From: Thermoplasmata archaeon
GTDB lineage: Archaea > Thermoplasmatota > Thermoplasmata > UBA10834
Assembly (NCBI GenBank): GCA_041554135.1
Contig: JBFFML010000001.1
Location: 95,459 to 159,458, forward strand
Length of the DNA: 64,000 nt
Direction: 5' to 3'
Every line of letters begins with the position of its first letter. Position 1 is the first letter of the stretch. Of the stretch, positions 1 through 64,000 are shown piece after piece. The notes under the pieces were generated by a model that was given only the letters and a program-made list of their open reading frames with translations, made no database searches and had not been told where the DNA came from. The position numbers and the translations under genes were made by a program.

Positions 1-947
1 TTGAGGTCGAAGAACAGCGCCTCGGAACCCATCTTCCTGATGCTGGATATATCGAGCGAACGTGCGGTCTCAGGGCGTACACGGTTGACATGCAGCCTCA
101 CGATCTTGCCGTCGACAGGGTTCTCCTCCAGCGTCGACTTGATCGTGCGGGCGATGTCCGTCGCCGTGAGGTCGTGTGCGTCTACCGGCTCCAACTCGAG
201 CATGTCCCTGATTGTCAATTCATGGAACTCCACCGAGCCGTTGTCGAGATCCACCTCTACCAGTCCCTTGCTCTGGCCGAGCTCCCCGAAACCGAGCCGC
301 TCGGTCGATCCCGAGTAGTACATCCCCGTCTTGACCTTCGAGAACCTGTGGTAGTGCCCGAGTGCGATGTAGTCGAGGCCCTCCGGGAAGTCCTCCATCG
401 CGATGGACTGTTCGTTCAGGTCATCCATCTTGTAGGTGTTCGACCCCATTATCCCCGCGTGGAGCACGGCGACATTGTATCTAGTCTCCGTCGACGGAGC
501 CATCCCCTTGAGCGCATCCGACACCGGGGGATCCACCGAATGGGGCATGGCGTGTACCGTCACGTCCCCTAGAACGATCCGAGCGACACCTGGATCGTGG
601 ACTGGATGGATGCCTTCAAGATGCTCGAATATGTTGAATATGCTCCCTGTCTCTCGAAGCCGAGGCGTCGAATGGTTCCCCGATATCAGCACCGTTGGTA
701 TGCCCGAATGCGACAGCCTTATCATCTGCCTCAGGGCGAAGCTTATCGCCCTGTTGTGTGGCTGCGCCTTATCGAACATGTCCCCCGCGTGCACGACGAT
801 GTCCGGCGCGAGTTCGATCGCCTTGTCGATCGCCTGCGCGAATGCCGAGTAGAAGTCCGCCTCTCGCTGGTTGATCCCGAGCTCGGGGTCGGACTTCGAA
901 TACGCCGAGAAACCTAGATGGCTGTCCGAGATGTGTACTATCCTCAT
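1..947 (-). CDS. mre11: DNA double-strand-break repair nuclease Mre11 (calcineurin-like phosphoesterase); 3' part cut by window edge
   Basis: Not in the ORF track because it runs off the left edge. My minus-strand translation from ATG 947-945 gives MRIVHISDSHLG...VVHAGDMFD...LISGNHS...ALGHYH. These are the DxH / GD / GNH / GH phosphoesterase motifs in Mre11 order. The frame stays open to nt 3. Confidence 0.85.
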   Translation of the reverse strand, partial: MRIVHISDSHLGFSAYSKSDPELGINQREADFYSAFAQAIDKAIELAPDIVVHAGDMFDKAQPHNRAISFALRQMIRLSHSGIPTVLISGNHSTPRLRETGSIFNIFEHLEGIHPVHDPGVARIVLGDVTVHAMPHSVDPPVSDALKGMAPSTETRYNVAVLHAGIMGSNTYKMDDLNEQSIAMEDFPEGLDYIALGHYHRFSKVKTGMYYSGSTERLGFGELGQSKGLVEVDLDNGSVEFHELTIRDMLELEPVDAHDLTATDIARTIKSTLEENPVDGKIVRLHVNRVRPETARSLDISSIRKMGSEALFFDL

Positions 948-1069
948 TCTATGTGACCGTCCATGATGCCCCTCTGTCTGCGCGAGGCGTGTCCGGGCCA
1001 TCGAATGACTCACAGGGTTTTGAGCTTATGGTCTGCATATATGACAGGTTATCCGACGATTGCGCACGG

Positions 1070-2041
1070 ATGTCTGAAAGATTCAAATTCCTGTACCAGC
1101 ATTGGCAGACCATGGCATCCGACCTCGTCAGCCTGGACGCGACCGCCAGGGGCGAACCCCTCAGGTTGAGGTCATACGGCATAGGCAGTGCAGGATGCAA
1201 CATGGTATCCGCATCGACCTTTCCCTCCGTCGCGTTCTCCACATCCGCTGCCGATGTCGAGAGGTCGCGAGCTGCCAGGAAGATGGTCGTGACCCCTGAG
1301 AAGCTGGTGGGGCTGTACAACACGGACCCAAAGCTTGTGGCGCAGATGCCTTCCGTCGTCGGTGACGACATCCTCGCGCTGTTCGACGAGGCCGACGTCG
1401 CATATCTGATGAGCGGCCTAGGCGGCGTCGCTGGCAGCCTCGGAACGAGCGTGCTTGGAAGGGCGGCGAAGGCGAGACGCATTGTCGCCGTCTCGGCCGT
1501 GGCGTTGCCCTTCTCCGCAGAGAGCGAGCGGAGGCGGACCTTCGCGCTCAAGTGCAACGGACGGATCATGTCGGATGTCGACCTGAACATCGTGTTCGGG
1601 AACGACGCGCTTTCCAGCCTCGCCCCGCATCTCGCCATCTCAAAGGCCTTCAGTCTGTTGAACCGCATAATGCATCGTCCCGCGATGGAGATCGCGATGA
1701 TACTGGGGAGGGCGAGCGCGAGGAAGCTCGTCGAGGTGATCGGACCCAACGTCGACGGCCGCTTCGGGCTCGGCATGGGCAGAGGCGATGGTCGCGTGGC
1801 CAAGGCGGTAGAGGAGGCGCTCGGGTCTCCGTGGTTCGATTGCCCTGTCGAAAGGACCGGCGCTGCGATAGCGGTGTATTCCGCGTCGGATCCCTGGGAC
1901 AAGGAGCTGTCGAGCATGCTCGAAGCCCTTCGAACAGCGATGCCCGACGCCAGGATCGCATACGGGTCATATGCCGATGCCGGCCTGGGAGATAGCGTCC
2001 GCCTGAGCCTGGTCGTCTGCAGGGAGCCGTGCGACCGGTGA
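1070..2041 (+). CDS. Divergent FtsZ/tubulin-family paralogue with degenerate GTP-binding signature
   Basis: ORF 953..2041. Colinear with FtsZ: GIGSAGCNMV (cf. GxGGxGxN), GLGGVAGSL in place of GGGTG[ST]G, LPFSAESERR (cf. PFxFEGxxR), FGNDAL, and GLGMGRGDGRVAKAVEEALGSP. The start is uncertain. ATG 953 is 5 nt from the divergent mre11 start. ATG 1070 lies about 30 nt after the TATA-like GCATATATGA (1035-1044), which favours a leaderless start. ATG 1112 is also possible. Confidence 0.6.
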   Translation: MSERFKFLYQHWQTMASDLVSLDATARGEPLRLRSYGIGSAGCNMVSASTFPSVAFSTSAADVERSRAARKMVVTPEKLVGLYNTDPKLVAQMPSVVGDDILALFDEADVAYLMSGLGGVAGSLGTSVLGRAAKARRIVAVSAVALPFSAESERRRTFALKCNGRIMSDVDLNIVFGNDALSSLAPHLAISKAFSLLNRIMHRPAMEIAMILGRASARKLVEVIGPNVDGRFGLGMGRGDGRVAKAVEEALGSPWFDCPVERTGAAIAVYSASDPWDKELSSMLEALRTAMPDARIAYGSYADAGLGDSVRLSLVVCREPCDR

Positions 2042-2132
2042 TGACGTTTACGTACGTCAAACCATGGACGCTCACATGGGCGCTCGCCGTCGACGACACC
2101 AGCTGACGATCCGCCTGTCCGCGCGAAGCAAA

Positions 2133-2138
2133 TTTATA
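2133..2138 (+). promoter_or_regulatory. TATA-box candidate (TTTATA) for the C45-peptidase gene
   Basis: AAGCAAATTTATAGCAC is the only AT-rich box in the 2042-2242 spacer. Its position implies transcription starts after the TTG at 2147. Confidence 0.4.
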
Positions 2139-2242
2139 GCACGTACTTGTTCATCAACACGCCTTGGGCGGGAGAGCAGTCAGTGCCCGTTATTGCCGGG
2201 ATGCTGATCTCGCCTGCGCGGGGTTTGTGGAGGGGAGCGAAA

Positions 2243-3796
2243 GTGAGAAAAACGATAGTGGTCGCCTCGGCGCTTATGTTGGTGCTGGTGATGGCGGCGC
2301 TCTCGGTTCCGCTGGTGGCGAAGCAAGATGGAGGTGGCCAGCCAAAGGGCGACACCTTGACGCTTTACCTTAGCGGCACCCCGAGGGAAATGGGGATGCA
2401 GTACGGATTGTATGCGAGCGATGCGATCTCGGCCAACGTCGATCAGATGTGGGCCTGGGCCGCCGCAGAGGGAATGGACCCCGCCGACATGGTCGCGGAG
2501 GCGTTCGCGGTTGAGCAACGCATGACGGCTGACATGGTCGCGGAGTTGCAGGGCATGGCCGAGACCTCTGGCACGTCATATGAGGACTTGCTGGTGCTGA
2601 ACGTCTACAACGACGGTGGCAGCGAACAGAGGGCGTGCACGTGCTTCGCGGCTGCCGGCTCTGGCACGCCTGATGGCCAGGCCCTGTCCTCGAAGAACAG
2701 GGACCTCAACAACATACAGGTGCTGTTGGTCGTGGAGCCGCTGGTCGGTTACAGGTATTTCGGCATGATGTCGGCTGGGGCCCTTGGGATCGCTCAAGGC
2801 ATAAACGAGAAGGGTCTGGCGATCGGGCACACGTGGATGCCCGTGCCGGAGTTCGACGAGATGGGATTCTCGCCATTCATGGTGAATCAGTTCGTCATGG
2901 AGAGCTGTGCTGATGTCCCTGAGGCGATATCCTACATAGACGACATACCGAAGGGCGAGGGTGCGACGTTCATCCTCTCCGATGCGGACTTGGCCGCGTT
3001 CGTCGAGACGATACCGACGATGTACGCCGCTGTATATGGCAACGACGCCGCAGTCGACCTGATAGAGGACGGCGCGTCGGCGCACACGAACCACTATGTC
3101 CTTGAGCCGTTCTTCAGCGCCGTCTGCGATGACGCCTTCGGGTACATGTGGACGCCGTCGTACGCCCGTTACGACAGGGCGTTCGAGCTCCTGGCAGAGA
3201 ACCCCGTGGTCGACGTGGAGCTTGTGCAGTCGTTCACGAGGGACCTCGAGGACTGGGGCTGTGGATCCCCGACGGAGGTCATCGAGGCCCATCCTGAGAT
3301 CCCGGACGAATGCTGGAGCAACGGATGGCCGGGCTTCTCGATATGCAACGCCAGGACCGTTAGCGCGTCCGTGTTCACGACGGACAAGGAGTACCCCGAG
3401 TACCTGTCCGTGATGTGGATGGCGGTCAACAATCCGGCGTGGGCGCCATATGTGCCCGTGCACAACGGCCTTCTGTTGAAGCCTGATGTTGTCGGCGAGT
3501 CGTTCGAGGATTACATCGATGGAAGGGCGTGGAGCCTGTCGATGCAGCTGAGAAGCGTGGGAGACTGGGGCGACCTCATACCCGTGTTCGAGTCCTGGGA
3601 GGACGAATGGCTCTCCGAAACCGCTGCAGCCGAAAGCGCTGCGCGCAGCCTCTTGGACGCAGGCAAGGTCAGCAAGGCCGTTTCGGTCCTGACCGATGTC
3701 GACTGCGGTATAGCGCTTGAGGCGCTCGAGCTCATGGGATCGTTGCTCGAGGCACCGTACTCGGCCAGCATTGCAGTTGCGACGGTCGAGGACTGA
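2243..3796 (+). CDS. Membrane-anchored/secreted Ntn-hydrolase of the peptidase C45 (acyl-CoA:6-aminopenicillanic-acid acyltransferase-like) family
   Basis: ORF 2147..3796. The interior reads LTLYLSGTPREMGMQYG ... ACTCFAA (candidate nucleophile Cys) ... SKNRD ... INEKGLAIGH. GTG 2243 follows GGAGGGGAG and gives VRKTIVVASALMLVLVMAAL, a signal anchor. ATG 2201 is an alternative. TTG 2147 lies before the predicted TSS. Confidence 0.6.
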   Translation: MRKTIVVASALMLVLVMAALSVPLVAKQDGGGQPKGDTLTLYLSGTPREMGMQYGLYASDAISANVDQMWAWAAAEGMDPADMVAEAFAVEQRMTADMVAELQGMAETSGTSYEDLLVLNVYNDGGSEQRACTCFAAAGSGTPDGQALSSKNRDLNNIQVLLVVEPLVGYRYFGMMSAGALGIAQGINEKGLAIGHTWMPVPEFDEMGFSPFMVNQFVMESCADVPEAISYIDDIPKGEGATFILSDADLAAFVETIPTMYAAVYGNDAAVDLIEDGASAHTNHYVLEPFFSAVCDDAFGYMWTPSYARYDRAFELLAENPVVDVELVQSFTRDLEDWGCGSPTEVIEAHPEIPDECWSNGWPGFSICNARTVSASVFTTDKEYPEYLSVMWMAVNNPAWAPYVPVHNGLLLKPDVVGESFEDYIDGRAWSLSMQLRSVGDWGDLIPVFESWEDEWLSETAAAESAARSLLDAGKVSKAVSVLTDVDCGIALEALELMGSLLEAPYSASIAVATVED

Positions 3797-3877
3797 GCTA
3801 CCAGTACGCCGCGGTTCCGTGGTAACGTCCAACGGCCGGAAACCCTTTAACTCTGATTCTTTCCAGAACTGCCGACG

Positions 3878-3906
3878 GGCGAGCGCCCCGTGGAGGGGCG
3901 GTCGCC
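3878..3906. terminator. GC-rich hairpin between convergent genes
   Basis: GGCGAGCGCCCC-gtgga-GGGGCGGTCGCC, a 12-bp stem with one mismatch, between the stops at 3796 (+) and 3925 (-). Confidence 0.4.
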
Positions 3907-3924
3907 TCTCAGTCCGCAGATGGT

Positions 3925-4257
3925 CTATACCTTCTCGAGGAAGTAGACTGTGACCGTATCGTTGGGCTTCGGCTGCTCCGAGAACTTGTACAGCTTGCCC
4001 AGCTTGTTGATCAACGTCTGCCTCGTCTCGCCGGGAGCCGCCTCAAGGTCGTACTCGAGGAAGCTGAACGGGAGGTCCTTGAACTTCCACGTGCACGCCA
4101 GCAGCACCCTTGCGCGGAACCGCTTCTTCGGGCTCACCACCTCTACCGTCTCGTCCGGGGCGAACTTGAGGTCCCCACGGTGCACTCGGATCGTCGCGAA
4201 CATGCGGTCGTTCAGTTTCTTCCAGTCTCTTGAGAAGTTCATCGTTCTTGGCTTCAT
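3925..4257 (-). CDS. Small conserved hypothetical, possibly ASCH/PUA-like fold
   Basis: 110-aa ORF with coding-like composition. The MFATIRVHRGDLKF motif resembles the F/T-x-T-I-R core of ASCH domains. This is a weak by-eye call. Stop codon is TAG. Confidence 0.35.
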   Translation of the reverse strand: MKPRTMNFSRDWKKLNDRMFATIRVHRGDLKFAPDETVEVVSPKKRFRARVLLACTWKFKDLPFSFLEYDLEAAPGETRQTLINKLGKLYKFSEQPKPNDTVTVYFLEKV

Positions 4258-4372
4258 TCTATCTTCCTATGATGTTCCATAATCTGTCCGGCCTAATTAC
4301 ACTTGGCGAGGCACAACGAATCATACGCCTGAGCGCCACGGGAGCGCACGGCCTTCTCGTCCTGCCTCGGGG

Positions 4373-5167
4373 CTACGTCCCAAGGCCGGCGAAGGCCCGC
4401 AAGGCCTCCTCCTCCATGAAATGAAGCTTTCCAGGCAGGACGATCGTGTGCATCGGCGGGCCGAAGTCCCTCGTCCTCATGTCCGCTATACGCCCTGCCG
4501 CGAGAAGGCAGTCCGGCGCCCCCGCCCTGGCGACCACGCAGACCAGCGTCCGTTCTGTCAGTCCCGCCTTCCCAGGGAGCCTATCCGCCATCTCGAGGAG
4601 CGCCTCGATACCCTCGTTCGCGGACATGAACCTCCCCGCCTCGGAGTCGATGTCCAGGAGGACCACGGAGTGGAGGCCCCTCTCGAGGTTGTCGAGGATG
4701 ATCTCAAGAGGGCTGACGGGCGCATACCCTTCGCGGCTGAACGGTACGGTGGTCACGCGGCCGAGCCTGTAATGCTGGAGGCCCAGCAGACCAGGGACCG
4801 CCGTGAGGACGGACGGCGCGTGCAAGATCGACGTCTCCGTCGACTCCTTGGCAGCCCTGAGGCGGAGGTCGATGTGCGTCGTCGCGGTCATCGGGTCCCC
4901 GGCGACGAGGAGCGCCACGCGCTTGCTCCTCGCCGAGTCGATGATCAGCGAACCTTCCTCCAACTCCTTCCGGCTCAGCAGCTCTATGCGCTTACCCGTC
5001 ACGCGTTCCAGCTCCGCCAAGGCCCCGTCTTTCAGAGCAGATGTGTATTGCTCCGCGAAGACGACCTCCGCAGCAGCTATCTCCTCCAGACCTCTCGCCG
5101 AGACATCCTTCTCGTCGCAGAGGCCCAAACCGATCAGTGTGAGCCTTCCCCGTCTGTCACCGCTCAT
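4373..5167 (-). CDS. dph5: Diphthine synthase (tetrapyrrole-methylase fold)
   Basis: From ATG 5167: MSGDRRGRLTLIGLGLCDEKDVSARGLEEI...VALLVAGDPMTATTH...GLQHYRLGR...GPPMHTIVLPG. The upstream 139 codons of ORF 4373..5584 overlap trm5 and look non-coding. Confidence 0.9.
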   Translation of the reverse strand: MSGDRRGRLTLIGLGLCDEKDVSARGLEEIAAAEVVFAEQYTSALKDGALAELERVTGKRIELLSRKELEEGSLIIDSARSKRVALLVAGDPMTATTHIDLRLRAAKESTETSILHAPSVLTAVPGLLGLQHYRLGRVTTVPFSREGYAPVSPLEIILDNLERGLHSVVLLDIDSEAGRFMSANEGIEALLEMADRLPGKAGLTERTLVCVVARAGAPDCLLAAGRIADMRTRDFGPPMHTIVLPGKLHFMEEEALRAFAGLGT

Positions 5168-5266
5168 CGAGCACCTGAACAAGGATTGCTGGCCAGGTAA
5201 TTGTACTCTTTGCTGGCACCGGCCGACAGCAGCCTTATCTATTGTGGACGATGATTTGTTCGTGGC

Positions 5267-6271
5267 ATGAAGTCCCTCTGCGTCGCCGTTCCAAGGAAGA
5301 AGGCGGAACCGGTGAGGAAGAAGCTGAGCTCGAAGGGCCTTCTCAGGAAGGACCTCCAGATCCGCTCCGACTCGAAGAACGTCTATCTCCCGGTTACGCA
5401 ACGAGTCGATGTGGGCTATCCCATGGAGACGAAGGACTTCCAGGAGGCCGAGGACCAGATCAAGGATTTCAGGGTGCTCGTGGACCTCCCGGACGGGTTG
5501 CGGAGATACCTCCCGTCCTCGTACGATGTCCTCGGAGCGATCGCCATCGTGAAGATATCCGACGAGGTGCTGCCTTTCGCCCACGAGATCGGGGAGGCCA
5601 TAATAGCGACGCAGAAAGCGATAAAGACCGTCTGCCTGGACGTCGGCGTCGTGGACGAGTTCCGGACCAGAGGGGTCAAGGTCGTGGCGGGCGACAAGGC
5701 GATGGAGACGCTACACAAGGAGCACGGCCTAACGTTCAAGATGGATGTGGCCAAGGTGTTCTTCTCTCCGAGGCTGGCCACGGAGAGGGAGATAGTCGCG
5801 AGGCAAGTCGCCCCAGGTGAGGTCGTCATCGACATGTTCGCGGGCATCGGTCCGTTCTCGATACTCATCGCGAAGACGCGCTCCCCGAAGGTCATATACT
5901 CCATAGACTCGAACCCCGACGCCATAAGGTACATGGAGGAGAACATCGAGCTCAACGGCGTCTCCTGCGTCGAACCACTCCTGGGCGACGCGCGGGACAG
6001 GGTGCGCGGCCTCGAGCCTGCGGACAGGATAATCATGAACCTTCCCCACAGCGCGTTCGACTTCCTGCCGGACGCGATCCAGGCCCTCAGGCCAGGGGGC
6101 GTGGTTCACTTCTACGAGATCATGGAGGAGGCGGACCTCGAGAAGAGGACCGACAGCATGAGGTCGATGGCCGTCAAGGAGGGCAGGGTGATGAAGATGC
6201 TGGCTCGGCGGAAGGTCAAGAGCTACTCCCCGAACCTGAACTTCTACGCCTTCGACATCTCATTCCTTTGA
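5267..6271 (+). CDS. trm5: tRNA (guanine37-N1)-methyltransferase Trm5 (aTrm5/Taw22 family)
   Basis: FSPRLATEREIVARQVAPGEVVIDMFAGIGPFSILIAK...IYSIDSNPDAIRYMEENIELN...IMNLPHSA, the class-I SAM methyltransferase motifs of Trm5. Confidence 0.88.
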   Translation: MKSLCVAVPRKKAEPVRKKLSSKGLLRKDLQIRSDSKNVYLPVTQRVDVGYPMETKDFQEAEDQIKDFRVLVDLPDGLRRYLPSSYDVLGAIAIVKISDEVLPFAHEIGEAIIATQKAIKTVCLDVGVVDEFRTRGVKVVAGDKAMETLHKEHGLTFKMDVAKVFFSPRLATEREIVARQVAPGEVVIDMFAGIGPFSILIAKTRSPKVIYSIDSNPDAIRYMEENIELNGVSCVEPLLGDARDRVRGLEPADRIIMNLPHSAFDFLPDAIQALRPGGVVHFYEIMEEADLEKRTDSMRSMAVKEGRVMKMLARRKVKSYSPNLNFYAFDISFL

Positions 6272-6757
6272 GCCTCGAGTCGGCGACAGCGTAATGCCTC
6301 GCTGCCCCTGATAGTTGCCCGACCGCTCGCCGTACTCCTTGTGCGCCCTCGAGCGAAGCTCCTCGAACACGACCTGGGCGAACCTGTCGCCGACCCCGAT
6401 GGCCACGGGGGACGAGGACGCGTTGTATGCTGAAAAGGTCAGATTTCCCTTGAATCCAGCATCGATTCTGCCAAAAGAGGACAATATTCCCTTGCGTACC
6501 CAGGTGGTCCTGATCCATATCCCTCCGACAATGTCGGGCGGGAGTTCGAGGTGTTCCTTCGTCCCTATCACGAACCACTCCCTACCCGGCACTTCCACCT
6601 CGCCCTGGTCGGCCCTGGAGTCCAGGGACGGTATCCAGACCTCGCTGACGGTCACGTCGTAGCCGTTGGGCGTGAGGTTCGCCTCGTCGAAGTCGCCGAT
6701 CTTCAGCAGACCCTTCTCGACGAGGCTCAGTATGTCGGAATCCGATAGGACTGCCAA
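6260..6757 (-). CDS. dcd: dCTP deaminase / dUTPase-family protein
   Basis: MAVLSDSDILSLVEKG...LTPNGYDVTV...GRIDAGFKGNLTFSAYN...IGVGDRFAQVVF. Its 3' end overlaps the trm5 3' end by 12 nt (convergent). Confidence 0.8.
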   Translation of the reverse strand: MAVLSDSDILSLVEKGLLKIGDFDEANLTPNGYDVTVSEVWIPSLDSRADQGEVEVPGREWFVIGTKEHLELPPDIVGGIWIRTTWVRKGILSSFGRIDAGFKGNLTFSAYNASSSPVAIGVGDRFAQVVFEELRSRAHKEYGERSGNYQGQRGITLSPTRGSKE

Positions 6758-6763
6758 ACTCGA

Positions 6764-7411
6764 TCACCCGGACTTCTTCTTCGCCTTGGGCTTTCCCTTG
6801 GACCGCCTGCTCTTCCCCTGGGGGCGACCCCTGGCGGCGCTGGCCGTCTTCTTGCGGGCGGCGTCGGCTTCCGCCTGCCGTCCCGCGGCCTCGTTCGCCA
6901 GGTCCCTGAACCTGGAGAACGACACGGGCCATCTCTCGTTGAGCTCGAGCGCGAACGATTCGGAGATGGCCTCCGGATCCTGGAGCCGTATCGGGACGAA
7001 CCCCGCCTCGGCGAGCCGGTCATTCACCGGGTCGACGGACTTCGCGGCCCGTTCCCACGTGAACAGGGCTTCGATCCCGTCCAGGTCCTTCACGACGTCG
7101 ACGATGTACTCGGTTCCCAACTGTGCGAGGACCCTCGTGTACAGCCTCTTCAGGTCGTCCGCCGACTTCAAGGCCTTCTTTCTGATGTCATCCATCAGTT
7201 CGTCGAGCTCGCCCTCGTCGAGTTCCTCGAGAGCCTGGGGCGAGGCTGAGATCGCGTCCCTCGCCTCGACCATTATCGCAGGTTCGAGGTCGGTCTCGAT
7301 GGAGCGTATGATCACTATCCCATGCCTGGCCAGCGCGGCCTTGGCCTCGGCGAGGTCTTTGTACAGGATCGGGTCGGGTGCCTTCTGCATGTGCGCCTCC
7401 CGCGCGCTCAT
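6764..7411 (-). CDS. Hypothetical acidic protein with Lys/Arg-rich C-terminal tail
   Basis: 215-aa ORF. Its start ATG is embedded in an ATGA overlap with the M42 peptidase stop (7408-7411). The tail is RKKTASAARGRPQGKSRRSKGKPKAKKKSG. No family recognised. Confidence 0.55.
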   Translation of the reverse strand: MSAREAHMQKAPDPILYKDLAEAKAALARHGIVIIRSIETDLEPAIMVEARDAISASPQALEELDEGELDELMDDIRKKALKSADDLKRLYTRVLAQLGTEYIVDVVKDLDGIEALFTWERAAKSVDPVNDRLAEAGFVPIRLQDPEAISESFALELNERWPVSFSRFRDLANEAAGRQAEADAARKKTASAARGRPQGKSRRSKGKPKAKKKSG

Positions 7412-8511
7412 ATCTCGGTGAAGCTCTCCACTTTCTTCTTGTCGAGCTTCTTCACGACCTCGACGAGCAGTTTGATGGTGTTCTCTGTGTCGGTGAGGCT
7501 GAGCATGCCAGCGTGCGCGTGTATATGTCTCGTCGGGACGCCTATCACGAGGCTGGGACAGCCCGCGTTGGATATGTGTATGATGCCCGCGTCCGTGCCC
7601 CCTCTCGCTATCTGGGAGAGCTGATGCGGTATCTTCGATCTCTCAGCCGTGCTCACCACGAACTCGAGCAACTCCTGGTTCGGTATCATGGACGAGTCGT
7701 ATGTGGTTATCGAGGGTCCGAGCCCCATCTTGGACGGCGCCTCGCTCGCCTCGATGCCCGGGACATCGCCAGCTATGTCTACTTCCACCGTGAGGCACAC
7801 GTCCGGCCTGACGACGAACGCGGTCGTCCTCGCGCCTCTGAGCCCCACCTCCTCCTGGGTGGTGGCCGCGCCTATGACGGTGTTCGGGTGCTGGATGTCC
7901 TTCTGCTTGAGTCTCCGGACCACCTCCGCTGACACGAACGCGCCTATGCGGTCGTCGAAAGCCTTGCCTATGGCTATCGTATCCGAACCCTTCCTCTTGC
8001 CGTCGCGGTAGACGCTCTTGGTGATTGTGGAGAACGACGAGTCCGGCATCACGGGGTTCCCGATCCTCACGCCCATCGCCTTGGCCTCTTCCTCGTTCGA
8101 TGCCCCGATGTCGATGAACATCTTGTCCTTCGTCACGACCTTTGACCTCTCATCCTGCGGGAGCAGGTGCGGAGGCTTCGCCGCGATTATGCCTGGTATC
8201 TGTCCCTTCGCTGTCCTTACCTTGACCCGCTGGCCCAGGAGGACTTGGTCGAACCATCCGCCAAGGGGGTTGAACGTCAGGTAGCCCAGCTTGTTGATGG
8301 ACGATACTATGAACCCCACCTCGTCCACGTGGCCCGGTATCAGGATCGTCGGGGAGTCGTACTTCCCCTTCTTGGTGAATAGGAGTGAGCCCAACCGGTC
8401 CGTCGATATCTCATCCGAGAATCTCTCGACATAGTCTCTCACCAGTTTCGTCGCCTCCCTCTCGAACCCTGCTGGGCCGAAGCTGTTTGTCAGCTCTTCA
8501 AGGAACTTCAT
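7408..8511 (-). CDS. M42 family metallo-aminopeptidase (TET/FrvX-like)
   Basis: From ATG 8511: MKFLEELTNSFGPAGFEREA...PGHVDEVGF...AFDDRIGAF...TTQEEVGLRGA...GGTDAG...GVPTRHIHA. The 170-codon extension in ORF 7408..9021 overlaps the opposite-strand gene and was rejected. Confidence 0.88.
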   Translation of the reverse strand: MKFLEELTNSFGPAGFEREATKLVRDYVERFSDEISTDRLGSLLFTKKGKYDSPTILIPGHVDEVGFIVSSINKLGYLTFNPLGGWFDQVLLGQRVKVRTAKGQIPGIIAAKPPHLLPQDERSKVVTKDKMFIDIGASNEEEAKAMGVRIGNPVMPDSSFSTITKSVYRDGKRKGSDTIAIGKAFDDRIGAFVSAEVVRRLKQKDIQHPNTVIGAATTQEEVGLRGARTTAFVVRPDVCLTVEVDIAGDVPGIEASEAPSKMGLGPSITTYDSSMIPNQELLEFVVSTAERSKIPHQLSQIARGGTDAGIIHISNAGCPSLVIGVPTRHIHAHAGMLSLTDTENTIKLLVEVVKKLDKKKVESFTEI

Positions 8512-8632
8512 GCTCTGTTTGTCCGCCAAGAATATCACCTTGTCCGAGCTATCATGATGACCATAGATAACACTTACTGTCGACACCAGTTTCGTCCACC
8601 CTGGGTGAAGGTCGATAGACCATGTTCCGTAT

Positions 8633-9145
8633 GTGCTGTCTGAGGCCAGCGATGTAAGAGGTGCGCCCACGAAACGAACCACACATCTCCTGTCCGGAGC
8701 CGCCGTCGGGGCTCTTCTGTCGTTCCTGACGGGCGAGGACCTGTTCGCGCTCGTCGCCGTGGGGAGCGTCGCGGGGATCGCTCCGGACTTCGACCTGCTC
8801 CTCGCCCCCATGGCACGAGGCATCCACAGGTCGGCCGCCTCGCACAGCCTTCTCGCAGCGGTCGTCCTGTCGTCCTCCTGGGCGGCTGTCCTGGTGCTAC
8901 TGATGTCCGAGGCCGACGCGCCGATGTTGGACGGCGGTTTCGTCCTCGCGTCGAGCCTCGTCGTGTTCCTGTCTGTGTTCTTGCACGCCGCCGAGGACTC
9001 CCTCACGATCGCCGGGTGCACGCTCCTCTACCCCGTCTCACGGCGAAGATGGAAAGGCCCTGTCAGATACGACGACTTCTTGGTCAACACGGCGATATCC
9101 GCTTCGGCTGTCCTCGTTGCGCTCGTCTGCGCGGGAGATCTCTGA
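8633..9145 (+). CDS. Membrane-bound metal-dependent hydrolase (YdjM/DUF457-like)
   Basis: THLLSG...APDFD...HRSAASHSL...LHAAEDSLTIAGCTLLYP on a hydrophobic background. GTG start. Confidence 0.6.
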   Translation: MLSEASDVRGAPTKRTTHLLSGAAVGALLSFLTGEDLFALVAVGSVAGIAPDFDLLLAPMARGIHRSAASHSLLAAVVLSSSWAAVLVLLMSEADAPMLDGGFVLASSLVVFLSVFLHAAEDSLTIAGCTLLYPVSRRRWKGPVRYDDFLVNTAISASAVLVALVCAGDL

Positions 9146-9189
9146 CGTGATGTCGCACGGCACACCCGTCGCCGAGGCGTGAAGGCAAG

Positions 9190-9197
9190 TTATAAAT
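9190..9197 (+). promoter_or_regulatory. TATA-box candidate (TTATAAAT) upstream of gcvH
   Basis: AAGTTATAAATTCGG lies about 40 nt before ATG 9236. GGGAGG at 9224-9229 is a Shine-Dalgarno candidate. Confidence 0.4.
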
Positions 9198-9235
9198 TCG
9201 GCTAACGGCATCAGAAGCAAAGAGGGAGGCGAGAT

Positions 9236-9619
9236 ATGTCCGATATTCAGCCAGGCCTCAGATACACGAAGGATCACGAATACGTGAAAGCCGAGGGTAA
9301 GTTTGCGAAGATAGGGCTCACGGACTACGCTCAGAGCGAGCTCACTGAGATAGTGTTCGTGGAACTGCCCTCGATCGGCAAGGAGGTCAATGCCGGCGAC
9401 GTCATAGCCAACGTCGAGTCGGTCAAGACGGTCTCCGAGGTGTTCTCCCCCGTGCCGGGCGTCGTGAAAGAGGTGAACGACACGCTGGTCGACTCGCCCG
9501 AACTCCTCAACACGGACCCTTACGGCCAGGGCTGGATAGCCGTCATCGAGGTGCCCGACTTAGGTGTGCTCGAGCCGCTCATGTCCGCCGACGATTATCG
9601 GAAGCTGTTAGGAGAGTAG
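9236..9619 (+). CDS. gcvH: Glycine-cleavage-system H protein (lipoyl carrier)
   Basis: YTKDHEYV...GLTDYAQSELTEIVFVELP...VESVKTVSEVFSPV (lipoyl-Lys motif)...DPYGQGW. TAG stop. Confidence 0.9.
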   Translation: MSDIQPGLRYTKDHEYVKAEGKFAKIGLTDYAQSELTEIVFVELPSIGKEVNAGDVIANVESVKTVSEVFSPVPGVVKEVNDTLVDSPELLNTDPYGQGWIAVIEVPDLGVLEPLMSADDYRKLLGE

Positions 9620-9643
9620 CGCCGTCGCTCTCGAGGTGGTTCT

Positions 9644-10150
9644 ATGAAGCGCAAGCTATCGGTCGGCGACGCTCAGGACGCGTTCTCAGGCTTTCCAGTG
9701 GTGCTCGGGACCGTCCACGGTGAGAAGGACAATGTCATCACGCTCGCGCTCTGCCACGCCTTCTCGTTCTCCCCGCCGCTCATGGGCGTCGGCATCGCGC
9801 CGGAGCGTCACAGCTTCGGCCTGTTCAAGCAGAGCAAGGATTTCGCGGTCAACATACCCGACGCGTCTATGCTCAGGGCAGTCAAGGTCTGCGGCGCGAA
9901 GTCAGGCAGGGACGTGGACAAGTTCGAGGTCGCTGGCCTCACCAAGGAGAAGGCCGAGGTCGTGTCGGCTCCGCTCATCGCTGAGTGCCCGGTCAACATC
10001 GAATGCGTGAAGACCCACGAGGTCGAGACGGGCGACCATGTGTGGTTCGTGGGTGAGATAGTCGCCGCTAGGCAGAAGGAGGACTACGACCCCAAGGAGA
10101 TGTTGTTCTACTGGGGAGAGTACCGGACCATCGGAGAGCTCGTCAAGTAG
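9644..10150 (+). CDS. Flavin reductase-like (FMN-binding split-barrel) protein
   Basis: FPVVLGTV...NVITLALCHAFSFSPPLMGVGIAPERHS...FAVNIP...GDHVWFVGEIV. Starts 24 nt after gcvH, in the same frame. Confidence 0.7.
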   Translation: MKRKLSVGDAQDAFSGFPVVLGTVHGEKDNVITLALCHAFSFSPPLMGVGIAPERHSFGLFKQSKDFAVNIPDASMLRAVKVCGAKSGRDVDKFEVAGLTKEKAEVVSAPLIAECPVNIECVKTHEVETGDHVWFVGEIVAARQKEDYDPKEMLFYWGEYRTIGELVK

Positions 10151-10224
10151 CCCGAGGCATGCCACACTCGCTGTCCCAAAGCCGCGTCGACCGAGGCATC
10201 CTGGCTCGATGCAATTCGGCCAAC

Positions 10225-10232
10225 CTATAAAT
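10225..10232 (+). promoter_or_regulatory. TATA-box candidate (CTATAAAT) upstream of the molybdopterin oxidoreductase gene
   Basis: CAACCTATAAATTCCC. GGAGG at about 10278-10282 lies 9 nt before TTG 10292. Confidence 0.35.
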
Positions 10233-10291
10233 TCCCGTACAAGCCTATCTGTCAGCTGAAGCCGTCAGGCACACCCCCAGGAGGCCCCGCC

Positions 10292-12235
10292 TTGTATCTG
10301 TTCAGCACATGTCCCAGAGACTGCTACGACACTTGTTCGATGATATCCCGCGTGCGAGCGGAGAAGTTGCACGCGGTGGAGCCAAACAAGAAACACCCGT
10401 TCACAGGGAAGATGCTCTGCCCGAAGGCGAAGAACCTCCAGCAGTACGTCTACTCGAAGGATCGGGTCCTTCACCCAATGATCCGGGTGGGGAAGAAGGG
10501 AAGCGGGGAGTTCGACCGGATATCCTGGAGCGTCGCGCTGAAGCGCATAGCCCAGGAGATCGCTGACCGTTCGGGCGAGTTCGGCACTCAGTCGATCGTG
10601 CAGTTCGGTCACGCGGGCAACACCGGTCTCATCCAGAGGAACTTCCCGAGCAGGTTCTTCAACGCCATCGGAGCGGCGAAGGTCGACGAGACAATATGTT
10701 CCGACGCGGGCGACAAGGCTCTCGAAGTGGTCTACGGCTCCTCCGCGGGTATGTTCCCAGAGGAGATCGAGAAGTGCAGGCTCATCGTCGTCTGGGGCAT
10801 GAACCCTGCATGGTCCAGCCCGCACACGTTCGAGATGCTGAAGCGGGCGAAGAAGGCAGGGGCGAAGATATACGTCATCGACCCGATACGGACCCCCACC
10901 GCGGAGATAGGGACGCACCTGCAGGTGAGGCCGACCATGGATGCAGTCCTCGCGCTGGGGTGCATCAACCACCTCATCGAGAACAGGCTCTGCGACGAGG
11001 ACTTCGTGAAACGCCACACCGTCGGCTTCGACAGGCTCGCGGAGATCGCCAAGAAGTTCGACATGAGGAACATATCGAAGGCGACGGGCCTCAACATCAG
11101 GGTGATCGAGGACTTCATAGCCGATTACGCCTCGATGCGTCCCAGCTGCATAATGATGGGCTACGGCATGCAGCGCAACAGGAACGGCGGCGAGATGATA
11201 CGCGCCATCAGCGTCCTGCCCGCCCTGATAGGCGAGAGGAGGGGTTTCTACTACTCCAACGATGCCGCCGTCGTCGACATGGACTACCTTCAGGGCTCGA
11301 AGCTCACGTCCCGTGTCAAGGTCCGTTACGGCATGGTGGATTTCGCGAGGACCCTGAGCACAGGCAAGGTGAAGATGGTCTTCGTGTACGGATCGAACCC
11401 GTTGGCCACGCTGCCCAACCAGTCACTTCTGAGGAAGGGGTTCTCGAGGGACGATGTGTTCGTTGTCGTGCACGAGCTCTTCATGACGGACACGGCGGAC
11501 TACGCGGACATCGTCCTCCCAGCGACGACGTTCTTCGAGCATACGGACATCAACGCGTCGTACCTGCATCCGTACCTGTCGCTCAACGAGAAGGCGATCG
11601 AGCCGCTGGGCGAGTCGAAGAGCAACACGGACCTGTTCAGGGCGTTGGCGGCGGAGATGAAGCTTTCTCACAGGGAGCTGTTCGAGGAGGACGAGAAGAT
11701 AGCGAGGCACATCGTGTCCAAGGGCAAGTCCGTCAAGGGCTCGTTCGACACGTTGAAGAAGAAAGGCTTCCTCGAGCTGAAGCTGCCGGACAGGCGCGCC
11801 TTCCCCACGCCCTCCGGGAAGATCGAGCTGTACTCGGCCTCCGCCGAGGAGGCGGGGCTCGGCGGACTGCCGATGCACATCGATGTCCAGGGCAAGCTGC
11901 CTTACCAGCTCATATCACCGGTGCACAAGCTCCTATGCCGGTCGCAATACCACAACCGGTGGGGCGATGTCGAGCCCACGGTCTACATATCGCCCAACGA
12001 CGCGAGGAGCGAGAAGGTCGAGTCGGGCTCCAAGGTCAGGTTGAAGAACGAGTTCGGCGAGATCACGGTCAGCGCGGAAGTGTCGGAGGACGTGCCCGAC
12101 GGCGTGCTGCTGGCCTACTCCGCGCTTTGGCCCAAGCTCTCCGGCGGGACGAACGTGAACTTCATCACGACGGACTTCGTCCAGCGGTTCGGCGGATGCT
12201 CGGCGCTGAACTCTACGTTCGTTGAGATCCTGTGA
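10292..12235 (+). CDS. Molybdopterin (bis-MGD) oxidoreductase family protein, cytoplasmic, substrate unknown
   Basis: N-terminal 4Fe-4S motif CPRDCYDTCSM...C. MopB-like blocks are IVVWGMNPAWS, IYVIDPIRT and ADIVLPATTFFE. A C-terminal barrel reads GDVEPTVYISPNDA...V...NEFGEI. No Tat signal is visible. Confidence 0.8.
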   Translation: MYLFSTCPRDCYDTCSMISRVRAEKLHAVEPNKKHPFTGKMLCPKAKNLQQYVYSKDRVLHPMIRVGKKGSGEFDRISWSVALKRIAQEIADRSGEFGTQSIVQFGHAGNTGLIQRNFPSRFFNAIGAAKVDETICSDAGDKALEVVYGSSAGMFPEEIEKCRLIVVWGMNPAWSSPHTFEMLKRAKKAGAKIYVIDPIRTPTAEIGTHLQVRPTMDAVLALGCINHLIENRLCDEDFVKRHTVGFDRLAEIAKKFDMRNISKATGLNIRVIEDFIADYASMRPSCIMMGYGMQRNRNGGEMIRAISVLPALIGERRGFYYSNDAAVVDMDYLQGSKLTSRVKVRYGMVDFARTLSTGKVKMVFVYGSNPLATLPNQSLLRKGFSRDDVFVVVHELFMTDTADYADIVLPATTFFEHTDINASYLHPYLSLNEKAIEPLGESKSNTDLFRALAAEMKLSHRELFEEDEKIARHIVSKGKSVKGSFDTLKKKGFLELKLPDRRAFPTPSGKIELYSASAEEAGLGGLPMHIDVQGKLPYQLISPVHKLLCRSQYHNRWGDVEPTVYISPNDARSEKVESGSKVRLKNEFGEITVSAEVSEDVPDGVLLAYSALWPKLSGGTNVNFITTDFVQRFGGCSALNSTFVEIL

Positions 12236-12247
12236 CCGGCCGGACGC

Positions 12248-13612
12248 CTACGCGTATCCGAAAAACTCCTTGTGGATCCCGCGGACGGTCTTCCTCAGGT
12301 CCTTCTGGTCCACGGTGAAGTGATAAGCCACGGTCGACGCCCCCGCTGAGATCAGCTCGACGTTCACGTTCTTCGAGGCGACGGCCCTGAACACCCTCGC
12401 TGCCACGCCCTTCGTCCTGCCGAGCCCCTCCCCGACGGTGCACACGAGCGCCCTCCCCGACTCGATCTCGAAGGTCTCGCCCACGCCCGCGATGTGCGTC
12501 TTCATGGCCCTTTTCGCCGCGGGCACGTCGTTGTCGTCGATGATCACGGCTACGCATGTTTGCGATGTCGTGGCGGAGAACAGGTTGATGCCTTCGTTCT
12601 TCAGGCAAGTGGATATGTCCGAGAGGAAGCCAGACTTGTACCCCGCGCCGGTGTCGTATATCTTCAGCGTGGCGACCTTCGGGACGTAAGACACGCTCTT
12701 GATGACGTCCTTCCTCGTCGCCTTGCTGTTGCCGATGTAGGTCCCGGGCGACTTGGGGTCGTACAGGTTCTTGATTATGATCTCGATCCCGCGCTGCCGC
12801 GCGGGCTGTACCGCCCTCGGATGCAGCACCTGCGCGCCGAAGTATGCCAGCTCCGCGGCCTCCTCGTACGAGAGCCGGTCTATGAGAAACGAGTCCTTCA
12901 CGATCTTCGGGTCGGCGCTGAGGAACCCGTCCACCTCCTTCCAGATCTCGATGGGGCCGGACTTCAGCGAGTATGCTATGACGGACGCCGTGTAGTCCGT
13001 GCCGCTCCTGCCGAACGTCGACACGTGGCCGTTCTTCGTCGTGCCGAAGAACCCCGTGACGACGGGGACCATGCCCTTGTCGACGGCGCTCTCGAGCGTG
13101 GGGCGAAGGTTCTTCTCGCACTCGCCCAGGATAGCCACCGCGTTGTAGTGCTCGTTGTTCGTCACCAGGCCGAGGGCGTCGGTCTCCATCGCCACTGCGT
13201 CGAGGCCAGCGTGCGACAGCCTTGCGGCGACGACGACGGCCGAGAGCCTCTCGCCCGCGCTGAGTATAAGGTCATAGGTCCTCGGCGTCAGCTCCTCGGT
13301 GTACATCACGCCGTACAGGAGCCTGTCCAGCTTCGTTATCTTCTTCTCTATCATGTCGAGCGATTCCTTCCTCGCGTCGCCGTCGCGCTTCGGCAGGAGG
13401 TCGATGTGCCTCTGCTTGAGCTTCAAGAGGAAGTCGTCTATCTCGTTCTCCTGGCGGGGGGCGGTCACGAACGCCTTGAGCGAGTCCGTCACGCCCGATG
13501 CTGCGGACACCGTGACTATGCGGTCCTCCTCCTCGTCCCTGACGACCTTCGCGACCCTCCTGAGGGCGTCGTTCGTCCCTAGACACGTGCCCCCGAACTT
13601 CAGTATCTTCAG
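12248..13612 (-). CDS. Aspartate kinase (with C-terminal ACT domains); probable CTG start in a CTGA overlap
   Basis: The track ORF 12248..13510 starts at a GTG inside the kinase domain. In the same frame upstream I read LKILKFGGTCLGTNDALRRVAKVV...TVSAASGVTD, so the KFGGT nucleotide-binding motif lies upstream of that GTG. No ATG, GTG or TTG occurs in frame there. CTG 13612-13610 overlaps the TGA of the preceding gene. Later motifs are GRSGTDYTA and YFGAQVLHP. TAG stop. Confidence 0.85.
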   Translation of the reverse strand: MKILKFGGTCLGTNDALRRVAKVVRDEEEDRIVTVSAASGVTDSLKAFVTAPRQENEIDDFLLKLKQRHIDLLPKRDGDARKESLDMIEKKITKLDRLLYGVMYTEELTPRTYDLILSAGERLSAVVVAARLSHAGLDAVAMETDALGLVTNNEHYNAVAILGECEKNLRPTLESAVDKGMVPVVTGFFGTTKNGHVSTFGRSGTDYTASVIAYSLKSGPIEIWKEVDGFLSADPKIVKDSFLIDRLSYEEAAELAYFGAQVLHPRAVQPARQRGIEIIIKNLYDPKSPGTYIGNSKATRKDVIKSVSYVPKVATLKIYDTGAGYKSGFLSDISTCLKNEGINLFSATTSQTCVAVIIDDNDVPAAKRAMKTHIAGVGETFEIESGRALVCTVGEGLGRTKGVAARVFRAVASKNVNVELISAGASTVAYHFTVDQKDLRKTVRGIHKEFFGYA

Positions 13613-14397
13613 ACCATCACCTTCCGACGCCCCTGGTGCGCCGCGGGATCGCCCAGGTATCTGCTAGAGGACATGCTGCTGTGCGCTGTCACGCTCTGGG
13701 GGCTGTGCGCCACCTCCACGATGTCGGGGAAGTCCCCGCATATCGCCACCTCGCCCGCGAGAGCCGCCAGTCCACCTATGAACCCCGGCGACGCGCTGAA
13801 ACCGTCAAAGCACGTCTCCAGGTCGCGTGCCGTCCTGACGCCGTTCCCTATCGCCGTCGCGTACGCGTCGGCGAGCGTCGCCGAGTCCGCGAGGACGGTG
13901 CTCACGTCGCATTGGCCGAGGCTGATCGAATGGCCCATCGCGCCGCTCGAGGAGCATATGCCCCGGACACGGTCCTCGGGGCCGACCTCGAAGCCGTATG
14001 CCGCGTCCGACCCCGGTCCGCCGAACACCTCCACCGTCACGGGCGACGACAGCAGGAGCGCGATGTCACCTCCGTTGTCCACCCAGCAGTGGTCGCACCC
14101 ACGCTCGGCCATCGCTTCGACCGCGGCCTGCGCGATGGCTCCAGCGACGGTCGCCATGGGCCCGACGCCCGCTGCCCGGGCCGCGTCGCACATACCCCTC
14201 ACGACACCGTCGATCTCGTCGTCGAGGTCGTAAGGCTCGAACGTCGTAAGGAAGAAGCGGTCCTTGGAGATCCGTCGGCGTATCTCCTCTCTCGCGTCCA
14301 CTATGCCGCTCACCGCCGCGTCCACGTACCTCTCGTCCGCGGCGACGGTGACGGCGGTCTCGCCGACCTCGAACCTCGTCTTGACGAACCTCGTCAT
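13609..14397 (-). CDS. UPF0280/COG2122 ApbE-like protein (homologue of M. acetivorans MA1715, sulfide-assimilation accessory)
   Basis: From ATG 14397: MTRFVKTRFEVGETAVTVAAD...GVGPMATVAGAIAQ...DNGGDIAL...SSGAMGHSISLGQ...ADAYATAIGN. ATGA overlap with the upstream gene. Confidence 0.7.
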   Translation of the reverse strand: MTRFVKTRFEVGETAVTVAADERYVDAAVSGIVDAREEIRRRISKDRFFLTTFEPYDLDDEIDGVVRGMCDAARAAGVGPMATVAGAIAQAAVEAMAERGCDHCWVDNGGDIALLLSSPVTVEVFGGPGSDAAYGFEVGPEDRVRGICSSSGAMGHSISLGQCDVSTVLADSATLADAYATAIGNGVRTARDLETCFDGFSASPGFIGGLAALAGEVAICGDFPDIVEVAHSPQSVTAHSSMSSSRYLGDPAAHQGRRKVMV

Positions 14398-14795
14398 ATC
14401 AGTATCTCCATCGCCCTTGGCGGGCACGCGTCGATGCAGACGCCGCAGGCGACGCACTTCTCCTCTATGAACACGACCTTCCGCGTCTTGCGGTCGAGGG
14501 TCAGGGCGTTCGTGGGGCAGATGGATATGCACACCCCGCAGTGGATGCACGCATCGTCGTCCCTCCTGACGCCCTCCTTTATCGGCCGGACGCCGACGCC
14601 TGAGTCCTTCAGGTAGTCTATGCCGTTCTTTATGCTCTCGGCCTTCCCGGAGACCTCGATGACCATCTTGCCCCCGACCTCGTCTATCTCCGCCCTGAGT
14701 ATGTTCACCAGCAGTCCGTGCTTGGCGATCAGGTCGTGCGTTATGGGCCGGTTGGACGCCTCGGGGTTGAAGTTCAGCACGAGCTTGGTCTTCAC
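14394..14795 (-). CDS. NIL-domain / 2x[4Fe-4S] ferredoxin protein (MA1822-type, homocysteine biosynthesis)
   Basis: From GTG 14795: VKTKLVLNFNPEASNRPITHDLIAKHGLLVNILRAEI (NIL domain), then CIHCGVCISICP...CVACGVCIDACP. GTGA overlap upstream and ATGA downstream. Confidence 0.8.
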   Translation of the reverse strand: MKTKLVLNFNPEASNRPITHDLIAKHGLLVNILRAEIDEVGGKMVIEVSGKAESIKNGIDYLKDSGVGVRPIKEGVRRDDDACIHCGVCISICPTNALTLDRKTRKVVFIEEKCVACGVCIDACPPRAMEILI

Positions 14796-16000
14796 TGCAT
14801 CGCCTCCTTCTCGCTTCGGACCTCGAGTGGCCTCAGCGGCCTGTCCATAGGTAACCTCTGGACGGGCTCCGTCACCTCGAACTCGCCCTTCAGTATGCGC
14901 TTCTTCAGTATCTCGGCGATCTGTCTCGCCTTGTAAATGCTCGACAGCGGGGACGTCGGGACCGTCTTGCCCTCGACCTCTATCTCCCCTGAGCTGAGCT
15001 CCTCGTATGTCACGTCCCGCAGGCAGGGTCTCGACCTCCGCTGTTGCGCATAGTCGAACAACCCCGTCACGATCTTGTCGTTCGTTATCGAGCAGGCGTT
15101 CGCCATATCCTCGTCTATGATGGGTATGGGCACGCCGATGCCGATACCGAGCGACGCGCCGTATCTTGTGAACGTGAGTCCCTTCACGAAGTCCCCCGTC
15201 ATCTGTTTCAGGTCGCCGATCACCGCCAGCGACCCGGAGGGCCTCTTCGGCACTCCGCGGGGCGTCCTGGCGACGCCGGGGTTGAACTGCGTGCCCTCCC
15301 ACACGACGAACCCGTCGCCGCCGCCCAGGAATATCCTGCTGCCGATGCCGATTGTGCGGTAGTACGGGTCGTTCAGCAGCGGCGACAGCTCGCCCGCGCA
15401 GCTGTAGGTGGCGTTTCCGAACTCAGGCAGGAGCTTGCCCATGTAGGTGTAGAGCGTCTTGGCCGAGGAATTGGTCGCGGCGACGTAGTTCTGATAGGCG
15501 TTCCTCGGGCTCATGAGCACCGCCTGGTTCATCGTCTTGAGGCTGACGTACGTGTCGATCTCCCTCAGGGGATAGCAGTCCGTCCCGTGGGCGGTCGCCC
15601 TCAGCCTCACGGCCTTCCCGCGTACGAGGTCCTCGATGACGTGCGCGCCGCCATGCAACATGTTGTTGGTCTCGTCCAGCTCGGTCGCGCCGAGGAATAT
15701 GTCCACCGCCGCGAGGCCGGCGTATGCCGGCACGCCGTCGAGCCAGGCCCGCTGCATCTTGATAGGCGGGTCCGAGTGGCCCACGTTGAAGTAGGCCCCG
15801 GACGAGCACATCGCCCCGAAGGTCGCCGTGGTGACGAGGTCGACCTCGCGGGCGGCCTTCTCCACTCCGTTCGACCTCACGAACTCCTTGAACTCCATGG
15901 CGGTCATCACGACGGCGTCGCCATCGCTCGCCTTCCTGCGTATGTCGGAGTGACTCTTGGATGGCCCCTCCTTGCCGCCAGATCTCTTCTGCTGTTTCAA
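14792..16000 (-). CDS. COG1900/DUF39 homocysteine-biosynthesis protein (MA1821 / MJ0100 N-domain type)
   Basis: DGDAVVMTAMEFKEFV...DLVTTATFGAMCSSGAYFN...GGAHVIEDLV...NAYQNYVAATN...RIFLGGGDGFVVWEGTQ. The TTG start is embedded in TTGA with the asd stop. Confidence 0.82.
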   Translation of the reverse strand: MKQQKRSGGKEGPSKSHSDIRRKASDGDAVVMTAMEFKEFVRSNGVEKAAREVDLVTTATFGAMCSSGAYFNVGHSDPPIKMQRAWLDGVPAYAGLAAVDIFLGATELDETNNMLHGGAHVIEDLVRGKAVRLRATAHGTDCYPLREIDTYVSLKTMNQAVLMSPRNAYQNYVAATNSSAKTLYTYMGKLLPEFGNATYSCAGELSPLLNDPYYRTIGIGSRIFLGGGDGFVVWEGTQFNPGVARTPRGVPKRPSGSLAVIGDLKQMTGDFVKGLTFTRYGASLGIGIGVPIPIIDEDMANACSITNDKIVTGLFDYAQQRRSRPCLRDVTYEELSSGEIEVEGKTVPTSPLSSIYKARQIAEILKKRILKGEFEVTEPVQRLPMDRPLRPLEVRSEKEAMQ

Positions 16001-17064
16001 ACCAGCCCCTCCTTGTGTGCCAGCTCGGCGTTGAGGACCGAGCCGCCGGCTCCCCCCCTGATCGTGTTGTGCACGAGCAGCAGGAACCTCATGTTGTCGT
16101 CGTCCACTCTGACCCTGCCTATCGTGACGGCCATCCCTCTCGCCCTCTCCGGCGAGCCCGCGTCGCAGTCCAATGCGGGCTGGGGCCTGTCGCGCTCCCT
16201 CCTGACGATTATAGGATTGGCCGGCGCGCTGGGCAGCGACAGCTCCTGCGGGAGCGACCTGAACCGCTCGAGCGCGGACACCAACGCCTCCTGTTCCGGG
16301 ATGTCGTCGTGCCTCGCGAACACGGCCTCCAGGTGCCCGTCCCGCACGCAGACCCTCGCGCAGGTCGCGAGTATGTTCACCGGGGCATCGACGAAGCCTT
16401 CCTCGCCGTAGCCGCCGAGTATCTTCCTGCCCTCGACGCTCATCTTCTCCTCCTCGCTCCTTATGTATGGCAGGATGTTGCCCAGGATGTCGACCGACGG
16501 GACGCCTGGATATCCCGCCCCGGAGAGCGCCTGGTATGTCGCGACGTTGAAATCCTTGAACCCGAACGAGTCGACCAACGGTTTGATGCCCAGCGCGAGC
16601 CCCGTCACGGAGCAGTTCGCGTTGGTTATGACGAACCCGCCCTTCCTCCTCCGCTCACGCTGCCGCTCGACCGCCCTCAGATGGTCGTGGTTTATCTCCG
16701 GTATCATGATGGGCGTGTCCGCCTCCATCCTGTGTGACGCGGCGTTCGAGAATACCGCCATCCCTGCCTCGGCGCACTCGTCCTCTACCTTGCCTGCGAC
16801 GTCCGATGGCAGACCGCTGAAAACGACCTCGACGCCCTCCTTCGCGAGCGCCTCCACATCGGTCGCCGCTATGGTGGTCTCCGAGAGGTCCCCTGGGAGG
16901 CCGACATCCGACAGCCTCCACACGTCCGCGAGGGACCGCCCCTCCGACCGGTCGGAGGCGCAGTACGCCACGACATCGAAGTAAGGGTGGCCGGAGAGCA
17001 TGTGGGCGAACCGCTGTCCTATCATTCCGCTCGATCCGAGTATCGCCGCCTTTCGCTTCGTCAT
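15997..17064 (-). CDS. asd: Aspartate-semialdehyde dehydrogenase
   Basis: MTKRKAAILGSSGMIGQRF...VFSNAASHRM...ITNANCSVTGL (active-site Cys)...YQALSGAGYPGV...HNTIRGGAGGSVLNAE. Confidence 0.92.
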   Translation of the reverse strand: MTKRKAAILGSSGMIGQRFAHMLSGHPYFDVVAYCASDRSEGRSLADVWRLSDVGLPGDLSETTIAATDVEALAKEGVEVVFSGLPSDVAGKVEDECAEAGMAVFSNAASHRMEADTPIMIPEINHDHLRAVERQRERRRKGGFVITNANCSVTGLALGIKPLVDSFGFKDFNVATYQALSGAGYPGVPSVDILGNILPYIRSEEEKMSVEGRKILGGYGEEGFVDAPVNILATCARVCVRDGHLEAVFARHDDIPEQEALVSALERFRSLPQELSLPSAPANPIIVRRERDRPQPALDCDAGSPERARGMAVTIGRVRVDDDNMRFLLLVHNTIRGGAGGSVLNAELAHKEGLV

Positions 17065-18188
17065 TGTCGCTCTCCTCCGAAATATCTCCTCTGTTCGTTC
17101 ATGATCCTGCTGAAATCAGACGGATCGTCCGCCACCGCCGCGTCGGTCAACTCATTCAATGCCGCCGCCATGAGCTCCGTCACGGTCGGGGTGTTCGGGT
17201 TGAGCCTCTGTATGTCATGGTACACCCGCCTGCTCTCCGCCGACGTGCCGCGCGCGAGTCCGCAGAGCCTTCGGAACGAGGGTCCCTGGACCGCCTTCAG
17301 CTCGTCGAACGATGATCCTGACATGATCGTTGTCATCCCGAACAACAGGGCGGAGATGTGGGGGACGCCAAGTACGCTCGCGATCAGTCGGTCGTGCCGG
17401 TCCAGCGGCACGTCAAGGACGTTCGCCCCCGCTCGTTCGAACAGGCTTCTCGCCGCCGAATCCGCCTCCGAGCTGCCGCAGCCGCAGATGATTACGTTCT
17501 CCCCTCTCGGGGTCGGTGACGCGGGGCCGAACATCGGGTGCACGCTCGTGACCTTCAGGCCGTCCGCCGCCGCGGAGAGCATGATGTCACTCAGATGTGA
17601 CTTGACGCTGCAGAGGTCGAACACCACGCCCTGAGGTCGGAGGGCGAGGACACGCTCCATGTCCTCCCTCGACGTCCCCAACGGGCTCGCGATGACGATC
17701 ATGTCCGCCTCGGATGCCTTTCCGTCGAGCGACTCCAAGTTGTCGTATCCTTCGAGCGCTCCCCTCGGATCGAACACGGACACCGCGGCCCCTCGGTTGG
17801 AGAGGAACCTCGACATCCAAGCCCCCATCTTGCCGGAGCCGACGACCACGACCTCCGTTGCCGCCTGGGCGTCGTCAAGGTCATCCTCCTGGACGGCCAC
17901 GGCGCCGTCTATCAGGGAGCGTGCGATGTTGACGGCCGTCTCGCCGGGGATGTCCAGCCGCCCCGCGAGCCCCGCGATGGCGGTGACGACGCGCTCCTCC
18001 TGGGCAGGGTCCCTGACGGCGATGCCGTCCTTCTTCTTCGTCCTGCCGACCTCGCGTGCGATCTCCATCCGCCTGTCGACGAGGGCGAGTATCTCCTCAT
18101 CGACCGCCCTTATGTCTCGCCTTAGCGCGTCTATCTCGGCCTGCGTCGTACGAACCCCCCCTGGAGCATGAGGTCGAGTATCACGCAC
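17061..18188 (-). CDS. tyrA: Bifunctional chorismate mutase / prephenate dehydrogenase; 5' end uncertain
   Basis: AroQ chorismate-mutase helix pattern: EIDALRRDIRAVDEEILALVDRRMEIAREVGRTKKKDGIAVRDPAQEERV. Prephenate dehydrogenase part: VVVVGSGKMGAWMSRFL...VTSVHPMFGP. The only canonical in-frame start is GTG 18188, which gives a 58-nt overlap with aroC. See the finding for alternatives. Confidence 0.8.
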   Translation of the reverse strand: MRDTRPHAPGGVRTTQAEIDALRRDIRAVDEEILALVDRRMEIAREVGRTKKKDGIAVRDPAQEERVVTAIAGLAGRLDIPGETAVNIARSLIDGAVAVQEDDLDDAQAATEVVVVGSGKMGAWMSRFLSNRGAAVSVFDPRGALEGYDNLESLDGKASEADMIVIASPLGTSREDMERVLALRPQGVVFDLCSVKSHLSDIMLSAAADGLKVTSVHPMFGPASPTPRGENVIICGCGSSEADSAARSLFERAGANVLDVPLDRHDRLIASVLGVPHISALLFGMTTIMSGSSFDELKAVQGPSFRRLCGLARGTSAESRRVYHDIQRLNPNTPTVTELMAAALNELTDAAVADDPSDFSRIMNEQRRYFGGERQ

Positions 18189-19222
18189 GCCGCGGAATTC
18201 TCGACGACTGGAACTGCGCGTGGGACGATGCAAGGGTCGTGCCGGCCCTTCACGATCAGCTCGACCGGTTTCTTGCTCTCCATGTCCACGCTCATCTGCG
18301 GCCTCGCTATGGATGAGGTGGGTTTGAACGCGACCCTGAAATCGATCGCCATGCCCGTGGATATCCCTCCGAGGACGCCACCGGCGTTGTTCGTCTTCGT
18401 GACGATGCGGTCCCCCTTCACGGTGTACTCGTCGTTGTTCTCGCTGCCACGCATCGACGCGGACCTGAATCCGGAGCCGAACTCGACACCCTTGACGCCT
18501 GGTATGGAGAACATCATGCCGGCCATCTCGCTCTCTACGGACTCGAAGAACGGCTCGCCGACGCCGCACGGCACCCCGAGGACCGTGCATCGAACGACTC
18601 CGCCGACGCTGTCCTTCTCCTCGTGCGCCCTGACTATCTCGTCCCTCATCCTGTCGGCGACGGCCCTGTCCGCGCATCCGACGGCGTTGGCCCGCGCCAG
18701 TTTCTCGGCCGCGCTGAACGGGATGTCCTTGTCCAGCGTCACGTCGCCGACCTGTACCGTCTGTGCGAGCAACCTCACCTTGTGTCGGCTGAGCACCTGC
18801 CTCGCCACAGCCCCGGCGAAGACGAGCCCGACCGTCATCCTGCCGGAGAACTGTCCTCCGCCGCGGTGGTCGTGCGCGCCTCCGTGCTTGCACGCGGCCG
18901 TGTAGTCGGCGTGTCCCGGCCTGGGCACCCTGACGAACGCGTCGTACGCCGATGAGTCGAAGTCCTTGTTCTTCACGAGGCCGACCATCGGGCCGTCCGT
19001 GGTCCGACCGTCGAGCAGTCCGGACACTATCTCGAGCTTGTCTCGCTCCACCCGCGGAGTGCTCACGGAGCTCTTCCCGGGCGACCTCCTGTCGAGCTCC
19101 GCCTGGATCGCCTTCTCGGAGATGCGTTCCCCTGGCGGGCAGCCCTCGACCGTGGCCCCTACGAACGGTCCATGGCTTGAGCCGAACAGGCTCACTCTGT
19201 AGGCCGAGCCGTAAGTGTTCAC
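18131..19222 (-). CDS. aroC: Chorismate synthase
   Basis: From GTG 19222, preceded by GGAGGTGAGGAA: VNTYGSAYRVSLFGSSHGPFVG...RPGHADYTA...GGGQFSGRMT...NNAGGVLGGISTG...KGRHDPC. GTGA overlap with the aroA stop. TAG stop. Confidence 0.92.
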   Translation of the reverse strand: MNTYGSAYRVSLFGSSHGPFVGATVEGCPPGERISEKAIQAELDRRSPGKSSVSTPRVERDKLEIVSGLLDGRTTDGPMVGLVKNKDFDSSAYDAFVRVPRPGHADYTAACKHGGAHDHRGGGQFSGRMTVGLVFAGAVARQVLSRHKVRLLAQTVQVGDVTLDKDIPFSAAEKLARANAVGCADRAVADRMRDEIVRAHEEKDSVGGVVRCTVLGVPCGVGEPFFESVESEMAGMMFSIPGVKGVEFGSGFRSASMRGSENNDEYTVKGDRIVTKTNNAGGVLGGISTGMAIDFRVAFKPTSSIARPQMSVDMESKKPVELIVKGRHDPCIVPRAVPVVENSAACVILDLMLQGGFVRRRPR

Positions 19223-20481
19223 TTCCTCACCTCCACCCTGCAACCGAGCTGATGCAGGTCTCTTATGAATCCCGGGTATGACACCTTGTGGGATTCGTGA
19301 TCGTCTATGACGGTCTCCGTCGTGGATACCAGAGCTGCAATCGTTGCCGCCATAAGTATTCTGTGGTCTCCTTCGGTATCCACCCTGGCCCCGCTCAACC
19401 TGGGGACGCCTATTATCTCGCAGCCGTCCTCGGTGGGGAGTATCCTAGCCCCCATGTCCTGCAGGAATCTCGTCGTCACAGCGATGCGGTCGCTCTCCTT
19501 CGCGCGCAGGTTCTCGCCGCCGCTGAGGACCGTCTTCCCCTCCGCGAGCGAGCCGATGACCGCGAGGACGGGGAAGAGGTCCGGCGTGTCCCTGACATCT
19601 ATTTGCGTGCCCTTCAGCTCGCCAGCGCCCGCAGTGACGGCGTGCTTCGTCCTCGACACCGACCCTCCGAACCTGATCAGGTGGTCCACGATGGCCATGT
19701 CGCCCTGAGGCGACTCCTCGTCCAGCTGCCGGACCGTCACGCGGCCACCGGTCAGCGTGCCAGCGGCCAGCAGGAACGCGGCCGAGGAGTAGTCTCCAGG
19801 GACGGCGTAGGTCTCCCTCGAGAGCGACTGCGCGCCCGGCACCTCGAAACCAGACGGCGTCTCCGTGGCAGCGCCTCCGAACCTGCGAAGCATCTCCAGC
19901 GTTATGTCGACGTACGGCCTTGAGGTCATCCTGCCCTCGACGTCCAGTCTCGTGTCGCCTTCCTTCTGAGTGCAGGAGATGAGAAGTGAGGACAGGAACT
20001 GAGAGCTGACGTCGCCTCTGATCACCGCGCGGTCCCCGAGTATGGGACCCTTGATGGTCAGCGGTGGCCTGCCAGGATCGCCTATGTAGCTGCAGCTGGC
20101 ACCGAGCTGCGTCAGCGCGTCGACCAGCGGTCCCATCGGCCTCTTCACGAGACTGGAATCGCCCGTGAGCGTGGTCGGCGAATCCAGCAGGGACGCGACC
20201 CCGGTCATGAGGCGCATGGTCGTGCCCGAGTTGCGCGCGTCGATCGTGTCCTTCGTGGGCTTCAGCTCGTCGAGGTGGAGCCTTATGTACGACTGCTGCA
20301 CGTCGACATCTGCGCCCATCGCCTGAAGCGCATCGAGCGTCGCCTTGGTGTCGTCGGAGACCAGGGGCGCCTTGAGCGAGAAACGCGCCTTGGTGAGAGC
20401 GCCCAGGACCATCGCCCTGTGTGTGTACGACTTCGATGGCGGGGCGGTGACAGTGCCGCTCGCGGTAGACGATTTTATCAC
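19219..20481 (-). CDS. aroA: 3-phosphoshikimate 1-carboxyvinyltransferase (EPSP synthase)
   Basis: From GTG 20481: VIKSSTASGTVTAPPSKSYTHRA...NSGTTMRL...LVKRPMGPL...SSQFLSSLL...SRPYVDIT...VPGDYSSAAF...LRAKESDRI...DHRILMA. Confidence 0.92.
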   Translation of the reverse strand: MIKSSTASGTVTAPPSKSYTHRAMVLGALTKARFSLKAPLVSDDTKATLDALQAMGADVDVQQSYIRLHLDELKPTKDTIDARNSGTTMRLMTGVASLLDSPTTLTGDSSLVKRPMGPLVDALTQLGASCSYIGDPGRPPLTIKGPILGDRAVIRGDVSSQFLSSLLISCTQKEGDTRLDVEGRMTSRPYVDITLEMLRRFGGAATETPSGFEVPGAQSLSRETYAVPGDYSSAAFLLAAGTLTGGRVTVRQLDEESPQGDMAIVDHLIRFGGSVSRTKHAVTAGAGELKGTQIDVRDTPDLFPVLAVIGSLAEGKTVLSGGENLRAKESDRIAVTTRFLQDMGARILPTEDGCEIIGVPRLSGARVDTEGDHRILMAATIAALVSTTETVIDDHESHKVSYPGFIRDLHQLGCRVEVRK

Positions 20482-21344
20482 AAGAGGCGCGGTACCACCT
20501 CCCTCGAGCAAGTCTGGTTCAGGCTCGTCGTGATGATGTCGCCTTCGTAAGCCCTCATCGCGGTCGTGATGGCGTCGACATCGGCCTCCTGGCAAAGCGC
20601 GACCGTCGCCGGGCCCGTGCCCGTGATGCCGGCCGCGTAGGCGCCCTTGGCCCGTGCGGCCTCGGCCACCTCGTCGGAGAGGTCCAGTGCTTCCGCGCAC
20701 AGCCTCGAGTTCAACTTCGTGGCCTCTGGATACTCCCCTCGGAACGCCAAGTCGAGAGCCTTCTCGAACTCGTCCATGCGCTCCGCGAACCTTGTGGCGT
20801 CCACGCTGCTCTTAGGGATCATCCTGTCGGGGACATGTATCACCGCGACGAGGTCGCCGTCGATCGTGTCGGATCGGAGTACGCGTCTGCGCCTGTTGTC
20901 CGTCACCACGACCCCGCCGTGGAAGCACGCCGCGGAGTCGTCGAACGCCCCCGTGACGGTCACACCTGCCCTGATGGATTCGTCGATGCCGATGCTGAGC
21001 AGCTCGTCGTCCGGGAGGTCTTCGCCCAGCGAACGGAGGGTTGCCAGGACCACGGCGTTCGTTACGGCGCTGCTGCTCTTGAGCCCTCTGGAGATGGGTA
21101 TCTCCGACATGACCTCCACGCTGCCAGCGACCTCTCCGGCTCCCACGGCTTCCGCGACACGCCTCACGCATCCTGCGACGAGGCCATCCTCTTCCTCCGA
21201 ACCGTTCACGCGCAGTCCGCCGCTGCCTTGGACGATGTCCACTTTCGCATCGGTCTCGAGCGAGATGCCGACAGCCGCTCCTCTTCCGGAGGCGATCGCG
21301 TTCACTATGGAGCTGGCGCCTCTGCAAGCAGCCTCGCCTATCAT
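20478..21344 (-). CDS. aroK: Archaeal shikimate kinase (GHMP-kinase superfamily)
   Basis: From ATG 21344: MIGEAACRGASSIVNAIASGRGAA...IPISRGLKSSSAVTNAV (GHMP motif II)...AGITGTGPATVAL. ATGA overlap upstream and GTGA downstream. Confidence 0.85.
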   Translation of the reverse strand: MIGEAACRGASSIVNAIASGRGAAVGISLETDAKVDIVQGSGGLRVNGSEEEDGLVAGCVRRVAEAVGAGEVAGSVEVMSEIPISRGLKSSSAVTNAVVLATLRSLGEDLPDDELLSIGIDESIRAGVTVTGAFDDSAACFHGGVVVTDNRRRRVLRSDTIDGDLVAVIHVPDRMIPKSSVDATRFAERMDEFEKALDLAFRGEYPEATKLNSRLCAEALDLSDEVAEAARAKGAYAAGITGTGPATVALCQEADVDAITTAMRAYEGDIITTSLNQTCSREVVPRLL

Positions 21345-22840
21345 CGCCCCACCGCCTTGATGGCCGCACGCCTCATCTTCGCGACGTCGGGCTCCTTTCC
21401 GGTCCATATCCTGAACGCCTCTTCGCCCTGCCGCACGAGCATCTCCAGTCCGCCATGAGCGACACACCCGTTATGCCTTGCGACCTCCATGCTCCTCGTG
21501 GTGCTCGGGTTGTACACAAGGTCGACGAACACGCGGCAACCCTTCAGCACGCCTTCAGGAAGGGCCATCGCCTCTGATGGCGTCCCCTTTGTGCCGACTG
21601 GAGTCGAGTTCACGACGACATCGAAGCCGCCGCCATCGTCCGCCATCGAGGCCAGTGAAGCCCACTCCGCGCCGAACCGCCGGGCGAGGCCGGCAGCCTG
21701 GGAGGGGCGTCGGGCGGCTATCGTGACGACGGCGCCCTCATTGAACGCCGCGGCACAGACGGCTCGGGCCGCCCCACCCGCCCCTACGACGAGCAGGCTG
21801 GCACCGTTGATATTCACCTTTTTGGATTCAACTAGCTTCTCAAATCCGTACACATCGGTGTTTTCTCCAACAATCCGCCCTCTCCTTCGTGCGATCGTGT
21901 TGACCGCGCCCGTGGAACCCGCGGAGCGGCCATTCGTGTCGCATATGCGGTGCGCCCGCTCCTTGTGTGGGATGGTCACGTTGAGGCCGCGGAACCCCAG
22001 ATCGAACAGCGTCGAGACAGCGTCCCTCGTCATGTCGCCACGCGGGAAGTCGAGCAACATGTACACGCCCTCGAGCCCGACGCTCCTCAGGGCGGCCTCC
22101 TGCATCGGTTTCGACACCGAGTGAGCAACCGGGTGACCGATCAGCCCCAGTCTCGTCGAGCCCTTGTCAAGCAGCCGCTTCTGCTGGCCGACCTCCAGCT
22201 GGCCTGGCGCAGCGGGCCGCCCTCTTAGACACGCGTACGCGAACATGGAGCCAAGGTTCTCAGCGCACACGCGCGTCAGCTGGCCCTGGACGCCCAAGCC
22301 CATGAGGGCGAACCTCCTCCTCCCCTTCTTGAATTCGAGGGCGACCTTGGCTAGCGCTATCGCGTGGCCAGCGTGTTCGCACGGCATCGCCACCTTGCCT
22401 ATGTGCGCGCCGTCGCACGCCTTGGTCAGCTTGGCGCGGACTTCGCGCGTGCTCGCGCTTCCGCTGAAATGATGCGATGATATGACCTTCGGCCGCGACG
22501 ACGCGCCGTCCAGCTCATCGAGCAGGCGTCCGTCCTCGACGAGCTCAAGGTCGACGTATTCGAAGCCGGCGTCCATGACCTTCGAGAGCAGCCTGCGCCT
22601 GCGCTCCCCCCTCAGCCTCCCCCTGCCGCCCTCCGATGTCGAACGGTACGTGGCGATGGCTGGCCCGTCCACTGCGGCCCGGATGTCGTCCAACATGCCA
22701 GCCCTCTTCGTGAGGCCAGCCACATGGTCCAGCCGTACCTCGACGACATCGGCTCCGGCGTCGAAGGCGCATGTGGACGAGCGAGATACTCCAGCGATGC
22801 TTCTCTCGACAAGAGAAGCGACAACGAGCGTCATCGTCAC
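21341..22840 (-). CDS. aroDE: Fused type-I 3-dehydroquinate dehydratase / shikimate 5-dehydrogenase
   Basis: One continuous frame. AroD part: VVEVRLDH...ATYRS...VISSHHF...GKVAMPC...APGQL. AroE part: LGLIGHPVAHSVSKPMQ...GLNVTIPHKE...GAVNTI...GENTDVYGF...LVVGAGGAARAV...VVNSTPVG...DLVYNP. The start is either GTG 22840 (GTGA overlap) or ATG 22834. Confidence 0.88.
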   Translation of the reverse strand: MTMTLVVASLVERSIAGVSRSSTCAFDAGADVVEVRLDHVAGLTKRAGMLDDIRAAVDGPAIATYRSTSEGGRGRLRGERRRRLLSKVMDAGFEYVDLELVEDGRLLDELDGASSRPKVISSHHFSGSASTREVRAKLTKACDGAHIGKVAMPCEHAGHAIALAKVALEFKKGRRRFALMGLGVQGQLTRVCAENLGSMFAYACLRGRPAAPGQLEVGQQKRLLDKGSTRLGLIGHPVAHSVSKPMQEAALRSVGLEGVYMLLDFPRGDMTRDAVSTLFDLGFRGLNVTIPHKERAHRICDTNGRSAGSTGAVNTIARRRGRIVGENTDVYGFEKLVESKKVNINGASLLVVGAGGAARAVCAAAFNEGAVVTIAARRPSQAAGLARRFGAEWASLASMADDGGGFDVVVNSTPVGTKGTPSEAMALPEGVLKGCRVFVDLVYNPSTTRSMEVARHNGCVAHGGLEMLVRQGEEAFRIWTGKEPDVAKMRRAAIKAVGR

Positions 22841-23877
22841 TTCTCCTGTATGGTTTCCTCGACATACATGCCGAAATGCCTTCCGCCCTTCTCCAGTCGG
22901 AGGAGGATCGGGTCTCCCAGCTTGAGCTTGGACACCGACACCACCTTCCCGCCCGAGTACACGCGGATAGTCTCTGCGTTCTGGACTATGGTGGAGTAGC
23001 TGTTGCCGTCCACTTCCGCCTCTATCAGCAGGAGTGGCCTGAGCTCGACCTTGGTCCTCCCGACGACGGCCGTCCTCGTGTGACCCTCGGAGTCCACCAC
23101 GAGCACCTCCTCGCCCCCTCGGAGTTCTGAGAGGTACCTCGTGGTCCCGTCGGGCATCAGTATGTAGGCGTGGACGGGCCCGGCGTTCACCCTGAACGGC
23201 CTGGTCGCCGCGTACTCGGACTCTATCGTCTCCGAGTGGATCAGAAACATGCACGACGACTGGTTGCCTATGAGCATGCCCTCGCCCACACGGAGGACGG
23301 AGCATGTGTCTATGCAGACCCTGTCGCCGAGCCCGAGCTGTCTCAGCACCTTGATCCTACCCTCTCTGAGCGACAGCGTCGGCGAACGCGCGTCCATGAT
23401 CTTCCTCAGCTTGGCGAGGTCGTCGCCTTTGGCGGGGATGAACAACACGCCATCCGCACCGTGTTCCATCGTCTCGAAGAACAGCTTGGCCTCCTCGGCC
23501 GTCCTCGCGAGCATGAACAGCTTCGCCTTGGCCCCTTTGAAGTGCACGATGAGGTTCTCGAGCGGTATGACCTTCCAGTCCTTCGCGGATATGACCACGT
23601 AGTCCTCCTTGTCCGCGAGCTTCTTCGCCTTCAGCTCGTCCTCCTTCCCGCCTATCTCCACGAGCTTCCCGACGGGCTTGCCCCCTTCCGTCAAGCTCTT
23701 GCCAGAGAGCATGACCGCTCGGAACCTTCCCAGCTTCGTGAGGTTCGAGTCCCTCCCGTCGAGGACTATGGTGTCGAACCCGTTCTCCAATGCGCTCAGG
23801 ACGATGTTCTTCCTGCTCTCCTTGTGTGGCTGGAAGATCGCCCCGATCCATACCTGGCGATCGTTCAGAGGGGTCAC
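22837..23877 (-). CDS. aroB': 3-dehydroquinate synthase II (archaeal, MJ1249 type)
   Basis: GTG start in a GTGA overlap. VWIGAIFQ...NGFDTIVL...DRVCIDTCS...GEGMLIGNQSSCMFLIHSET...RPFRVNAGPVHAY, characteristic of DHQS-II. Confidence 0.85.
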   Translation of the reverse strand: MTPLNDRQVWIGAIFQPHKESRKNIVLSALENGFDTIVLDGRDSNLTKLGRFRAVMLSGKSLTEGGKPVGKLVEIGGKEDELKAKKLADKEDYVVISAKDWKVIPLENLIVHFKGAKAKLFMLARTAEEAKLFFETMEHGADGVLFIPAKGDDLAKLRKIMDARSPTLSLREGRIKVLRQLGLGDRVCIDTCSVLRVGEGMLIGNQSSCMFLIHSETIESEYAATRPFRVNAGPVHAYILMPDGTTRYLSELRGGEEVLVVDSEGHTRTAVVGRTKVELRPLLLIEAEVDGNSYSTIVQNAETIRVYSGGKVVSVSKLKLGDPILLRLEKGGRHFGMYVEETIQEK

Positions 23878-24659
23878 CGCCTATATGCGTCCTGTGGGTC
23901 CATGCCCTGGAGAACAACCTTCCCTATCGCCCTCGTGATGAATGATATGTCGTCGTGCTGGAACACGTTCCTGCCTATCGAGACACCCTTTGCCCCAGCG
24001 GCCATCGCGTCGCCCACCATCTTCAGCAGGTCGGGGTCGGAGCCCATCTTCGGACCGCCGGCTATGACCACCGGGATCGGTGTGCCCTTGACCACCTCTC
24101 TGAACGAATCCGTCGATCCAGTGTAGTTGGTCTTGACGATGTCGGCCCCCAGCTCCGCCGAAAGGCGGGCGCAGTGCTTGACGGCCTCGACGTCGAACTG
24201 GTCCTTCACGGCCTTTCCCCTAGGGTAGCACATCGCGAGCAGCGGCAGGCCGAGCTCCGCGCATCTGTCCGAGACGAGGCCGAAGTCGGCTATCATCTCG
24301 CTCTCCGTGTCGCTACCTATGTTGCAGTGTATGGATATCGCGTCCGCGCCAAGGGCGGCCGCGGAGTCCACGCCGGCGACGAGGACCTTGGCGTTAGGGT
24401 CCGGCGAGATAGACGTGCTCGCCGATATGTGCACGATCAGTCCCAAGCGTGAGCCCACGGCGGGCCCGAGATGTGGCACGAGACCCTTGTGCACGACGAC
24501 GGCAGAAGCCCCGCCATCAGCGAGTTTGTCGACAGTGCTCCTAATGTCTGCTATGCCCTTGACCGGTCCGAGCGAGATGCCGTGGTCCATCGGGACTATG
24601 ACGGTGTTCCCGCTCTGCTGGTCGAAGAGACGTCTGAGCCGGATCGTTTTGCCAATCAT
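23874..24659 (-). CDS. aroA': 2-amino-3,7-dideoxy-D-threo-hept-6-ulosonate (ADH) synthase, class-I aldolase (MJ0400 type)
   Basis: GNTVIVPMDHGISLGP...AVVVHKG...IHCNIGS...GADIVKTNYTG (Schiff-base Lys context)...PVVIAGGPK...GVSIGRNVFQH. First gene of the array. Confidence 0.85.
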   Translation of the reverse strand: MIGKTIRLRRLFDQQSGNTVIVPMDHGISLGPVKGIADIRSTVDKLADGGASAVVVHKGLVPHLGPAVGSRLGLIVHISASTSISPDPNAKVLVAGVDSAAALGADAISIHCNIGSDTESEMIADFGLVSDRCAELGLPLLAMCYPRGKAVKDQFDVEAVKHCARLSAELGADIVKTNYTGSTDSFREVVKGTPIPVVIAGGPKMGSDPDLLKMVGDAMAAGAKGVSIGRNVFQHDDISFITRAIGKVVLQGMDPQDAYRR

Positions 24660-24728
24660 TACTACCTAACTCCTGCCGTGCTAAACCTTGTCAATGTGGT
24701 CGCCATTGTGCAGGACCTATAAGGCCCT

Positions 24729-24743
24729 TGCTACTGTGTAGCA
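24729..24743. promoter_or_regulatory. Perfect 6-3-6 palindrome TGCTAC-TGT-GTAGCA in the divergent promoter region
   Basis: Read directly from the sequence. It lies between the TATA-like CCTATAAGG (24716-24724) of the minus-strand operon and the TATA-like ATTTATCT (24771-24778) of the ACT-regulator gene. Confidence 0.35.
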
Positions 24744-24770
24744 GTGCGAAGGCGTACAATATGTGGCAAT

Positions 24771-24778
24771 ATTTATCT
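24771..24778 (+). promoter_or_regulatory. TATA-box candidate for the ACT-domain regulator gene (near-leaderless)
   Basis: CAATATTTATCTATTAC lies about 31-38 nt upstream of ATG 24809. Confidence 0.4.
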
Positions 24779-24808
24779 ATTACTGTACATGTATCGTCAT
24801 CGATTGGC

Positions 24809-25309
24809 ATGTGGGACAAGATAGCTAACTACTTCGAGAAATACCCGTCCCAAGCGAAGGTGGCGAGGTACCTCCTGAAGTATGGACTGCGCATAGACAG
24901 GGATCATGTGTACTGCGGGGATGTGCAGATAGCCGATTCCGCCCTCGCGAGAGCAGCGGGCGTGGACCGAAGGGTGGTGAAGTCCACCATCGAGACGATC
25001 AAGGGCGACGCCGCTCTCCTGAAGTTCTTCTCCCAGCTGCTCCCGACGAACCACCTGAAGAACGCCGCCTCGGCCATGGGTTGGAGCGCGATCGAGATCG
25101 TGCCGATGAACGCGCACGAGCCTGGCATCATATCCGGTGTCGCGGAGATACTGTCCAGGTCCAACATAAGCATACGGCAGGCGATCGTTGACGACCCGAT
25201 GACATCCGAGGAGCCGAAGCTGTTCATAGTCACGGAGAGCACCGTACCCTCGGAGACCATACCTCTGATACGTCAGGCGAAAGGCGTCAAGGGCGTGACG
25301 ATCTACTGA
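24809..25309 (+). CDS. ACT-domain regulator of amino-acid metabolism (COG2150-like, N-terminal HTH-like region)
   Basis: From ATG 24809: MWDKIANYFEKYPSQAKVARYLLKYGLRI... The C-terminal ACT-like part reads IEIVPMNAHEPGIISGVAEILSRSNISIRQAIVDDP...LFIVTE. The upstream 27 codons of ORF 24728.. span the promoter. Confidence 0.6.
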   Translation: MWDKIANYFEKYPSQAKVARYLLKYGLRIDRDHVYCGDVQIADSALARAAGVDRRVVKSTIETIKGDAALLKFFSQLLPTNHLKNAASAMGWSAIEIVPMNAHEPGIISGVAEILSRSNISIRQAIVDDPMTSEEPKLFIVTESTVPSETIPLIRQAKGVKGVTIY

Positions 25310-25348
25310 GGCGTCGTCCGTCCGTCGTCGCGAGTCCATCCGGGGAGT

Positions 25349-26260
25349 GTGAGCTGGCAGTTGGCGCAGAGCGATACGTCGAGGGCCTACTCCGCGATCA
25401 TCGTAGCGATGGTCTCGGTCTCGTTCGCATCGATATTCATCAAGTGGAGCGATTCCGAGCCGTTCGTCCTCGCGTTCTACAGGCTCGGTCTCACATGCCT
25501 CATACTCCTGCCACTCATGTTCTGGTCCAAGGGCTTTTCCGAGCTCAGGACGCTAGGCAGACGCGACTGGACGCTGATCGCGCTCAGCGCGGTCGCGCTC
25601 TCCCTGCACTTCGGCCTTTGGATAGTCTCCCTCGGGCTGACGCTCGTGGCGACATCGGTGGTACTTGTGACGTCTCACCCGCTGTTCGTCGCGGGCGTCT
25701 CCCACTTCATCATGAAGGAGCGCGTCCAGAGGGTCGCCGTCATCGGCATAGTCGTCGCCTTCTCCGGCGTCTGCGTGATAAGCGTCGTCGACTATGGCGA
25801 AGGTGGGTCCACGCTGCTGGGCGACATCCTGGCATTCCTCGGCGGCATATGCGCGGGGGTGTATTTCCTGTCCGGGCGGAAGGCTCGGCAGTCCGTCTCC
25901 CTCGCGCCGTATGTGTTCTCCGTCTACCTGCTCTCGGCCGTGATGCTGGCATGCGGGGCTGCGATAGTGGGCGATACGCTGCTCGTCACCGACTCGAGGG
26001 AGCTCACGCTGTTCGTGCTGCTAGCCATCGTACCGACGATCTTCGGACACACGATGTTCAACTACGCCCTCAAGAAGCTCCCGGCTCATGTCATATCGAC
26101 CAGCGTCCTGAGCGAGCCCGTCGGGGCGTCGCTCCTCGCCTTCCTGCTGTTGCCGGGAGAGGTGCCTGGGCCGTGGATCGTGGTCGGCGGCGCGATGGTC
26201 GTTGGTGGCCTGTACATCGTGCTATCCCGGGGCTCCTCTCGGCGAAACGAGAGGATATGA
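25349..26260 (+). CDS. EamA/DMT-superfamily transporter (10-TM type)
   Basis: Two EamA-like halves, hydrophobic throughout: AFYRLGLTCLILLP...VLVTSHPLF...ILAFLGGICAGVYF...TIFGHTMFNYALKKL...GGAMVVGGLYIV. Confidence 0.8.
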   Translation: MSWQLAQSDTSRAYSAIIVAMVSVSFASIFIKWSDSEPFVLAFYRLGLTCLILLPLMFWSKGFSELRTLGRRDWTLIALSAVALSLHFGLWIVSLGLTLVATSVVLVTSHPLFVAGVSHFIMKERVQRVAVIGIVVAFSGVCVISVVDYGEGGSTLLGDILAFLGGICAGVYFLSGRKARQSVSLAPYVFSVYLLSAVMLACGAAIVGDTLLVTDSRELTLFVLLAIVPTIFGHTMFNYALKKLPAHVISTSVLSEPVGASLLAFLLLPGEVPGPWIVVGGAMVVGGLYIVLSRGSSRRNERI

Positions 26261-26418
26261 TTTCGGTGCGAGGTCCTACGAGACGTCCGTGCGTTTGGCG
26301 CCTGCTTCAGCAACCCATTTAAAACCATACGCTAGCGCCATGCGAAATGACTATTAGAGGCGTCATGGATTGCCCCCGCGCTTAGGCGTTAGGCAAGTGG
26401 TGTTTGGGAGTTGTTGAT

Positions 26419-27858
26419 ATGGCGGTTGCCCGTTTAGTGATTCTGTCGAAAGAGGAGCAGGACCTGATACACGAATCCAGTATCAAGAGCCTTCAGGAGA
26501 TTGGCATGCTCATCAGGAGCGAGCCGACCCTCAAGATGCTGGAGGACGCCGGAGCCAGCGTCGACTACTCCAAGAAGATAGCGAAGATGCCCGAGTCGAT
26601 GGTGACGGAGGCGATCAGGAGTGCGCCGAAATCCATACGCCTCTGCGCCAGGGACAGCAAGAACGATCTTCAGATACCCGTCGCTGGTCCGCCGTTCGTC
26701 GCGACCACGGGGCTCGGAGTGTATGTGCGGGACATGGACACGGGCGAGAAGCGCCCTTCGACCAGGAAGGACATCGGCGACTTCATCCGCCTCGCGGATG
26801 GCCTCAAAGGCGTGGACTTCGTCTGGACGTCCATCACAGCGAACGACGTGCCTCAGTTCTCGCACGGCCTCCACGAGCTCTGGACCGCCATGCAGAACAC
26901 CACGAAGCACGTGAACGGCGTCTCGATAATGAGCGCGCCCGATTCGAGGAAACAGATAGAGCTCGCGTCGCTAATCGCGGGCGGCGAGGACGAGCTCAGG
27001 AAGCGGCCTCTGTTCTCGGTCATCTGCTGCTCCATCGCGCCTCTATCTTACGAGGGCGGCGTCGTGGAGGGAATGATCGAGTTCGTGAAGGCGGGCATCC
27101 CGATTATGTCCATGTCCATGTCGCTCTCGGGAGGTACTGCGCCAGTGACGCTCGCTGGCACGTTGACGAACGCGAACACGGAGAACCTGGCGAGCCTGGT
27201 CATCACGCAGACGGCGGCGCCCGGCTCACCGCACATATACTGCTCCTCGTCAGCTCCGATAAGCATGAAGACAGGCGTCATCAACTACATGGCGCCCGAG
27301 CAGTGTCTGATCGCGGCGGGTCTGGGACAGATGGCCCGCAGGTACGGCCTCCCGTCGATGGTGGGAGACTGGGGAGTCAACGACATCGAGACCCCAGGCG
27401 TCCCGCACTCGTTCACCGAGACCATGGGCGTGGCGCTCAGCACTATGGCCAACTCCGACCTCGTCTCCGGCATAGGGGGCATAGACGCCGTCAAAGGGGT
27501 CTCCTTCGAGCAGGCGGTCATAGAGTCCTACATCTGGGAGAACTTCCGGGGTTTCATGAGGGAGCTGGTGATATCTCCGGAGACGATCGCCCTGGACGTC
27601 GTCAGGCAGGTGGGCCACGGCAACACGTTCCTAACGCATCCCCACACCGCGAAGAACTTCCGGAAGGAGCTGTTCTTCCGGGACCCGAAGAAGCTGGCCT
27701 GGGAGGCGACGCTCTCGGACAGGATGGTGCCAGAGGCGAAGGAAGTGGCGCGGCAGATACTGAGGGAGCACACGGTCGACCCGGTGGGCGCCGAGATAGT
27801 AGCTGGAGGCGACAAGCTCATAAGGGAGTACGAGGCCGCCGCGGAGCTTCGATCGTAA
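26419..27858 (+). CDS. MttB-superfamily (trimethylamine-methyltransferase-like) protein, no in-frame amber codon
   Basis: ORF 26404..27858, with ATG 26419 preferred: MAVARLVILSKEEQDLIHESSIKSLQEIG. Full MttB length (about 480 aa). Blocks include MSLSGGTAPVTLAGTL, NGVSIMSAP and GNTFLTHPHT. Uninterrupted frame. TAA stop. Confidence 0.8.
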   Translation: MAVARLVILSKEEQDLIHESSIKSLQEIGMLIRSEPTLKMLEDAGASVDYSKKIAKMPESMVTEAIRSAPKSIRLCARDSKNDLQIPVAGPPFVATTGLGVYVRDMDTGEKRPSTRKDIGDFIRLADGLKGVDFVWTSITANDVPQFSHGLHELWTAMQNTTKHVNGVSIMSAPDSRKQIELASLIAGGEDELRKRPLFSVICCSIAPLSYEGGVVEGMIEFVKAGIPIMSMSMSLSGGTAPVTLAGTLTNANTENLASLVITQTAAPGSPHIYCSSSAPISMKTGVINYMAPEQCLIAAGLGQMARRYGLPSMVGDWGVNDIETPGVPHSFTETMGVALSTMANSDLVSGIGGIDAVKGVSFEQAVIESYIWENFRGFMRELVISPETIALDVVRQVGHGNTFLTHPHTAKNFRKELFFRDPKKLAWEATLSDRMVPEAKEVARQILREHTVDPVGAEIVAGGDKLIREYEAAAELRS

Positions 27859-27921
27859 ACCCCTGGCACGCGCGACCCGCTATCGCCGCGGAACGACGCA
27901 TCGAAAACCCTTTCACAAAAG

Positions 27922-27941
27922 GCGGGGCTTCTCGGCCCCGC
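27922..27941 (+). terminator. 7-bp GC hairpin between the two mttB-like genes
   Basis: GCGGGGC-ttctcg-GCCCCGC. No T-tract follows, so it may be a processing or stability element rather than a terminator. Confidence 0.3.
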
Positions 27942-27961
27942 AGGACGCGACACGCAAGGAG

Positions 27962-29413
27962 GTGGTGGATATCTCCGCCTTTGCAGATAGGTTCAAAGTG
28001 AGACAACCGCAGTCGATGATGAAGGAGTCGGACAAGAAGAAGATACACGAGGCGGCGCTGGACGTGCTCGCGACGGTAGGCATAAAGGTCATGAGCAAAC
28101 CGGCGAGGGATGCCCTCAAGGCCGCTGGCGCCGAGGTCGACGAGGGCGGCGCCGTGGTGAAGTTCCCGGAGGGTCTGGTCGGTTCACTCATGAGGACAGT
28201 GCCGTCTGAGATCGTCCTCGCAGGCAGGACCAAGGAGTACGACCTGCCGCTCGACGGCACGCACCATTACTACACGACGGACGGATGCGGCATCTCGACC
28301 TGGGACCAGAGGACGCAGACACGGAGGGCGTCGGTCCTAGCGGACATCACGAAGACGGCCATAATCGGCGACTGGCTACCTTATCTCAGCATATACGAGC
28401 CCATGGTGGTGGCAAACGACGCTCCCTCGAAGATACACGTGCTCGCCGGCCTCAGGGAGGCGATGAGGAACACGTCGAAACACATAGAGACCGAGTCGAC
28501 GACGACGCCATCCGAGGCTGAAGCGCAGGTGAAGATGGCCGCGGAGGTAGTGGGGTCCGCCGAGGAGCTGAGGAAGCGGCACTACCTGTCTGCGATGGTA
28601 TGCACGATATCGCCGCTGGTGCTCGACGGAGGCGCCACGGACGCGGCCATGGTCTGGGCCGACAACCACGTCCCCGTCCACATAACAGGCATGGCGAGCA
28701 TGGGGCTGAGCGGCCCCGCGACCATCGGTGGGGCGCTGACTGTGAATCACGCGGAGACGCTGGCGCTCGCCTGTGCTATGCAGGCGCGGTCACCAGGCGC
28801 CCCGGTGCTATACGGCTCCGTCCAGTCGAGCATGGACGCACGCACAGGCGCATACAACGCCGGAGCCCCTGAGACCATACTGCTCAGCATCGGCAACATC
28901 GAGATGGCGAAGTACCTCAAGGTCCCATGCTCCGCGGGGGGGACGGGAGGCAGCTCGAGGATCCCTGGCCTTCGCGCGTCAATCGAGAACGCAGTGCTCT
29001 CCCCTCCTCTGGCGACCGTCGGAAGCGAGGTGATGAACGGCATCGGGCTCGCCGACGGCTCGACGCTGCTCTCGTACGAGCAGATGATGCTCGACCACGA
29101 GATCGTGGGCCTGATACTCAACTCCCACAGGGAGATATCGATAGACGACGACTCGCTCGCCCTCGACCTGATCAAGAAGGTGGGCATAGGCGGCAACTAC
29201 CTGACGGAGATGCACACGCTCAGGCACGTGAGGGAGTTCTACTCTCCCATGCTCTGGGACATGTCCTCCTTCGACTCATGGGTCGCCGGGGGCAAGAAGG
29301 ACCTCATGTCCGTCGCGCTCGAGAGATCCCAGAGGATACTGTCGGAGCACAAGCCCGAACCGCTGGACGCCGACAAGTCGAAGGCCTTGGACAGGATCGT
29401 GGACGAGTTCTGA
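27962..29413 (+). CDS. Second, divergent MttB-superfamily protein, no in-frame amber codon
   Basis: SDKKKIHEAALDVLATVGIKV...MASMGLSGPATIGGAL...GGNYLTEMHT...DSW. Colinear with the first copy but strongly diverged. The start is either GTG 27962, which sits inside the AAGGAGG box, or ATG 28016. Confidence 0.78.
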   Translation: MVDISAFADRFKVRQPQSMMKESDKKKIHEAALDVLATVGIKVMSKPARDALKAAGAEVDEGGAVVKFPEGLVGSLMRTVPSEIVLAGRTKEYDLPLDGTHHYYTTDGCGISTWDQRTQTRRASVLADITKTAIIGDWLPYLSIYEPMVVANDAPSKIHVLAGLREAMRNTSKHIETESTTTPSEAEAQVKMAAEVVGSAEELRKRHYLSAMVCTISPLVLDGGATDAAMVWADNHVPVHITGMASMGLSGPATIGGALTVNHAETLALACAMQARSPGAPVLYGSVQSSMDARTGAYNAGAPETILLSIGNIEMAKYLKVPCSAGGTGGSSRIPGLRASIENAVLSPPLATVGSEVMNGIGLADGSTLLSYEQMMLDHEIVGLILNSHREISIDDDSLALDLIKKVGIGGNYLTEMHTLRHVREFYSPMLWDMSSFDSWVAGGKKDLMSVALERSQRILSEHKPEPLDADKSKALDRIVDEF

Positions 29414-29566
29414 TCCCTCCGCATATGACGTCGTGCGGATGACATCCCATCAGCGTCAGCCAGATGATGAGTCGGCCCCGCCTTTCTGGAATCCTTTTAA
29501 TCTGAGAACCGACATACACCGCTCGGCGGCCGGCCTCTGTTTGGCCAGTCGTATAGGGGAGAGTCA

Positions 29567-30214
29567 ATGGACGAGAACAAAGTGCTCAAGATGCTTGGAG
29601 ATGCCATCGAATCTTATGATTCTGGCGCCGCTGAGAAGGCGGCGAAGGAGGCTGTGAAGTCTAAGGTCGACCCTTTGAAGGCGATCGAGAAGGGCCTTGC
29701 GCCGTCGATAGAGCGGGTCGGCGAGAAGTTCGAGAAGATGGAGGTCTACCTGCCAGAGCTGATGCTCGCCGCGGAGGCAATGCGGTCCGCCATGGCCGTG
29801 CTGTTGCCGCTCATACCGAAGGACCAGAAGGTGTCCAAGGCGACCGTCGTGATAGGCACGGTGCAGGGAGATATCCACGAGATCGGGAAGAACATAGTCT
29901 CTAACATGTTGGTCGCGAACGGCTTCGACGTCGTTGACCTCGGGGTCGATGTGAAGACATCGACGTTCGTTGACGAGGCGAAGCGCGCGAAGGCCAAGGT
30001 CATCGGCGCCTCGGCGCTCATGTCGAGCACCATAGGCTCCCAGAAGGACATCGTCGACTATCTCGTGTCGTTGAAGGAGAGGAAGAAGTACGGGATCATG
30101 GTAGGCGGCGGACCAACGACCGGCGAGTGGGCGAAGGAGATCGGTGCGGACGGCTGGGGCGAGGACGCGGCGTCGACGGTGAAGCTGGCGAACAAGTTGG
30201 CGAAGGGGAAGTGA
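29567..30214 (+). CDS. Corrinoid (cobalamin-binding) methyl-carrier protein, MtmC/MtbC/MttC/MtgC type
   Basis: N-terminal helical cap, then a Rossmann B12 domain: VVIGTVQGDIHEIGKNIV (DxHxxG), IGASALMSST (SxL) and IMVGGGP (GG). Confidence 0.88.
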   Translation: MDENKVLKMLGDAIESYDSGAAEKAAKEAVKSKVDPLKAIEKGLAPSIERVGEKFEKMEVYLPELMLAAEAMRSAMAVLLPLIPKDQKVSKATVVIGTVQGDIHEIGKNIVSNMLVANGFDVVDLGVDVKTSTFVDEAKRAKAKVIGASALMSSTIGSQKDIVDYLVSLKERKKYGIMVGGGPTTGEWAKEIGADGWGEDAASTVKLANKLAKGK

Positions 30215-30218
30215 TGGT

Positions 30219-31604
30219 TTGGTCCAGATCCTCGACGTGATGGAGAAGGCGCTCGAGGGCAAGCCCATGAGCGAGACGGACTACCAGCTGAGGAGTTTCG
30301 CGCCAAAGGTCCAGGAGAAGGTGAAGGAGTACGGCATCAAGTTCGACCCCGCGAAGCCGATACCGGACGACGGGTCGTTGGCGGATGATTTGTTCGAGGC
30401 GGCCGTGGACCTTCTCGCCGACGTCGGCGCCTACTGCACGAGCACCGCTCGGGTCATATCGTACTCGGAGAAGGAGATACGGAGGGCCATCGCGGAAGCG
30501 CCCGAGGAGATCGAGCTCGGCGAGGGGCGCGACCGCAAGACGCTGAGGGGCAGGAAGGTCGGCGACAAGACCCCCCCGTGGTGCCTGTTGGGCGCTGGCG
30601 GAGGCGCCTGCTCCAGCGACAAGTCGTTCATCACCCTCGTGGAGGGCTATGCGGAGATCCCAGAGACGAACGGCATAACGACCCCTGCCATAACCCGGGT
30701 CGGGGGAATGAGGATACGTCCCGCTTCACCGCTGGAGCTGTTGGGGGCTATGAGGAACGCGGTGCTGGCGAGGGAGACATGCAACAGGGTGGGCCGTGAG
30801 GGCATACCTATAATGAACTCGTTATCGACGGCCGAGTCGGACATCGCCTTCGCGGCGGCGTTGCACCCCAAGTTCGGCATGCGTAGGTCCGACGCGTACA
30901 TGATCTGCTGCATGGACCCGATGAAGGTCGACTTCGCAAGGCTGAACAAGGTCACCACCGCGCTCTCGCTGGGCGGCCCGATAGGCATGTGCGAGGGGCC
31001 TTTGCTGGGAGGCTACGCCGGCGGCGCGGAGGGCACGGCCTTGTCCAATGTGGCCCACCACATGATGGGCGTGCTGACGTACCAATCGAGCTGGATACTG
31101 CCGTTCCCTCTTCACCTGAGGTATGTGTCGAGCAGCTGCAGGGAGCTGCTCTGGGTGATCAGCGCCACGGGACAGGCGATCAGCCGCAACTCGCACATCA
31201 TCAGTCTGAACCTGAACTACACGTCTGCGGGACCGTGCACGACCATGTGCCTGTTCGAGACGTCCGCGTCGGTGCTTGCGGCCGTCACGGCCGGCATGTC
31301 GATAGAGTCCGTGGGCGTCGCGTCCAACCGATACGAGGACAGGACGACCCCGGTCGAGCCGAGGATATCCGCGGAGGTCGGACACGCCGTCGCTGGCATG
31401 AAGCTCTCCGACGCCAACGAGGTTGCGGGGAAGCTGTTGTCCAAGTACGAGTCGAAGCTCTCGGACGCGCCGCTGGGCAAGGGCTTGTACGAGTGCTGGG
31501 ACGCGGACAAGAGGCGTCCATCCAAGGAGTACAAGACGGTCATCAAATCGTACAAGCGTTCGATGTCCGGCCTGGGTGTGGAACTTAAGGACGAGCTCGC
31601 CTGA
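30219..31604 (+). CDS. MtmB-family (monomethylamine-methyltransferase-like) protein lacking the pyrrolysine codon
   Basis: 461 uninterrupted codons, colinear with MtmB as I recall it. Blocks: GEGRDRKTLRGRKVGDK, LLGGYAGGAEGTAL, NYTSAGPCTTMCLFETSAS and LSKYESKLSDAPLGKGLYECWD. The Pyl-loop region reads GREGIPIMNSLSTAES (Met at nt 30813-30815). Start TTG 30219, GTG 30237 or ATG 30240, which is 4-25 nt after the corrinoid gene stop. Confidence 0.8.
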   Translation: MVQILDVMEKALEGKPMSETDYQLRSFAPKVQEKVKEYGIKFDPAKPIPDDGSLADDLFEAAVDLLADVGAYCTSTARVISYSEKEIRRAIAEAPEEIELGEGRDRKTLRGRKVGDKTPPWCLLGAGGGACSSDKSFITLVEGYAEIPETNGITTPAITRVGGMRIRPASPLELLGAMRNAVLARETCNRVGREGIPIMNSLSTAESDIAFAAALHPKFGMRRSDAYMICCMDPMKVDFARLNKVTTALSLGGPIGMCEGPLLGGYAGGAEGTALSNVAHHMMGVLTYQSSWILPFPLHLRYVSSSCRELLWVISATGQAISRNSHIISLNLNYTSAGPCTTMCLFETSASVLAAVTAGMSIESVGVASNRYEDRTTPVEPRISAEVGHAVAGMKLSDANEVAGKLLSKYESKLSDAPLGKGLYECWDADKRRPSKEYKTVIKSYKRSMSGLGVELKDELA

Positions 31605-31687
31605 ATCCATCTCTCACCGTTCGGGGCGGGCGCCCCTCAAACCCCTCACTATCATCTTTCTGAACGCTTCCGACAGCGTAGACGCCG

Positions 31688-32344
31688 TCACTCGACTGGC
31701 GGCTTGATGACGCCTTTCCTCGGAGGTCCGAACCTCATCCAGATGAGGAGTCCCAGTATCAGCGCGAGCGGTATGATGAGGGCTATGCACACGTATGTCC
31801 CTAGCCGACCGAGCTCCCAGGGGAGTTTCTCCTCGTAGAAGTCCACCTCGTTGTCCGCGTACGTGTTGTCCTCGACGCGGGCGCCCTCGCTGTAGACGAC
31901 ATACACGCCGTAGTCGCACCCTGAGATGGTGTTGTCCACGATGGCGCACTTGTCCGAGTACGAGACGCGTATTCCGATCGTGTGATTCGTAATCACACAG
32001 CCATCGACCCTGACGTTCTCCACTTCCTGCAGTTTGACGCCGAAGCTGCCGTTCTTCAGGACGACGTCCCTTATGACCAGGTGCCTGGTCGTTTCGACAA
32101 CCCAGATGCATGTCACGGAGCCTAAGCCGTCTATCTCCAGACTCTCGATTATGTATGGGTCGTCGGAGGTCCCGGACCCTGATGACACGCCGTTGGCGGA
32201 CGTGAAGTCCTCGTCACTCAGTATCTTGATGGGGGACGACGGCGTCAGCTGCGCCGACGCTTCCGCCGAGGCTGACGGTGATACGCATGCGGCGCTTGCC
32301 GTCACCACACCGAGAAGAACCGCGACGACCAAGAGTTTGATCAT
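31688..32344 (-). CDS. Secreted, C-terminally membrane-anchored right-handed beta-helix (NosD/pectin-lyase-fold) repeat protein
   Basis: Signal peptide MIKLLVVAVLLGVVTASAACV. Repeated beta-helix turns: V..N...G..L. / CVITNHTIGIRV / AIVDNTISGCDYGVYV / ARVEDNTYA. C-terminal TM segment YVCIALIIPLALILGLLIW. Confidence 0.6.
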   Translation of the reverse strand: MIKLLVVAVLLGVVTASAACVSPSASAEASAQLTPSSPIKILSDEDFTSANGVSSGSGTSDDPYIIESLEIDGLGSVTCIWVVETTRHLVIRDVVLKNGSFGVKLQEVENVRVDGCVITNHTIGIRVSYSDKCAIVDNTISGCDYGVYVVYSEGARVEDNTYADNEVDFYEEKLPWELGRLGTYVCIALIIPLALILGLLIWMRFGPPRKGVIKPPVE

Positions 32345-32446
32345 GTTCCCGCCAACGTCAGTCGAATAGCGCGATCTCGATATTGCCCTTTTGGTCGGGG
32401 CTGCCGACGGACGCCGCGAGTCGCGGCGCCGTACTCCGCTCCGCCT

Positions 32447-32728
32447 CTACTGCTTGTCCAATATCTTTATCAGATGCCAGCCAAACTGGGTCTTCACGGG
32501 CCCGACGGTCTCTCCCTTCTCTCCCGCGAAGGCCGCGTCCTCGAACTCCTTGACCATCTGTCCTCTCCCGAACCAGCCGAGGTTCCCTCCGTCCTTGCCG
32601 GAGGGGCACTCCGAGTGCGTCCGTGCCAGCTTCGCGAAGTCCTCGCCTGATTTGACCATTGTAAGAAGCTCGCTCGCCCTGCCTTCCTCCTTCACCAGAA
32701 TGTGCGCGGCATTGACTTTTGAGGTCAT
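32447..32728 (-). CDS. Parvulin-type peptidyl-prolyl cis-trans isomerase
   Basis: VNAAHILVKEE...FAKLARTHSECPSGKDGGNLGWFGRGQMVKEFEDAAF...VKTQFGWHLIK. TAG stop. Confidence 0.88.
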   Translation of the reverse strand: MTSKVNAAHILVKEEGRASELLTMVKSGEDFAKLARTHSECPSGKDGGNLGWFGRGQMVKEFEDAAFAGEKGETVGPVKTQFGWHLIKILDKQ

Positions 32729-32953
32729 CGTACATGGAAAGGCTATCCCTGTTAACTAGTTGTCGAATCTACCTCCTCGTACGTTCATTAAGTCCTCCTG
32801 CTCGTAGTTCCGTCTCGCCGCAGGCCACGAAACGTGCCCTCGCGCCGTTTCCACCATAGCCAGGCGTCATCCGTGGCTTCGTTTGCGCCCGGACACCCGT
32901 ACCTGTCATTCGAAAAGACTATTGCCTCGTAGGGGCAAAGGTACTAGGGGAAT

Positions 32954-33565
32954 ATGGCATTGGACGAGATCGACAGGAAGATCCTGAAGGAACTTCAGAA
33001 GGATGGCCGCGCATCGTTCAGGGAGCTCTCTTCCAGGGTGAAGGTGAGCACGCCGACCGTGAGCTCCAGAGTGCAGACGATGACCGACAACGGGCTCATA
33101 AGGGGGTACACCGTCCTCATGGACGCCGACATGCTCGGCCAGGTATCCGTGGCCACGCTCCTGGAGGCCAAACCGTCCGACATCGATAGGGTGGTGGAGC
33201 GGATCAAGGACGAGGAGATTGTCCGGCAGGTGCACATCCTCTCCGATTCGCGCATACTCTGCATCCTCTCGTTCTACGACCAGAAACGCTACCAGAGCTT
33301 CGTTCAGTCGCTCTCGGGCATCGCGGAGATACACAGGATAGACAACTCCATGATACTGAATACTCCGAAGGAACTGCCCAGGGCGTCTCTGACTGACGAG
33401 ACGGGGCTGATGATCAAGTGCTACTACTGCGGGCACCTCATCAAGGACGAGGGCGTCAAGGTGAAGCTGGACGGCAAGACGCATTATCTGTGCTGCGGCG
33501 TCTGCGCGAAGCTGTACAAGGAGAAGTACGAGCGCATGAAGAAAGCCGCGACGGACGCCACCTGA
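32954..33565 (+). CDS. Lrp/AsnC-family transcriptional regulator fused to a C-terminal TRASH (Cys4 metal-binding) domain
   Basis: LDEIDRKILKELQKDGRASFRELSSRVKVSTPTVSSRVQTMTDNGLIRGY (HTH_AsnC), then a RAM-like middle region. The C-terminus is CYYCGHLIKDEGVKVKLDGKTHYLCCGVC, which fits C-x2-C-x20-C-x3-C. Confidence 0.75.
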   Translation: MALDEIDRKILKELQKDGRASFRELSSRVKVSTPTVSSRVQTMTDNGLIRGYTVLMDADMLGQVSVATLLEAKPSDIDRVVERIKDEEIVRQVHILSDSRILCILSFYDQKRYQSFVQSLSGIAEIHRIDNSMILNTPKELPRASLTDETGLMIKCYYCGHLIKDEGVKVKLDGKTHYLCCGVCAKLYKEKYERMKKAATDAT

Positions 33566-33783
33566 GCTCGACGGCGAAGACCTCCGACGGCGGAGGGACG
33601 GAGCCAGGTGATCACGCCTGCGGGGCATCGATACGGAGGAACCGAGCTCCGCCCCGTATGTAGATAGAATCGACGGGTGGTTTCTTCGTTGTCCCTTACA
33701 GCCCTGTCCCGCCGAGGCCACAGAGCCGTGTACAACAACTCTTATATTCGGGTACCAGGTATGCCGTCGTCGTAGACTGGTGA

Positions 33784-34578
33784 ATGCATATGCCGATATT
33801 CGAGAAGTCATCAGAGAGCTCCGTGACAAGGGCCATCGTCTCGGAGTTCACCGACCAGATGAACGAGGTCGCGGACACAGATGTCGTGATCGTCGGTGGC
33901 GGCCCGAGCGGCCTCATCGCGGCATACGACCTCGCCCGCGCCGGGGTCCGTGTGGTGATCGTTGAGAGGAACAACTACCTGGGAGGCGGGTTCTGGATGG
34001 GCGGCTTCCTGATGAATTCTGTTACGGTGAGGGCGCCTGCCCACGAGGTCCTGGACGAGTTCGGCATCGGCTACAAGGAGAAGGAGAAGGGCCTCTTCGT
34101 CACGCCTGGTCCTCTCGCGTGCTCCAAGCTGATAGCAGCAGCTTGCGAGGCGGGGGCGGATGTCCTCAACATGGTTTCGTTCGACGACGTGGTTCTGAGG
34201 GAGGGCAACAGGGTCGCCGGAGTGGTCGTGAACTGGTCCCCCATCTCTTACCTTCCAAGGCCCGTCGCCTGTGTCGACCCGGTCTGTCTGGAGGCCAAAG
34301 TGGTCATCGACGCCACGGGTCACGACGCCTCCGTCGCCAGCAAGCTCTGCGAGAGAGGCATCCTGGATGTGCCCGGGTGTGGTGGCATGTGGATCGAGAT
34401 GAGCGAGGATTCCGTGGTCGAGAAGACGAGCTTCGTGCATCCTGGACTGCTCGTCGTCGGCATGTCCGTGTCCGCAGCCTACGGATTGCCTCGGATGGGG
34501 CCCACGTTCGGGTCGATGCTCCTTTCCGGCCGGAAGGGCGCCAAGCTGGCAAGAGAGGTTCTCGAAGGCGGGGAATGA
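33784..34578 (+). CDS. thi4: Thiazole synthase Thi4 (ADP-thiazole synthase)
   Basis: TDVVIVGGGPSGLIAAYDLA...VVIVERNNYLGGGFWMGG...VIDATGHDASV...GLPRMGPTFGSMLLSG. Confidence 0.88.
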   Translation: MHMPIFEKSSESSVTRAIVSEFTDQMNEVADTDVVIVGGGPSGLIAAYDLARAGVRVVIVERNNYLGGGFWMGGFLMNSVTVRAPAHEVLDEFGIGYKEKEKGLFVTPGPLACSKLIAAACEAGADVLNMVSFDDVVLREGNRVAGVVVNWSPISYLPRPVACVDPVCLEAKVVIDATGHDASVASKLCERGILDVPGCGGMWIEMSEDSVVEKTSFVHPGLLVVGMSVSAAYGLPRMGPTFGSMLLSGRKGAKLAREVLEGGE

Positions 34579-34582
34579 GGGC

Positions 34583-37500
34583 CTAGGTGCTCCTGTGGAA
34601 CGACGCGAGGTCGTTGACTTCGATACCCCTCACCGACGCGTGTTCCATCGCTTGCACGGCCGCGCGGGCCCCTTGGACCGTCGTGAACATCGGTATCTCG
34701 AGCTCGACCGCGAGCCTCCGCATCATGTATCCGTCCCGCCTCGCGCCTGAGGACTCCGTGGGCGTGTTGACGATCATCTGGACCTCCCCGCGTCTCATCA
34801 GCGAGAGGGCGTCCGGCGATACGTTCTCCGATATCCTGTAGACCGTGGTGACCTCCAATCCATGCGACTTCAGGTAGGTCGCGGTCCCCTTCGTCGCGAA
34901 CAAGCCGAAGCCCATCGCCTTGAGCCTCGAGGCTATGCCGCGCAAGCCCTCCCCCTTGTGCTCGTCGCTTACGCTGATGTACACGTTGCCCCTCGACGGC
35001 AGCTTCTGGCCCGATGCCACGAGCGCCTTCCAGGTCGCCGCGGGATACGACCTGTCGATGCCCATGACCTCGCCGGTCGACTTCATCTCAGGCCCGAGTA
35101 TGCTGTCGACGCCAGGAAGCTTGAGGAACGGGAACACGGACGCCTTGACCGCCACATGCCCGATCCGCGCCTCCCCCGTGAGGTTCAGCTCCTCGAGGGT
35201 CTTGCCGAGCATGAGCTTGGTGGCGACCTTCGCGAGGGGGACGCCCGTGGCCTTCGACACGATAGGGACGGTCCTGCTGGCCCTCGGGTTCGCCTCCAGC
35301 ATGTAGACCGTGCCATCCTTGTACGCCAGCTGCAGATTCATCAGCCCTTTGGTGTTCAACGCGAGCGCGACCTTTCTTGTTATGGCCCTTATTTCGTTCA
35401 ACACATCTTCCGACAGCGTCTGTGGCGGCAGGACCATGGCGGCGTCTCCGGAATGCACCCCCGCCTCCTCGATATGCTCAAGTATCCCGCCTATGTAGAC
35501 GTCCTTCCCGTCGCATACCGCGTCGACGTCTATCTCGATCGCGTGCGTGAGGTATTTGTCCACGAGTATGGGATGATGTTTGGACACCTTCGCCGCCGAC
35601 CTCATGTACGTCTCGAGTTCCGTCTCGTTGTAGACTATCTCCATCGCCCGTCCCCCGAGGACGTAACTCGGTCTTATCAGGACGGGGTAGCCGATATCCC
35701 CGGCGAGCCCCTTGACCTCCTGGAAAGAGAAGCCCGTCCCAGACCTGGGTTGCGGGATGCCGAGTTCGGTCATCAGCTCGGAGAAACGCTCTCTGTCCTC
35801 GGCAAGGTCTATCGCGTCGGGAGAGGTGCCGAGCATCTCCGTCTTGGTCCCCTTCAAAGCCTCCTGGAGTGGCATCGCGAGGTTGATGGCCGTCTGGCCT
35901 CCGAACTGTAGCAGCACGCCGTCGGCGTCCTCCCTCTCCACCACATTGAGCACGTCCTCTGCCGTGATGGGCTCGAAGTACAGCCTCGTGGAGACATCGA
36001 AATCCGTCGAGACGGTCTCCGGGTTGTTGTTGATTATCACAGCGTCCACCCCCTCCTCCTTGAGCGCGAGCGACGCGTGGACGCAGCAGTAGTCGAACTC
36101 TATACCCTGGCCTATCCGGATCGGCCCGCCGCCGACGACCACCACCTTCTTGCGGTCCGAAGGGCGCGCCTCGCATTCGAGTTCGTAGGTCGAGTAGAAG
36201 TACGGGGTCTCCGCCTCGAACTCCGCTGCGCAGGAGTCCACCATCTTGTACACCGGTGAGAGCGATATCGCCTTCCTGCTGGCGCGGACCTCGCTCACTT
36301 GGCGGCCAGTCATTCTCGATATGTGCTCGTCTCCGAAGCCCAGGCTCTTGGCCAGCCTGAGCGTCTCGTCGTCCGCACCGCCTCTCAGCCTTGCCTCGAG
36401 CTTGACCAGCCGGTCGATCTTGCGCACGAAGAACGGGTCCCAGGCCGTCAGTTCGCAGACCTTCTCCACGGACGCCCCGCGCCTGAGCGCCTCCGCGATC
36501 GCGAAGAGCCGCACATCCGTCGCCTCTGTCAGGAGGCGCTCCAGCTGTTCGTCCGTCCAGTCGTCGCCTTCGAGCCCGACCTTGTCGATCTCCAGGGAAC
36601 GGATGGCCTTGAGCAGCGCCTCCTCGAAGCGCCGCCCTATCGCCATGACCTCCCCCGTGCTCTTCATCTGGGTGCCCAGCCGCGCGTCGACCGTCCTGAA
36701 CTTGTCGAACGGCCACCTCGGTATCTTCACGACGATGTAGTCTATCGACGGCTCGAAGGCGGCGCAGGTCTTCTTGGTGATCGCGTTCGGTATCTCGTCG
36801 AGGGTCATGCCGACGGCGACCTTGGCCGCCACCCTCGCGATCGGATAGCCCGTGGCCTTCGACGCCAGAGCGGAGCTCCTGGATACGCGCGGGTTCACCT
36901 CGATTATCCTGTACTCGCCGGTGTCATGGTTGAAAGCGAATTGTATGTTCGCCCCGCCTTCGATCTTCAGCGCGCGGATGATCTTGAGGGCCGAGGACCG
37001 CAACATCTGGTGGTCGGCGTCGCTCAGCGTCTGGGCGGGGGCGACCACGATGCTCTCCCCGGTGTGTATGCCCATCGGGTCCAGGTTTTCCATGTTGCAC
37101 ACTATCATCGTGTTGTCGTTGGAGTCGCGCATGACCTCGTACTCGTACTCCTTCCACCCTATGACGCTCTCCTCGATCAGCACCTGCCTTATCCTCGAGT
37201 ATATCAGGCCTCTGCCCGCAATGTGCGTCAGCTCTTCCTCGTCGTTGGCGATCCCGCCCCCGGTACCTCCGAGGGTGTACGCCGGCCGTACCAGCACGGG
37301 ATATCCGCCGATCGCCTCGACCGCCCTCTTCGCCTCCTCGATGGACTCCACGGTACTGCTCTTCGGTATCGGCTCGTCCAGCGACAGCATCGCCTTCCTG
37401 AAAAGTTCCCTGTCTTCCGAGAGGGCTATGGCCCTCGTCTTCGTGCCCAGCAGCTCCACGCCGAGCCGCTCGAGCGTGCCGTTCTCCGCGAGCTCGGAGC

Positions 37501-37795
37501 ACAGGTTCAGTGCGGTCTGGCCTCCCATGCCCGCGAGTATGCCTTCCACGCCCTCCTTCTCCAGGATCTTCGAGACGACGTCGCTGTCCAGCGGTTCGAT
37601 GTAGACGAAATCGGCGGTCTCAGTGTCCGTCTGTATCGTTGCCGGGTTGGAGTTGACGAGCACTGTCGTGTAGCCTTCCTCCCTGAGCGACTTGCATGCT
37701 TGCGACCCCGAGAAGTCGAACTCCGCGGCCTGCCCTATCACTATCGGACCAGAGCCTATCACCATCAGCTTCTTGAGGTCAGTCCGTTTGGGCAT
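34583..37795 (-). CDS. carB: Carbamoyl-phosphate synthase large subunit
   Basis: 1070 aa: MPKRTDLKKLMVIGSGPIVIGQAAEFDFSGSQACK... with two ATP-grasp halves and a C-terminal MGS-like domain. The start overlaps the carA stop by 1 nt (TGATG). TAG stop. Confidence 0.97.
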   Translation of the reverse strand: MPKRTDLKKLMVIGSGPIVIGQAAEFDFSGSQACKSLREEGYTTVLVNSNPATIQTDTETADFVYIEPLDSDVVSKILEKEGVEGILAGMGGQTALNLCSELAENGTLERLGVELLGTKTRAIALSEDRELFRKAMLSLDEPIPKSSTVESIEEAKRAVEAIGGYPVLVRPAYTLGGTGGGIANDEEELTHIAGRGLIYSRIRQVLIEESVIGWKEYEYEVMRDSNDNTMIVCNMENLDPMGIHTGESIVVAPAQTLSDADHQMLRSSALKIIRALKIEGGANIQFAFNHDTGEYRIIEVNPRVSRSSALASKATGYPIARVAAKVAVGMTLDEIPNAITKKTCAAFEPSIDYIVVKIPRWPFDKFRTVDARLGTQMKSTGEVMAIGRRFEEALLKAIRSLEIDKVGLEGDDWTDEQLERLLTEATDVRLFAIAEALRRGASVEKVCELTAWDPFFVRKIDRLVKLEARLRGGADDETLRLAKSLGFGDEHISRMTGRQVSEVRASRKAISLSPVYKMVDSCAAEFEAETPYFYSTYELECEARPSDRKKVVVVGGGPIRIGQGIEFDYCCVHASLALKEEGVDAVIINNNPETVSTDFDVSTRLYFEPITAEDVLNVVEREDADGVLLQFGGQTAINLAMPLQEALKGTKTEMLGTSPDAIDLAEDRERFSELMTELGIPQPRSGTGFSFQEVKGLAGDIGYPVLIRPSYVLGGRAMEIVYNETELETYMRSAAKVSKHHPILVDKYLTHAIEIDVDAVCDGKDVYIGGILEHIEEAGVHSGDAAMVLPPQTLSEDVLNEIRAITRKVALALNTKGLMNLQLAYKDGTVYMLEANPRASRTVPIVSKATGVPLAKVATKLMLGKTLEELNLTGEARIGHVAVKASVFPFLKLPGVDSILGPEMKSTGEVMGIDRSYPAATWKALVASGQKLPSRGNVYISVSDEHKGEGLRGIASRLKAMGFGLFATKGTATYLKSHGLEVTTVYRISENVSPDALSLMRRGEVQMIVNTPTESSGARRDGYMMRRLAVELEIPMFTTVQGARAAVQAMEHASVRGIEVNDLASFHRST

Positions 37796-38865
37796 CAGTC
37801 CACCTCCAACATGTCCGCGAACTCGTCGAACAGGAATGTCGTGTCGCGCGGTCCAGGCGTCGCCTCAGGGTGGAACTGAACGGAGAACACTGGCAGGTTC
37901 GCGTGTCTCATGCCCTCGACGGTGCCATCGTTGAGGTTGACATAGGTGAGGGTCATCCCCGCGTCGTCGAGGGAATCGGCGTCGACAGCGAAGCCATGGT
38001 TCTGAGATGTGACGAAGGCGCGCCTTCCGAACCCGACAGGTTGGTTCACGCCTCTGTGTCCGAACTTGAGTTTGTATGTCTTGGCGCCTAGCGCGAGAGC
38101 GAGAAGCTGGTTGCCGAGACAGATGCCCATCATGGGATACTCCTCCTTGAGTCGGGCAAGCGTCGCAACGGTGGTCGATAGCATCTCCTCGTGTGCTGGG
38201 TCTCCCGGACCGTTCGTCACGAATACGCCGTCCGGCTCCAGCGTCGCTATCTCTCCCGCGGGGGTGTCGAACGGGACCTGCCACACGTCGAACCTGGAGC
38301 GTAGCTCGCGCATGATGCTCTCCTTCACACCGCAGTCTATCACGACGACCTTCCTTCCTTTCCTGGACTCGAAGGCGATCGTCTCAGGGGTGCTGACTTG
38401 CGCGACGAGGTTCGACCTGTCCGGGCTGCTGGCAGAGCGGACCTTGTCGAGCGCGTCGTCCGGCTCGACCGTCGTGATGGCGCCCCTCATCGTCCCTTGG
38501 GTCCGGAGCCTCCGTATCAGCGCCCTTGTGTCGATGCCCTTGATGCCGGGAACGCCGTCTCCTTTCAGCAACTCGTCAAGAGTGCCATCGAGGTGTCTGT
38601 GGCTCGGCGCGTCGCACAGCTCATCGACGACATATCCCCAGACCTGGACCCGCCTCGATTGGCTGTCGCGCCCGTTCACTCCATAGTTGCCGATCATGGG
38701 GTACGACGACACGAGTATCTGTCCGCAATAGGACGGGTCGGTGAGCGACTCCTGATAGCCCGTCATCCCCGTGGAGAAGACCACCTCGCCGATCACGTCT
38801 TTGAGAACACCGAAAGGCTCCCCCTCGAACACAGTCCCGTCCTCTAGGACCAGGTAGCCTTTCAT
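37795..38865 (-). CDS. carA: Carbamoyl-phosphate synthase small (glutaminase) subunit
   Basis: MKGYLVLEDGTVFEGEPFG...GICLGNQLLA (Cys nucleophile)...SQNHGF...QFHPE. ATG 38865 is preferred over the track's GTG 38871. Confidence 0.95.
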   Translation of the reverse strand: MKGYLVLEDGTVFEGEPFGVLKDVIGEVVFSTGMTGYQESLTDPSYCGQILVSSYPMIGNYGVNGRDSQSRRVQVWGYVVDELCDAPSHRHLDGTLDELLKGDGVPGIKGIDTRALIRRLRTQGTMRGAITTVEPDDALDKVRSASSPDRSNLVAQVSTPETIAFESRKGRKVVVIDCGVKESIMRELRSRFDVWQVPFDTPAGEIATLEPDGVFVTNGPGDPAHEEMLSTTVATLARLKEEYPMMGICLGNQLLALALGAKTYKLKFGHRGVNQPVGFGRRAFVTSQNHGFAVDADSLDDAGMTLTYVNLNDGTVEGMRHANLPVFSVQFHPEATPGPRDTTFLFDEFADMLEVD

Positions 38866-38877
38866 TCGCACGACCTT

Positions 38878-38889
38878 CGGGATATCCCG
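38878..38889. promoter_or_regulatory. 12-nt perfect palindrome CGGGATATCCCG immediately upstream of carA
   Basis: Read directly. It lies 13 nt upstream of ATG 38865 and just downstream of the TATA-like AAGATTCTTAAC (minus strand, about 38895-38906). That is the usual position of an archaeal repressor operator. Confidence 0.3.
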
Positions 38890-39090
38890 GGTCGGGGTTA
38901 AGAATCTTGTTGTGAGCTATGCGACTCAATCATCGCGATATGTCCAGAATCTCGACAGTCACGCGCTGCGTGAGCCCGCCCTGCGTCTCAAGCGTCATGT
39001 CCAGCGCGCAGTCTTGTGTGTCTCTCCCGCCCATGATACAGCATGTGCGATTTGGCCTCTGCCGTTCAACATGTGTCCACTGGTGCAGGT

Positions 39091-39654
39091 CTATCGGGTG
39101 TCCCAATCGCTCCTGAGAAGGGAGTACAGCACGTCGTCGATGAACTCGCCGTTGAAGAATGTGTTCTCTCTCAAGACTCCTTCCTTGACGAAGCCCAGCC
39201 GTTCGGCGAGCTTTCTCGACCGTTCGTTGGTGGACAGCGCCAGCAGCGAGATCCGGTTGAGGCCCATCTCCTCGAAGCCGTATCGTATGATGGCCTGGAG
39301 CGCTTCGCGCATCACGCCCCCTCCCCAGTGCGCCGGAGCGAGGTCATAGCCTATCTCCGCCTTCCTGTGCGGGTCCTTCTCCCATTTGTAGAACCCGCAG
39401 CTGCCTATCAGTCCGCCCTCGTCCTTCAGCGTAATCCCCCATCGGAGTCCGGTGCCGTCCCTCCACGGTCCGAGGATGTACATCTCGAACTCCTCCTTTG
39501 CGGCTTCGAGGTCCTTCGGAGCTGGATAGGCGGAGCCGTGGACTATCTCGGGCGTTGAGAAGTGCTCGAGGTACCATCCGATGTCATCGGGGGTGAGCTC
39601 TCTCAGCAACAGCCTCTCGGTCGCTATCGTCGGGAATTCCCTGTCTTCGTTCAT
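39091..39654 (-). CDS. GNAT-family N-acetyltransferase (RimJ/RimL-like)
   Basis: From ATG 39654: MNEDREFPTIATERLLLRELTPDD...IGSCGFYKW...EIGYDLAPAHWGGGVMREAL...LSTNERSRKLAERLGFVKEG. Confidence 0.8.
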   Translation of the reverse strand: MNEDREFPTIATERLLLRELTPDDIGWYLEHFSTPEIVHGSAYPAPKDLEAAKEEFEMYILGPWRDGTGLRWGITLKDEGGLIGSCGFYKWEKDPHRKAEIGYDLAPAHWGGGVMREALQAIIRYGFEEMGLNRISLLALSTNERSRKLAERLGFVKEGVLRENTFFNGEFIDDVLYSLLRSDWDTR

Positions 39655-39755
39655 CGTCAGCAACCTTTTGGGGTAAGCAGGCGGCAAGCATTATCCTTTG
39701 CCATCAATCGTTGGTTCTATCTACGTATGAGTCATGTAGGCATCCTCTGTAAATC

Positions 39756-40613
39756 ATGTTCCCGGAGCACTGCAAGGGGGTCAGCGTGAGGTCCGTCGAC
39801 TTCGAGCTGACGGAGGAGAACATCCGAGGATACCTCGCTGGTAGGAAGGCGTACATCAGGACCGAGTTCATCGCGTTCAACAACGGGGACTCCTGGGCGG
39901 TGGTCGAGGTGCGGAAGCAGGCGGTGAACGGCGTGCTGCAGCCTATCGAGTCCGTTGAAGTGGTTGCGCTGCCGCGTGAGACCTCGTTCGTGGACGCACC
40001 CTCGCTCGATGTGCTTTCCGCCTCGGTCATGGGGGGGTTGAGGGAGTCAGCCGGGACAAGATGCGTGGTCGTCCGTGGAAGGGCGGATCACGTGTCCTTC
40101 TTCATCGACGAGGAGCCTCTTCGGCTCACGATATTCGACGTCGTCCCGCCCGCACCCTCCAAGCTGGTGGACCTCGTCGACGAGACTCTGAGGAGCCATC
40201 TGCAGAACCGTTACATCAAGTACAGCGTCGAGGAGGTGGACATCCGCGACTTGAGCGGACTCTGCGACGCCGAGGCCGTGTTGTTCCCGTGCAAGGCCTC
40301 CGGACTGGAGCACAAGAACGCCATCGGCTATCTCGATGGCACCCCTCGGTTGGACGAAGAGGCTATAGAGAAGACCGTGCTCGTCGGATGCAGTCTGTCC
40401 GCGAGGATATTCAAGGCTTTGTACGGAACCGAGCCCCGCCTCGTGAACATGTGCCCAGTCGACCACACTCGACTGGCGGCTATAGACGGCCCGGTGCTCA
40501 CGAAATGCTGCAGGGTGAAGGAGGGCTGCGACCTTAGAGGGAACGTCGCCATCGTGCCTTGGGGCGCCCGAGTGGCGGACGTCACATGTGCGCTGCAGAG
40601 GCTGTTCGGCTAG
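39756..40613 (+). CDS. Conserved-looking hypothetical protein, Cys-rich C-terminal half
   Basis: 285-aa ORF with coding-like composition. No family recognised. Cysteines occur at FPCKASG, VGCSLS, NMCPVDH, TKCCRVKEGC and VTCAL. The TAG stop overlaps the opposite-strand gene's stop by 4 nt. Confidence 0.5.
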   Translation: MFPEHCKGVSVRSVDFELTEENIRGYLAGRKAYIRTEFIAFNNGDSWAVVEVRKQAVNGVLQPIESVEVVALPRETSFVDAPSLDVLSASVMGGLRESAGTRCVVVRGRADHVSFFIDEEPLRLTIFDVVPPAPSKLVDLVDETLRSHLQNRYIKYSVEEVDIRDLSGLCDAEAVLFPCKASGLEHKNAIGYLDGTPRLDEEAIEKTVLVGCSLSARIFKALYGTEPRLVNMCPVDHTRLAAIDGPVLTKCCRVKEGCDLRGNVAIVPWGARVADVTCALQRLFG

Positions 40614-42523
40614 ATGTCCAGCTGGTCCTCCCTGAAAGAAACGACCGGACATGGCCCTAGACACGAGCCGCAATGGTCGCAGGACGCCTCGTCGACCGTG
40701 ACGCGTCCATCGACCGCAAGTGCCCCGTTCGGGCACCTGCCCACGCAGATGCCGCATCCGGCGCACTCCATCGCCCTGATGACGACCTGTCTCAGGGCGG
40801 ACGCCTTTGTTCTGAGTTCCTCCTCGTCCTTCGCCTTGATCATCGCCGCTCCTTCCTGGAAGACGGTAACCTTGGCGACCTCAGCGATCCTTCCATCAGG
40901 TGACATCGCCACCTCACCGATGATGTTCAGCAGGTTGCCGACCCGTTTCATGTCGAGGGGTCGGCTGAACACGCCTTCCATGCTCAGGCCCTCGACACAC
41001 GGGCTGTAGCCTTCCGTGCTGTGGAACGTCAATAGCCCCGCAGGGTCATCGGCACGCGACCCGGTCGGGAGCCTGGACTCGTCCACGCCAGCCGCCTGGA
41101 GGATGGGGCGCGGGGCTTTCTTCCATCTCCAAAGGCCGCACTCCAGCCATTCATCGGGGAGCGATCGGTCCGAGGAGTGCGATTCCAGGAACCGTTGCCA
41201 TCTCTCGTAACCATCGGCCGAACCCCTGGCGCGCACCAGGTCCGCGAGGTCCGCGGAGGGGCACATGAAACAACCGATCCTCTCGAAACCGCGCTCGTAC
41301 AGCTCGTTGTATGGCGCCTCCCTGTCGAACAAGTAGAGCCAGACGTGGAGCGCGGTCCATCTCTGTATGGGTGAGGCGCCTATCTGATTCGGAGTCCACG
41401 GGTTTCTCCAGACATCGCCTTTGCGCGCCCTGCTCTCCGATTCGTACGCTCTCTGGCCTATGAACGACAGCACGCCGTCCGGGAAGTGCCTCTGTATCAA
41501 CCTTGTCGCCGGCCCAAGCTTGCACGTCTTGCAGCACCATCTGAAGTCCTTCGCCGGCGGGCCGAATCGCGGGAGGTTCTTCCAGAACGCGTCCCCGGCG
41601 CACTCGACGACAACATCCAGGCCGTACCTCTGAGCCGTCCTCGCGACGTTCGTTTTTGTCTCCTCGAACTCGAGCCCGGTGTCCACGAACAGCATCGTGG
41701 GCCTGATGCCGCTCTCCAGCACCAGGAGCAGGGTTGCGAGGCTGTCCTTCCCACCGCTGTACGACACCGCCACCGGGAGCCCTTGTTTCGCCACCGTCCC
41801 CTTGACGAACTTCGTTGCTTCGGACGCGCGTCGGTCGATGACCTGCCTGTTGGCGAGAACGACGTCATGCCACGAGGCTTCGTGTCCGTGTCGGTCGACA
41901 TCCTGTCCAGTGACGACCCACCTCGTCTTCACCGCCGTCCCGCGCTCCCGCTCCATCATCTCCGCCGACGTCATCTTCGAGACGCCCACGGACACCGCAT
42001 CCCCCGACTCGTCGAGTACGATTACGTCATCGCCGACGGCGATCTCAGGGGCGCAATCCAGGACGCCGACGGCCAAGGCGCTCGCCTTCCTCTCGCGGAT
42101 AGCCTCCGCGGCGCCGCTGTCCACCCTGGCCCAGCCCATCGAGGCGAGATGCTGTATCCTCTTAGCGGTCCTCGGCCTGGGCATGAACTTCTGGCCAGCG
42201 ACGAGGTCGAATCTGACAGCTCCGACCACGTGTCCGCCGACTATGACTTCGTCCATCCTGTCGAGGTCGGGGGCTTTGTTCAGGAGGACTATGTGTCCCT
42301 CAGGTACGGACGCGATCCCGCATCCCTCGCCGAACTGCGAGTCCAGAAGCGCCCTTATGGCCTTGATGTCGCTGGCAAAAGCGGGCCTCGCATCGCCTGG
42401 AGGGGTGAGTATGACCTGTCGAGTGGGTTCGCCACAGACGCTGCAGGCCTTCTGCTCGAGCACGGGCACGTCGCACTTGTCACACCATCGAAGGTGCATC
42501 CTGCCGAGCCTGACAGCGGACAC
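40610..42523 (-). CDS. Zn-ribbon + PUA + PAPS-reductase-like (PP-loop ATPase) + 2x[4Fe-4S] ferredoxin fusion protein
   Basis: N-terminus CDKCDVPVLEQKACSVCG. PUA-like region VGDDVIVLDESGDAVSVGVSKM. PP-loop VAVSYSGGKDSLATL with WCCKTCK. C-terminus CAGCGICVGRCP...CDHCGSCLGPCP. Confidence 0.75.
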   Translation of the reverse strand: MSAVRLGRMHLRWCDKCDVPVLEQKACSVCGEPTRQVILTPPGDARPAFASDIKAIRALLDSQFGEGCGIASVPEGHIVLLNKAPDLDRMDEVIVGGHVVGAVRFDLVAGQKFMPRPRTAKRIQHLASMGWARVDSGAAEAIRERKASALAVGVLDCAPEIAVGDDVIVLDESGDAVSVGVSKMTSAEMMERERGTAVKTRWVVTGQDVDRHGHEASWHDVVLANRQVIDRRASEATKFVKGTVAKQGLPVAVSYSGGKDSLATLLLVLESGIRPTMLFVDTGLEFEETKTNVARTAQRYGLDVVVECAGDAFWKNLPRFGPPAKDFRWCCKTCKLGPATRLIQRHFPDGVLSFIGQRAYESESRARKGDVWRNPWTPNQIGASPIQRWTALHVWLYLFDREAPYNELYERGFERIGCFMCPSADLADLVRARGSADGYERWQRFLESHSSDRSLPDEWLECGLWRWKKAPRPILQAAGVDESRLPTGSRADDPAGLLTFHSTEGYSPCVEGLSMEGVFSRPLDMKRVGNLLNIIGEVAMSPDGRIAEVAKVTVFQEGAAMIKAKDEEELRTKASALRQVVIRAMECAGCGICVGRCPNGALAVDGRVTVDEASCDHCGSCLGPCPVVSFREDQLDI

Positions 42524-42569
42524 TTGACACGCACCTGGAAGGCTGAGGACGACGTCGACGATCTGACGC

Positions 42570-42983
42570 CTACTCCAATGCCTTCAGCTGCTTCACGACA
42601 GCCTCGACGGCGTCCTTGGCCCGCTCGATCCTGTCCTCGGCCTGGAGCCTGCTCATCCCGGGGCCCGTTATGCCGAGCCCGACGGGCTTCTCGTGCTCGA
42701 CGGCGAGGTCCGTTATCTTCCTCGCGGCCTGCCCGATGACCACCTCGTCATGCTCGGTCTCGCCCTCGATCACCGCTCCGATCGTGACGGCGGCGTCGAT
42801 GGACTCGTCCTTCAAGAGCCTCTTGACGGCGAGCGGTATGTCGAACACCCCTGGGACGGTGATGATCTTCGCCACGTCGACTTCCAGAAACTTCGCGTGC
42901 TCCTTGGCCCTCTCGAGCATCATCTTCGTGAGGTCGTAGTTGTACTCACTGCAGACGATGCCAATCCTGTATCTCTTCGCCAT
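42570..42983 (-). CDS. ribH: 6,7-dimethyl-8-ribityllumazine synthase
   Basis: RIGIVCSEYNYDLTKMM...ITVPGVFDIPLAVKRL...AAVTIGAVIEGETEHDEVV...GLGITGPGM. Confidence 0.9.
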   Translation of the reverse strand: MAKRYRIGIVCSEYNYDLTKMMLERAKEHAKFLEVDVAKIITVPGVFDIPLAVKRLLKDESIDAAVTIGAVIEGETEHDEVVIGQAARKITDLAVEHEKPVGLGITGPGMSRLQAEDRIERAKDAVEAVVKQLKALE

Positions 42984-43010
42984 CTCCTACATCCTCCATT
43001 CACATAGATC

Positions 43011-43932
<922 letters not shown>

Positions 43933-43936
<4 letters not shown>

Positions 43937-44652
43937 CCCTTCCCGTATTCCTTCCAGGCCGAGATGATGTCCACGCCCTCGAGGAACACGAGCGAGTTGC
44001 GCTCTGCGTAGGCGACCGCCTCGACCTTGGGAAGGGCGTTGCCGTCGTCCCCCATCATCTCGCAGACCGTCGCCGACGGCACGAGGCCCGCCATGATGAC
44101 CAGGGCGGTCGACAGCTCAGTGTGGCCGAACCGCGTCTCGAGTATCCGTCTCGACGCGTTGAGAAGATGGACATGTCCTGGGGCCCTGAAGCCCTTTCCG
44201 AACTCCCTCTTGCCCCATCCGTCCTCCTTCGAGACGGCCTCTCTGGCCAGTCTGGAGAACTCGGATATCGTCCACGCTCTGTCGTTGTCCGTGATCCCAG
44301 TGAAGGTCTTCCGGTGGTTGATGGTTATGCCGAAGGCGGACTTGACGTCGTAGGGTATGTCGTTCGGCATCAGCCCGTCCATGACGGGGTACTTGCCCGC
44401 AACGTCCTTGAACAGCTCCGCCAGGAAAGGCAGGCCGAGCGAATCCTGGACCGCGGCGTCCGCCGTGGTGCATATCAGCCCGCCCGCGTCCTTCCTCATC
44501 GTCCGTATCGTCTCCGGCGTCACGTGCTCGGAGGCGACGACCATGTCCGTCTCCTCCTCGCGACCGTCCGCGTCGTAGACGAGCACGATCTGCCCTCTGC
44601 GCAGGGCGTCAATGGCGTTTAGCACGGCTGTTGGAGCCATCAGTCCGCGCAT
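43933..44652 (-). CDS. ribB: 3,4-dihydroxy-2-butanone-4-phosphate synthase
   Basis: ALRRGQIVLVYDADGREEETDMVVASE...GGLICT...HRKTFTGITDNDR...FRAPGHVHLL...GHTELS. Confidence 0.9.
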
Positions 44653-44698
44653 GCCACATCCCGATAATATGCATGGCGTAGCTACTATCCCGAGGGTA

Positions 44699-47614
44699 TC
44701 AGTCTATCCTTCTTAAGGCCTCGGCGGGAGCCAGCCTGGCTGCCTTCCTCGAAGGAGGCAGTGTCGAGGCTATGGTCACGAGGAACGCGATGAGCATGAC
44801 CAGCAGAACCTCGCCCCACGGTATCACGAACTCCGAGAACTCCGAGAACCCGCCCCACGTGAACAGGCTGCGCGATATGAGCAGCCCGAGAATGACGCCC
44901 ATGGTGATCCCAAGGAGGGACACGAAGGAGGTCTCGATGAGGAACGTCTGCAGCACCATGGTCCTCTGGAAGCCTATGGCCCGCATGACGCCGATCTCCT
45001 GCCTTCTCTCGGATATGTTCCTGACGGTGATTATCCCCAGGCCGGCTATGCCCACGACGAGGCCGACGCCGAGGAAGAGCTCCATGAGCTGCATCACCGA
45101 TGAGGAGACGCTCATCGCCTCCTCCACGATGTCCCTGACCACGATGGCCGTCAGGCCGTATTCCGCCAGCGCCCTCTCCAGCGCCTCCTTGACGTCATCG
45201 TCCGTGAGGCCGTGATCCGCATGTGTGTCGACATAGAACAGCGTGTCCGTGCTGGTGGGCGCACGCTCCCTCACGAACGACTTGTTGGTGAACGCCCCGC
45301 CCACGAGCATCTGGTCCATGATGCCGATGACCTTCACGTCCTCCGTGGAGGAGTCCGCGAACGTGATGGTGACGACTTCTCCGACATCGACGAACCATCC
45401 TCCGAAGGTCATCGACACCATCATCTGCGCCACGTTGCCGTCGAGGATGACGAGGCTGCCGTTGTCCCTCACAGCGTTCCATGCGTCGACGTCCGAAGCG
45501 TACTCCTCGGCCCTCTGAGCGAGGGAGAAAGTCCCTTCCGTCAGCATGGTGTCGCTGAAGCCTATCAGCCCCCTGTTCGAGGTCGCGTCCTCGCCTTTGA
45601 CCGCCATGGACACCATGGTTATCGTCGCCGTCTCCACCCTCGCGACCGCGTCCGCGCCGAGGGTCTCGTCCACATGATCGACGGCCGCGGTCATGTTCGA
45701 CTCGGGTACCTCTCTGAGCGAGAAGCCGATTATCTCGAACCCTCCAGAGAAGTTCTCGGTGAGTGTGTCCACGCTCTCGCGCTGGAATGAGGCGATCATG
45801 GCTATGACTATGACTGTGAACATGATGAGGGCGAATATGAACAGGGTGAGCCCCGTCCGGAACTTCTTGTTCATCGGGTAGCTTATCGCCGCCCTGAAGA
45901 CGGGCAGGAGCGCCCTTCCCCTTCCGAAGAGCCGCACAAGCCCGGCCAGCATGATGTCGCTGTTGAACATCGCGATGAGGACGCCTCCCGTGACCATCAC
46001 CACTCCGCCGACTATGAACATCTCGAGGTCGCCTTCGAGGGTGCCGAACAGGAGTCTGTCGAAGCTGTCATCAAGCGTGTATACGATCATCCAGAGCCCT
46101 GCCAGGGTGAACGGCACCCTCGGCTTGACGAACCTCGTCGCGACGATGGCCAGCCCGAACGCGGTCAGGGCCATGCCCAGCGACGTGCCCGCAGCCTGCC
46201 TCGACAACGCTCCCCCGTACATGAGCAGCCCTCCGAGCACGGCGGCCATCACCCCCGACAACAGGTATCTCCTGTCCGACTTGGTGAGGATGGGCTCTGG
46301 GATGTCCCGGATCGCTCTCACTATGTTGAGTCGGCTGACCCTCCAGGACGAGACGACAACCGTAAGCACGGTGATCAGGAACCCAGCGACGGCCGCCAAT
46401 GCCAGGCTCGACCACTCGAAGTGCAGCGTCCACTCGACTCCCCCGCCCCCCATCACGACGGAGAACGCGCGTATCATCACGAACGCGATGACGAGTCCGA
46501 CGAACGCCCCTGCAGCTGAGGCCAGGAGCGCGTAGGCCGTGCCCTCGAAGACGAAGGTCTGTGTGAGGTCCCCCCTGAGCATGCCCACGGCTCGCGATAT
46601 CCCCATCTCGGACTTCCTCTCCTCCGCCAGCATCACGAATATGTTCACGATGAGCGCGACGCCGGCTATTATGGTGAACGAGCTCATCAGCACGAACAGC
46701 TGGGTGAGCATGTCCGAGACGCCCTCGGCCATCTCCACCTGTTCCCTCTTGACCTCGTTGTACGTGAAATCGTCGGCGTCCTGCATCACGGACTTGAGCT
46801 CGGCCACGGCCTCGTCCGTCACGAGATAGCCCTTCTCCATCGATCCCTCGCACGACACGTCGATGGTCGTGATCATGCCCGGACGCGCGAAGATCGCCTC
46901 CTGCGCGTAGGCGAGCTCCACGAACACCATCTCCGAGAACTGCCAGTTGCCTTGCCCTTCGTCCTTGGCTATCGCCGACACCTGTAGCGATACGGGGAGG
47001 CCGTTCTTGGGATAGATGGCGACCAGGTCGCCTGTGTCGACGTCGAGGGAGTTCGCAAGATCCTCGTTGATGACGGCCCTGCCGTCGGTTATGAGCTCCA
47101 GTGATATGTCGTTCCCCTCGATGTCTTGGAGGTCGTTGACCATGTGCTCTGGGTCGTATGCGAACAGGATGGCGGACGCGACCGATGAGCCGGTCGCAGG
47201 GTCGACAGCCGCGGCCACGTCCCTTATCGTGGGCGCGGCCTCGTCGACGTACTCCAGGTCGCCCGCCTTCACACGGTCCACGAGGTCGTACGCCACGCTC
47301 TCGTCGAAGAACTGGTAGATGCCGATTTCGTCTTCCACTGAGACGATCAAGTCCACTTCGCCCAAGCTCTCGAACACGTCGCCCTTGATGAGATAACCGA
47401 CCGTGTCCCCGACGACGAGCGCCGCGGATATCATCGAAGTGGCTATCAGAAGCCCCACCACGATGATTGCCGAGAACCGCTTCCTCCGGGATATGTTACG
47501 GAAGGCCATCCGTGCGAACACGCTCCTCCTCGCCGCAAGTAGCCCGACGGCCATGAGGACGATGATCGCGATGACAGTGAGCTGGGCAAGGGCGCTCATT
47601 GGGTTGCACCTCAA
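44699..47614 (-). CDS. ABC transporter permease with two FtsX/MacB-type 4-TM modules and large extracytoplasmic domains
   Basis: 971 aa. Two repeats of a TM segment, a large hydrophilic loop and three TM segments. FtsX-like ends: ERKSEMGISRAVGM and ERRQEIGVMRAIGF. TTGA overlap with the ATPase gene. ATG 47599 is an alternative start. Confidence 0.82.
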   Translation of the reverse strand: MRCNPMSALAQLTVIAIIVLMAVGLLAARRSVFARMAFRNISRRKRFSAIIVVGLLIATSMISAALVVGDTVGYLIKGDVFESLGEVDLIVSVEDEIGIYQFFDESVAYDLVDRVKAGDLEYVDEAAPTIRDVAAAVDPATGSSVASAILFAYDPEHMVNDLQDIEGNDISLELITDGRAVINEDLANSLDVDTGDLVAIYPKNGLPVSLQVSAIAKDEGQGNWQFSEMVFVELAYAQEAIFARPGMITTIDVSCEGSMEKGYLVTDEAVAELKSVMQDADDFTYNEVKREQVEMAEGVSDMLTQLFVLMSSFTIIAGVALIVNIFVMLAEERKSEMGISRAVGMLRGDLTQTFVFEGTAYALLASAAGAFVGLVIAFVMIRAFSVVMGGGGVEWTLHFEWSSLALAAVAGFLITVLTVVVSSWRVSRLNIVRAIRDIPEPILTKSDRRYLLSGVMAAVLGGLLMYGGALSRQAAGTSLGMALTAFGLAIVATRFVKPRVPFTLAGLWMIVYTLDDSFDRLLFGTLEGDLEMFIVGGVVMVTGGVLIAMFNSDIMLAGLVRLFGRGRALLPVFRAAISYPMNKKFRTGLTLFIFALIMFTVIVIAMIASFQRESVDTLTENFSGGFEIIGFSLREVPESNMTAAVDHVDETLGADAVARVETATITMVSMAVKGEDATSNRGLIGFSDTMLTEGTFSLAQRAEEYASDVDAWNAVRDNGSLVILDGNVAQMMVSMTFGGWFVDVGEVVTITFADSSTEDVKVIGIMDQMLVGGAFTNKSFVRERAPTSTDTLFYVDTHADHGLTDDDVKEALERALAEYGLTAIVVRDIVEEAMSVSSSVMQLMELFLGVGLVVGIAGLGIITVRNISERRQEIGVMRAIGFQRTMVLQTFLIETSFVSLLGITMGVILGLLISRSLFTWGGFSEFSEFVIPWGEVLLVMLIAFLVTIASTLPPSRKAARLAPAEALRRID

Positions 47615-48414
47615 TATGGGGCGGGCGCGAAATCCTTCTCTATGACGCCGTCTCTCATCATGACTATCCTATCGGCCATCCTGCCGACGTTGTAGTCATG
47701 TGTCACTATGATGAACGTCTGGCGGTTCTCCTTGTTCAGCTTCCTGAGCAACGCCATTATGTCTTTGGAGTACTCGCTGTCGAGGTTCCCGGTCGGCTCG
47801 TCGCCGAAGACGATCTCGGGGTCGTTCACAAGGGAGCGCGCGATGGTGACTCTCTGCTGCTCCCCGCCCGACAGCTCGGAGGGTTTGTGGTCCTTCCATT
47901 CCTCCAGGCCAACGGATGAGAGGGATTCCAGCGCCTTCTTCCGCGCCTCCTTCGGCGAAGTGCCGGAGAGAAGCAGCGGCAGCTCGACGTTCTCAGCGGC
48001 CGTCAGGACGGGCAGGAGGTTGTACGCCTGGAATATGAAGCCGATCTTCTCCGCGCGATAGCGCGTTCGTTCACGATCGGACATGTCGGTTAGCAGCCTG
48101 CCCCTGATCCGGACCTCGCCGCCAGTGAGGTCGTCGAGCCCGGACATGCAGTTCAAGAGAGTCGTCTTACCGCATCCGGAAGGGCCCATGACGGCGATCA
48201 TCTCCCCTTCCTCGACGGACAGGTTCACGCCTCTGAGGGCATCGACCTTGACCTTCCCGGTGTCGTAAGTCTTGGTCACCTCTTTGGCTACCACTATCGG
48301 TGCGGTCTGGTCTGCGGTCCTTCTCCCTGCTACGCCAGCGGAATCGTTCATGCTCTGCCTCCGCGCTATCACGATGCGACGCGCCCTCACGCACGTTGCG
48401 CGACGCGCGTCCAT
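47611..48414 (-). CDS. ABC transporter ATP-binding protein (MacB/LolD-like)
   Basis: Walker A GPSGCGKTT, Q-loop, signature LSGGEQQRV and Walker B IVFGDEPTGNLD. TTTATAAT (minus strand, about 48441-48450) lies about 30 nt upstream of ATG 48414, suggesting a leaderless start. ATG 48351 is an alternative. Confidence 0.9.
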   Translation of the reverse strand: MDARRATCVRARRIVIARRQSMNDSAGVAGRRTADQTAPIVVAKEVTKTYDTGKVKVDALRGVNLSVEEGEMIAVMGPSGCGKTTLLNCMSGLDDLTGGEVRIRGRLLTDMSDRERTRYRAEKIGFIFQAYNLLPVLTAAENVELPLLLSGTSPKEARKKALESLSSVGLEEWKDHKPSELSGGEQQRVTIARSLVNDPEIVFGDEPTGNLDSEYSKDIMALLRKLNKENRQTFIIVTHDYNVGRMADRIVMMRDGVIEKDFAPAPY

Positions 48415-48609
48415 CCCGTTTGGTGAAGCGGATGAAGTCTATTATAAATCTTCACGTCCCCCCACCAAAGGGAACCCAGGACGAGCGAAGGATGCGTACG
48501 CATTGACATAGGTATGCTGTCGTCGCATCCGCCACACCCTCCACGCCTTCGGCAGGACGGAGGCGTTTCGACGGGCTGACCGAAGTCACTTTATATATCT
48601 CGACCTCAC

Positions 48610-49674
48610 ATGTCATGGGTGATGTTGGACTCCCTGGACTTAATGGAACAGCTCGACACTCGCGACGTGCTGGACATGGTCGCCGGCCTGCCCGATCACC
48701 TGTCGGAAGGCCTGAGGCTCGGGAGAGCGACAGGAGCAGAGAGCACAGGTTTCGACAGTGTCGTCCTGTGCGCGATGGGGGGGTCGGCGATCGGCGGGGA
48801 CCTGGTGTCGCATTGGGTCTCCGAGACGACCGATATCCCGTGTCGCGTGGTGCGAGCCTATCATCTGCCCTCGTTCGTCGGGAAGAGAACGCTCGTCATA
48901 GCCGTCAGCTACTCAGGCAACACGGAGGAGACGCTGAGCATGGTCGAGGAGGCCGTGTCGAAGGGGGCCGATGTCACGACGGTGTCTTCCGGGGGGAAGA
49001 TCGAGGAGATCGCGGCCGATGCGTCGGCGCCTCATTGCAGGATACCTCCCGACCTGCTGCCGCGCGCCACGATAGGTTATGTGGTCGGAGCCATCACAGG
49101 CATCCTCCAGTCCAAGAAGGTGCTCGAAGCGGAATCCGATGTCAGCGACTCGATCTCCGTGCTGCGGAAGGTCATCGCCGACTGCGGTCCGGGAACGGAC
49201 ACGTCATCCAACCCTGCCAAGAAACTCGCCCATGAGCTGCACGGCACAGTCCCGGTCATCGTCGGTTACGGCCTCTCATCGCCGATCGCGAAGAGATGGG
49301 CCAATCAGCTCAACGAGAACGCGAAGATGATCGCCTTCGGTTCGGAGCTGCCGGAAATGAACCACAACGGCATCGTCGGATGGATGGGGGACGGCCGCAG
49401 CAGCGGCTTCTCGATGGTGTTCCTCGACCACGACACGCTCGACGAGCGCATGGAGCGACGGGTGGAGGCGACCAAGGCCATGGTCTCAGGACGCCTGCGC
49501 GTGTTCTCGTCCCGATCCATCGGGGCCTCGCTCTTGGGCAACATGTTCTCCCTCGTCGCCGTCGGCGACTATGTCAGCGTTTACAGCGCCTTCCTTAGGA
49601 AGGAGGACCCGTCCACGACGATGCCCATAGAAGAGCTGAAGAGGATTCTATCGAGAAAAGGGAATCGCGCATGA
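48610..49674 (+). CDS. Bifunctional phosphoglucose/phosphomannose isomerase (SIS-domain PGI/PMI family)
   Basis: VVLCAMGGSAIGGDL...VIAVSYSGNTEETL...GYGLSSPIAKRWANQLNENAK...ELPEMNHN. The TATA-like CTTTATATATC at about 48590-48600 argues for the ATG at 48622 as a leaderless start. Confidence 0.8.
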   Translation: MSWVMLDSLDLMEQLDTRDVLDMVAGLPDHLSEGLRLGRATGAESTGFDSVVLCAMGGSAIGGDLVSHWVSETTDIPCRVVRAYHLPSFVGKRTLVIAVSYSGNTEETLSMVEEAVSKGADVTTVSSGGKIEEIAADASAPHCRIPPDLLPRATIGYVVGAITGILQSKKVLEAESDVSDSISVLRKVIADCGPGTDTSSNPAKKLAHELHGTVPVIVGYGLSSPIAKRWANQLNENAKMIAFGSELPEMNHNGIVGWMGDGRSSGFSMVFLDHDTLDERMERRVEATKAMVSGRLRVFSSRSIGASLLGNMFSLVAVGDYVSVYSAFLRKEDPSTTMPIEELKRILSRKGNRA

Positions 49675-49707
49675 CTGTCATGCGTCGTTGTACAGAAGGA
49701 CATGGTT

Positions 49708-49738
49708 AAAAAAAGTGCTTTGAGAGGGCAGAGCCCTC
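49708..49738 (-). terminator. Hairpin plus T7 tract (minus-strand sense) between convergent genes
   Basis: Minus strand reads GAGGGC-tct-GCCCTC, then aaagcac, then TTTTTTT. A second 7-bp hairpin, GTCGAGA-tcc-TCTCGAC, lies at 49841-49857 just after the stop of the RHH-like protein gene at 49880. Confidence 0.4.
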
Positions 49739-49879
49739 CCGTCCGTGCATCCCATCCTTGACCTGCAAAGCAGGCCCATCCTTTCCCTTCTTCCTCGGTT
49801 GAGCGGGCGACCAGCGTCCCCCGGCCCTCGTTCGAAGGCTGTCGAGATCCTCTCGACGGTCCCGTCGTGCCGCTGGCGT

Positions 49880-50281
49880 TCACTGGAGCTTCATGCGTGA
49901 CGCGACACGGGCCATCCCTTTCCTCGTGTCGCGGTTCTCCATCGCCTCAGCGATCTTCCTGCGGACGGCTTCCTTGCCCTCCAGGTAGTAGCGCTTCCTA
50001 TCCTCTACCCATGCCGTCAATGCAAGCGTGACTGCCTCTGACACATCTTTGGCGTCTCCGCTCGCCACGAACATCTCCATATCCTCGGCGAGTGCGGCTG
50101 GCACCGTCGCCTTGATCGTCTCTGAGTTCCACGAGGACGCCTCCTCTTCAAGGTAGCATGCGATGGCATCCCTCACCACATCGGAGACAGAACTCTGGCC
50201 GACCCGTTCCCGGATGGCCTCGAGCTCCAGGAGGTCTTCCTGGGGAACCCGGACATTGAGACGCGCTGACTTGGAAGACAT
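49880..50281 (-). CDS. Ribbon-helix-helix (CopG/Arc-like) domain protein, hypothetical
   Basis: N-terminus ARLNVRVPQEDLLELEAIRERVGQSSVSDVVRDAIACYL fits an RHH beta-alpha-alpha pattern. The rest is unrecognised. Confidence 0.5.
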   Translation of the reverse strand: MSSKSARLNVRVPQEDLLELEAIRERVGQSSVSDVVRDAIACYLEEEASSWNSETIKATVPAALAEDMEMFVASGDAKDVSEAVTLALTAWVEDRKRYYLEGKEAVRRKIAEAMENRDTRKGMARVASRMKLQ

Positions 50282-50497
50282 GCGATCTCGAGCCTCGTAT
50301 GACAGATTGTCGCACAGATTATAAATAGATATCTAGAATTCGCGCGACCGCCGTTTCCGGTGGAACTCTCCGCGTCCGGGCTGGTATCGATGGAACGCTC
50401 GTACGCGACGCCGGGACTACGGTTCGGGATCCCGCGGCACAACCCCTTCCTGCCGAGCCATCATGGAATATGTTTTTAATCTCCGACGGATTCCCCA

Positions 50498-51799
50498 GTG
50501 AGCGTGAAGACCTCGAGGGAGATCGTACAGATTCTACGCGAGACGACGAGGAAGCACAACAGCTGGTTCAAGGAGTCCCTGCCGCTCATAGCCTCGGAGA
50601 ACTTCACCAGCCCGCTCGTCCGCGAGGCCCTGAACTCGGACCTGCAGAACAGGTATGCCGAGGGCCTTCCTGGCAAGCGTTACTATCAGGGCAATACGTA
50701 CGTCGACGAGATCGAGACGCTGTGCGAGGAGCTTGCCCGCGAAGTGTTCAGATGCAGATTCGCGGATGTGCGCTCGGTGTCCGGGACGGTGGCGAACCTC
50801 GCAGTGCTCATGGCGTTTGCGAAGCCTGGCGACAAGATGACCGCCGTGGGACTCTCGGACGGGGGCCATCTGTCTCACGCGAAGATAGGCGCTGCGGGCC
50901 TCAGGGGCGTTAGGACACATCACTATCCGTTCGACAAGAAGACGATGAACATAGACCCTGAGGGGGCCAAACGCCTCATCAGGGAGGTCAGACCGAAGGT
51001 CGCCCTTTTCGGACAGTCCGTCTACCTCTTCCCCACGCCGCTGGCGGAGCTCAGAGACGCGTTCGACGAGGTGGGTTGCGTCGTATGGTACGACGCGGCT
51101 CACGTGTTGGGGCTCATCGCCGGTGGCAGGTTCCAGGACCCTCTCCGCGAAGGGGTCGACGTGGTCTCGGGAAGCACGCACAAGACGCTCCCCGGTCCTC
51201 AGCATGGCCTTATCGTCTCTGACCTCAGGAAGGAGAGCTTCGAATCCTCGCTGAGGCGAGGCGTCTTCCCAGGCGTAACGAGCAACCATCACCTCCATTC
51301 CGTCGCGGCGCTCGCAGTCGCCCTCGCAGAGGCGAGGGAGTTCGGGGAGGCCTACGCCGACCAGACCATCAGGAACGCGAAGGCGCTCGCTCAGTCGCTC
51401 CACGAGCGTGGGCTCGATGTCCTGTGCGAGCCGCACGGGTTCACGGAGTCCCACACGCTCGTCATGGACGTCGTCGAGTTCCACGGGGGCGCCAAGGTGG
51501 CGAAGTCCTTGGAGGATGCGAACATAATAGTCAACAAGAACCTGCTCCCCTGGGACAACGACCCAGTCAGGCCGAGTGGCATCCGGATCGGCTCCCAGGA
51601 GGTCACGAGGTCGGGGATGAAGGAGAAGGACATGGCCGACATCGCCGAGCTCATCGCGCGGATCGTCGTCAAGGGCGAGGCGCCGTCGTCGGTCGTGGAC
51701 GACGTCAAGGCTCTCAAGCGCGGGTTCACGAAGGCGCACTACTGCTTCTTAGAGGGCGAGGAGGCATACGACTACCCCGCCTCGTTGGGCGACCTGTGA
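50498..51799 (+). CDS. glyA: Serine hydroxymethyltransferase
   Basis: LPLIASENFTSPLVREAL...RYAEGLPGKRYYQG...VVSGSTHKTLPGPQHG (PLP-Lys). GTG start. Confidence 0.93.
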   Translation: MSVKTSREIVQILRETTRKHNSWFKESLPLIASENFTSPLVREALNSDLQNRYAEGLPGKRYYQGNTYVDEIETLCEELAREVFRCRFADVRSVSGTVANLAVLMAFAKPGDKMTAVGLSDGGHLSHAKIGAAGLRGVRTHHYPFDKKTMNIDPEGAKRLIREVRPKVALFGQSVYLFPTPLAELRDAFDEVGCVVWYDAAHVLGLIAGGRFQDPLREGVDVVSGSTHKTLPGPQHGLIVSDLRKESFESSLRRGVFPGVTSNHHLHSVAALAVALAEAREFGEAYADQTIRNAKALAQSLHERGLDVLCEPHGFTESHTLVMDVVEFHGGAKVAKSLEDANIIVNKNLLPWDNDPVRPSGIRIGSQEVTRSGMKEKDMADIAELIARIVVKGEAPSSVVDDVKALKRGFTKAHYCFLEGEEAYDYPASLGDL

Positions 51800-51825
51800 G
51801 GGTCAGCGCCCTCCACATTTCTTAT

Positions 51826-52647
51826 ATGACCGTGAGGACTATCAAGTTGCGTTGGTTGTCGATGGCTGGAAGGACCAGGGCTCTTCATGTCGGCGTTGCC
51901 GCGGTGAACGTCGTGATATTCATCCTGGCGTTCACGAGCATATACCCCTTCCCCTCGGGGGACTTCAAAGTCGACCTGCCGTCTGCCAGCGAGATCGTCT
52001 GGGCGTACGACGCCGGCATCGTCACCGTGACCGCGCCTTTCTCTATAGACAACGGAGGGTTCTACGACGTGCGGGACCTGGTCCTCGACTACAGGGTGAC
52101 GAACTACTCGAGGAGCCTGATCGCGGAGGACGCGATAGCGATAGGCACCATGAAGGCCGGCGAGGTCACCTCGGGGGCCATAGTGTTCGAGTTCGACCTC
52201 GTCTCGCTCTATGAGAGCGGCGTCACGTGGATGGTCTTCAACGACGACCTCCTTGATTTCGTGGTGGACGTCTCCTGCTACTACACGATGGGGCTTGTGA
52301 GGTTCGACGCCACGTACTCCGTGAGCCTCCCGTGGGACGCGCTGATACAGGAAGTGGCCGTGGAGGACGCCCGGTTCGACCTTTCGTCCAACGATCTCCT
52401 CGTCGACTACACCGTGGCGACCTCGGACATCCTGTCCGGCAGCACCACGGTGACCGTGACGCTGTACGAGGACGGCGTCGCGCTGTCGCAGGCCGTCGAG
52501 ACGGTCTCGTTGGGCAGGGACCACCACGGCACGATCGCGCTCGATGTGCCGCTCGGCTCCCTCCCCGACACCGTCGGGCTCGAGGTCGTCGTCGCGGACT
52601 TCGAGGTAGAATCGTCGTTCGCCTTGTCGTCGGAGGTGTTCCCCTGA
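51826..52647 (+). CDS. Hypothetical N-terminally anchored protein, beta-rich (possibly LEA_2/Ig-like repeats)
   Basis: In frame with ORF 51424..52647, but the part upstream of ATG 51826 overlaps glyA. TM segment ALHVGVAAVNVVIFILAFTSIY, followed by beta-strand-rich sequence. No family recognised. Confidence 0.5.
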   Translation: MTVRTIKLRWLSMAGRTRALHVGVAAVNVVIFILAFTSIYPFPSGDFKVDLPSASEIVWAYDAGIVTVTAPFSIDNGGFYDVRDLVLDYRVTNYSRSLIAEDAIAIGTMKAGEVTSGAIVFEFDLVSLYESGVTWMVFNDDLLDFVVDVSCYYTMGLVRFDATYSVSLPWDALIQEVAVEDARFDLSSNDLLVDYTVATSDILSGSTTVTVTLYEDGVALSQAVETVSLGRDHHGTIALDVPLGSLPDTVGLEVVVADFEVESSFALSSEVFP

Positions 52648-53345
52648 CGCGCAAGAGCCGTATCCCGGACACGGTCTGGACCGCGTTCACCGAGACCATA
52701 CGCTTCATCGTAGTGCCGATTGTCCTCGTGGATCTCATAACCGACAACTACCCGCAGCTCGCGACGGCGTTCATGTCGGAGATACGGATGTACATAATGT
52801 TCTTCGGCGGGATGATCGTCGCCTCCAGCACCATGGAGGCCGCGAACCGGGTGGGCACATACAAACGCATGCTCTTCGGACTCTCGGCGGTATCCTTCGT
52901 GTGCTTGTGGTTCTTCGTCGTCTTCGGCGGGGGCATCGCGGAGTTCACGTACGGCCCGTACTTCGTCAGGTTCGACATGAGCATGATAGTGTACATAGTC
53001 ATATTCGGCCTCTCCCTCAAGGGCCTGCTGGTCATATCGACCTTCGCCGACCACCGGGGGCAGGAGCGCGAGAGGGTCAGGAAGAGGACGGCGGAACTCG
53101 CCAGGAAGCGGACCCTGGCGACGCGCCTCCCGTCACCACCGCCTCGTGCAAGGACATTCTCCGCCATGACGCCGACGGCCTTCGAGGTCTCGGCGGACGA
53201 CATGGTAGGCTACGCGCCAGCCATCCCCCCTCGGCCGATCGCCAAGGACAAGAAGGTCTGCGAGATATGTGGCGCGGAGGCCGCCGTCAAGGACTACGTG
53301 TGCCGGAACTGTGGCGAGTGGTTCCCGCCGGACTCCCCGGGCTGA
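52644..53345 (+). CDS. Hypothetical 4-TM membrane protein with cytoplasmic Pro-rich linker and C-terminal zinc ribbon; probable CTG start in a CTGA overlap
   Basis: Frame of ORF 52332..53345. Hydrophobic segments are IRFIVVPIVLVDLI, IRMYIMFFGGMIVA, LFGLSAVSFVCLWFFVVFGGGI and MIVYIVIFGLSLKGLLVI. The C-terminus is CEICG...CRNCG. CTG 52644 overlaps the TGA of the preceding gene and gives (M)TRKSRIPD before TM1. The canonical alternatives, GTG 52713 and ATG 52773, truncate or delete TM1. Confidence 0.5.
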   Translation: MTRKSRIPDTVWTAFTETIRFIVVPIVLVDLITDNYPQLATAFMSEIRMYIMFFGGMIVASSTMEAANRVGTYKRMLFGLSAVSFVCLWFFVVFGGGIAEFTYGPYFVRFDMSMIVYIVIFGLSLKGLLVISTFADHRGQERERVRKRTAELARKRTLATRLPSPPPRARTFSAMTPTAFEVSADDMVGYAPAIPPRPIAKDKKVCEICGAEAAVKDYVCRNCGEWFPPDSPG

Positions 53346-54261
53346 CCCTTGTCCGCCTCAGCGACTCCACGAGCTCGCACACTTTGCACCGGTCGGATAT
53401 GGTTGGCTCACCGCATTCGCACCGGCGCAGCGCGGCGGCCGGATACGCCCTCTCGATCGACGAGAGCAGCTCCTCGTGGCTCTTCAATATGGAATGCCTC
53501 GTTCCGGGATGCCTGTCCTCCAGCTGGGCCACGACCCACCTGTAATCGTTCCTCAGCGCCTCCGAGGCGTAGGGGCACTCGAGGTCGTGGTGCCGTATCT
53601 TGCGTATCATCGCGTAGAGCATGGCCTCATTCTCAGGTATCGTCCTTAGGGGCTGTATCCTGGGCACGAGCCCTTCCTGCACCCTCCTGTGGGGCCCGAG
53701 TCTGGCGAGACGCTCGACATCGCCTCTCGAGAAGTTCATCAAGATCGACTGCGCCGTGTCGTCCAGGTTGAGGCCGGTGGCGAGCCGCGTCGCCCCCCAG
53801 CCCTTCGCCGCGCGGTTCAGCGCGGCCCTCCGCATCACGCCGCAGTATGTGCAAGTCGACATGTTCCGCTCCGCCTCCGCGACGTCGTCCATGGTGAAGC
53901 CGTAGGTCTCCTTGAACGAGACGACGATGTGTTCCATGTCCAACAGTCTGCAGTTCTCGGCAACGATTGGTATCGAGCTCTCCCTGTAGCCCTCGATGCC
54001 CTCGTCGACGGTTATCGCTACGAACTCCAAGTCGCGTCTCCCCCCGAGCACCTTCTTCAGCACGTGCGCGGTCACGACGCTGTCCTTCCCGCCTGAGACG
54101 GCGACAGCCACTCGCTCGTCCCTTCCGAGGGTGATCTGCTTTCGGAGCTCGTGCCTGACGCGTTTCTCGACGAAGTCGCAGAAGTGCCTCTTGCAGAGTC
54201 TAGCGCCGCTGTAACGCACGTACACGGCCGACGGCTTTGCGCATTTGTCGCAAGAGGTCAT
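53287..54261 (-). CDS. tRNA 2-thiolation PP-loop ATPase (TtuA/Ncs6 family)
   Basis: From ATG 54261: MTSCDKCAKPSAVYVRYSGARLCKRHF (Zn finger), VAVSGGKDSV (PP-loop), CTYCGVMRR, and C-terminal CECGEPTISDRCKVC. The last 59 nt overlap the convergent gene's 3' end. Confidence 0.8.
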   Translation of the reverse strand: MTSCDKCAKPSAVYVRYSGARLCKRHFCDFVEKRVRHELRKQITLGRDERVAVAVSGGKDSVVTAHVLKKVLGGRRDLEFVAITVDEGIEGYRESSIPIVAENCRLLDMEHIVVSFKETYGFTMDDVAEAERNMSTCTYCGVMRRAALNRAAKGWGATRLATGLNLDDTAQSILMNFSRGDVERLARLGPHRRVQEGLVPRIQPLRTIPENEAMLYAMIRKIRHHDLECPYASEALRNDYRWVVAQLEDRHPGTRHSILKSHEELLSSIERAYPAAALRRCECGEPTISDRCKVCELVESLRRTRVSPGSPAGTTRHSSGTRSP

Positions 54262-54357
54262 CCTGGCCTGATTCAAACGGCGCGTATTTAATTCCTCTTT
54301 CGGCGCCCCTCCGGAATAGTTATTAGTAAACCTATGGCATTCGAGTCGCGATAACGG

Positions 54358-55323
54358 ATGCAGACCATCTGGGTTGAGAAATACAGGCCGCGCAAGCTGT
54401 CCGAGGTGATAGGCCAGAAGGCGATCGTGGAGCGGCTCGAGTCGTATGTGAGGACGCGCAGCATGCCCCACATGCTCTTCGCCGGCCCCGCTGGCTCAGG
54501 CAAGACAACCTGCGCCATGGCCTTGGCCAGGGAGATGTACGGTGACGGTTGGCGCGAGAGTCTCATAGAGCTCAACGCCTCGGACGAGCGCGGGATAGAT
54601 GTCGTGCGGGGGAAGGTGAAGGACTTCGCCAGGGCCGCGTCGATAGGCGAGGGCGACTTCAAGATCATCTTCCTCGACGAGGCCGACTCGCTGACGAGCG
54701 ACGCGCAGGCGGCGCTCAGGAGGACCATGGAGCGCTACACCGCCACATGCCGTTTCGTCCTCTCGTGCAACTACTCATCGAAGATAATCGAGCCGATCCA
54801 GTCCAGGTGCGCCGTGTTCAGGTTCAAGCCATTGACGGAGGCGGATGTGAAGGAGTACCTCTCGTCGATCGCGTCGCACGAGGGCATAGACCTGAAGGCG
54901 GACGGGCTTGACGCTATATGCTCCATCGCCGTCGGCGACCTGAGGAAGGCGACGAACATGCTCCAGGTCGCGGCGTCGACGTCCAAGGCGGTCGATCAGG
55001 ACACCGTGTACGAGTCGACCGAGAGCATCCGCCCGTCGGAGGTCAACGACCTGCTCAAGATAGCGTTGAAGGGCAACTTCAGCGGGGCGCGGTCGAAGCT
55101 GGACGACCTCATCGTGCGCCACGGGCTGTCCGGCGAGGACATCGTCCAGGCGATACACAGGGCCGTCTTCGACCTGCCAGTGGACGAAGATGTCAAGATA
55201 AGGCTCGTGGACAGGGTCGGCGAGGCAGAGTTCAGGATCGTGTCGGGCTCGAGCGACCGCATACAGCTGGAGGCGCTGCTAGCCCATTTCGCGAACGAGG
55301 GCAGCCGCTCTGGTCGACGCTGA
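54358..55323 (+). CDS. rfcS: Replication factor C small subunit
   Basis: WVEKYRPRKLSEVIGQ...MPHMLFAGPAGSGKTT...IIFLDEADSLT...RFVLSCNYSSKIIEPIQSRC (SRC motif). No intein. Confidence 0.95.
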   Translation: MQTIWVEKYRPRKLSEVIGQKAIVERLESYVRTRSMPHMLFAGPAGSGKTTCAMALAREMYGDGWRESLIELNASDERGIDVVRGKVKDFARAASIGEGDFKIIFLDEADSLTSDAQAALRRTMERYTATCRFVLSCNYSSKIIEPIQSRCAVFRFKPLTEADVKEYLSSIASHEGIDLKADGLDAICSIAVGDLRKATNMLQVAASTSKAVDQDTVYESTESIRPSEVNDLLKIALKGNFSGARSKLDDLIVRHGLSGEDIVQAIHRAVFDLPVDEDVKIRLVDRVGEAEFRIVSGSSDRIQLEALLAHFANEGSRSGRR

Positions 55324-55401
55324 CGCCATCGCCCGACGGCGTCGCCGCGGCTGCACAAGGTTAATATACAGTCACCATCTTTGAGGCGCCAGAGGTCCCT
55401 T

Positions 55402-55551
55402 ATGGCTAGATTCCCCGAGGCTGAGGCGAGAAACCTGGTGAAGAAGATATGCATGAACTGCTACGCTCGCAACGCCATAAAGGCCACGAGATGCAGGAAG
55501 TGCGGCTACAAGGGCCTGCGACTCAAGTCGAGAGAGACCAAGAAGGCATGA
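55402..55551 (+). CDS. rpl40e: 50S ribosomal protein L40e
   Basis: Below the track's size cut-off. My translation is [49 protein letters not shown] (49 aa), with the C-x2-C...C-x2-C zinc ribbon typical of L40e. Confidence 0.85.
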
Positions 55552-55666
55552 GCGGCCGGTCGTGTGGCCCGGTCGCCCGCGAATCGATTTTCCCGAATCG
55601 CCTGGATCGTCAACTATGCGGACCGTCCAGCGTGATGGCCGTCGTGAGAGAGAAAAAGAAAAAGTA

Positions 55667-55684
55667 GGTGGAGGGGACTCCACC
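55667..55684 (+). terminator. Hairpin GGTGGAG-ggga-CTCCACC downstream of rpl40e, followed by a T5 tract at 55723-55727
   Basis: Read directly. It is preceded by a purine-rich tract, GAGAGAGAAAAAGAAAAAG. Confidence 0.3.
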
Positions 55685-55893
55685 GCAGTTGGGCATCACC
55701 CTTTGGTAACACATCTCCTCCGTTTTTGCGAAAAAGAGCTGTGTGCCAAATTCGCAGACGAGGATTCGTATTTATGATTATAACACTTCTGTCGCCATCG
55801 TCTGGCTGTTTTCATTTTTGCGCGCGTATCGGGGACTAGTATGGCATAAATGAAACTGCAATGTTTTTATTTTAATTTTGCCTATACCCCCGC

Positions 55894-56946
55894 ATGTGGA
55901 AGTTCCTTCCCAACGAGAAGCTTGTCATAATGTCCCTCGTGGAGGACGCGACGAGGACGGACGCGCAGATCGCCGAACTGAACGGCATGAACCCAGGCAC
56001 CGTCGCGACAGTGCGGAGGCGTTTGCTCGATGCGGGGGCTTTGTTCTTCGTCAACATCCCGTGCTTCAACAAGCTCGGGTGCGAGATGATCGCGTTCCAC
56101 GAGGGGACGCTGGACCCGGCAGTGCCCTTCGACGCCAAGTCCGCGGACTACATGAATTTCTGCTTGTCCTCCCCTCAGACATTCGACGCCATAATCGGGA
56201 TGAAGTCGATCATATTCTACAGCGTCCTCAGGAACGCGACGGAGCTCGAGGCATACATGGCCCATCACAACCGCTTCTTCTCAGGTGGCAACCGGGCCTC
56301 GAGGGCGAAGGTCACGACAGTGACGTTCCCGTACGCGGCGACGAGGGGGACATACTCGCTCAATTACGCCCCCATCGTCCATCGGTTCCTTCAGCTTGAG
56401 GGCCGCGAGCCGAAGGCCCGCGAGCCCGAGTCCGTCGACGTGACTTCTCTTGACCTCAGCGAGAACGAGAGGAAGGTCCTGATGGCCATAGTGGAGAGCC
56501 CGACCGAGCCCGACAGGGCGACCGCGGCAAGGATAGGCATCTCGCGGCAATCGGTGACGCGGATCAGGAGCAAACTGGAGGAGGAGGAGTACTTCAGGCA
56601 CGTGTGCGTGCCAAGGCTATACAGGTGGGGCTTCGAGATATACTCCGTGATCCACGTGTTCTTCTCGTCCGACTTCGCGTACGGCGACAGGGCCGAGCGG
56701 GAGCCGAGGGAGCCAATCGAGTACTCCTTCTTCTCGCTGATCAAGGCCAACGAAGCCGTCGCGAACCACATGATATCCACGTTCCAGGATTACAGCAGAG
56801 GCCTGGACGAGGGGCTTGCGTGGTACCACAAGCACAAGGCCTTCGAGGCGGACCCCGCGATCACGATGCTCTCGCTCGAGCACTGCATAGAGCTCAGGAC
56901 CCACGACTTCGCCCCGGCTCTGAGGCACTTGCTGGACGGCAGCTGA
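55894..56946 (+). CDS. Putative transcriptional regulator made of two tandem winged-HTH + effector-like modules
   Basis: Internal duplication seen by eye. Module 1 is NEKLVIMSLVEDATRTDAQIAELNGMNPGTVATVRRRLLDAGALFFVNIP. Module 2 is NERKVLMAIVESPTEPDRATAARIGISRQSVTRIRSKLEEEEYFRHVCVP. Confidence 0.55.
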   Translation: MWKFLPNEKLVIMSLVEDATRTDAQIAELNGMNPGTVATVRRRLLDAGALFFVNIPCFNKLGCEMIAFHEGTLDPAVPFDAKSADYMNFCLSSPQTFDAIIGMKSIIFYSVLRNATELEAYMAHHNRFFSGGNRASRAKVTTVTFPYAATRGTYSLNYAPIVHRFLQLEGREPKAREPESVDVTSLDLSENERKVLMAIVESPTEPDRATAARIGISRQSVTRIRSKLEEEEYFRHVCVPRLYRWGFEIYSVIHVFFSSDFAYGDRAEREPREPIEYSFFSLIKANEAVANHMISTFQDYSRGLDEGLAWYHKHKAFEADPAITMLSLEHCIELRTHDFAPALRHLLDGS

Positions 56947-57008
56947 CCCTCTCGCTTGTCCCGCACAGAGGAACTGGTAAATAACCTCCCGACCAATACT
57001 CCGGAGCG

Positions 57009-57461
57009 GTGGTACGGATGGACGTAACGCCTCAGATGACCAGTAAGTGGGTGAAGGCGGCCTTCCTGATCCTTCTCGGCTTGGTGCTCCTCGTCTACTC
57101 AGGGGGGCTCGTCGACGATTTCGAGCGCAACTCCTCCGAGGAGTTCAACCTGTCCTTCGAGTGGACCTGGGAGCTCGTGCGCATATTGCTGTGGATACTA
57201 ATCGCGTGGCTCTTCGTCGACGCCGTGCTGATAATCGCGCTGAGCTTCAAAGCCGACCTGTATACCCTGAACGACGCGATGGTGCGGCTGAACGCCATCG
57301 AGAAGAAGGTGGACTCTTTGCGCCAGAGGACTCCGGCGAAGCGAGTCGTCGTCGAGTCGCCCCCCGTGTCCGACATGGATTTCTCCGAGGGCACCATCGA
57401 TCAGGGAGCCCCCGAGTTCCAGGAACCGGAGAGCGACGAGCCCCCACCGCCCGTAGAGTGA
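57009..57461 (+). CDS. Hypothetical 2-TM membrane protein with acidic/Pro-rich tail
   Basis: TM segments are AAFLILLGLVLLVY and VRILLWILIAWLFVDAVLIIALSF, followed by a coiled-coil-like LNDAMVRLNAIEKKVDSL. The start is GTG 57009 or ATG 57018. Confidence 0.45.
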   Translation: MVRMDVTPQMTSKWVKAAFLILLGLVLLVYSGGLVDDFERNSSEEFNLSFEWTWELVRILLWILIAWLFVDAVLIIALSFKADLYTLNDAMVRLNAIEKKVDSLRQRTPAKRVVVESPPVSDMDFSEGTIDQGAPEFQEPESDEPPPPVE

Positions 57462-57478
57462 TGCGGGGCGGACGGCCC

Positions 57479-59794
57479 TCACTTCGCGTTCTTCCCAGCC
57501 TCGTCCAGCTTCTGCTGCCGCTTCGGGCAGTCCATGTTGATGCACAGCACCCAAGGCGCCTTCCTCCGCGCCTGCCAGACCTTGATGATCGGGGCTCCGC
57601 AAGCGTCGCAGGCCTCGTTCGTGGGGACGATCCTGCCGTTCTGAGGCAACGGGTACATCCTCTTGCATTCCGGGTACCTCGTGCATCCCGCGAAGCGCTT
57701 CCCCTTCCTGGACTGGATGGCGATCATGTCGCCGCCACAGTCGGGGCACTTGCCGACGAGCTTCTGCTTCTTCGCGCCGTCGCACTTGGGATCGATGCAC
57801 AGGACGACGGGCGGCTGCCCCTTCGAGACCGTCTTTATCTTGGGGGCGCCACAGACCTCGCATGTCGACTCGGCCGCGAGGACGAGCAGGCCTCTGGGAA
57901 GGGGATACGTGTTCCTGCACTCCGGATAGCTCGAGCATCCGGCGAACGTGTCTCCGCCCTTGCCCCGTATCTCGACGATCTCCCCGGAGGCGCACTTGGG
58001 GCACTTGCCGAGCGAGCGTTGTTTCTTGAGCGCGTTCCTGATCTCGTCGCCGATTCCCTTCCTGTTCCTCTCAAGGGCGTCGATGATGTCCACTAGCATC
58101 GCCTGGCTCTCCTCGAGCACGTCGGGCTGCTCCCGCTCGCCCTTCGCTATGAGGTCCATCTCGAGCTCGAGGTGGGCGGTCATCTTCGCGTCCGTTATCT
58201 TGTACTCGTCATGCAGCCTCGCGTGGTCCTCGAGGGCGGAGATGACGGCCACGCCGCTCTCCGTCGGCTCTATCCGCTGGCCCTTCACGAAACGTCTGTC
58301 GAACAGTTTCTGCAACGCCTCGTGCCTCGTGCTCTTCGTGCCAATGCCGATCTTCTCCATCTCCTGGATCAGCGTGCCTTGGGAGAATCGGTTGGGAGGC
58401 TGTGTCTTCTTCTCCGTGGAGCTCACTCGCAACACCTCCACGGAATCGCCGGGCCTGAGCTCCGGCAGGGAGACCTCGTTCACTCTGAAGTACGGGTAGT
58501 ATTCCCTCCACCCTGGCGACACGATCTCATAACCCTCGCTCACGAACGGCTCGTCCCCTATGCCCACTTCCACGCGGGTCTTCTTGGATTTGCATGGCGG
58601 GGCCAACGTCGCGAGGAATCGTCTCGTCACCAGCTCGTAGACCGTCCATCTGCCACCCTTCAGCTCGCTCTTCGTTGCGCCTTCGACGGGATGGATCGGA
58701 GGGTGGTCGGTCGTGCTGGACTTGCCTCGCGAGGGCCGTATCTGGTCCTGCGCGAGGATCGCCTCGGCCTCCTTGGAGAACTCCGAGCGCCTCAGCTTCT
58801 CCAGGATGACCTTCAGACTCAGGGACGGAGGGTACACGGTGTTGTCCGTCCTGGGATATGATATGTAACCGTTGGTGTACAGGTCTTCGGCTATCTTCAT
58901 CGCCTGCGCTGCCGAGAGGCCTCTCTTGGTCGCCTCCGCGAGGAATATGGTCGTGTTGAACGGGGCGGGCGGGTATTCCGTGTTGTCCTTCTCGTCGACG
59001 GACCCCACGATCCCCTCCTTGGCACGCTTGGCCCTCGAGACGGCGCCCCTCGCCTCCTCCTTGTTGTCGAACTTGCCGTTCGTGTGGGACGCCTTGAACT
59101 CGGTTCCCTTGCGCAGGTCGGCGCCGACGATCCAGTATAGGGTGGGCTCGAACTCCCGTATCTCCTTCTCGCGGGCGACGATCAGCGCGAGCGTCGGCGT
59201 CTGCACCCTCCCGACGGACAGGAAGTCACTGCCCATCTGCCCAGATGCAAGCGACATGAAGCGCGTAAGCGACGCGCCCCAAGCCAGGTCGATGTACTGC
59301 CTCGTCTCGGCGGCCGTCGCGAGCTTGTAGTCGACATCCACGAGGTTGGCGAAGGCCCTCTCGATCTCCGCCTTGGTGAGCGCGCTGAACCGCGCCCTCC
59401 TCACCGGAGGCTTCGTCTCTATGTGCTCGAGCGCCTCGACACCTATCAGCTCGCCCTCTCGGTCGTAGTCGGTCGCGATTATGATCTCGTCCGAGCTGGT
59501 GATGATCGTCTCGAGGGCCCTCATCAGCTTCTTCGCGGAAGGCGTGACGGCCTTGACTGGTTCCACGTCGATGAGCTTCCTCGGCGGCGTCCTCTCCCAG
59601 TCGTTGAACTCGTCTGGATAGTCGAGCTCGATGATGTGGCCTCTTAGCCCGACGACATCGTACTCGTCCGAGTTCTTGGTAAAATGCAGCACCGAGGTAC
59701 CGGCGACGCTCCGCCTCTTGTAGGTCCCGTCGGAGAGGATGAGGGCGATCCTCTGCGCGGCATGGCTCTTCTCACATATGATGAGCCGACGCAT
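57479..59794 (-). CDS. topA: DNA topoisomerase I (type IA) with C-terminal zinc-ribbon repeats
   Basis: Toprim domain MRRLIICEKSHAA...IIATDYDREGE. GYISYPRTDN carries the catalytic Tyr. Four C-terminal C-x2-C...C-x2-C fingers (e.g. GKCPKCASGEIV and GKCPDCGGDMIA). Confidence 0.95.
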   Translation of the reverse strand: MRRLIICEKSHAAQRIALILSDGTYKRRSVAGTSVLHFTKNSDEYDVVGLRGHIIELDYPDEFNDWERTPPRKLIDVEPVKAVTPSAKKLMRALETIITSSDEIIIATDYDREGELIGVEALEHIETKPPVRRARFSALTKAEIERAFANLVDVDYKLATAAETRQYIDLAWGASLTRFMSLASGQMGSDFLSVGRVQTPTLALIVAREKEIREFEPTLYWIVGADLRKGTEFKASHTNGKFDNKEEARGAVSRAKRAKEGIVGSVDEKDNTEYPPAPFNTTIFLAEATKRGLSAAQAMKIAEDLYTNGYISYPRTDNTVYPPSLSLKVILEKLRRSEFSKEAEAILAQDQIRPSRGKSSTTDHPPIHPVEGATKSELKGGRWTVYELVTRRFLATLAPPCKSKKTRVEVGIGDEPFVSEGYEIVSPGWREYYPYFRVNEVSLPELRPGDSVEVLRVSSTEKKTQPPNRFSQGTLIQEMEKIGIGTKSTRHEALQKLFDRRFVKGQRIEPTESGVAVISALEDHARLHDEYKITDAKMTAHLELEMDLIAKGEREQPDVLEESQAMLVDIIDALERNRKGIGDEIRNALKKQRSLGKCPKCASGEIVEIRGKGGDTFAGCSSYPECRNTYPLPRGLLVLAAESTCEVCGAPKIKTVSKGQPPVVLCIDPKCDGAKKQKLVGKCPDCGGDMIAIQSRKGKRFAGCTRYPECKRMYPLPQNGRIVPTNEACDACGAPIIKVWQARRKAPWVLCINMDCPKRQQKLDEAGKNAK

Positions 59795-59816
59795 CTCTGG
59801 CAGGATGATTGGGGGC

Positions 59817-59824
59817 TTATATAA
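59817..59824 (-). promoter_or_regulatory. TATA box TTATATAA for topA (leaderless spacing)
   Basis: Lies 23-30 nt upstream of ATG 59794, in an otherwise GC-rich spacer. Confidence 0.45.
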
Positions 59825-59892
59825 CTGTGATGTAGGGCATCGTCGTCTTTCGGAGAGGCGTTCAAGAGCCGTGTCCAGCTACCGGCCCCGCC

Positions 59893-61197
59893 TCACCAGC
59901 GCCGTCTCCTGAGGTCGAGTAGCTCGCTTCGCCGGCGCCCGAGCCCGAGCAGCTCGACGGCGACGCCGGTCTCCTTCTCCACGAACCTGACGTAGTCTCT
60001 CATGGTCTTCGGCAGACGCGAGAAACCACCCTTCAGGACCTTGTCCAGCCTCGACGGTTCGAGGTCGTCCCATCCGTCGAACGATCGGTACACGGGCTCG
60101 ACTCTGCCGAGGGTCTTCATGTCGTGCGGGAACCCGCGTATCCTCTTCCCGTCGAGCCTGTAGTGAGTGCACACCCTGAGCTTGTCGAAGCCTCCGAGCA
60201 CATCTATCTTCGTCAGGGCGAGCCCGGTGAACCCGTTCAGCGAGTGCGAGTATCGCAGCACGGCCAGGTCGAGCCAGCCGCAGCGTCTGCTTCGCCCCGT
60301 GGTCGTCCCGAACTCCCCGCCCTTGTCGGCGATACGCCTCTTCGTCTCGTCGTGCAGCTCGGTCGGGAACGGCCCCTCGCCCACGCGCGTCGTGTACGCC
60401 TTGACGACGCCATAGATCATCTGGAGCGACGTCGGGGGCACGCCCGCCCCCCCGGCGGCGTTCGCGCTGACCGTCGTCGATGACGTGACGAACGGGTATG
60501 TGCCGTGGTCTATGTCGAGCATCGTCCCCTGCGCACCCTCGAAGAGTATCTTCTTCCGCTTGGAGAGGGCGTCGTTCAGGAGGACGCCGGTGTCGGTCAC
60601 GAACGGCTGCAGCGCCCGCCCGTATCCGGCGTATTCCTTGAACGCCTTTTTCCGGTCAACCCTGTCCTCGCTCCCTAACGCTCCTAGCACTTTATTCTTA
60701 AGAGGTACCAGGAAGTCCATCTTCTCCTTGAGGGCCTTCTCGTCGACCAGCTCGCCCATGCGGACGCCCAGGCGCGCGACCTTGTCGGAGTAGGCGGGGC
60801 CTATGCCTCTCCCCGTGGTGCCGACCTTCGCACCTTTCCTGAGGCGTTCCTCGGCGCCGTCGAGGAGCCTGTGGTACGGCATGATTGCGTGCGCCCTGTC
60901 GCTTATCCTCAGGTTGCTGACGCTCTTGCCGCGCGCGCGAAGGTCGTCGATCTCCGCCAAGAGAACCCCTGGGTCGATGACGACGCCGTTCCCGATGACC
61001 GCGAGCTTCCCAGGGCGGAGGATGCCAGATGGGAGATGGTGTAATTTGTACAGCTCCTCGCCGACCTTGACGCTGTGGCCCGCGTTGTTGCCACCCTGGA
61101 ATCGCACAACCACATGAGCCTCCTCCGCAAGGTAGTCGACGATCTTTCCCTTTCCCTCGTCGCCCCACTGCGAGCCTACGACGGTCAATGTCGGCAT
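59893..61197 (-). CDS. purA: Adenylosuccinate synthetase
   Basis: From ATG 61197: MPTLTVVGSQWGDEGKGKIVDYL...GGNNAGH...GTTGRGIGPAY...TTGRSRRCGW. Confidence 0.95.
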   Translation of the reverse strand: MPTLTVVGSQWGDEGKGKIVDYLAEEAHVVVRFQGGNNAGHSVKVGEELYKLHHLPSGILRPGKLAVIGNGVVIDPGVLLAEIDDLRARGKSVSNLRISDRAHAIMPYHRLLDGAEERLRKGAKVGTTGRGIGPAYSDKVARLGVRMGELVDEKALKEKMDFLVPLKNKVLGALGSEDRVDRKKAFKEYAGYGRALQPFVTDTGVLLNDALSKRKKILFEGAQGTMLDIDHGTYPFVTSSTTVSANAAGGAGVPPTSLQMIYGVVKAYTTRVGEGPFPTELHDETKRRIADKGGEFGTTTGRSRRCGWLDLAVLRYSHSLNGFTGLALTKIDVLGGFDKLRVCTHYRLDGKRIRGFPHDMKTLGRVEPVYRSFDGWDDLEPSRLDKVLKGGFSRLPKTMRDYVRFVEKETGVAVELLGLGRRRSELLDLRRRRW

Positions 61198-61257
61198 GTT
61201 CTCGCCTGAGTCATTGCCAGTTGCCGTATTAAAGGTTCTCAATTCCGCGGATGAGGC

Positions 61258-62379
61258 TCAGCTCTTGGCTATCTCGGAGAACAACCGGACCAGCTCCTCG
61301 GCCTCCAGGTCCGTCTTGATGCCTTTCGGGCTGAAGTGCGTGGCCGTCGCCGTCGCCCCGTGCTCGGTCAACCCCTCTATGAGCGCCATCATGCGAGGCG
61401 GCTGACGTTTCGTGCGACGCGCAAGCTCGTCGACGTCGTAGAAGAGTCCTGGCGCGGCCACCTCCTGCCTCCAGAGGTCCAGCATCCTGGAGCAGCGGCG
61501 GCTGGTGCCGAGCGATTCCTCAGGGGACATCGCGTTCAACGTCTGCTCGGAGTGGAGGTTCCCGGTCCACAGCGGTCCAGCGAAATCAACGGACGGTGCG
61601 GGGTGCTCGTCCACGAGCGCCCTAATGAGCGTCGCCCTGTCCGCGACGGCGTATCCGATGTTCTCCAGGGCCTCATCGGCCCTTCTGGCGCCGTTCCTGA
61701 CCCTGAGATGGCATCTGTAGTAATGGTCCGCGTGGAAGCACAGGACCGGTTCGGCGCACCTGTCGTGCTTCGCCGCCGTCCTGACGATGTGGCCCATGAG
61801 TATGCGCAGAGCCGTCTCGTGGGAGAAGGTGCTGCGCATGGACCTGGCGCCGTATCTGCGGAGACAGGTCTTGGGATACGAGCCGGCCAGGGGTGCGGTG
61901 TCGGTCGCGGTGATGGCGACCATCCCGCCGTCGTCGCAGCTCTGCAACGCGGCGTCGATGAAGTCGATCGGCGTGCCGAAAGGGTCGACGTCGATGTATG
62001 TGAACCGTGCGTCGGCCAACAGTGCGCGAAGGTCCCTGCAGGACACTGCGACGTCGGGTAGGTCGTTCATCGCCGCATTTGCCAGCATGAGCTCGCACGC
62101 CTGCTCCGAGCGATCGTTGAGGTGGAACCGCGCCTCGGATGCGCACTCCTTGGCCATCCTGAGTCCGCGGACGCCGGAGGCCGCGAGCCCGTCCAACACG
62201 TGGTCGTCGCTGTCGAACGCGACCTTTCCGAGCATGACCGACACGTCACGGCTGAACTCCATCTGTCGGTTGTAGAACACTTCGCGGGTGGCCTTCCCTG
62301 GGCCCTTGCTGCAGAAGCCAGAGGGCACCATCAGTTCCGTGGCGCCCTCGCGGACCCTGACCAGTCCATGCGTCTTCAC
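61258..62379 (-). CDS. trm1: tRNA (guanine26-N2)-dimethyltransferase Trm1
   Basis: VFYNRQMEFSRDVSV...VLDGLAASGVRGLR...IDVDPFGTP..FIDAAL...ITATDTAPL. GTG start in a GTGA overlap with the upstream gene's stop. Confidence 0.88.
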   Translation of the reverse strand: MKTHGLVRVREGATELMVPSGFCSKGPGKATREVFYNRQMEFSRDVSVMLGKVAFDSDDHVLDGLAASGVRGLRMAKECASEARFHLNDRSEQACELMLANAAMNDLPDVAVSCRDLRALLADARFTYIDVDPFGTPIDFIDAALQSCDDGGMVAITATDTAPLAGSYPKTCLRRYGARSMRSTFSHETALRILMGHIVRTAAKHDRCAEPVLCFHADHYYRCHLRVRNGARRADEALENIGYAVADRATLIRALVDEHPAPSVDFAGPLWTGNLHSEQTLNAMSPEESLGTSRRCSRMLDLWRQEVAAPGLFYDVDELARRTKRQPPRMMALIEGLTEHGATATATHFSPKGIKTDLEAEELVRLFSEIAKS

Positions 62380-62924
62380 AGGTACTCGCCCTTCATGAGT
62401 CTCATTATCTTGTATGGCAGGAGGTTCCTGTTTATCGGTGTAACCTCGAGTATGCGGACATCGTCCCTCCTGCGTATGTCCTGGAGCAGCGGGTTCCTGG
62501 ACTTCTTGTGGAGGGTGAGGATCATCGGTTTGCTCACGTCCATGGCGTCCTTGACGGCCTTCACGAACTTCTCCGACTCGACCTCCATCTTGCCAACCTC
62601 GTCTATGACGATGACGTCCGCGTTGGCGCTCGCGTCCTCGAGCGCGCTGACGCCGACCGTGTCGAGCGACTCAAGGTTCACACCGTACTTGCCGACGTAG
62701 AACTTCGACTCGGTGTCGATGTGTGCGAACACGGCCTTCTTCTTCGTACGCCAGTCCATGACGTAGAAGCCCACTCTTTTGCCGCTCTCGATTATGGGCT
62801 CCGTGATCATGCCACCGACCACGAGCCCCTCGTCCTCGAGCATCTCTATGACCTTGACGAGCGCCTGGGTCTTCCCAGCTCCGGGAAGCCCGGTGATCCC
62901 TACCTTTATCCCCCTGGCTATCAT
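62376..62924 (-). CDS. Nucleoside-triphosphatase THEP1 family (MJ1559-like P-loop NTPase)
   Basis: IKVGITGLPGAGKTQALVKV (Walker A)...VIVIDEVGKME (Walker B). Confidence 0.8.
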   Translation of the reverse strand: MIARGIKVGITGLPGAGKTQALVKVIEMLEDEGLVVGGMITEPIIESGKRVGFYVMDWRTKKKAVFAHIDTESKFYVGKYGVNLESLDTVGVSALEDASANADVIVIDEVGKMEVESEKFVKAVKDAMDVSKPMILTLHKKSRNPLLQDIRRRDDVRILEVTPINRNLLPYKIMRLMKGEYL

Positions 62925-63041
62925 CTCACCCCGTGGCTGAAACGCTGGCTATGATATGGATTTTCAAATATATAATGAATTGCATAAATCTAAATCCCCC
63001 GTCGCAAGACCCGTCGTCCGCCTCCCTCTCCGCCTGACAGG

Positions 63042-63428
63042 TCATCCCCTGTCCATCCTCGTTATGAACATGAGCGGGTAGTTCATCTCCTCGACGAACT
63101 CCATGCGCGCTTCGACCCTCCCGCTCTTGTACTTCACGACGAGGTCCACGTCCAGCATGTCGCCCGTCAGCGAGACGTAGTCGAACTCGCCCCGCTTGTT
63201 CTTCAGCTTCGTCCTGTCGATCCTTACCCGCACGCTCTCCACGAACGGCTGGGTCTTGCACCCCTCTTCGATCGCGCGCTCGAGTATCTCCACGTTGTCG
63301 GCGCTGACTGGTATGCCGACGAACTGGTGGTAGATGGTGCCCATCTTGATGCCTGCCTCGAATGCTGCTCGCTCGGAATCGCTACAATCGAAGTGCCTGT
63401 TCGCCTCCTCCTCTCTTGAATCGCTCAT
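63042..63428 (-). CDS. mptD: Archaeal dihydroneopterin aldolase, MptD family
   Basis: ERAAFEAGIKMGTIYHQFVGIPVS is the signature I associate with the MptD/DUF381 family. The size (128 aa) fits. Recognition is from memory only. Confidence 0.6.
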   Translation of the reverse strand: MSDSREEEANRHFDCSDSERAAFEAGIKMGTIYHQFVGIPVSADNVEILERAIEEGCKTQPFVESVRVRIDRTKLKNKRGEFDYVSLTGDMLDVDLVVKYKSGRVEARMEFVEEMNYPLMFITRMDRG

Positions 63429-63575
63429 CCGCGAGAGCTCCTCTTCGACCCCGACAGAATCTGAGCCAGGACCTTGCGGAGGCGGTACGTGAGGTCGCCG
63501 TATTTAATGTTTGGTCGTCAACCGCCCAGGTATCCCAGCGGCTCCCTCGTCCGCGTCGTCAGTCGGCGGCTCCGG

Positions 63576-64000
63576 TCACTTGAACAGCATCTTCGCGTCC
63601 ACGACGACGACGCCCTTCTCCTTGACGAACACAGGGTTCAGGTCCATCTGGTCCAGGATGTCCATGTACTTCACCCCGAGTTCGGACACCTGGAGCAACA
63701 GCTTCACGAGCGCGTCCCGGTCGACCTTTATCTTCCTGTAACCCTCGAGTATCGGCGCGGCCTTGATCTCGCTGAGCATCTCCTCCGCGTCCTGCTTCTT
63801 GATCGGGACGACCCTGAACGTCACGTCCTTGTAGACCTCGGTGTAGATACCGCCCAGGCCGAACATTATCGTCAGGCCGAACGTCGGGTCGTCTATCAAC
63901 CCGACTATGACCTCGACCCTCCTGTCCTGCATGGACTCCACCAGTATGGGTTCCGTCTCGAACCTGCTCCTCATCTTCGAGAACTCGGCCTCGAAATCGT
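63576..64000 (-). CDS. ADP-forming acetyl-CoA synthetase (acetate--CoA ligase) ATP-grasp/beta-domain, C-terminal part; 5' end outside the window
   Basis: ILVESM...VEVIVGLIDDPTFGLTIMFGLGGIYTEVYKDVTFRVVPI...ILEGYRKIKVDRDAL...DLNPVFV. The frame stays open upstream of the track's ATG 63974 to the window edge (…DFEAEFSKM…). Confidence 0.7.
   Translation of the reverse strand, partial: DFEAEFSKMRSRFETEPILVESMQDRRVEVIVGLIDDPTFGLTIMFGLGGIYTEVYKDVTFRVVPIKKQDAEEMLSEIKAAPILEGYRKIKVDRDALVKLLLQVSELGVKYMDILDQMDLNPVFVKEKGVVVVDAKMLFK

What the first reader, a model, noticed from the sequence alone, without database searches (positions are those of the whole stretch)
30219..31604. MtmB-family methyltransferase gene with no pyrrolysine (amber) codon
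The ORF is 461 uninterrupted codons and is colinear end to end with monomethylamine methyltransferase MtmB. I recall the Methanosarcina barkeri enzyme as about 458 aa.

Shared blocks:
- G.GRD....R.VGDK
- GGYAGG.E.T
- Y..AGPCT.MCL.E.SA
- the C-terminal LY/SKYE..Y..AP.GK...EC.D

Canonical MtmB has an in-frame UAG decoded as pyrrolysine near residue 202, in the loop ...GRPGMGV-O-GPETSLS.... Pyl is thought to bind and activate the methylamine. Here the equivalent stretch reads ...GREGIPIMNSLSTAES.... My by-eye alignment puts Met199 (nt 30813-30815) or Asn200 at the Pyl position. The loop is about 2 residues shorter and contains no TAG.

Pyl-free MttB relatives are established quaternary-amine methyltransferases (MtgB, MtpB, MtcB, MtyB). 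I know of no characterised Pyl-free MtmB-family enzyme. The substrate is therefore open: it could be a non-amine methyl donor, or an amine bound by a different chemistry.

The gene starts 4-25 nt after the corrinoid-protein gene, so the two are almost certainly co-translated partners.
Basis: partly seen in the sequence, partly recalled or inferred. Interest (0 to 1): 0.8.

Follow-up and report, generated by a model that had tools for sequence, protein, structure and literature searches.

The report
Pyrrolysine-free MtmB-type methyltransferase with corrinoid partner
This is an intact, conserved MtmB-family methyltransferase gene without the pyrrolysine codon, paired with its corrinoid-protein gene in an uncultured non-methanogenic Thermoplasmata archaeon; such pyrrolysine-free MtmB homologues are common, and one was characterised in 2026, so it is an uncharacterised member of a known kind.

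Summary
ORF 30219-31604 (461 codons, no internal stop) is a full-length MtmB-family protein: Pfam PF05369 scores 316 bits, and the model matches M. barkeri MtmB at TM 0.95. ATG (Met199, nt 30813-30815) sits at the pyrrolysine position. It is not an assembly error. More than 120 orthologues (76-95% identity) and 50 or so GTDB species genomes carry the same uninterrupted gene. dN/dS is 0.04-0.25, and TAG ends 23% of the window's genes.

The host belongs to, or is close to, Thermoplasmata order UBA10834 (Ca. Gimiplasmatales), reported to lack mcr and pyl genes. The conserved unit is corrinoid gene then MtmB-like gene, 4-15 nt apart. The upstream EamA transporter and two Pyl-free MttB genes occur only in the closest relatives.

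The novelty claim does not hold. Pyl-free MtmB homologues form most of the family. This gene has already been listed as "mtmB" in MAG papers. MtqB, a Pyl-free MtmB, was shown in March 2026 to demethylate tetramethylammonium and choline.

What stays open is the substrate. This clade is at most 40% identical to any other cluster and has its own Met/Cys/aromatic pocket signature. My best guess is a quaternary-ammonium methyl donor feeding a folate-linked pathway.

The parts
30219..31604 (+). Pyl-free MtmB-superfamily substrate:corrinoid methyltransferase (MT1), 461 aa, TTG start, TGA stop
   Evidence: Pfam PF05369 at 316 bits, full length. PDB 1l2q E 2.4e-70. AF2 pLDDT 95.8 and Foldseek TM 0.95 to 1l2q/1nth. 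120 orthologues at 76-95% identity. dN/dS 0.04-0.25.
30813..30815 (+). ATG codon for Met199, the residue in the pyrrolysine (Pyl202) column of M. barkeri MtmB
   Evidence: HMMER alignment and MAFFT family alignments agree. Met is present in 99% of 120 clade members. It is also the commonest residue in this column across Pyl-free homologues (52 of 259). It lies on predicted strand 198-200.
30897..30920 (+). Codons for Y227-M228-I229-C230-C231-M232-D233-P234, a clade-specific invariant barrel-strand motif. It replaces H228-E229-V230-S231-Q232-L233-N234-E235 of M. barkeri MtmB.
   Evidence: All residues except I229 are invariant in the 120 clade sequences. Y227, C230, C231, M232, D233 and P234 are also rare elsewhere. 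The P234 column is Glu in 298 of 357 other family members. Predicted strand 227-230.
30987..30992 (+). Codons for M257-C258, replacing D258-E259 of M. barkeri MtmB
   Evidence: Invariant in the clade. Met occurs at this column in 1% and Cys in 4% of other family members. Predicted strand 255-259.
29567..30214 (+). Cognate corrinoid (cobalamin-binding) protein, 215 aa, with the DxHxxG motif DIHEIG at residues 102-107
   Evidence: Pfam B12-binding_2 plus B12-binding. NCBIfam MtgC, pyl_corrinoid and MtbC models score 183-198 bits, all below their cut-offs. Motif found. A corrinoid gene lies directly upstream of the MtmB-like gene in about 45 of 56 related loci, and also in distant homologues from Thermoproteota, Methanomethyliaceae and Bacillota.
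30205..30221 (+). Gene junction: Shine-Dalgarno-like GGGGAAGTGA that includes the corrinoid gene's TGA stop, a 4-nt gap, then the TTG start
   Evidence: Read directly from the sequence. The same junction recurs in 14 orthologous loci, with ATG, GTG or TTG at the same codon. Translational coupling is inferred, not shown.
27962..29413 (+). Pyl-free MttB-superfamily methyltransferase paralogue 2 (483 aa)
   Evidence: Pfam PF06253 at 284 bits. TIGR02369 scores 386 bits, below its 525 cut-off. PDB matches to MttB 7xcl at 1.6e-60 and MtgB 2qne/9yce at 5e-56. No in-frame TAG. In the operon only in the closest relatives.
26404..27858 (+). Pyl-free MttB-superfamily methyltransferase paralogue 1 (484 aa)
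   Evidence: Pfam PF06253 at 230 bits. Val aligns with Pyl334 of M. barkeri MttB. No in-frame TAG.
25349..26260 (+). EamA-family (drug/metabolite transporter) membrane protein at the head of the gene row; candidate substrate importer
   Evidence: Pfam PF00892, two repeats. Syntenic in L001, L003-L006, L008, L009 and L032. The importer role is inferred.

Best explanation
The gene encodes a working, pyrrolysine-independent member of the MtmB superfamily. It is a TIM-barrel methyl-donor:corrinoid methyltransferase (MT1).

The corrinoid protein is encoded 4 nt upstream. The two genes form a module that is conserved across Thermoplasmata of the UBA10834 / Ca. Gimiplasmatales type.

Proposed mechanism:
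1. The enzyme binds a methylated compound in the barrel pocket. There Pyl202 and the polar residues conserved with it in M. barkeri-type MtmB are replaced by a Met/Cys/aromatic set: M199, Y227, M228, C230, M257, C258, W292, L332, W427.
2. It passes one methyl group to Co(I) of the corrinoid protein.
3. A pterin-binding MT2 encoded elsewhere in the genome moves the methyl group on to tetrahydrofolate (or a related pterin), for acetogenic or assimilatory use.

The most likely donor is a compound whose nitrogen is already quaternary (choline-, tetramethylammonium- or betaine-like) and so needs no Pyl adduct. Monomethylamine is less likely. In this lineage two Pyl-free MttB-type enzymes and an EamA transporter have been added upstream, and they probably load the same corrinoid protein.

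Shown: family, fold, absence of Pyl, purifying selection and the conserved gene pairing. Inferred: activity, substrate class, the MT2 step and translational coupling.
For: Family and fold.

Real and functional:
- 120 uninterrupted orthologues at 76-95% identity.
- 56 loci in GTDB species genomes, none with an internal stop in those translated.
- dN/dS 0.04-0.25.

No Pyl decoding:
- TAG ends 12 of 52 window genes, including carB. Pyl users are below 5% and non-users at 17-18% (PMC12180501).
- No tRNA gene in the window.
- UBA10834 MAGs are reported to lack pylBCDS and mcr (Zinke et al. preprint).

Pairing with the corrinoid protein: directly upstream in about 45 of 56 loci and in distant homologues, with a conserved junction.

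Substrate class:
- The only characterised Pyl-free MtmB, MtqB, uses tetramethylammonium and choline. It has the same corrinoid-then-methyltransferase gene order. Its modelled pocket is described as rich in sulfur-containing and aromatic residues (PMC13044021).
- The window clade's invariant pocket positions are Met, Cys, Trp and Tyr.
- The neighbouring genes are two Pyl-free MttB-family members, a family whose characterised Pyl-free members use quaternary amines.

Folate-side acceptor:
- A PF00809 pterin-binding protein and a second corrinoid protein lie about 8.5 kb from the module in a related closed chromosome (L060).
- The H4F methyl branch is reported for these MAGs (PMC11264602).
Against: - No biochemical data exist for any member of this clade.
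- The clade is at most 40% identical to any other cluster. I could not obtain the MtqB sequence, so its distance from MtqB is bounded but not measured.
- The pocket signature is unique among 357 other family members sampled, so function cannot simply be transferred from MtqB.
- No MT2 gene and no RamA-type activator were found in the 64-kb window; about 43 of the roughly 50 long ORFs were scanned against Pfam.
- Published MAG analyses did not find a second methyltransferase.
- Which residues truly line the pocket is inferred from strand positions and alignment.
Confidence: 0.6

Rival explanations
1. It is a true monomethylamine:corrinoid methyltransferase that works without pyrrolysine. This is what its automatic annotation implies, and it is how MAG papers have used it ("mtmB, methylamine").
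For: - Full-length MtmB family and fold.
- MtqB, also Pyl-free, showed low monomethylamine activity of 11 nmol/min/mg.
- MAG papers count the gene as methylamine use.
Against: - Pyl202 is replaced by Met.
- Residues that M. barkeri MtmB shares with its nearest relatives around the Pyl position (E259, Q333, Y334, H228, E235) are replaced by C258, L332, N333, Y227 and P234.
- The monomethylamine activity of MtqB was a minor side reaction.
- The window shows no Pyl decoding: TAG is 23% of stops.
Confidence: 0.12
2. It uses a non-amine methyl donor, such as methanol, methylated thiols or DMSP, methoxylated aromatics or a halomethane. The donor would be activated by a Cys/His-based site, possibly holding a metal, that has replaced the Pyl site.
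For: - C230, C231, C258 and H280 are invariant in the main orthologue group.
- They change together to A, S, D and S/T in the second paralogue group of the same genomes (L042-L045, L052). The rest of the signature stays. That pattern fits a joint function such as metal binding.
- A Pyl-free MtmB homologue is the most induced protein on dichloromethane in Ca. Formimonas warabiya.
- From my own knowledge: the methanol methyltransferase MtaB uses a Glu/Cys/Cys zinc site on a TIM barrel.
Against: - H280 lies in the middle of a predicted helix (270-287). The four residues may therefore be a packing cluster rather than a site.
- No coordinates were available to measure distances.
- The MtqB pocket is also described as Met/Cys-rich, yet it binds quaternary amines.
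- The neighbouring genes are amine-type (MttB family) methyltransferases.
Confidence: 0.2
3. In this lineage the three MT1 enzymes work in series on one compound, all through the single corrinoid protein. The two MttB-type enzymes would remove the first methyl groups from a trimethylated amine, and the MtmB-type enzyme would remove the last N-methyl group.
For: Four genes lie in a row on one strand (MttB, MttB, corrinoid, MtmB-like) with one corrinoid gene and one transporter. This order is conserved in nine related loci.
Against: - The corrinoid/MtmB-like pair stands alone, without the MttB pair, in most of the 56 loci. The MtmB-like enzyme therefore has a function of its own.
- The gaps of 103-153 nt between the upstream genes do not prove one transcript.
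- To my knowledge, no Pyl-free enzyme has been shown to demethylate a secondary amine efficiently.
Confidence: 0.07
4. The missing amber codon is an artefact (assembly or consensus error) or the gene is a decaying pseudogene.
For: None found.
Against: - Met199 is present in 99% of 120 independent orthologues.
- The same uninterrupted gene occurs in 50 or so species genomes, three of them closed chromosomes.
- dN/dS is well below 1.
- The structure model is confident.
Confidence: 0.01

Closest known systems
MtqB/MtqC of Methanococcoides methylutens Q3c (tetramethylammonium/choline:corrinoid methyltransferase and its corrinoid protein; PMC13044021, 2026)
   Same: - A Pyl-free MtmB-superfamily MT1 of almost the same length (459 vs 461 aa).
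- The corrinoid gene (216 vs 215 aa) lies directly upstream.
- Its pocket is described as rich in Met, Cys and aromatic residues.
- It is the only family member without Pyl that has a demonstrated substrate.
   Different: - The host there is a methanogen that passes the methyl group to coenzyme M through MtbA. Here the host type is reported as non-methanogenic and lacking MtaA/MtbA.
- Sequence identity could not be measured, but it cannot exceed about 40%. No protein outside the window's clade does.
- The window clade's pocket signature was found in no other sampled family member.
MtmB1/MtmC of Methanosarcina barkeri (Pyl-dependent monomethylamine methyltransferase; PDB 1NTH, 1L2Q)
   Same: Same Pfam family and the same fold (33% identity, TM 0.95, rmsd 1.4 A). 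Colinear over the whole length. Works with a B12-binding corrinoid protein.
   Different: - There is no UAG/Pyl; Met199 takes its place.
- E259, Q333, Y334, H228 and E235 are replaced by C258, L332, N333, Y227 and P234.
- The segment after the Pyl position is 2 residues longer.
- The host does not appear to decode UAG.
Pyl-free MttB-superfamily systems (MtgB/MtgC/MtgA of Desulfitobacterium hafniense; MtcB, MtpB and MtyB of Eubacterium limosum)
   Same: Same logic. Each is a Pyl-free relative of a Pyl-dependent methylamine methyltransferase that uses a quaternary amine. Each has a cognate corrinoid protein and a pterin-binding MT2 that delivers the methyl group to tetrahydrofolate in a non-methanogen. 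Two such MttB-family genes sit in the same gene row here.
   Different: A different, unrelated sequence family (PF06253 vs PF05369). The Foldseek match to the window model is only TM about 0.5.
Pyl-free MtmB-superfamily protein Ga0180325_111810 of Ca. Formimonas warabiya DCMF (PMC9768040)
   Same: A Pyl-free MtmB homologue in a non-methanogen, with a proposed role outside monomethylamine demethylation.
   Different: It is bacterial, about 30% identical to other family members, and induced on dichloromethane. Its substrate is also unproven. Its relation to the window clade was not tested.

Membership tests
MtmB superfamily (Pfam PF05369) | A full-length match to the family profile above the curated cut-off | tested here: met
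   316 bits against a cut-off of 25. Residues 2-453 cover profile positions 1-449 of 450.
MtmB superfamily (Pfam PF05369) | The TIM-barrel fold of M. barkeri MtmB | tested here: met
   AF2 model with pLDDT 95.8. Foldseek to 1l2q/1nth/1tv2: TM 0.95, rmsd 1.4 A, 452 columns.
Pyl-dependent monomethylamine methyltransferase (MtmB proper) | An in-frame UAG decoded as pyrrolysine at the position of Pyl202 | tested here: not met
   The codon is ATG (Met199, nt 30813-30815). There is no in-frame TAG. Met is present in 99% of 120 orthologues.
Pyl-dependent monomethylamine methyltransferase (MtmB proper) | The residues that M. barkeri MtmB shares with its nearest relatives around the Pyl site (H228, E235, E259, Q333, Y334) | tested here: not met
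   They are replaced by Y227, P234, C258, L332 and N333, all invariant in the clade. That E259, Q333 and Y335 contact the Pyl ring is my recollection of Hao et al. 2002/2004. I could not confirm it in the library.
Pyl-dependent monomethylamine methyltransferase (MtmB proper) | A host with the Pyl machinery (pylTSBCD) and rare use of TAG as a stop codon | tested here: not met
   TAG is 12 of 52 stop codons (23%) in the window, against under 5% in Pyl users. No tRNA gene in the window. UBA10834 MAGs are reported to lack pyl genes. The whole genome of this organism was not available.
Pyl-dependent monomethylamine methyltransferase (MtmB proper) | Monomethylamine-dependent methylation of the corrinoid | not testable with these tools
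   This needs an enzyme assay.
MtqB-type Pyl-free MtmB (quaternary amine methyltransferase) | An MtmB homologue without Pyl | tested here: met
MtqB-type Pyl-free MtmB (quaternary amine methyltransferase) | A cognate corrinoid protein gene directly upstream | tested here: met
   Corrinoid gene 29567-30214 ends 4 nt before the start. In Q3c the corrinoid protein is peg.949 and MtqB is peg.950.
MtqB-type Pyl-free MtmB (quaternary amine methyltransferase) | Membership of the MtqB clade in the family tree (sequence orthology) | tested here: inconclusive
   The MtqB sequence could not be retrieved. The upper bound is about 40% identity, because no protein outside the clade exceeds this. The clade forms its own branch in a neighbour-joining tree.
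MtqB-type Pyl-free MtmB (quaternary amine methyltransferase) | Tetramethylammonium- or choline-dependent cob(I)alamin methylation | not testable with these tools
   This needs an enzyme assay.
Three-component corrinoid methyltransferase system (MT1 + corrinoid protein + MT2, with a RamA-type activator) | MT2 and a reductive activator encoded with or near the MT1 and corrinoid genes | tested here: not met
   None was found among the 43 or so window ORFs scanned against Pfam. A PF00809 pterin-binding candidate lies about 8.5 kb from the module in a related chromosome (L060). The rest of this genome could not be searched.

The most novel reading that the evidence does not exclude
This Thermoplasmata clade may be a separate functional type within the MtmB fold. 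Its block of Cys230/Cys231/Cys258/His280 is invariant here and swapped as a set in the sister paralogue. The block might form a metal or thiol-based site that activates a kind of methyl donor not yet linked to this family. Candidates are O-, S- or halogen-bound methyl groups, or the secondary or tertiary amine left by the two upstream MttB-type enzymes. If so, an uncultured non-methanogenic archaeon would have a new route of anaerobic methylotrophy.
Probability: 0.15. Interest if true: 0.65.

Novelty: new member of a known kind. Interest (0 to 1): 0.35.

Why it matters
Automatic annotation calls this gene "monomethylamine:corrinoid methyltransferase", and MAG studies have read it as evidence that Ca. 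Gimiplasmatales use methylamine. Without pyrrolysine, and with a rebuilt pocket, that reading is probably wrong.

The true donor would decide what these widespread soil and sediment archaea take from the pool of methylated compounds that otherwise feeds methanogens. The clade is large, tightly conserved and paired with its own corrinoid protein. It is therefore a clean target for the second functional assignment in the Pyl-free MtmB family.

It is not a new kind of system.

Tried and rejected
**MtqB sequence (ACT9XH_RS04775).** I tried to retrieve it so that identity and tree position could be measured.
- The paper's supplements hold no sequences.
- Neither cluster look-up gave a Methanococcoides name. 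Two further protein searches, seeded with the homologues nearest M. barkeri MtmB and with the Methanohalobium homologue, found none that fits MtqB.
- The M. methylutens MM1 homologue (P0433, 456 aa) is an orphan paralogue with no corrinoid neighbour.
- Methanococcoides sp. LMO-2 P0470 and P0200 could not be equated with MtqB.

**Assembly error or hidden TAG.** Rejected.

**Recent loss of Pyl from the sister order's MtmB.** Rejected. The window protein is only 25-28% identical to Methanomassiliicoccales-type MtmBs (P0326, P0180). It groups instead, at about 40%, with Bathyarchaeia and Thorarchaeota homologues and with other, unnamed ones.

**P0141 as a Pyl-split relative.** This 260-aa fragment starts exactly at the Pyl-equivalent Met. 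Its contig reads GRPGLPI-MNS with no TAG, so it is only a contig-edge gene call.

**Confirming which M. barkeri residues contact Pyl.** Not found in the library.

**Promoter and terminator scan of the operon.** No more matches than in shuffled sequence.

**Zinc-site idea for the covarying Cys/His residues.** Untestable, because model coordinates are not returned.
Full report
**1. The observation**

The ORF at 30219-31604 (+) is 461 codons long. It ends in TGA and has no in-frame TAG.
- Pfam places it in PF05369 (MtmB) at 316 bits, matching the profile from position 1 to 449 of 450.
- Against PDB sequences the only hits are the M. barkeri MtmB1 entries (E 2.4e-70), colinear over 6-454 versus 11-456.
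- An AlphaFold model built on 141 aligned sequences has pLDDT 95.8 and pTM 0.94. It superposes on 1L2Q/1NTH/1TV2 at TM 0.95 and rmsd 1.4 A over 452 columns. The next matches (MttB, MtgB) are at TM about 0.5.

Membership of the family and the fold is therefore certain.

**2. The pyrrolysine position**

HMMER and two MAFFT family alignments all put Met199 (ATG, 30813-30815) in the column of Pyl202. Asn200 is an extra residue directly after it.

Counted between conserved anchors (window R193..D225, M. barkeri R196..D226), the window has 32 residues against 30.

Across 259 full-length family members the Pyl column holds Met in 52, Leu in 27, Ile in 24, Gln in 22 and His in 18. A hydrophobic residue there is the usual state of Pyl-free homologues.

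**3. Not an artefact**

- The 120 best database matches are all uninterrupted proteins of 453-463 aa, at 76-95% identity, from Thermoplasmata metagenome bins.
- A scan of one genome per GTDB species found 56 loci, including three closed chromosomes (CP070748.1, CP070732.1, CP070736.1).
- Met199 is kept in 99% of the 120 clade sequences.
- dN/dS against orthologues is 0.04-0.06 for close pairs and 0.10-0.25 for distant ones. dS is near saturation, so these values are rough.
- The start codon is supported. Orthologues carry ATG, GTG or TTG at the codon matching 30219, a few bases after the corrinoid gene's stop. A GGGGAAGTGA/AGGTGA stretch overlaps that stop.

**4. The organism and its genetic code**

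Relatives with the same flanking housekeeping genes (DeoC, PPIase, AsnC-TRASH regulator, Thi4, carAB) are Thermoplasmata bins. Orthologues also occur in UBA10834, UBA9653, RBG_19FT_COMBO_56_21 and RBG_13_57_23. These are the genomes that define order UBA10834 / Ca. Gimiplasmatales and its genus COMBO-56-21 (PMC11264602).
- Those bins were reported to lack mcr, pylBCDS and MtaA-type second methyltransferases (Zinke et al. preprint).
- They were reported to carry the tetrahydrofolate methyl branch and acs genes, which led to a proposal of methylotrophic acetogenesis.
- In the window itself TAG ends 12 of 52 genes (23%), including carB. Pyl-using methanogens use TAG for under 5% of stops and non-users for 17-18% (PMC12180501).
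- No tRNA gene is in the window.

UAG is therefore an ordinary stop codon here.

**5. Anatomy of the locus**

The row on the + strand is:
- EamA transporter (25349-26260)
- MttB-family protein 1 (26404-27858)
- MttB-family protein 2 (27962-29413)
- corrinoid protein (29567-30214, with DIHEIG at residues 102-107)
- MtmB-like gene (30219-31604)

Both MttB-family proteins fall below the NCBIfam cut-off for the Pyl enzyme and have no in-frame TAG. Protein 1 has Val opposite Pyl334 of M. barkeri MttB.

The full row is conserved only in the closest relatives (L001, L003-L006, L008, L009, L032). In contrast, the corrinoid gene lies directly upstream of the MtmB-like gene in about 45 of 56 loci. It does so even in homologues at 32-39% identity from Thermoproteota, Ca. 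Methanomethyliaceae and Bacillota. The two-gene pair is the conserved functional unit, and the MttB pair is a lineage-specific addition.

In more distant members of the order the pair sits next to a divergent PAS/GAF histidine kinase and an ABC transporter. In one closed chromosome a PF00809 pterin-binding protein with a second corrinoid protein lies about 8.5 kb away. This is a plausible MT2 of the kind MAG surveys reported as missing.

No MT2 gene and no RamA-type activator were found in the 64-kb window.

**6. Place in the family**

An exhaustive HMMER search of 1.84 billion cluster representatives found 925 clusters with E up to 0.001 and 209 with E up to 1e-30.
- The best full-length hits outside the window's own clade are only 38-40% identical.
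- Most of the 150 listed are uninterrupted proteins of about 455-470 aa, which means Pyl-free.
- In a neighbour-joining tree the Thermoplasmata sequences form their own branch.
- The nearest relatives, at about 40% identity, include Thorarchaeota (P0343) and Bathyarchaeia (P0373, and the P0123 cluster). A Thermoleophilia homologue is at 38%.
- The window protein is 33% identical to M. barkeri MtmB1 and 25-28% identical to Methanomassiliicoccales-type MtmBs. It is therefore not a recent Pyl-loss derivative of the sister order's enzyme.

**7. The pocket**

I compared 120 clade sequences with 357 other family members. The clade has invariant residues that are rare elsewhere at positions that fall on predicted barrel strands 198-200, 227-230, 255-259 and 328-334:

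| Window residue | M. barkeri MtmB residue |
|---|---|
| M199 | Pyl202 |
| Y227 | H228 |
| C230, C231, M232, D233, P234 | S231, Q232, L233, N234, E235 |
| M257, C258 | D258, E259 |
| L332, N333 | Q333, Y334 |

M228 aligns with E229 of M. barkeri MtmB. It is kept in every clade member checked but is not rare elsewhere.

W121, W292 and W427 are also clade-invariant. The P234 column is Glu in 298 of 357 other members, and the W427 column is Tyr in 318 of 357.

No other sampled sequence has this combination. That these M. barkeri residues contact the Pyl ring is my recollection of Hao et al. (2002, 2004). I could not confirm it in the paper library.

A second paralogue group in the same genomes (65-70% identical, with no corrinoid neighbour) keeps most of the signature. 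It changes C230, C231, C258, H280 and W292 together to A, S, D, S/T and Y. The joint change suggests these residues act together, but H280 lies mid-helix. Without coordinates I cannot tell a site from a packing cluster.

**8. What is already known**

- PMC13044021 (Front Microbiol, March 2026) identified MtqB of Methanococcoides methylutens Q3c as a Pyl-free MtmB homologue. It is abundant on tetramethylammonium and choline. The recombinant protein methylates cob(I)alamin from tetramethylammonium (37 nmol/min/mg), choline (42) and weakly monomethylamine (11), but not from trimethylamine or glycine betaine.
- Its corrinoid protein (216 aa) is encoded directly upstream of the 459-aa enzyme.
- The modelled pocket is described as rich in sulfur-containing and aromatic residues.
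- The authors state that non-Pyl MtmBs have been known for years, and they built a tree of 1,061 sequences.
- A Pyl-free MtmB homologue was the most induced protein in dichloromethane-grown Ca. Formimonas warabiya (PMC9768040).
- The gene in Ca. Gimiplasmatales has been listed as "mtmB" and read as methylamine use.

**9. Most likely function**

The shown steps are family, fold, loss of Pyl, selection and pairing with a corrinoid protein. From these I infer a Pyl-independent MT1 that methylates the Co(I) form of the neighbouring corrinoid protein.

A quaternary-ammonium donor is the best-supported class, at roughly 45% by my estimate. The reasons are:
- the only characterised Pyl-free MtmB uses such donors;
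- a quaternary nitrogen needs no Pyl adduct;
- the clade's pocket is Met/Cys/Trp/Tyr-rich, as described for MtqB;
- the neighbouring genes belong to the family whose Pyl-free members use quaternary amines.

The methyl group would then go to a pterin through a PF00809-type MT2 encoded elsewhere.

Rivals, with my confidence in each:
- monomethylamine without Pyl: 0.12
- a non-amine donor at a Cys/His site: 0.20
- serial demethylation with the two MttB enzymes: 0.07
- artefact: 0.01

**10. Verdict**

Its claim to novelty rests on a gap in knowledge that has since been filled, and on an impression of rarity that the databases do not support.

The finding is an uncharacterised, well-delimited subfamily of a known kind of enzyme, in an uncultured archaeal order where the gene has been misread as a methylamine marker. 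That is useful but not surprising. I score interest at 0.35 and rate novelty as a new member of a known kind.

Noticed in passing
L042:1685-3046, L043:10001-11371, L044:1037-2413, L045:711-2087, L052:67-1443: The same Thermoplasmata genomes carry a second MtmB-like paralogue (65-70% identical, with no adjacent corrinoid gene). It keeps most of the clade's pocket signature but changes C230, C231, C258, H280 and W292 together to A, S, D, S/T and Y. Three Cys and one His covary as a block.
   Followed up: partly
L060:1-1589 and L060:6960-9140 (OY970070.1); L061:6985-9078: In a closed COMBO-56-21-like chromosome, a PF00809 pterin-binding protein and a second corrinoid protein lie about 8.5 kb upstream of the corrinoid/MtmB-like pair. 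This is a candidate for the MT2 that MAG papers reported as missing. A PAS/GAF histidine kinase is divergently adjacent to the pair in both L060 and L061. An SBP_bac_5 ABC-transporter binding-protein gene lies nearby in both, and its two permease genes are called in L060.
   Followed up: partly
L065:3001-4389 (WQXR01000002.1, Methanomassiliicoccaceae MAG): An MtmB that is 46% identical to M. barkeri MtmB1 keeps most of its site signature (H228, E259, Q333 and Y334 equivalents). It has AAG (Lys), not TAG, at the Pyl position. A PylC-like gene lies 200 nt downstream.
   Followed up: partly
window 1-64000: TAG is the stop codon of 12 of 52 confident genes (23%), including carB (34583-37795). ARAGORN finds no tRNA gene anywhere in the 64 kb.
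   Followed up: yes
window 24728-25309 (+): A 193-aa ORF directly upstream of the EamA gene has no Pfam match. It is 85-92% identical in relatives and syntenic with the operon. Its C-terminal half looks like an ACT-type ligand-binding domain by eye, so it may be a regulator.
   Followed up: no
window 31688-32344 (-): A NosD/right-handed beta-helix protein (218 aa) lies between the MtmB-like gene and the PPIase gene. Among the related loci it occurs only here and in L032.
   Followed up: no
L054:7942-11350 (Ca. Methanomethyliaceae MAG): A corrinoid gene is followed by two tandem Pyl-free MtmB-like genes, 32-34% identical to the window protein.
   Followed up: no
window 10292-12235 (+), 50498-51799 (+), 4373-5584 (-): A formate-dehydrogenase-like molybdopterin oxidoreductase, a serine hydroxymethyltransferase and a tetrapyrrole (corrin/porphyrin) methylase with a roughly 145-aa N-terminal extension lie in the same window. 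All could bear on C1 or corrinoid metabolism, but none is linked to the operon.
   Followed up: no
L062:5826-9383 and L063:492-4049: Another Pyl-free corrinoid/MtmB-like pair (P0200, 39% identical to M. barkeri MtmB1) sits directly beside a DDE transposase on two independent metagenome contigs. This hints that the two-gene module is mobile.
   Followed up: no
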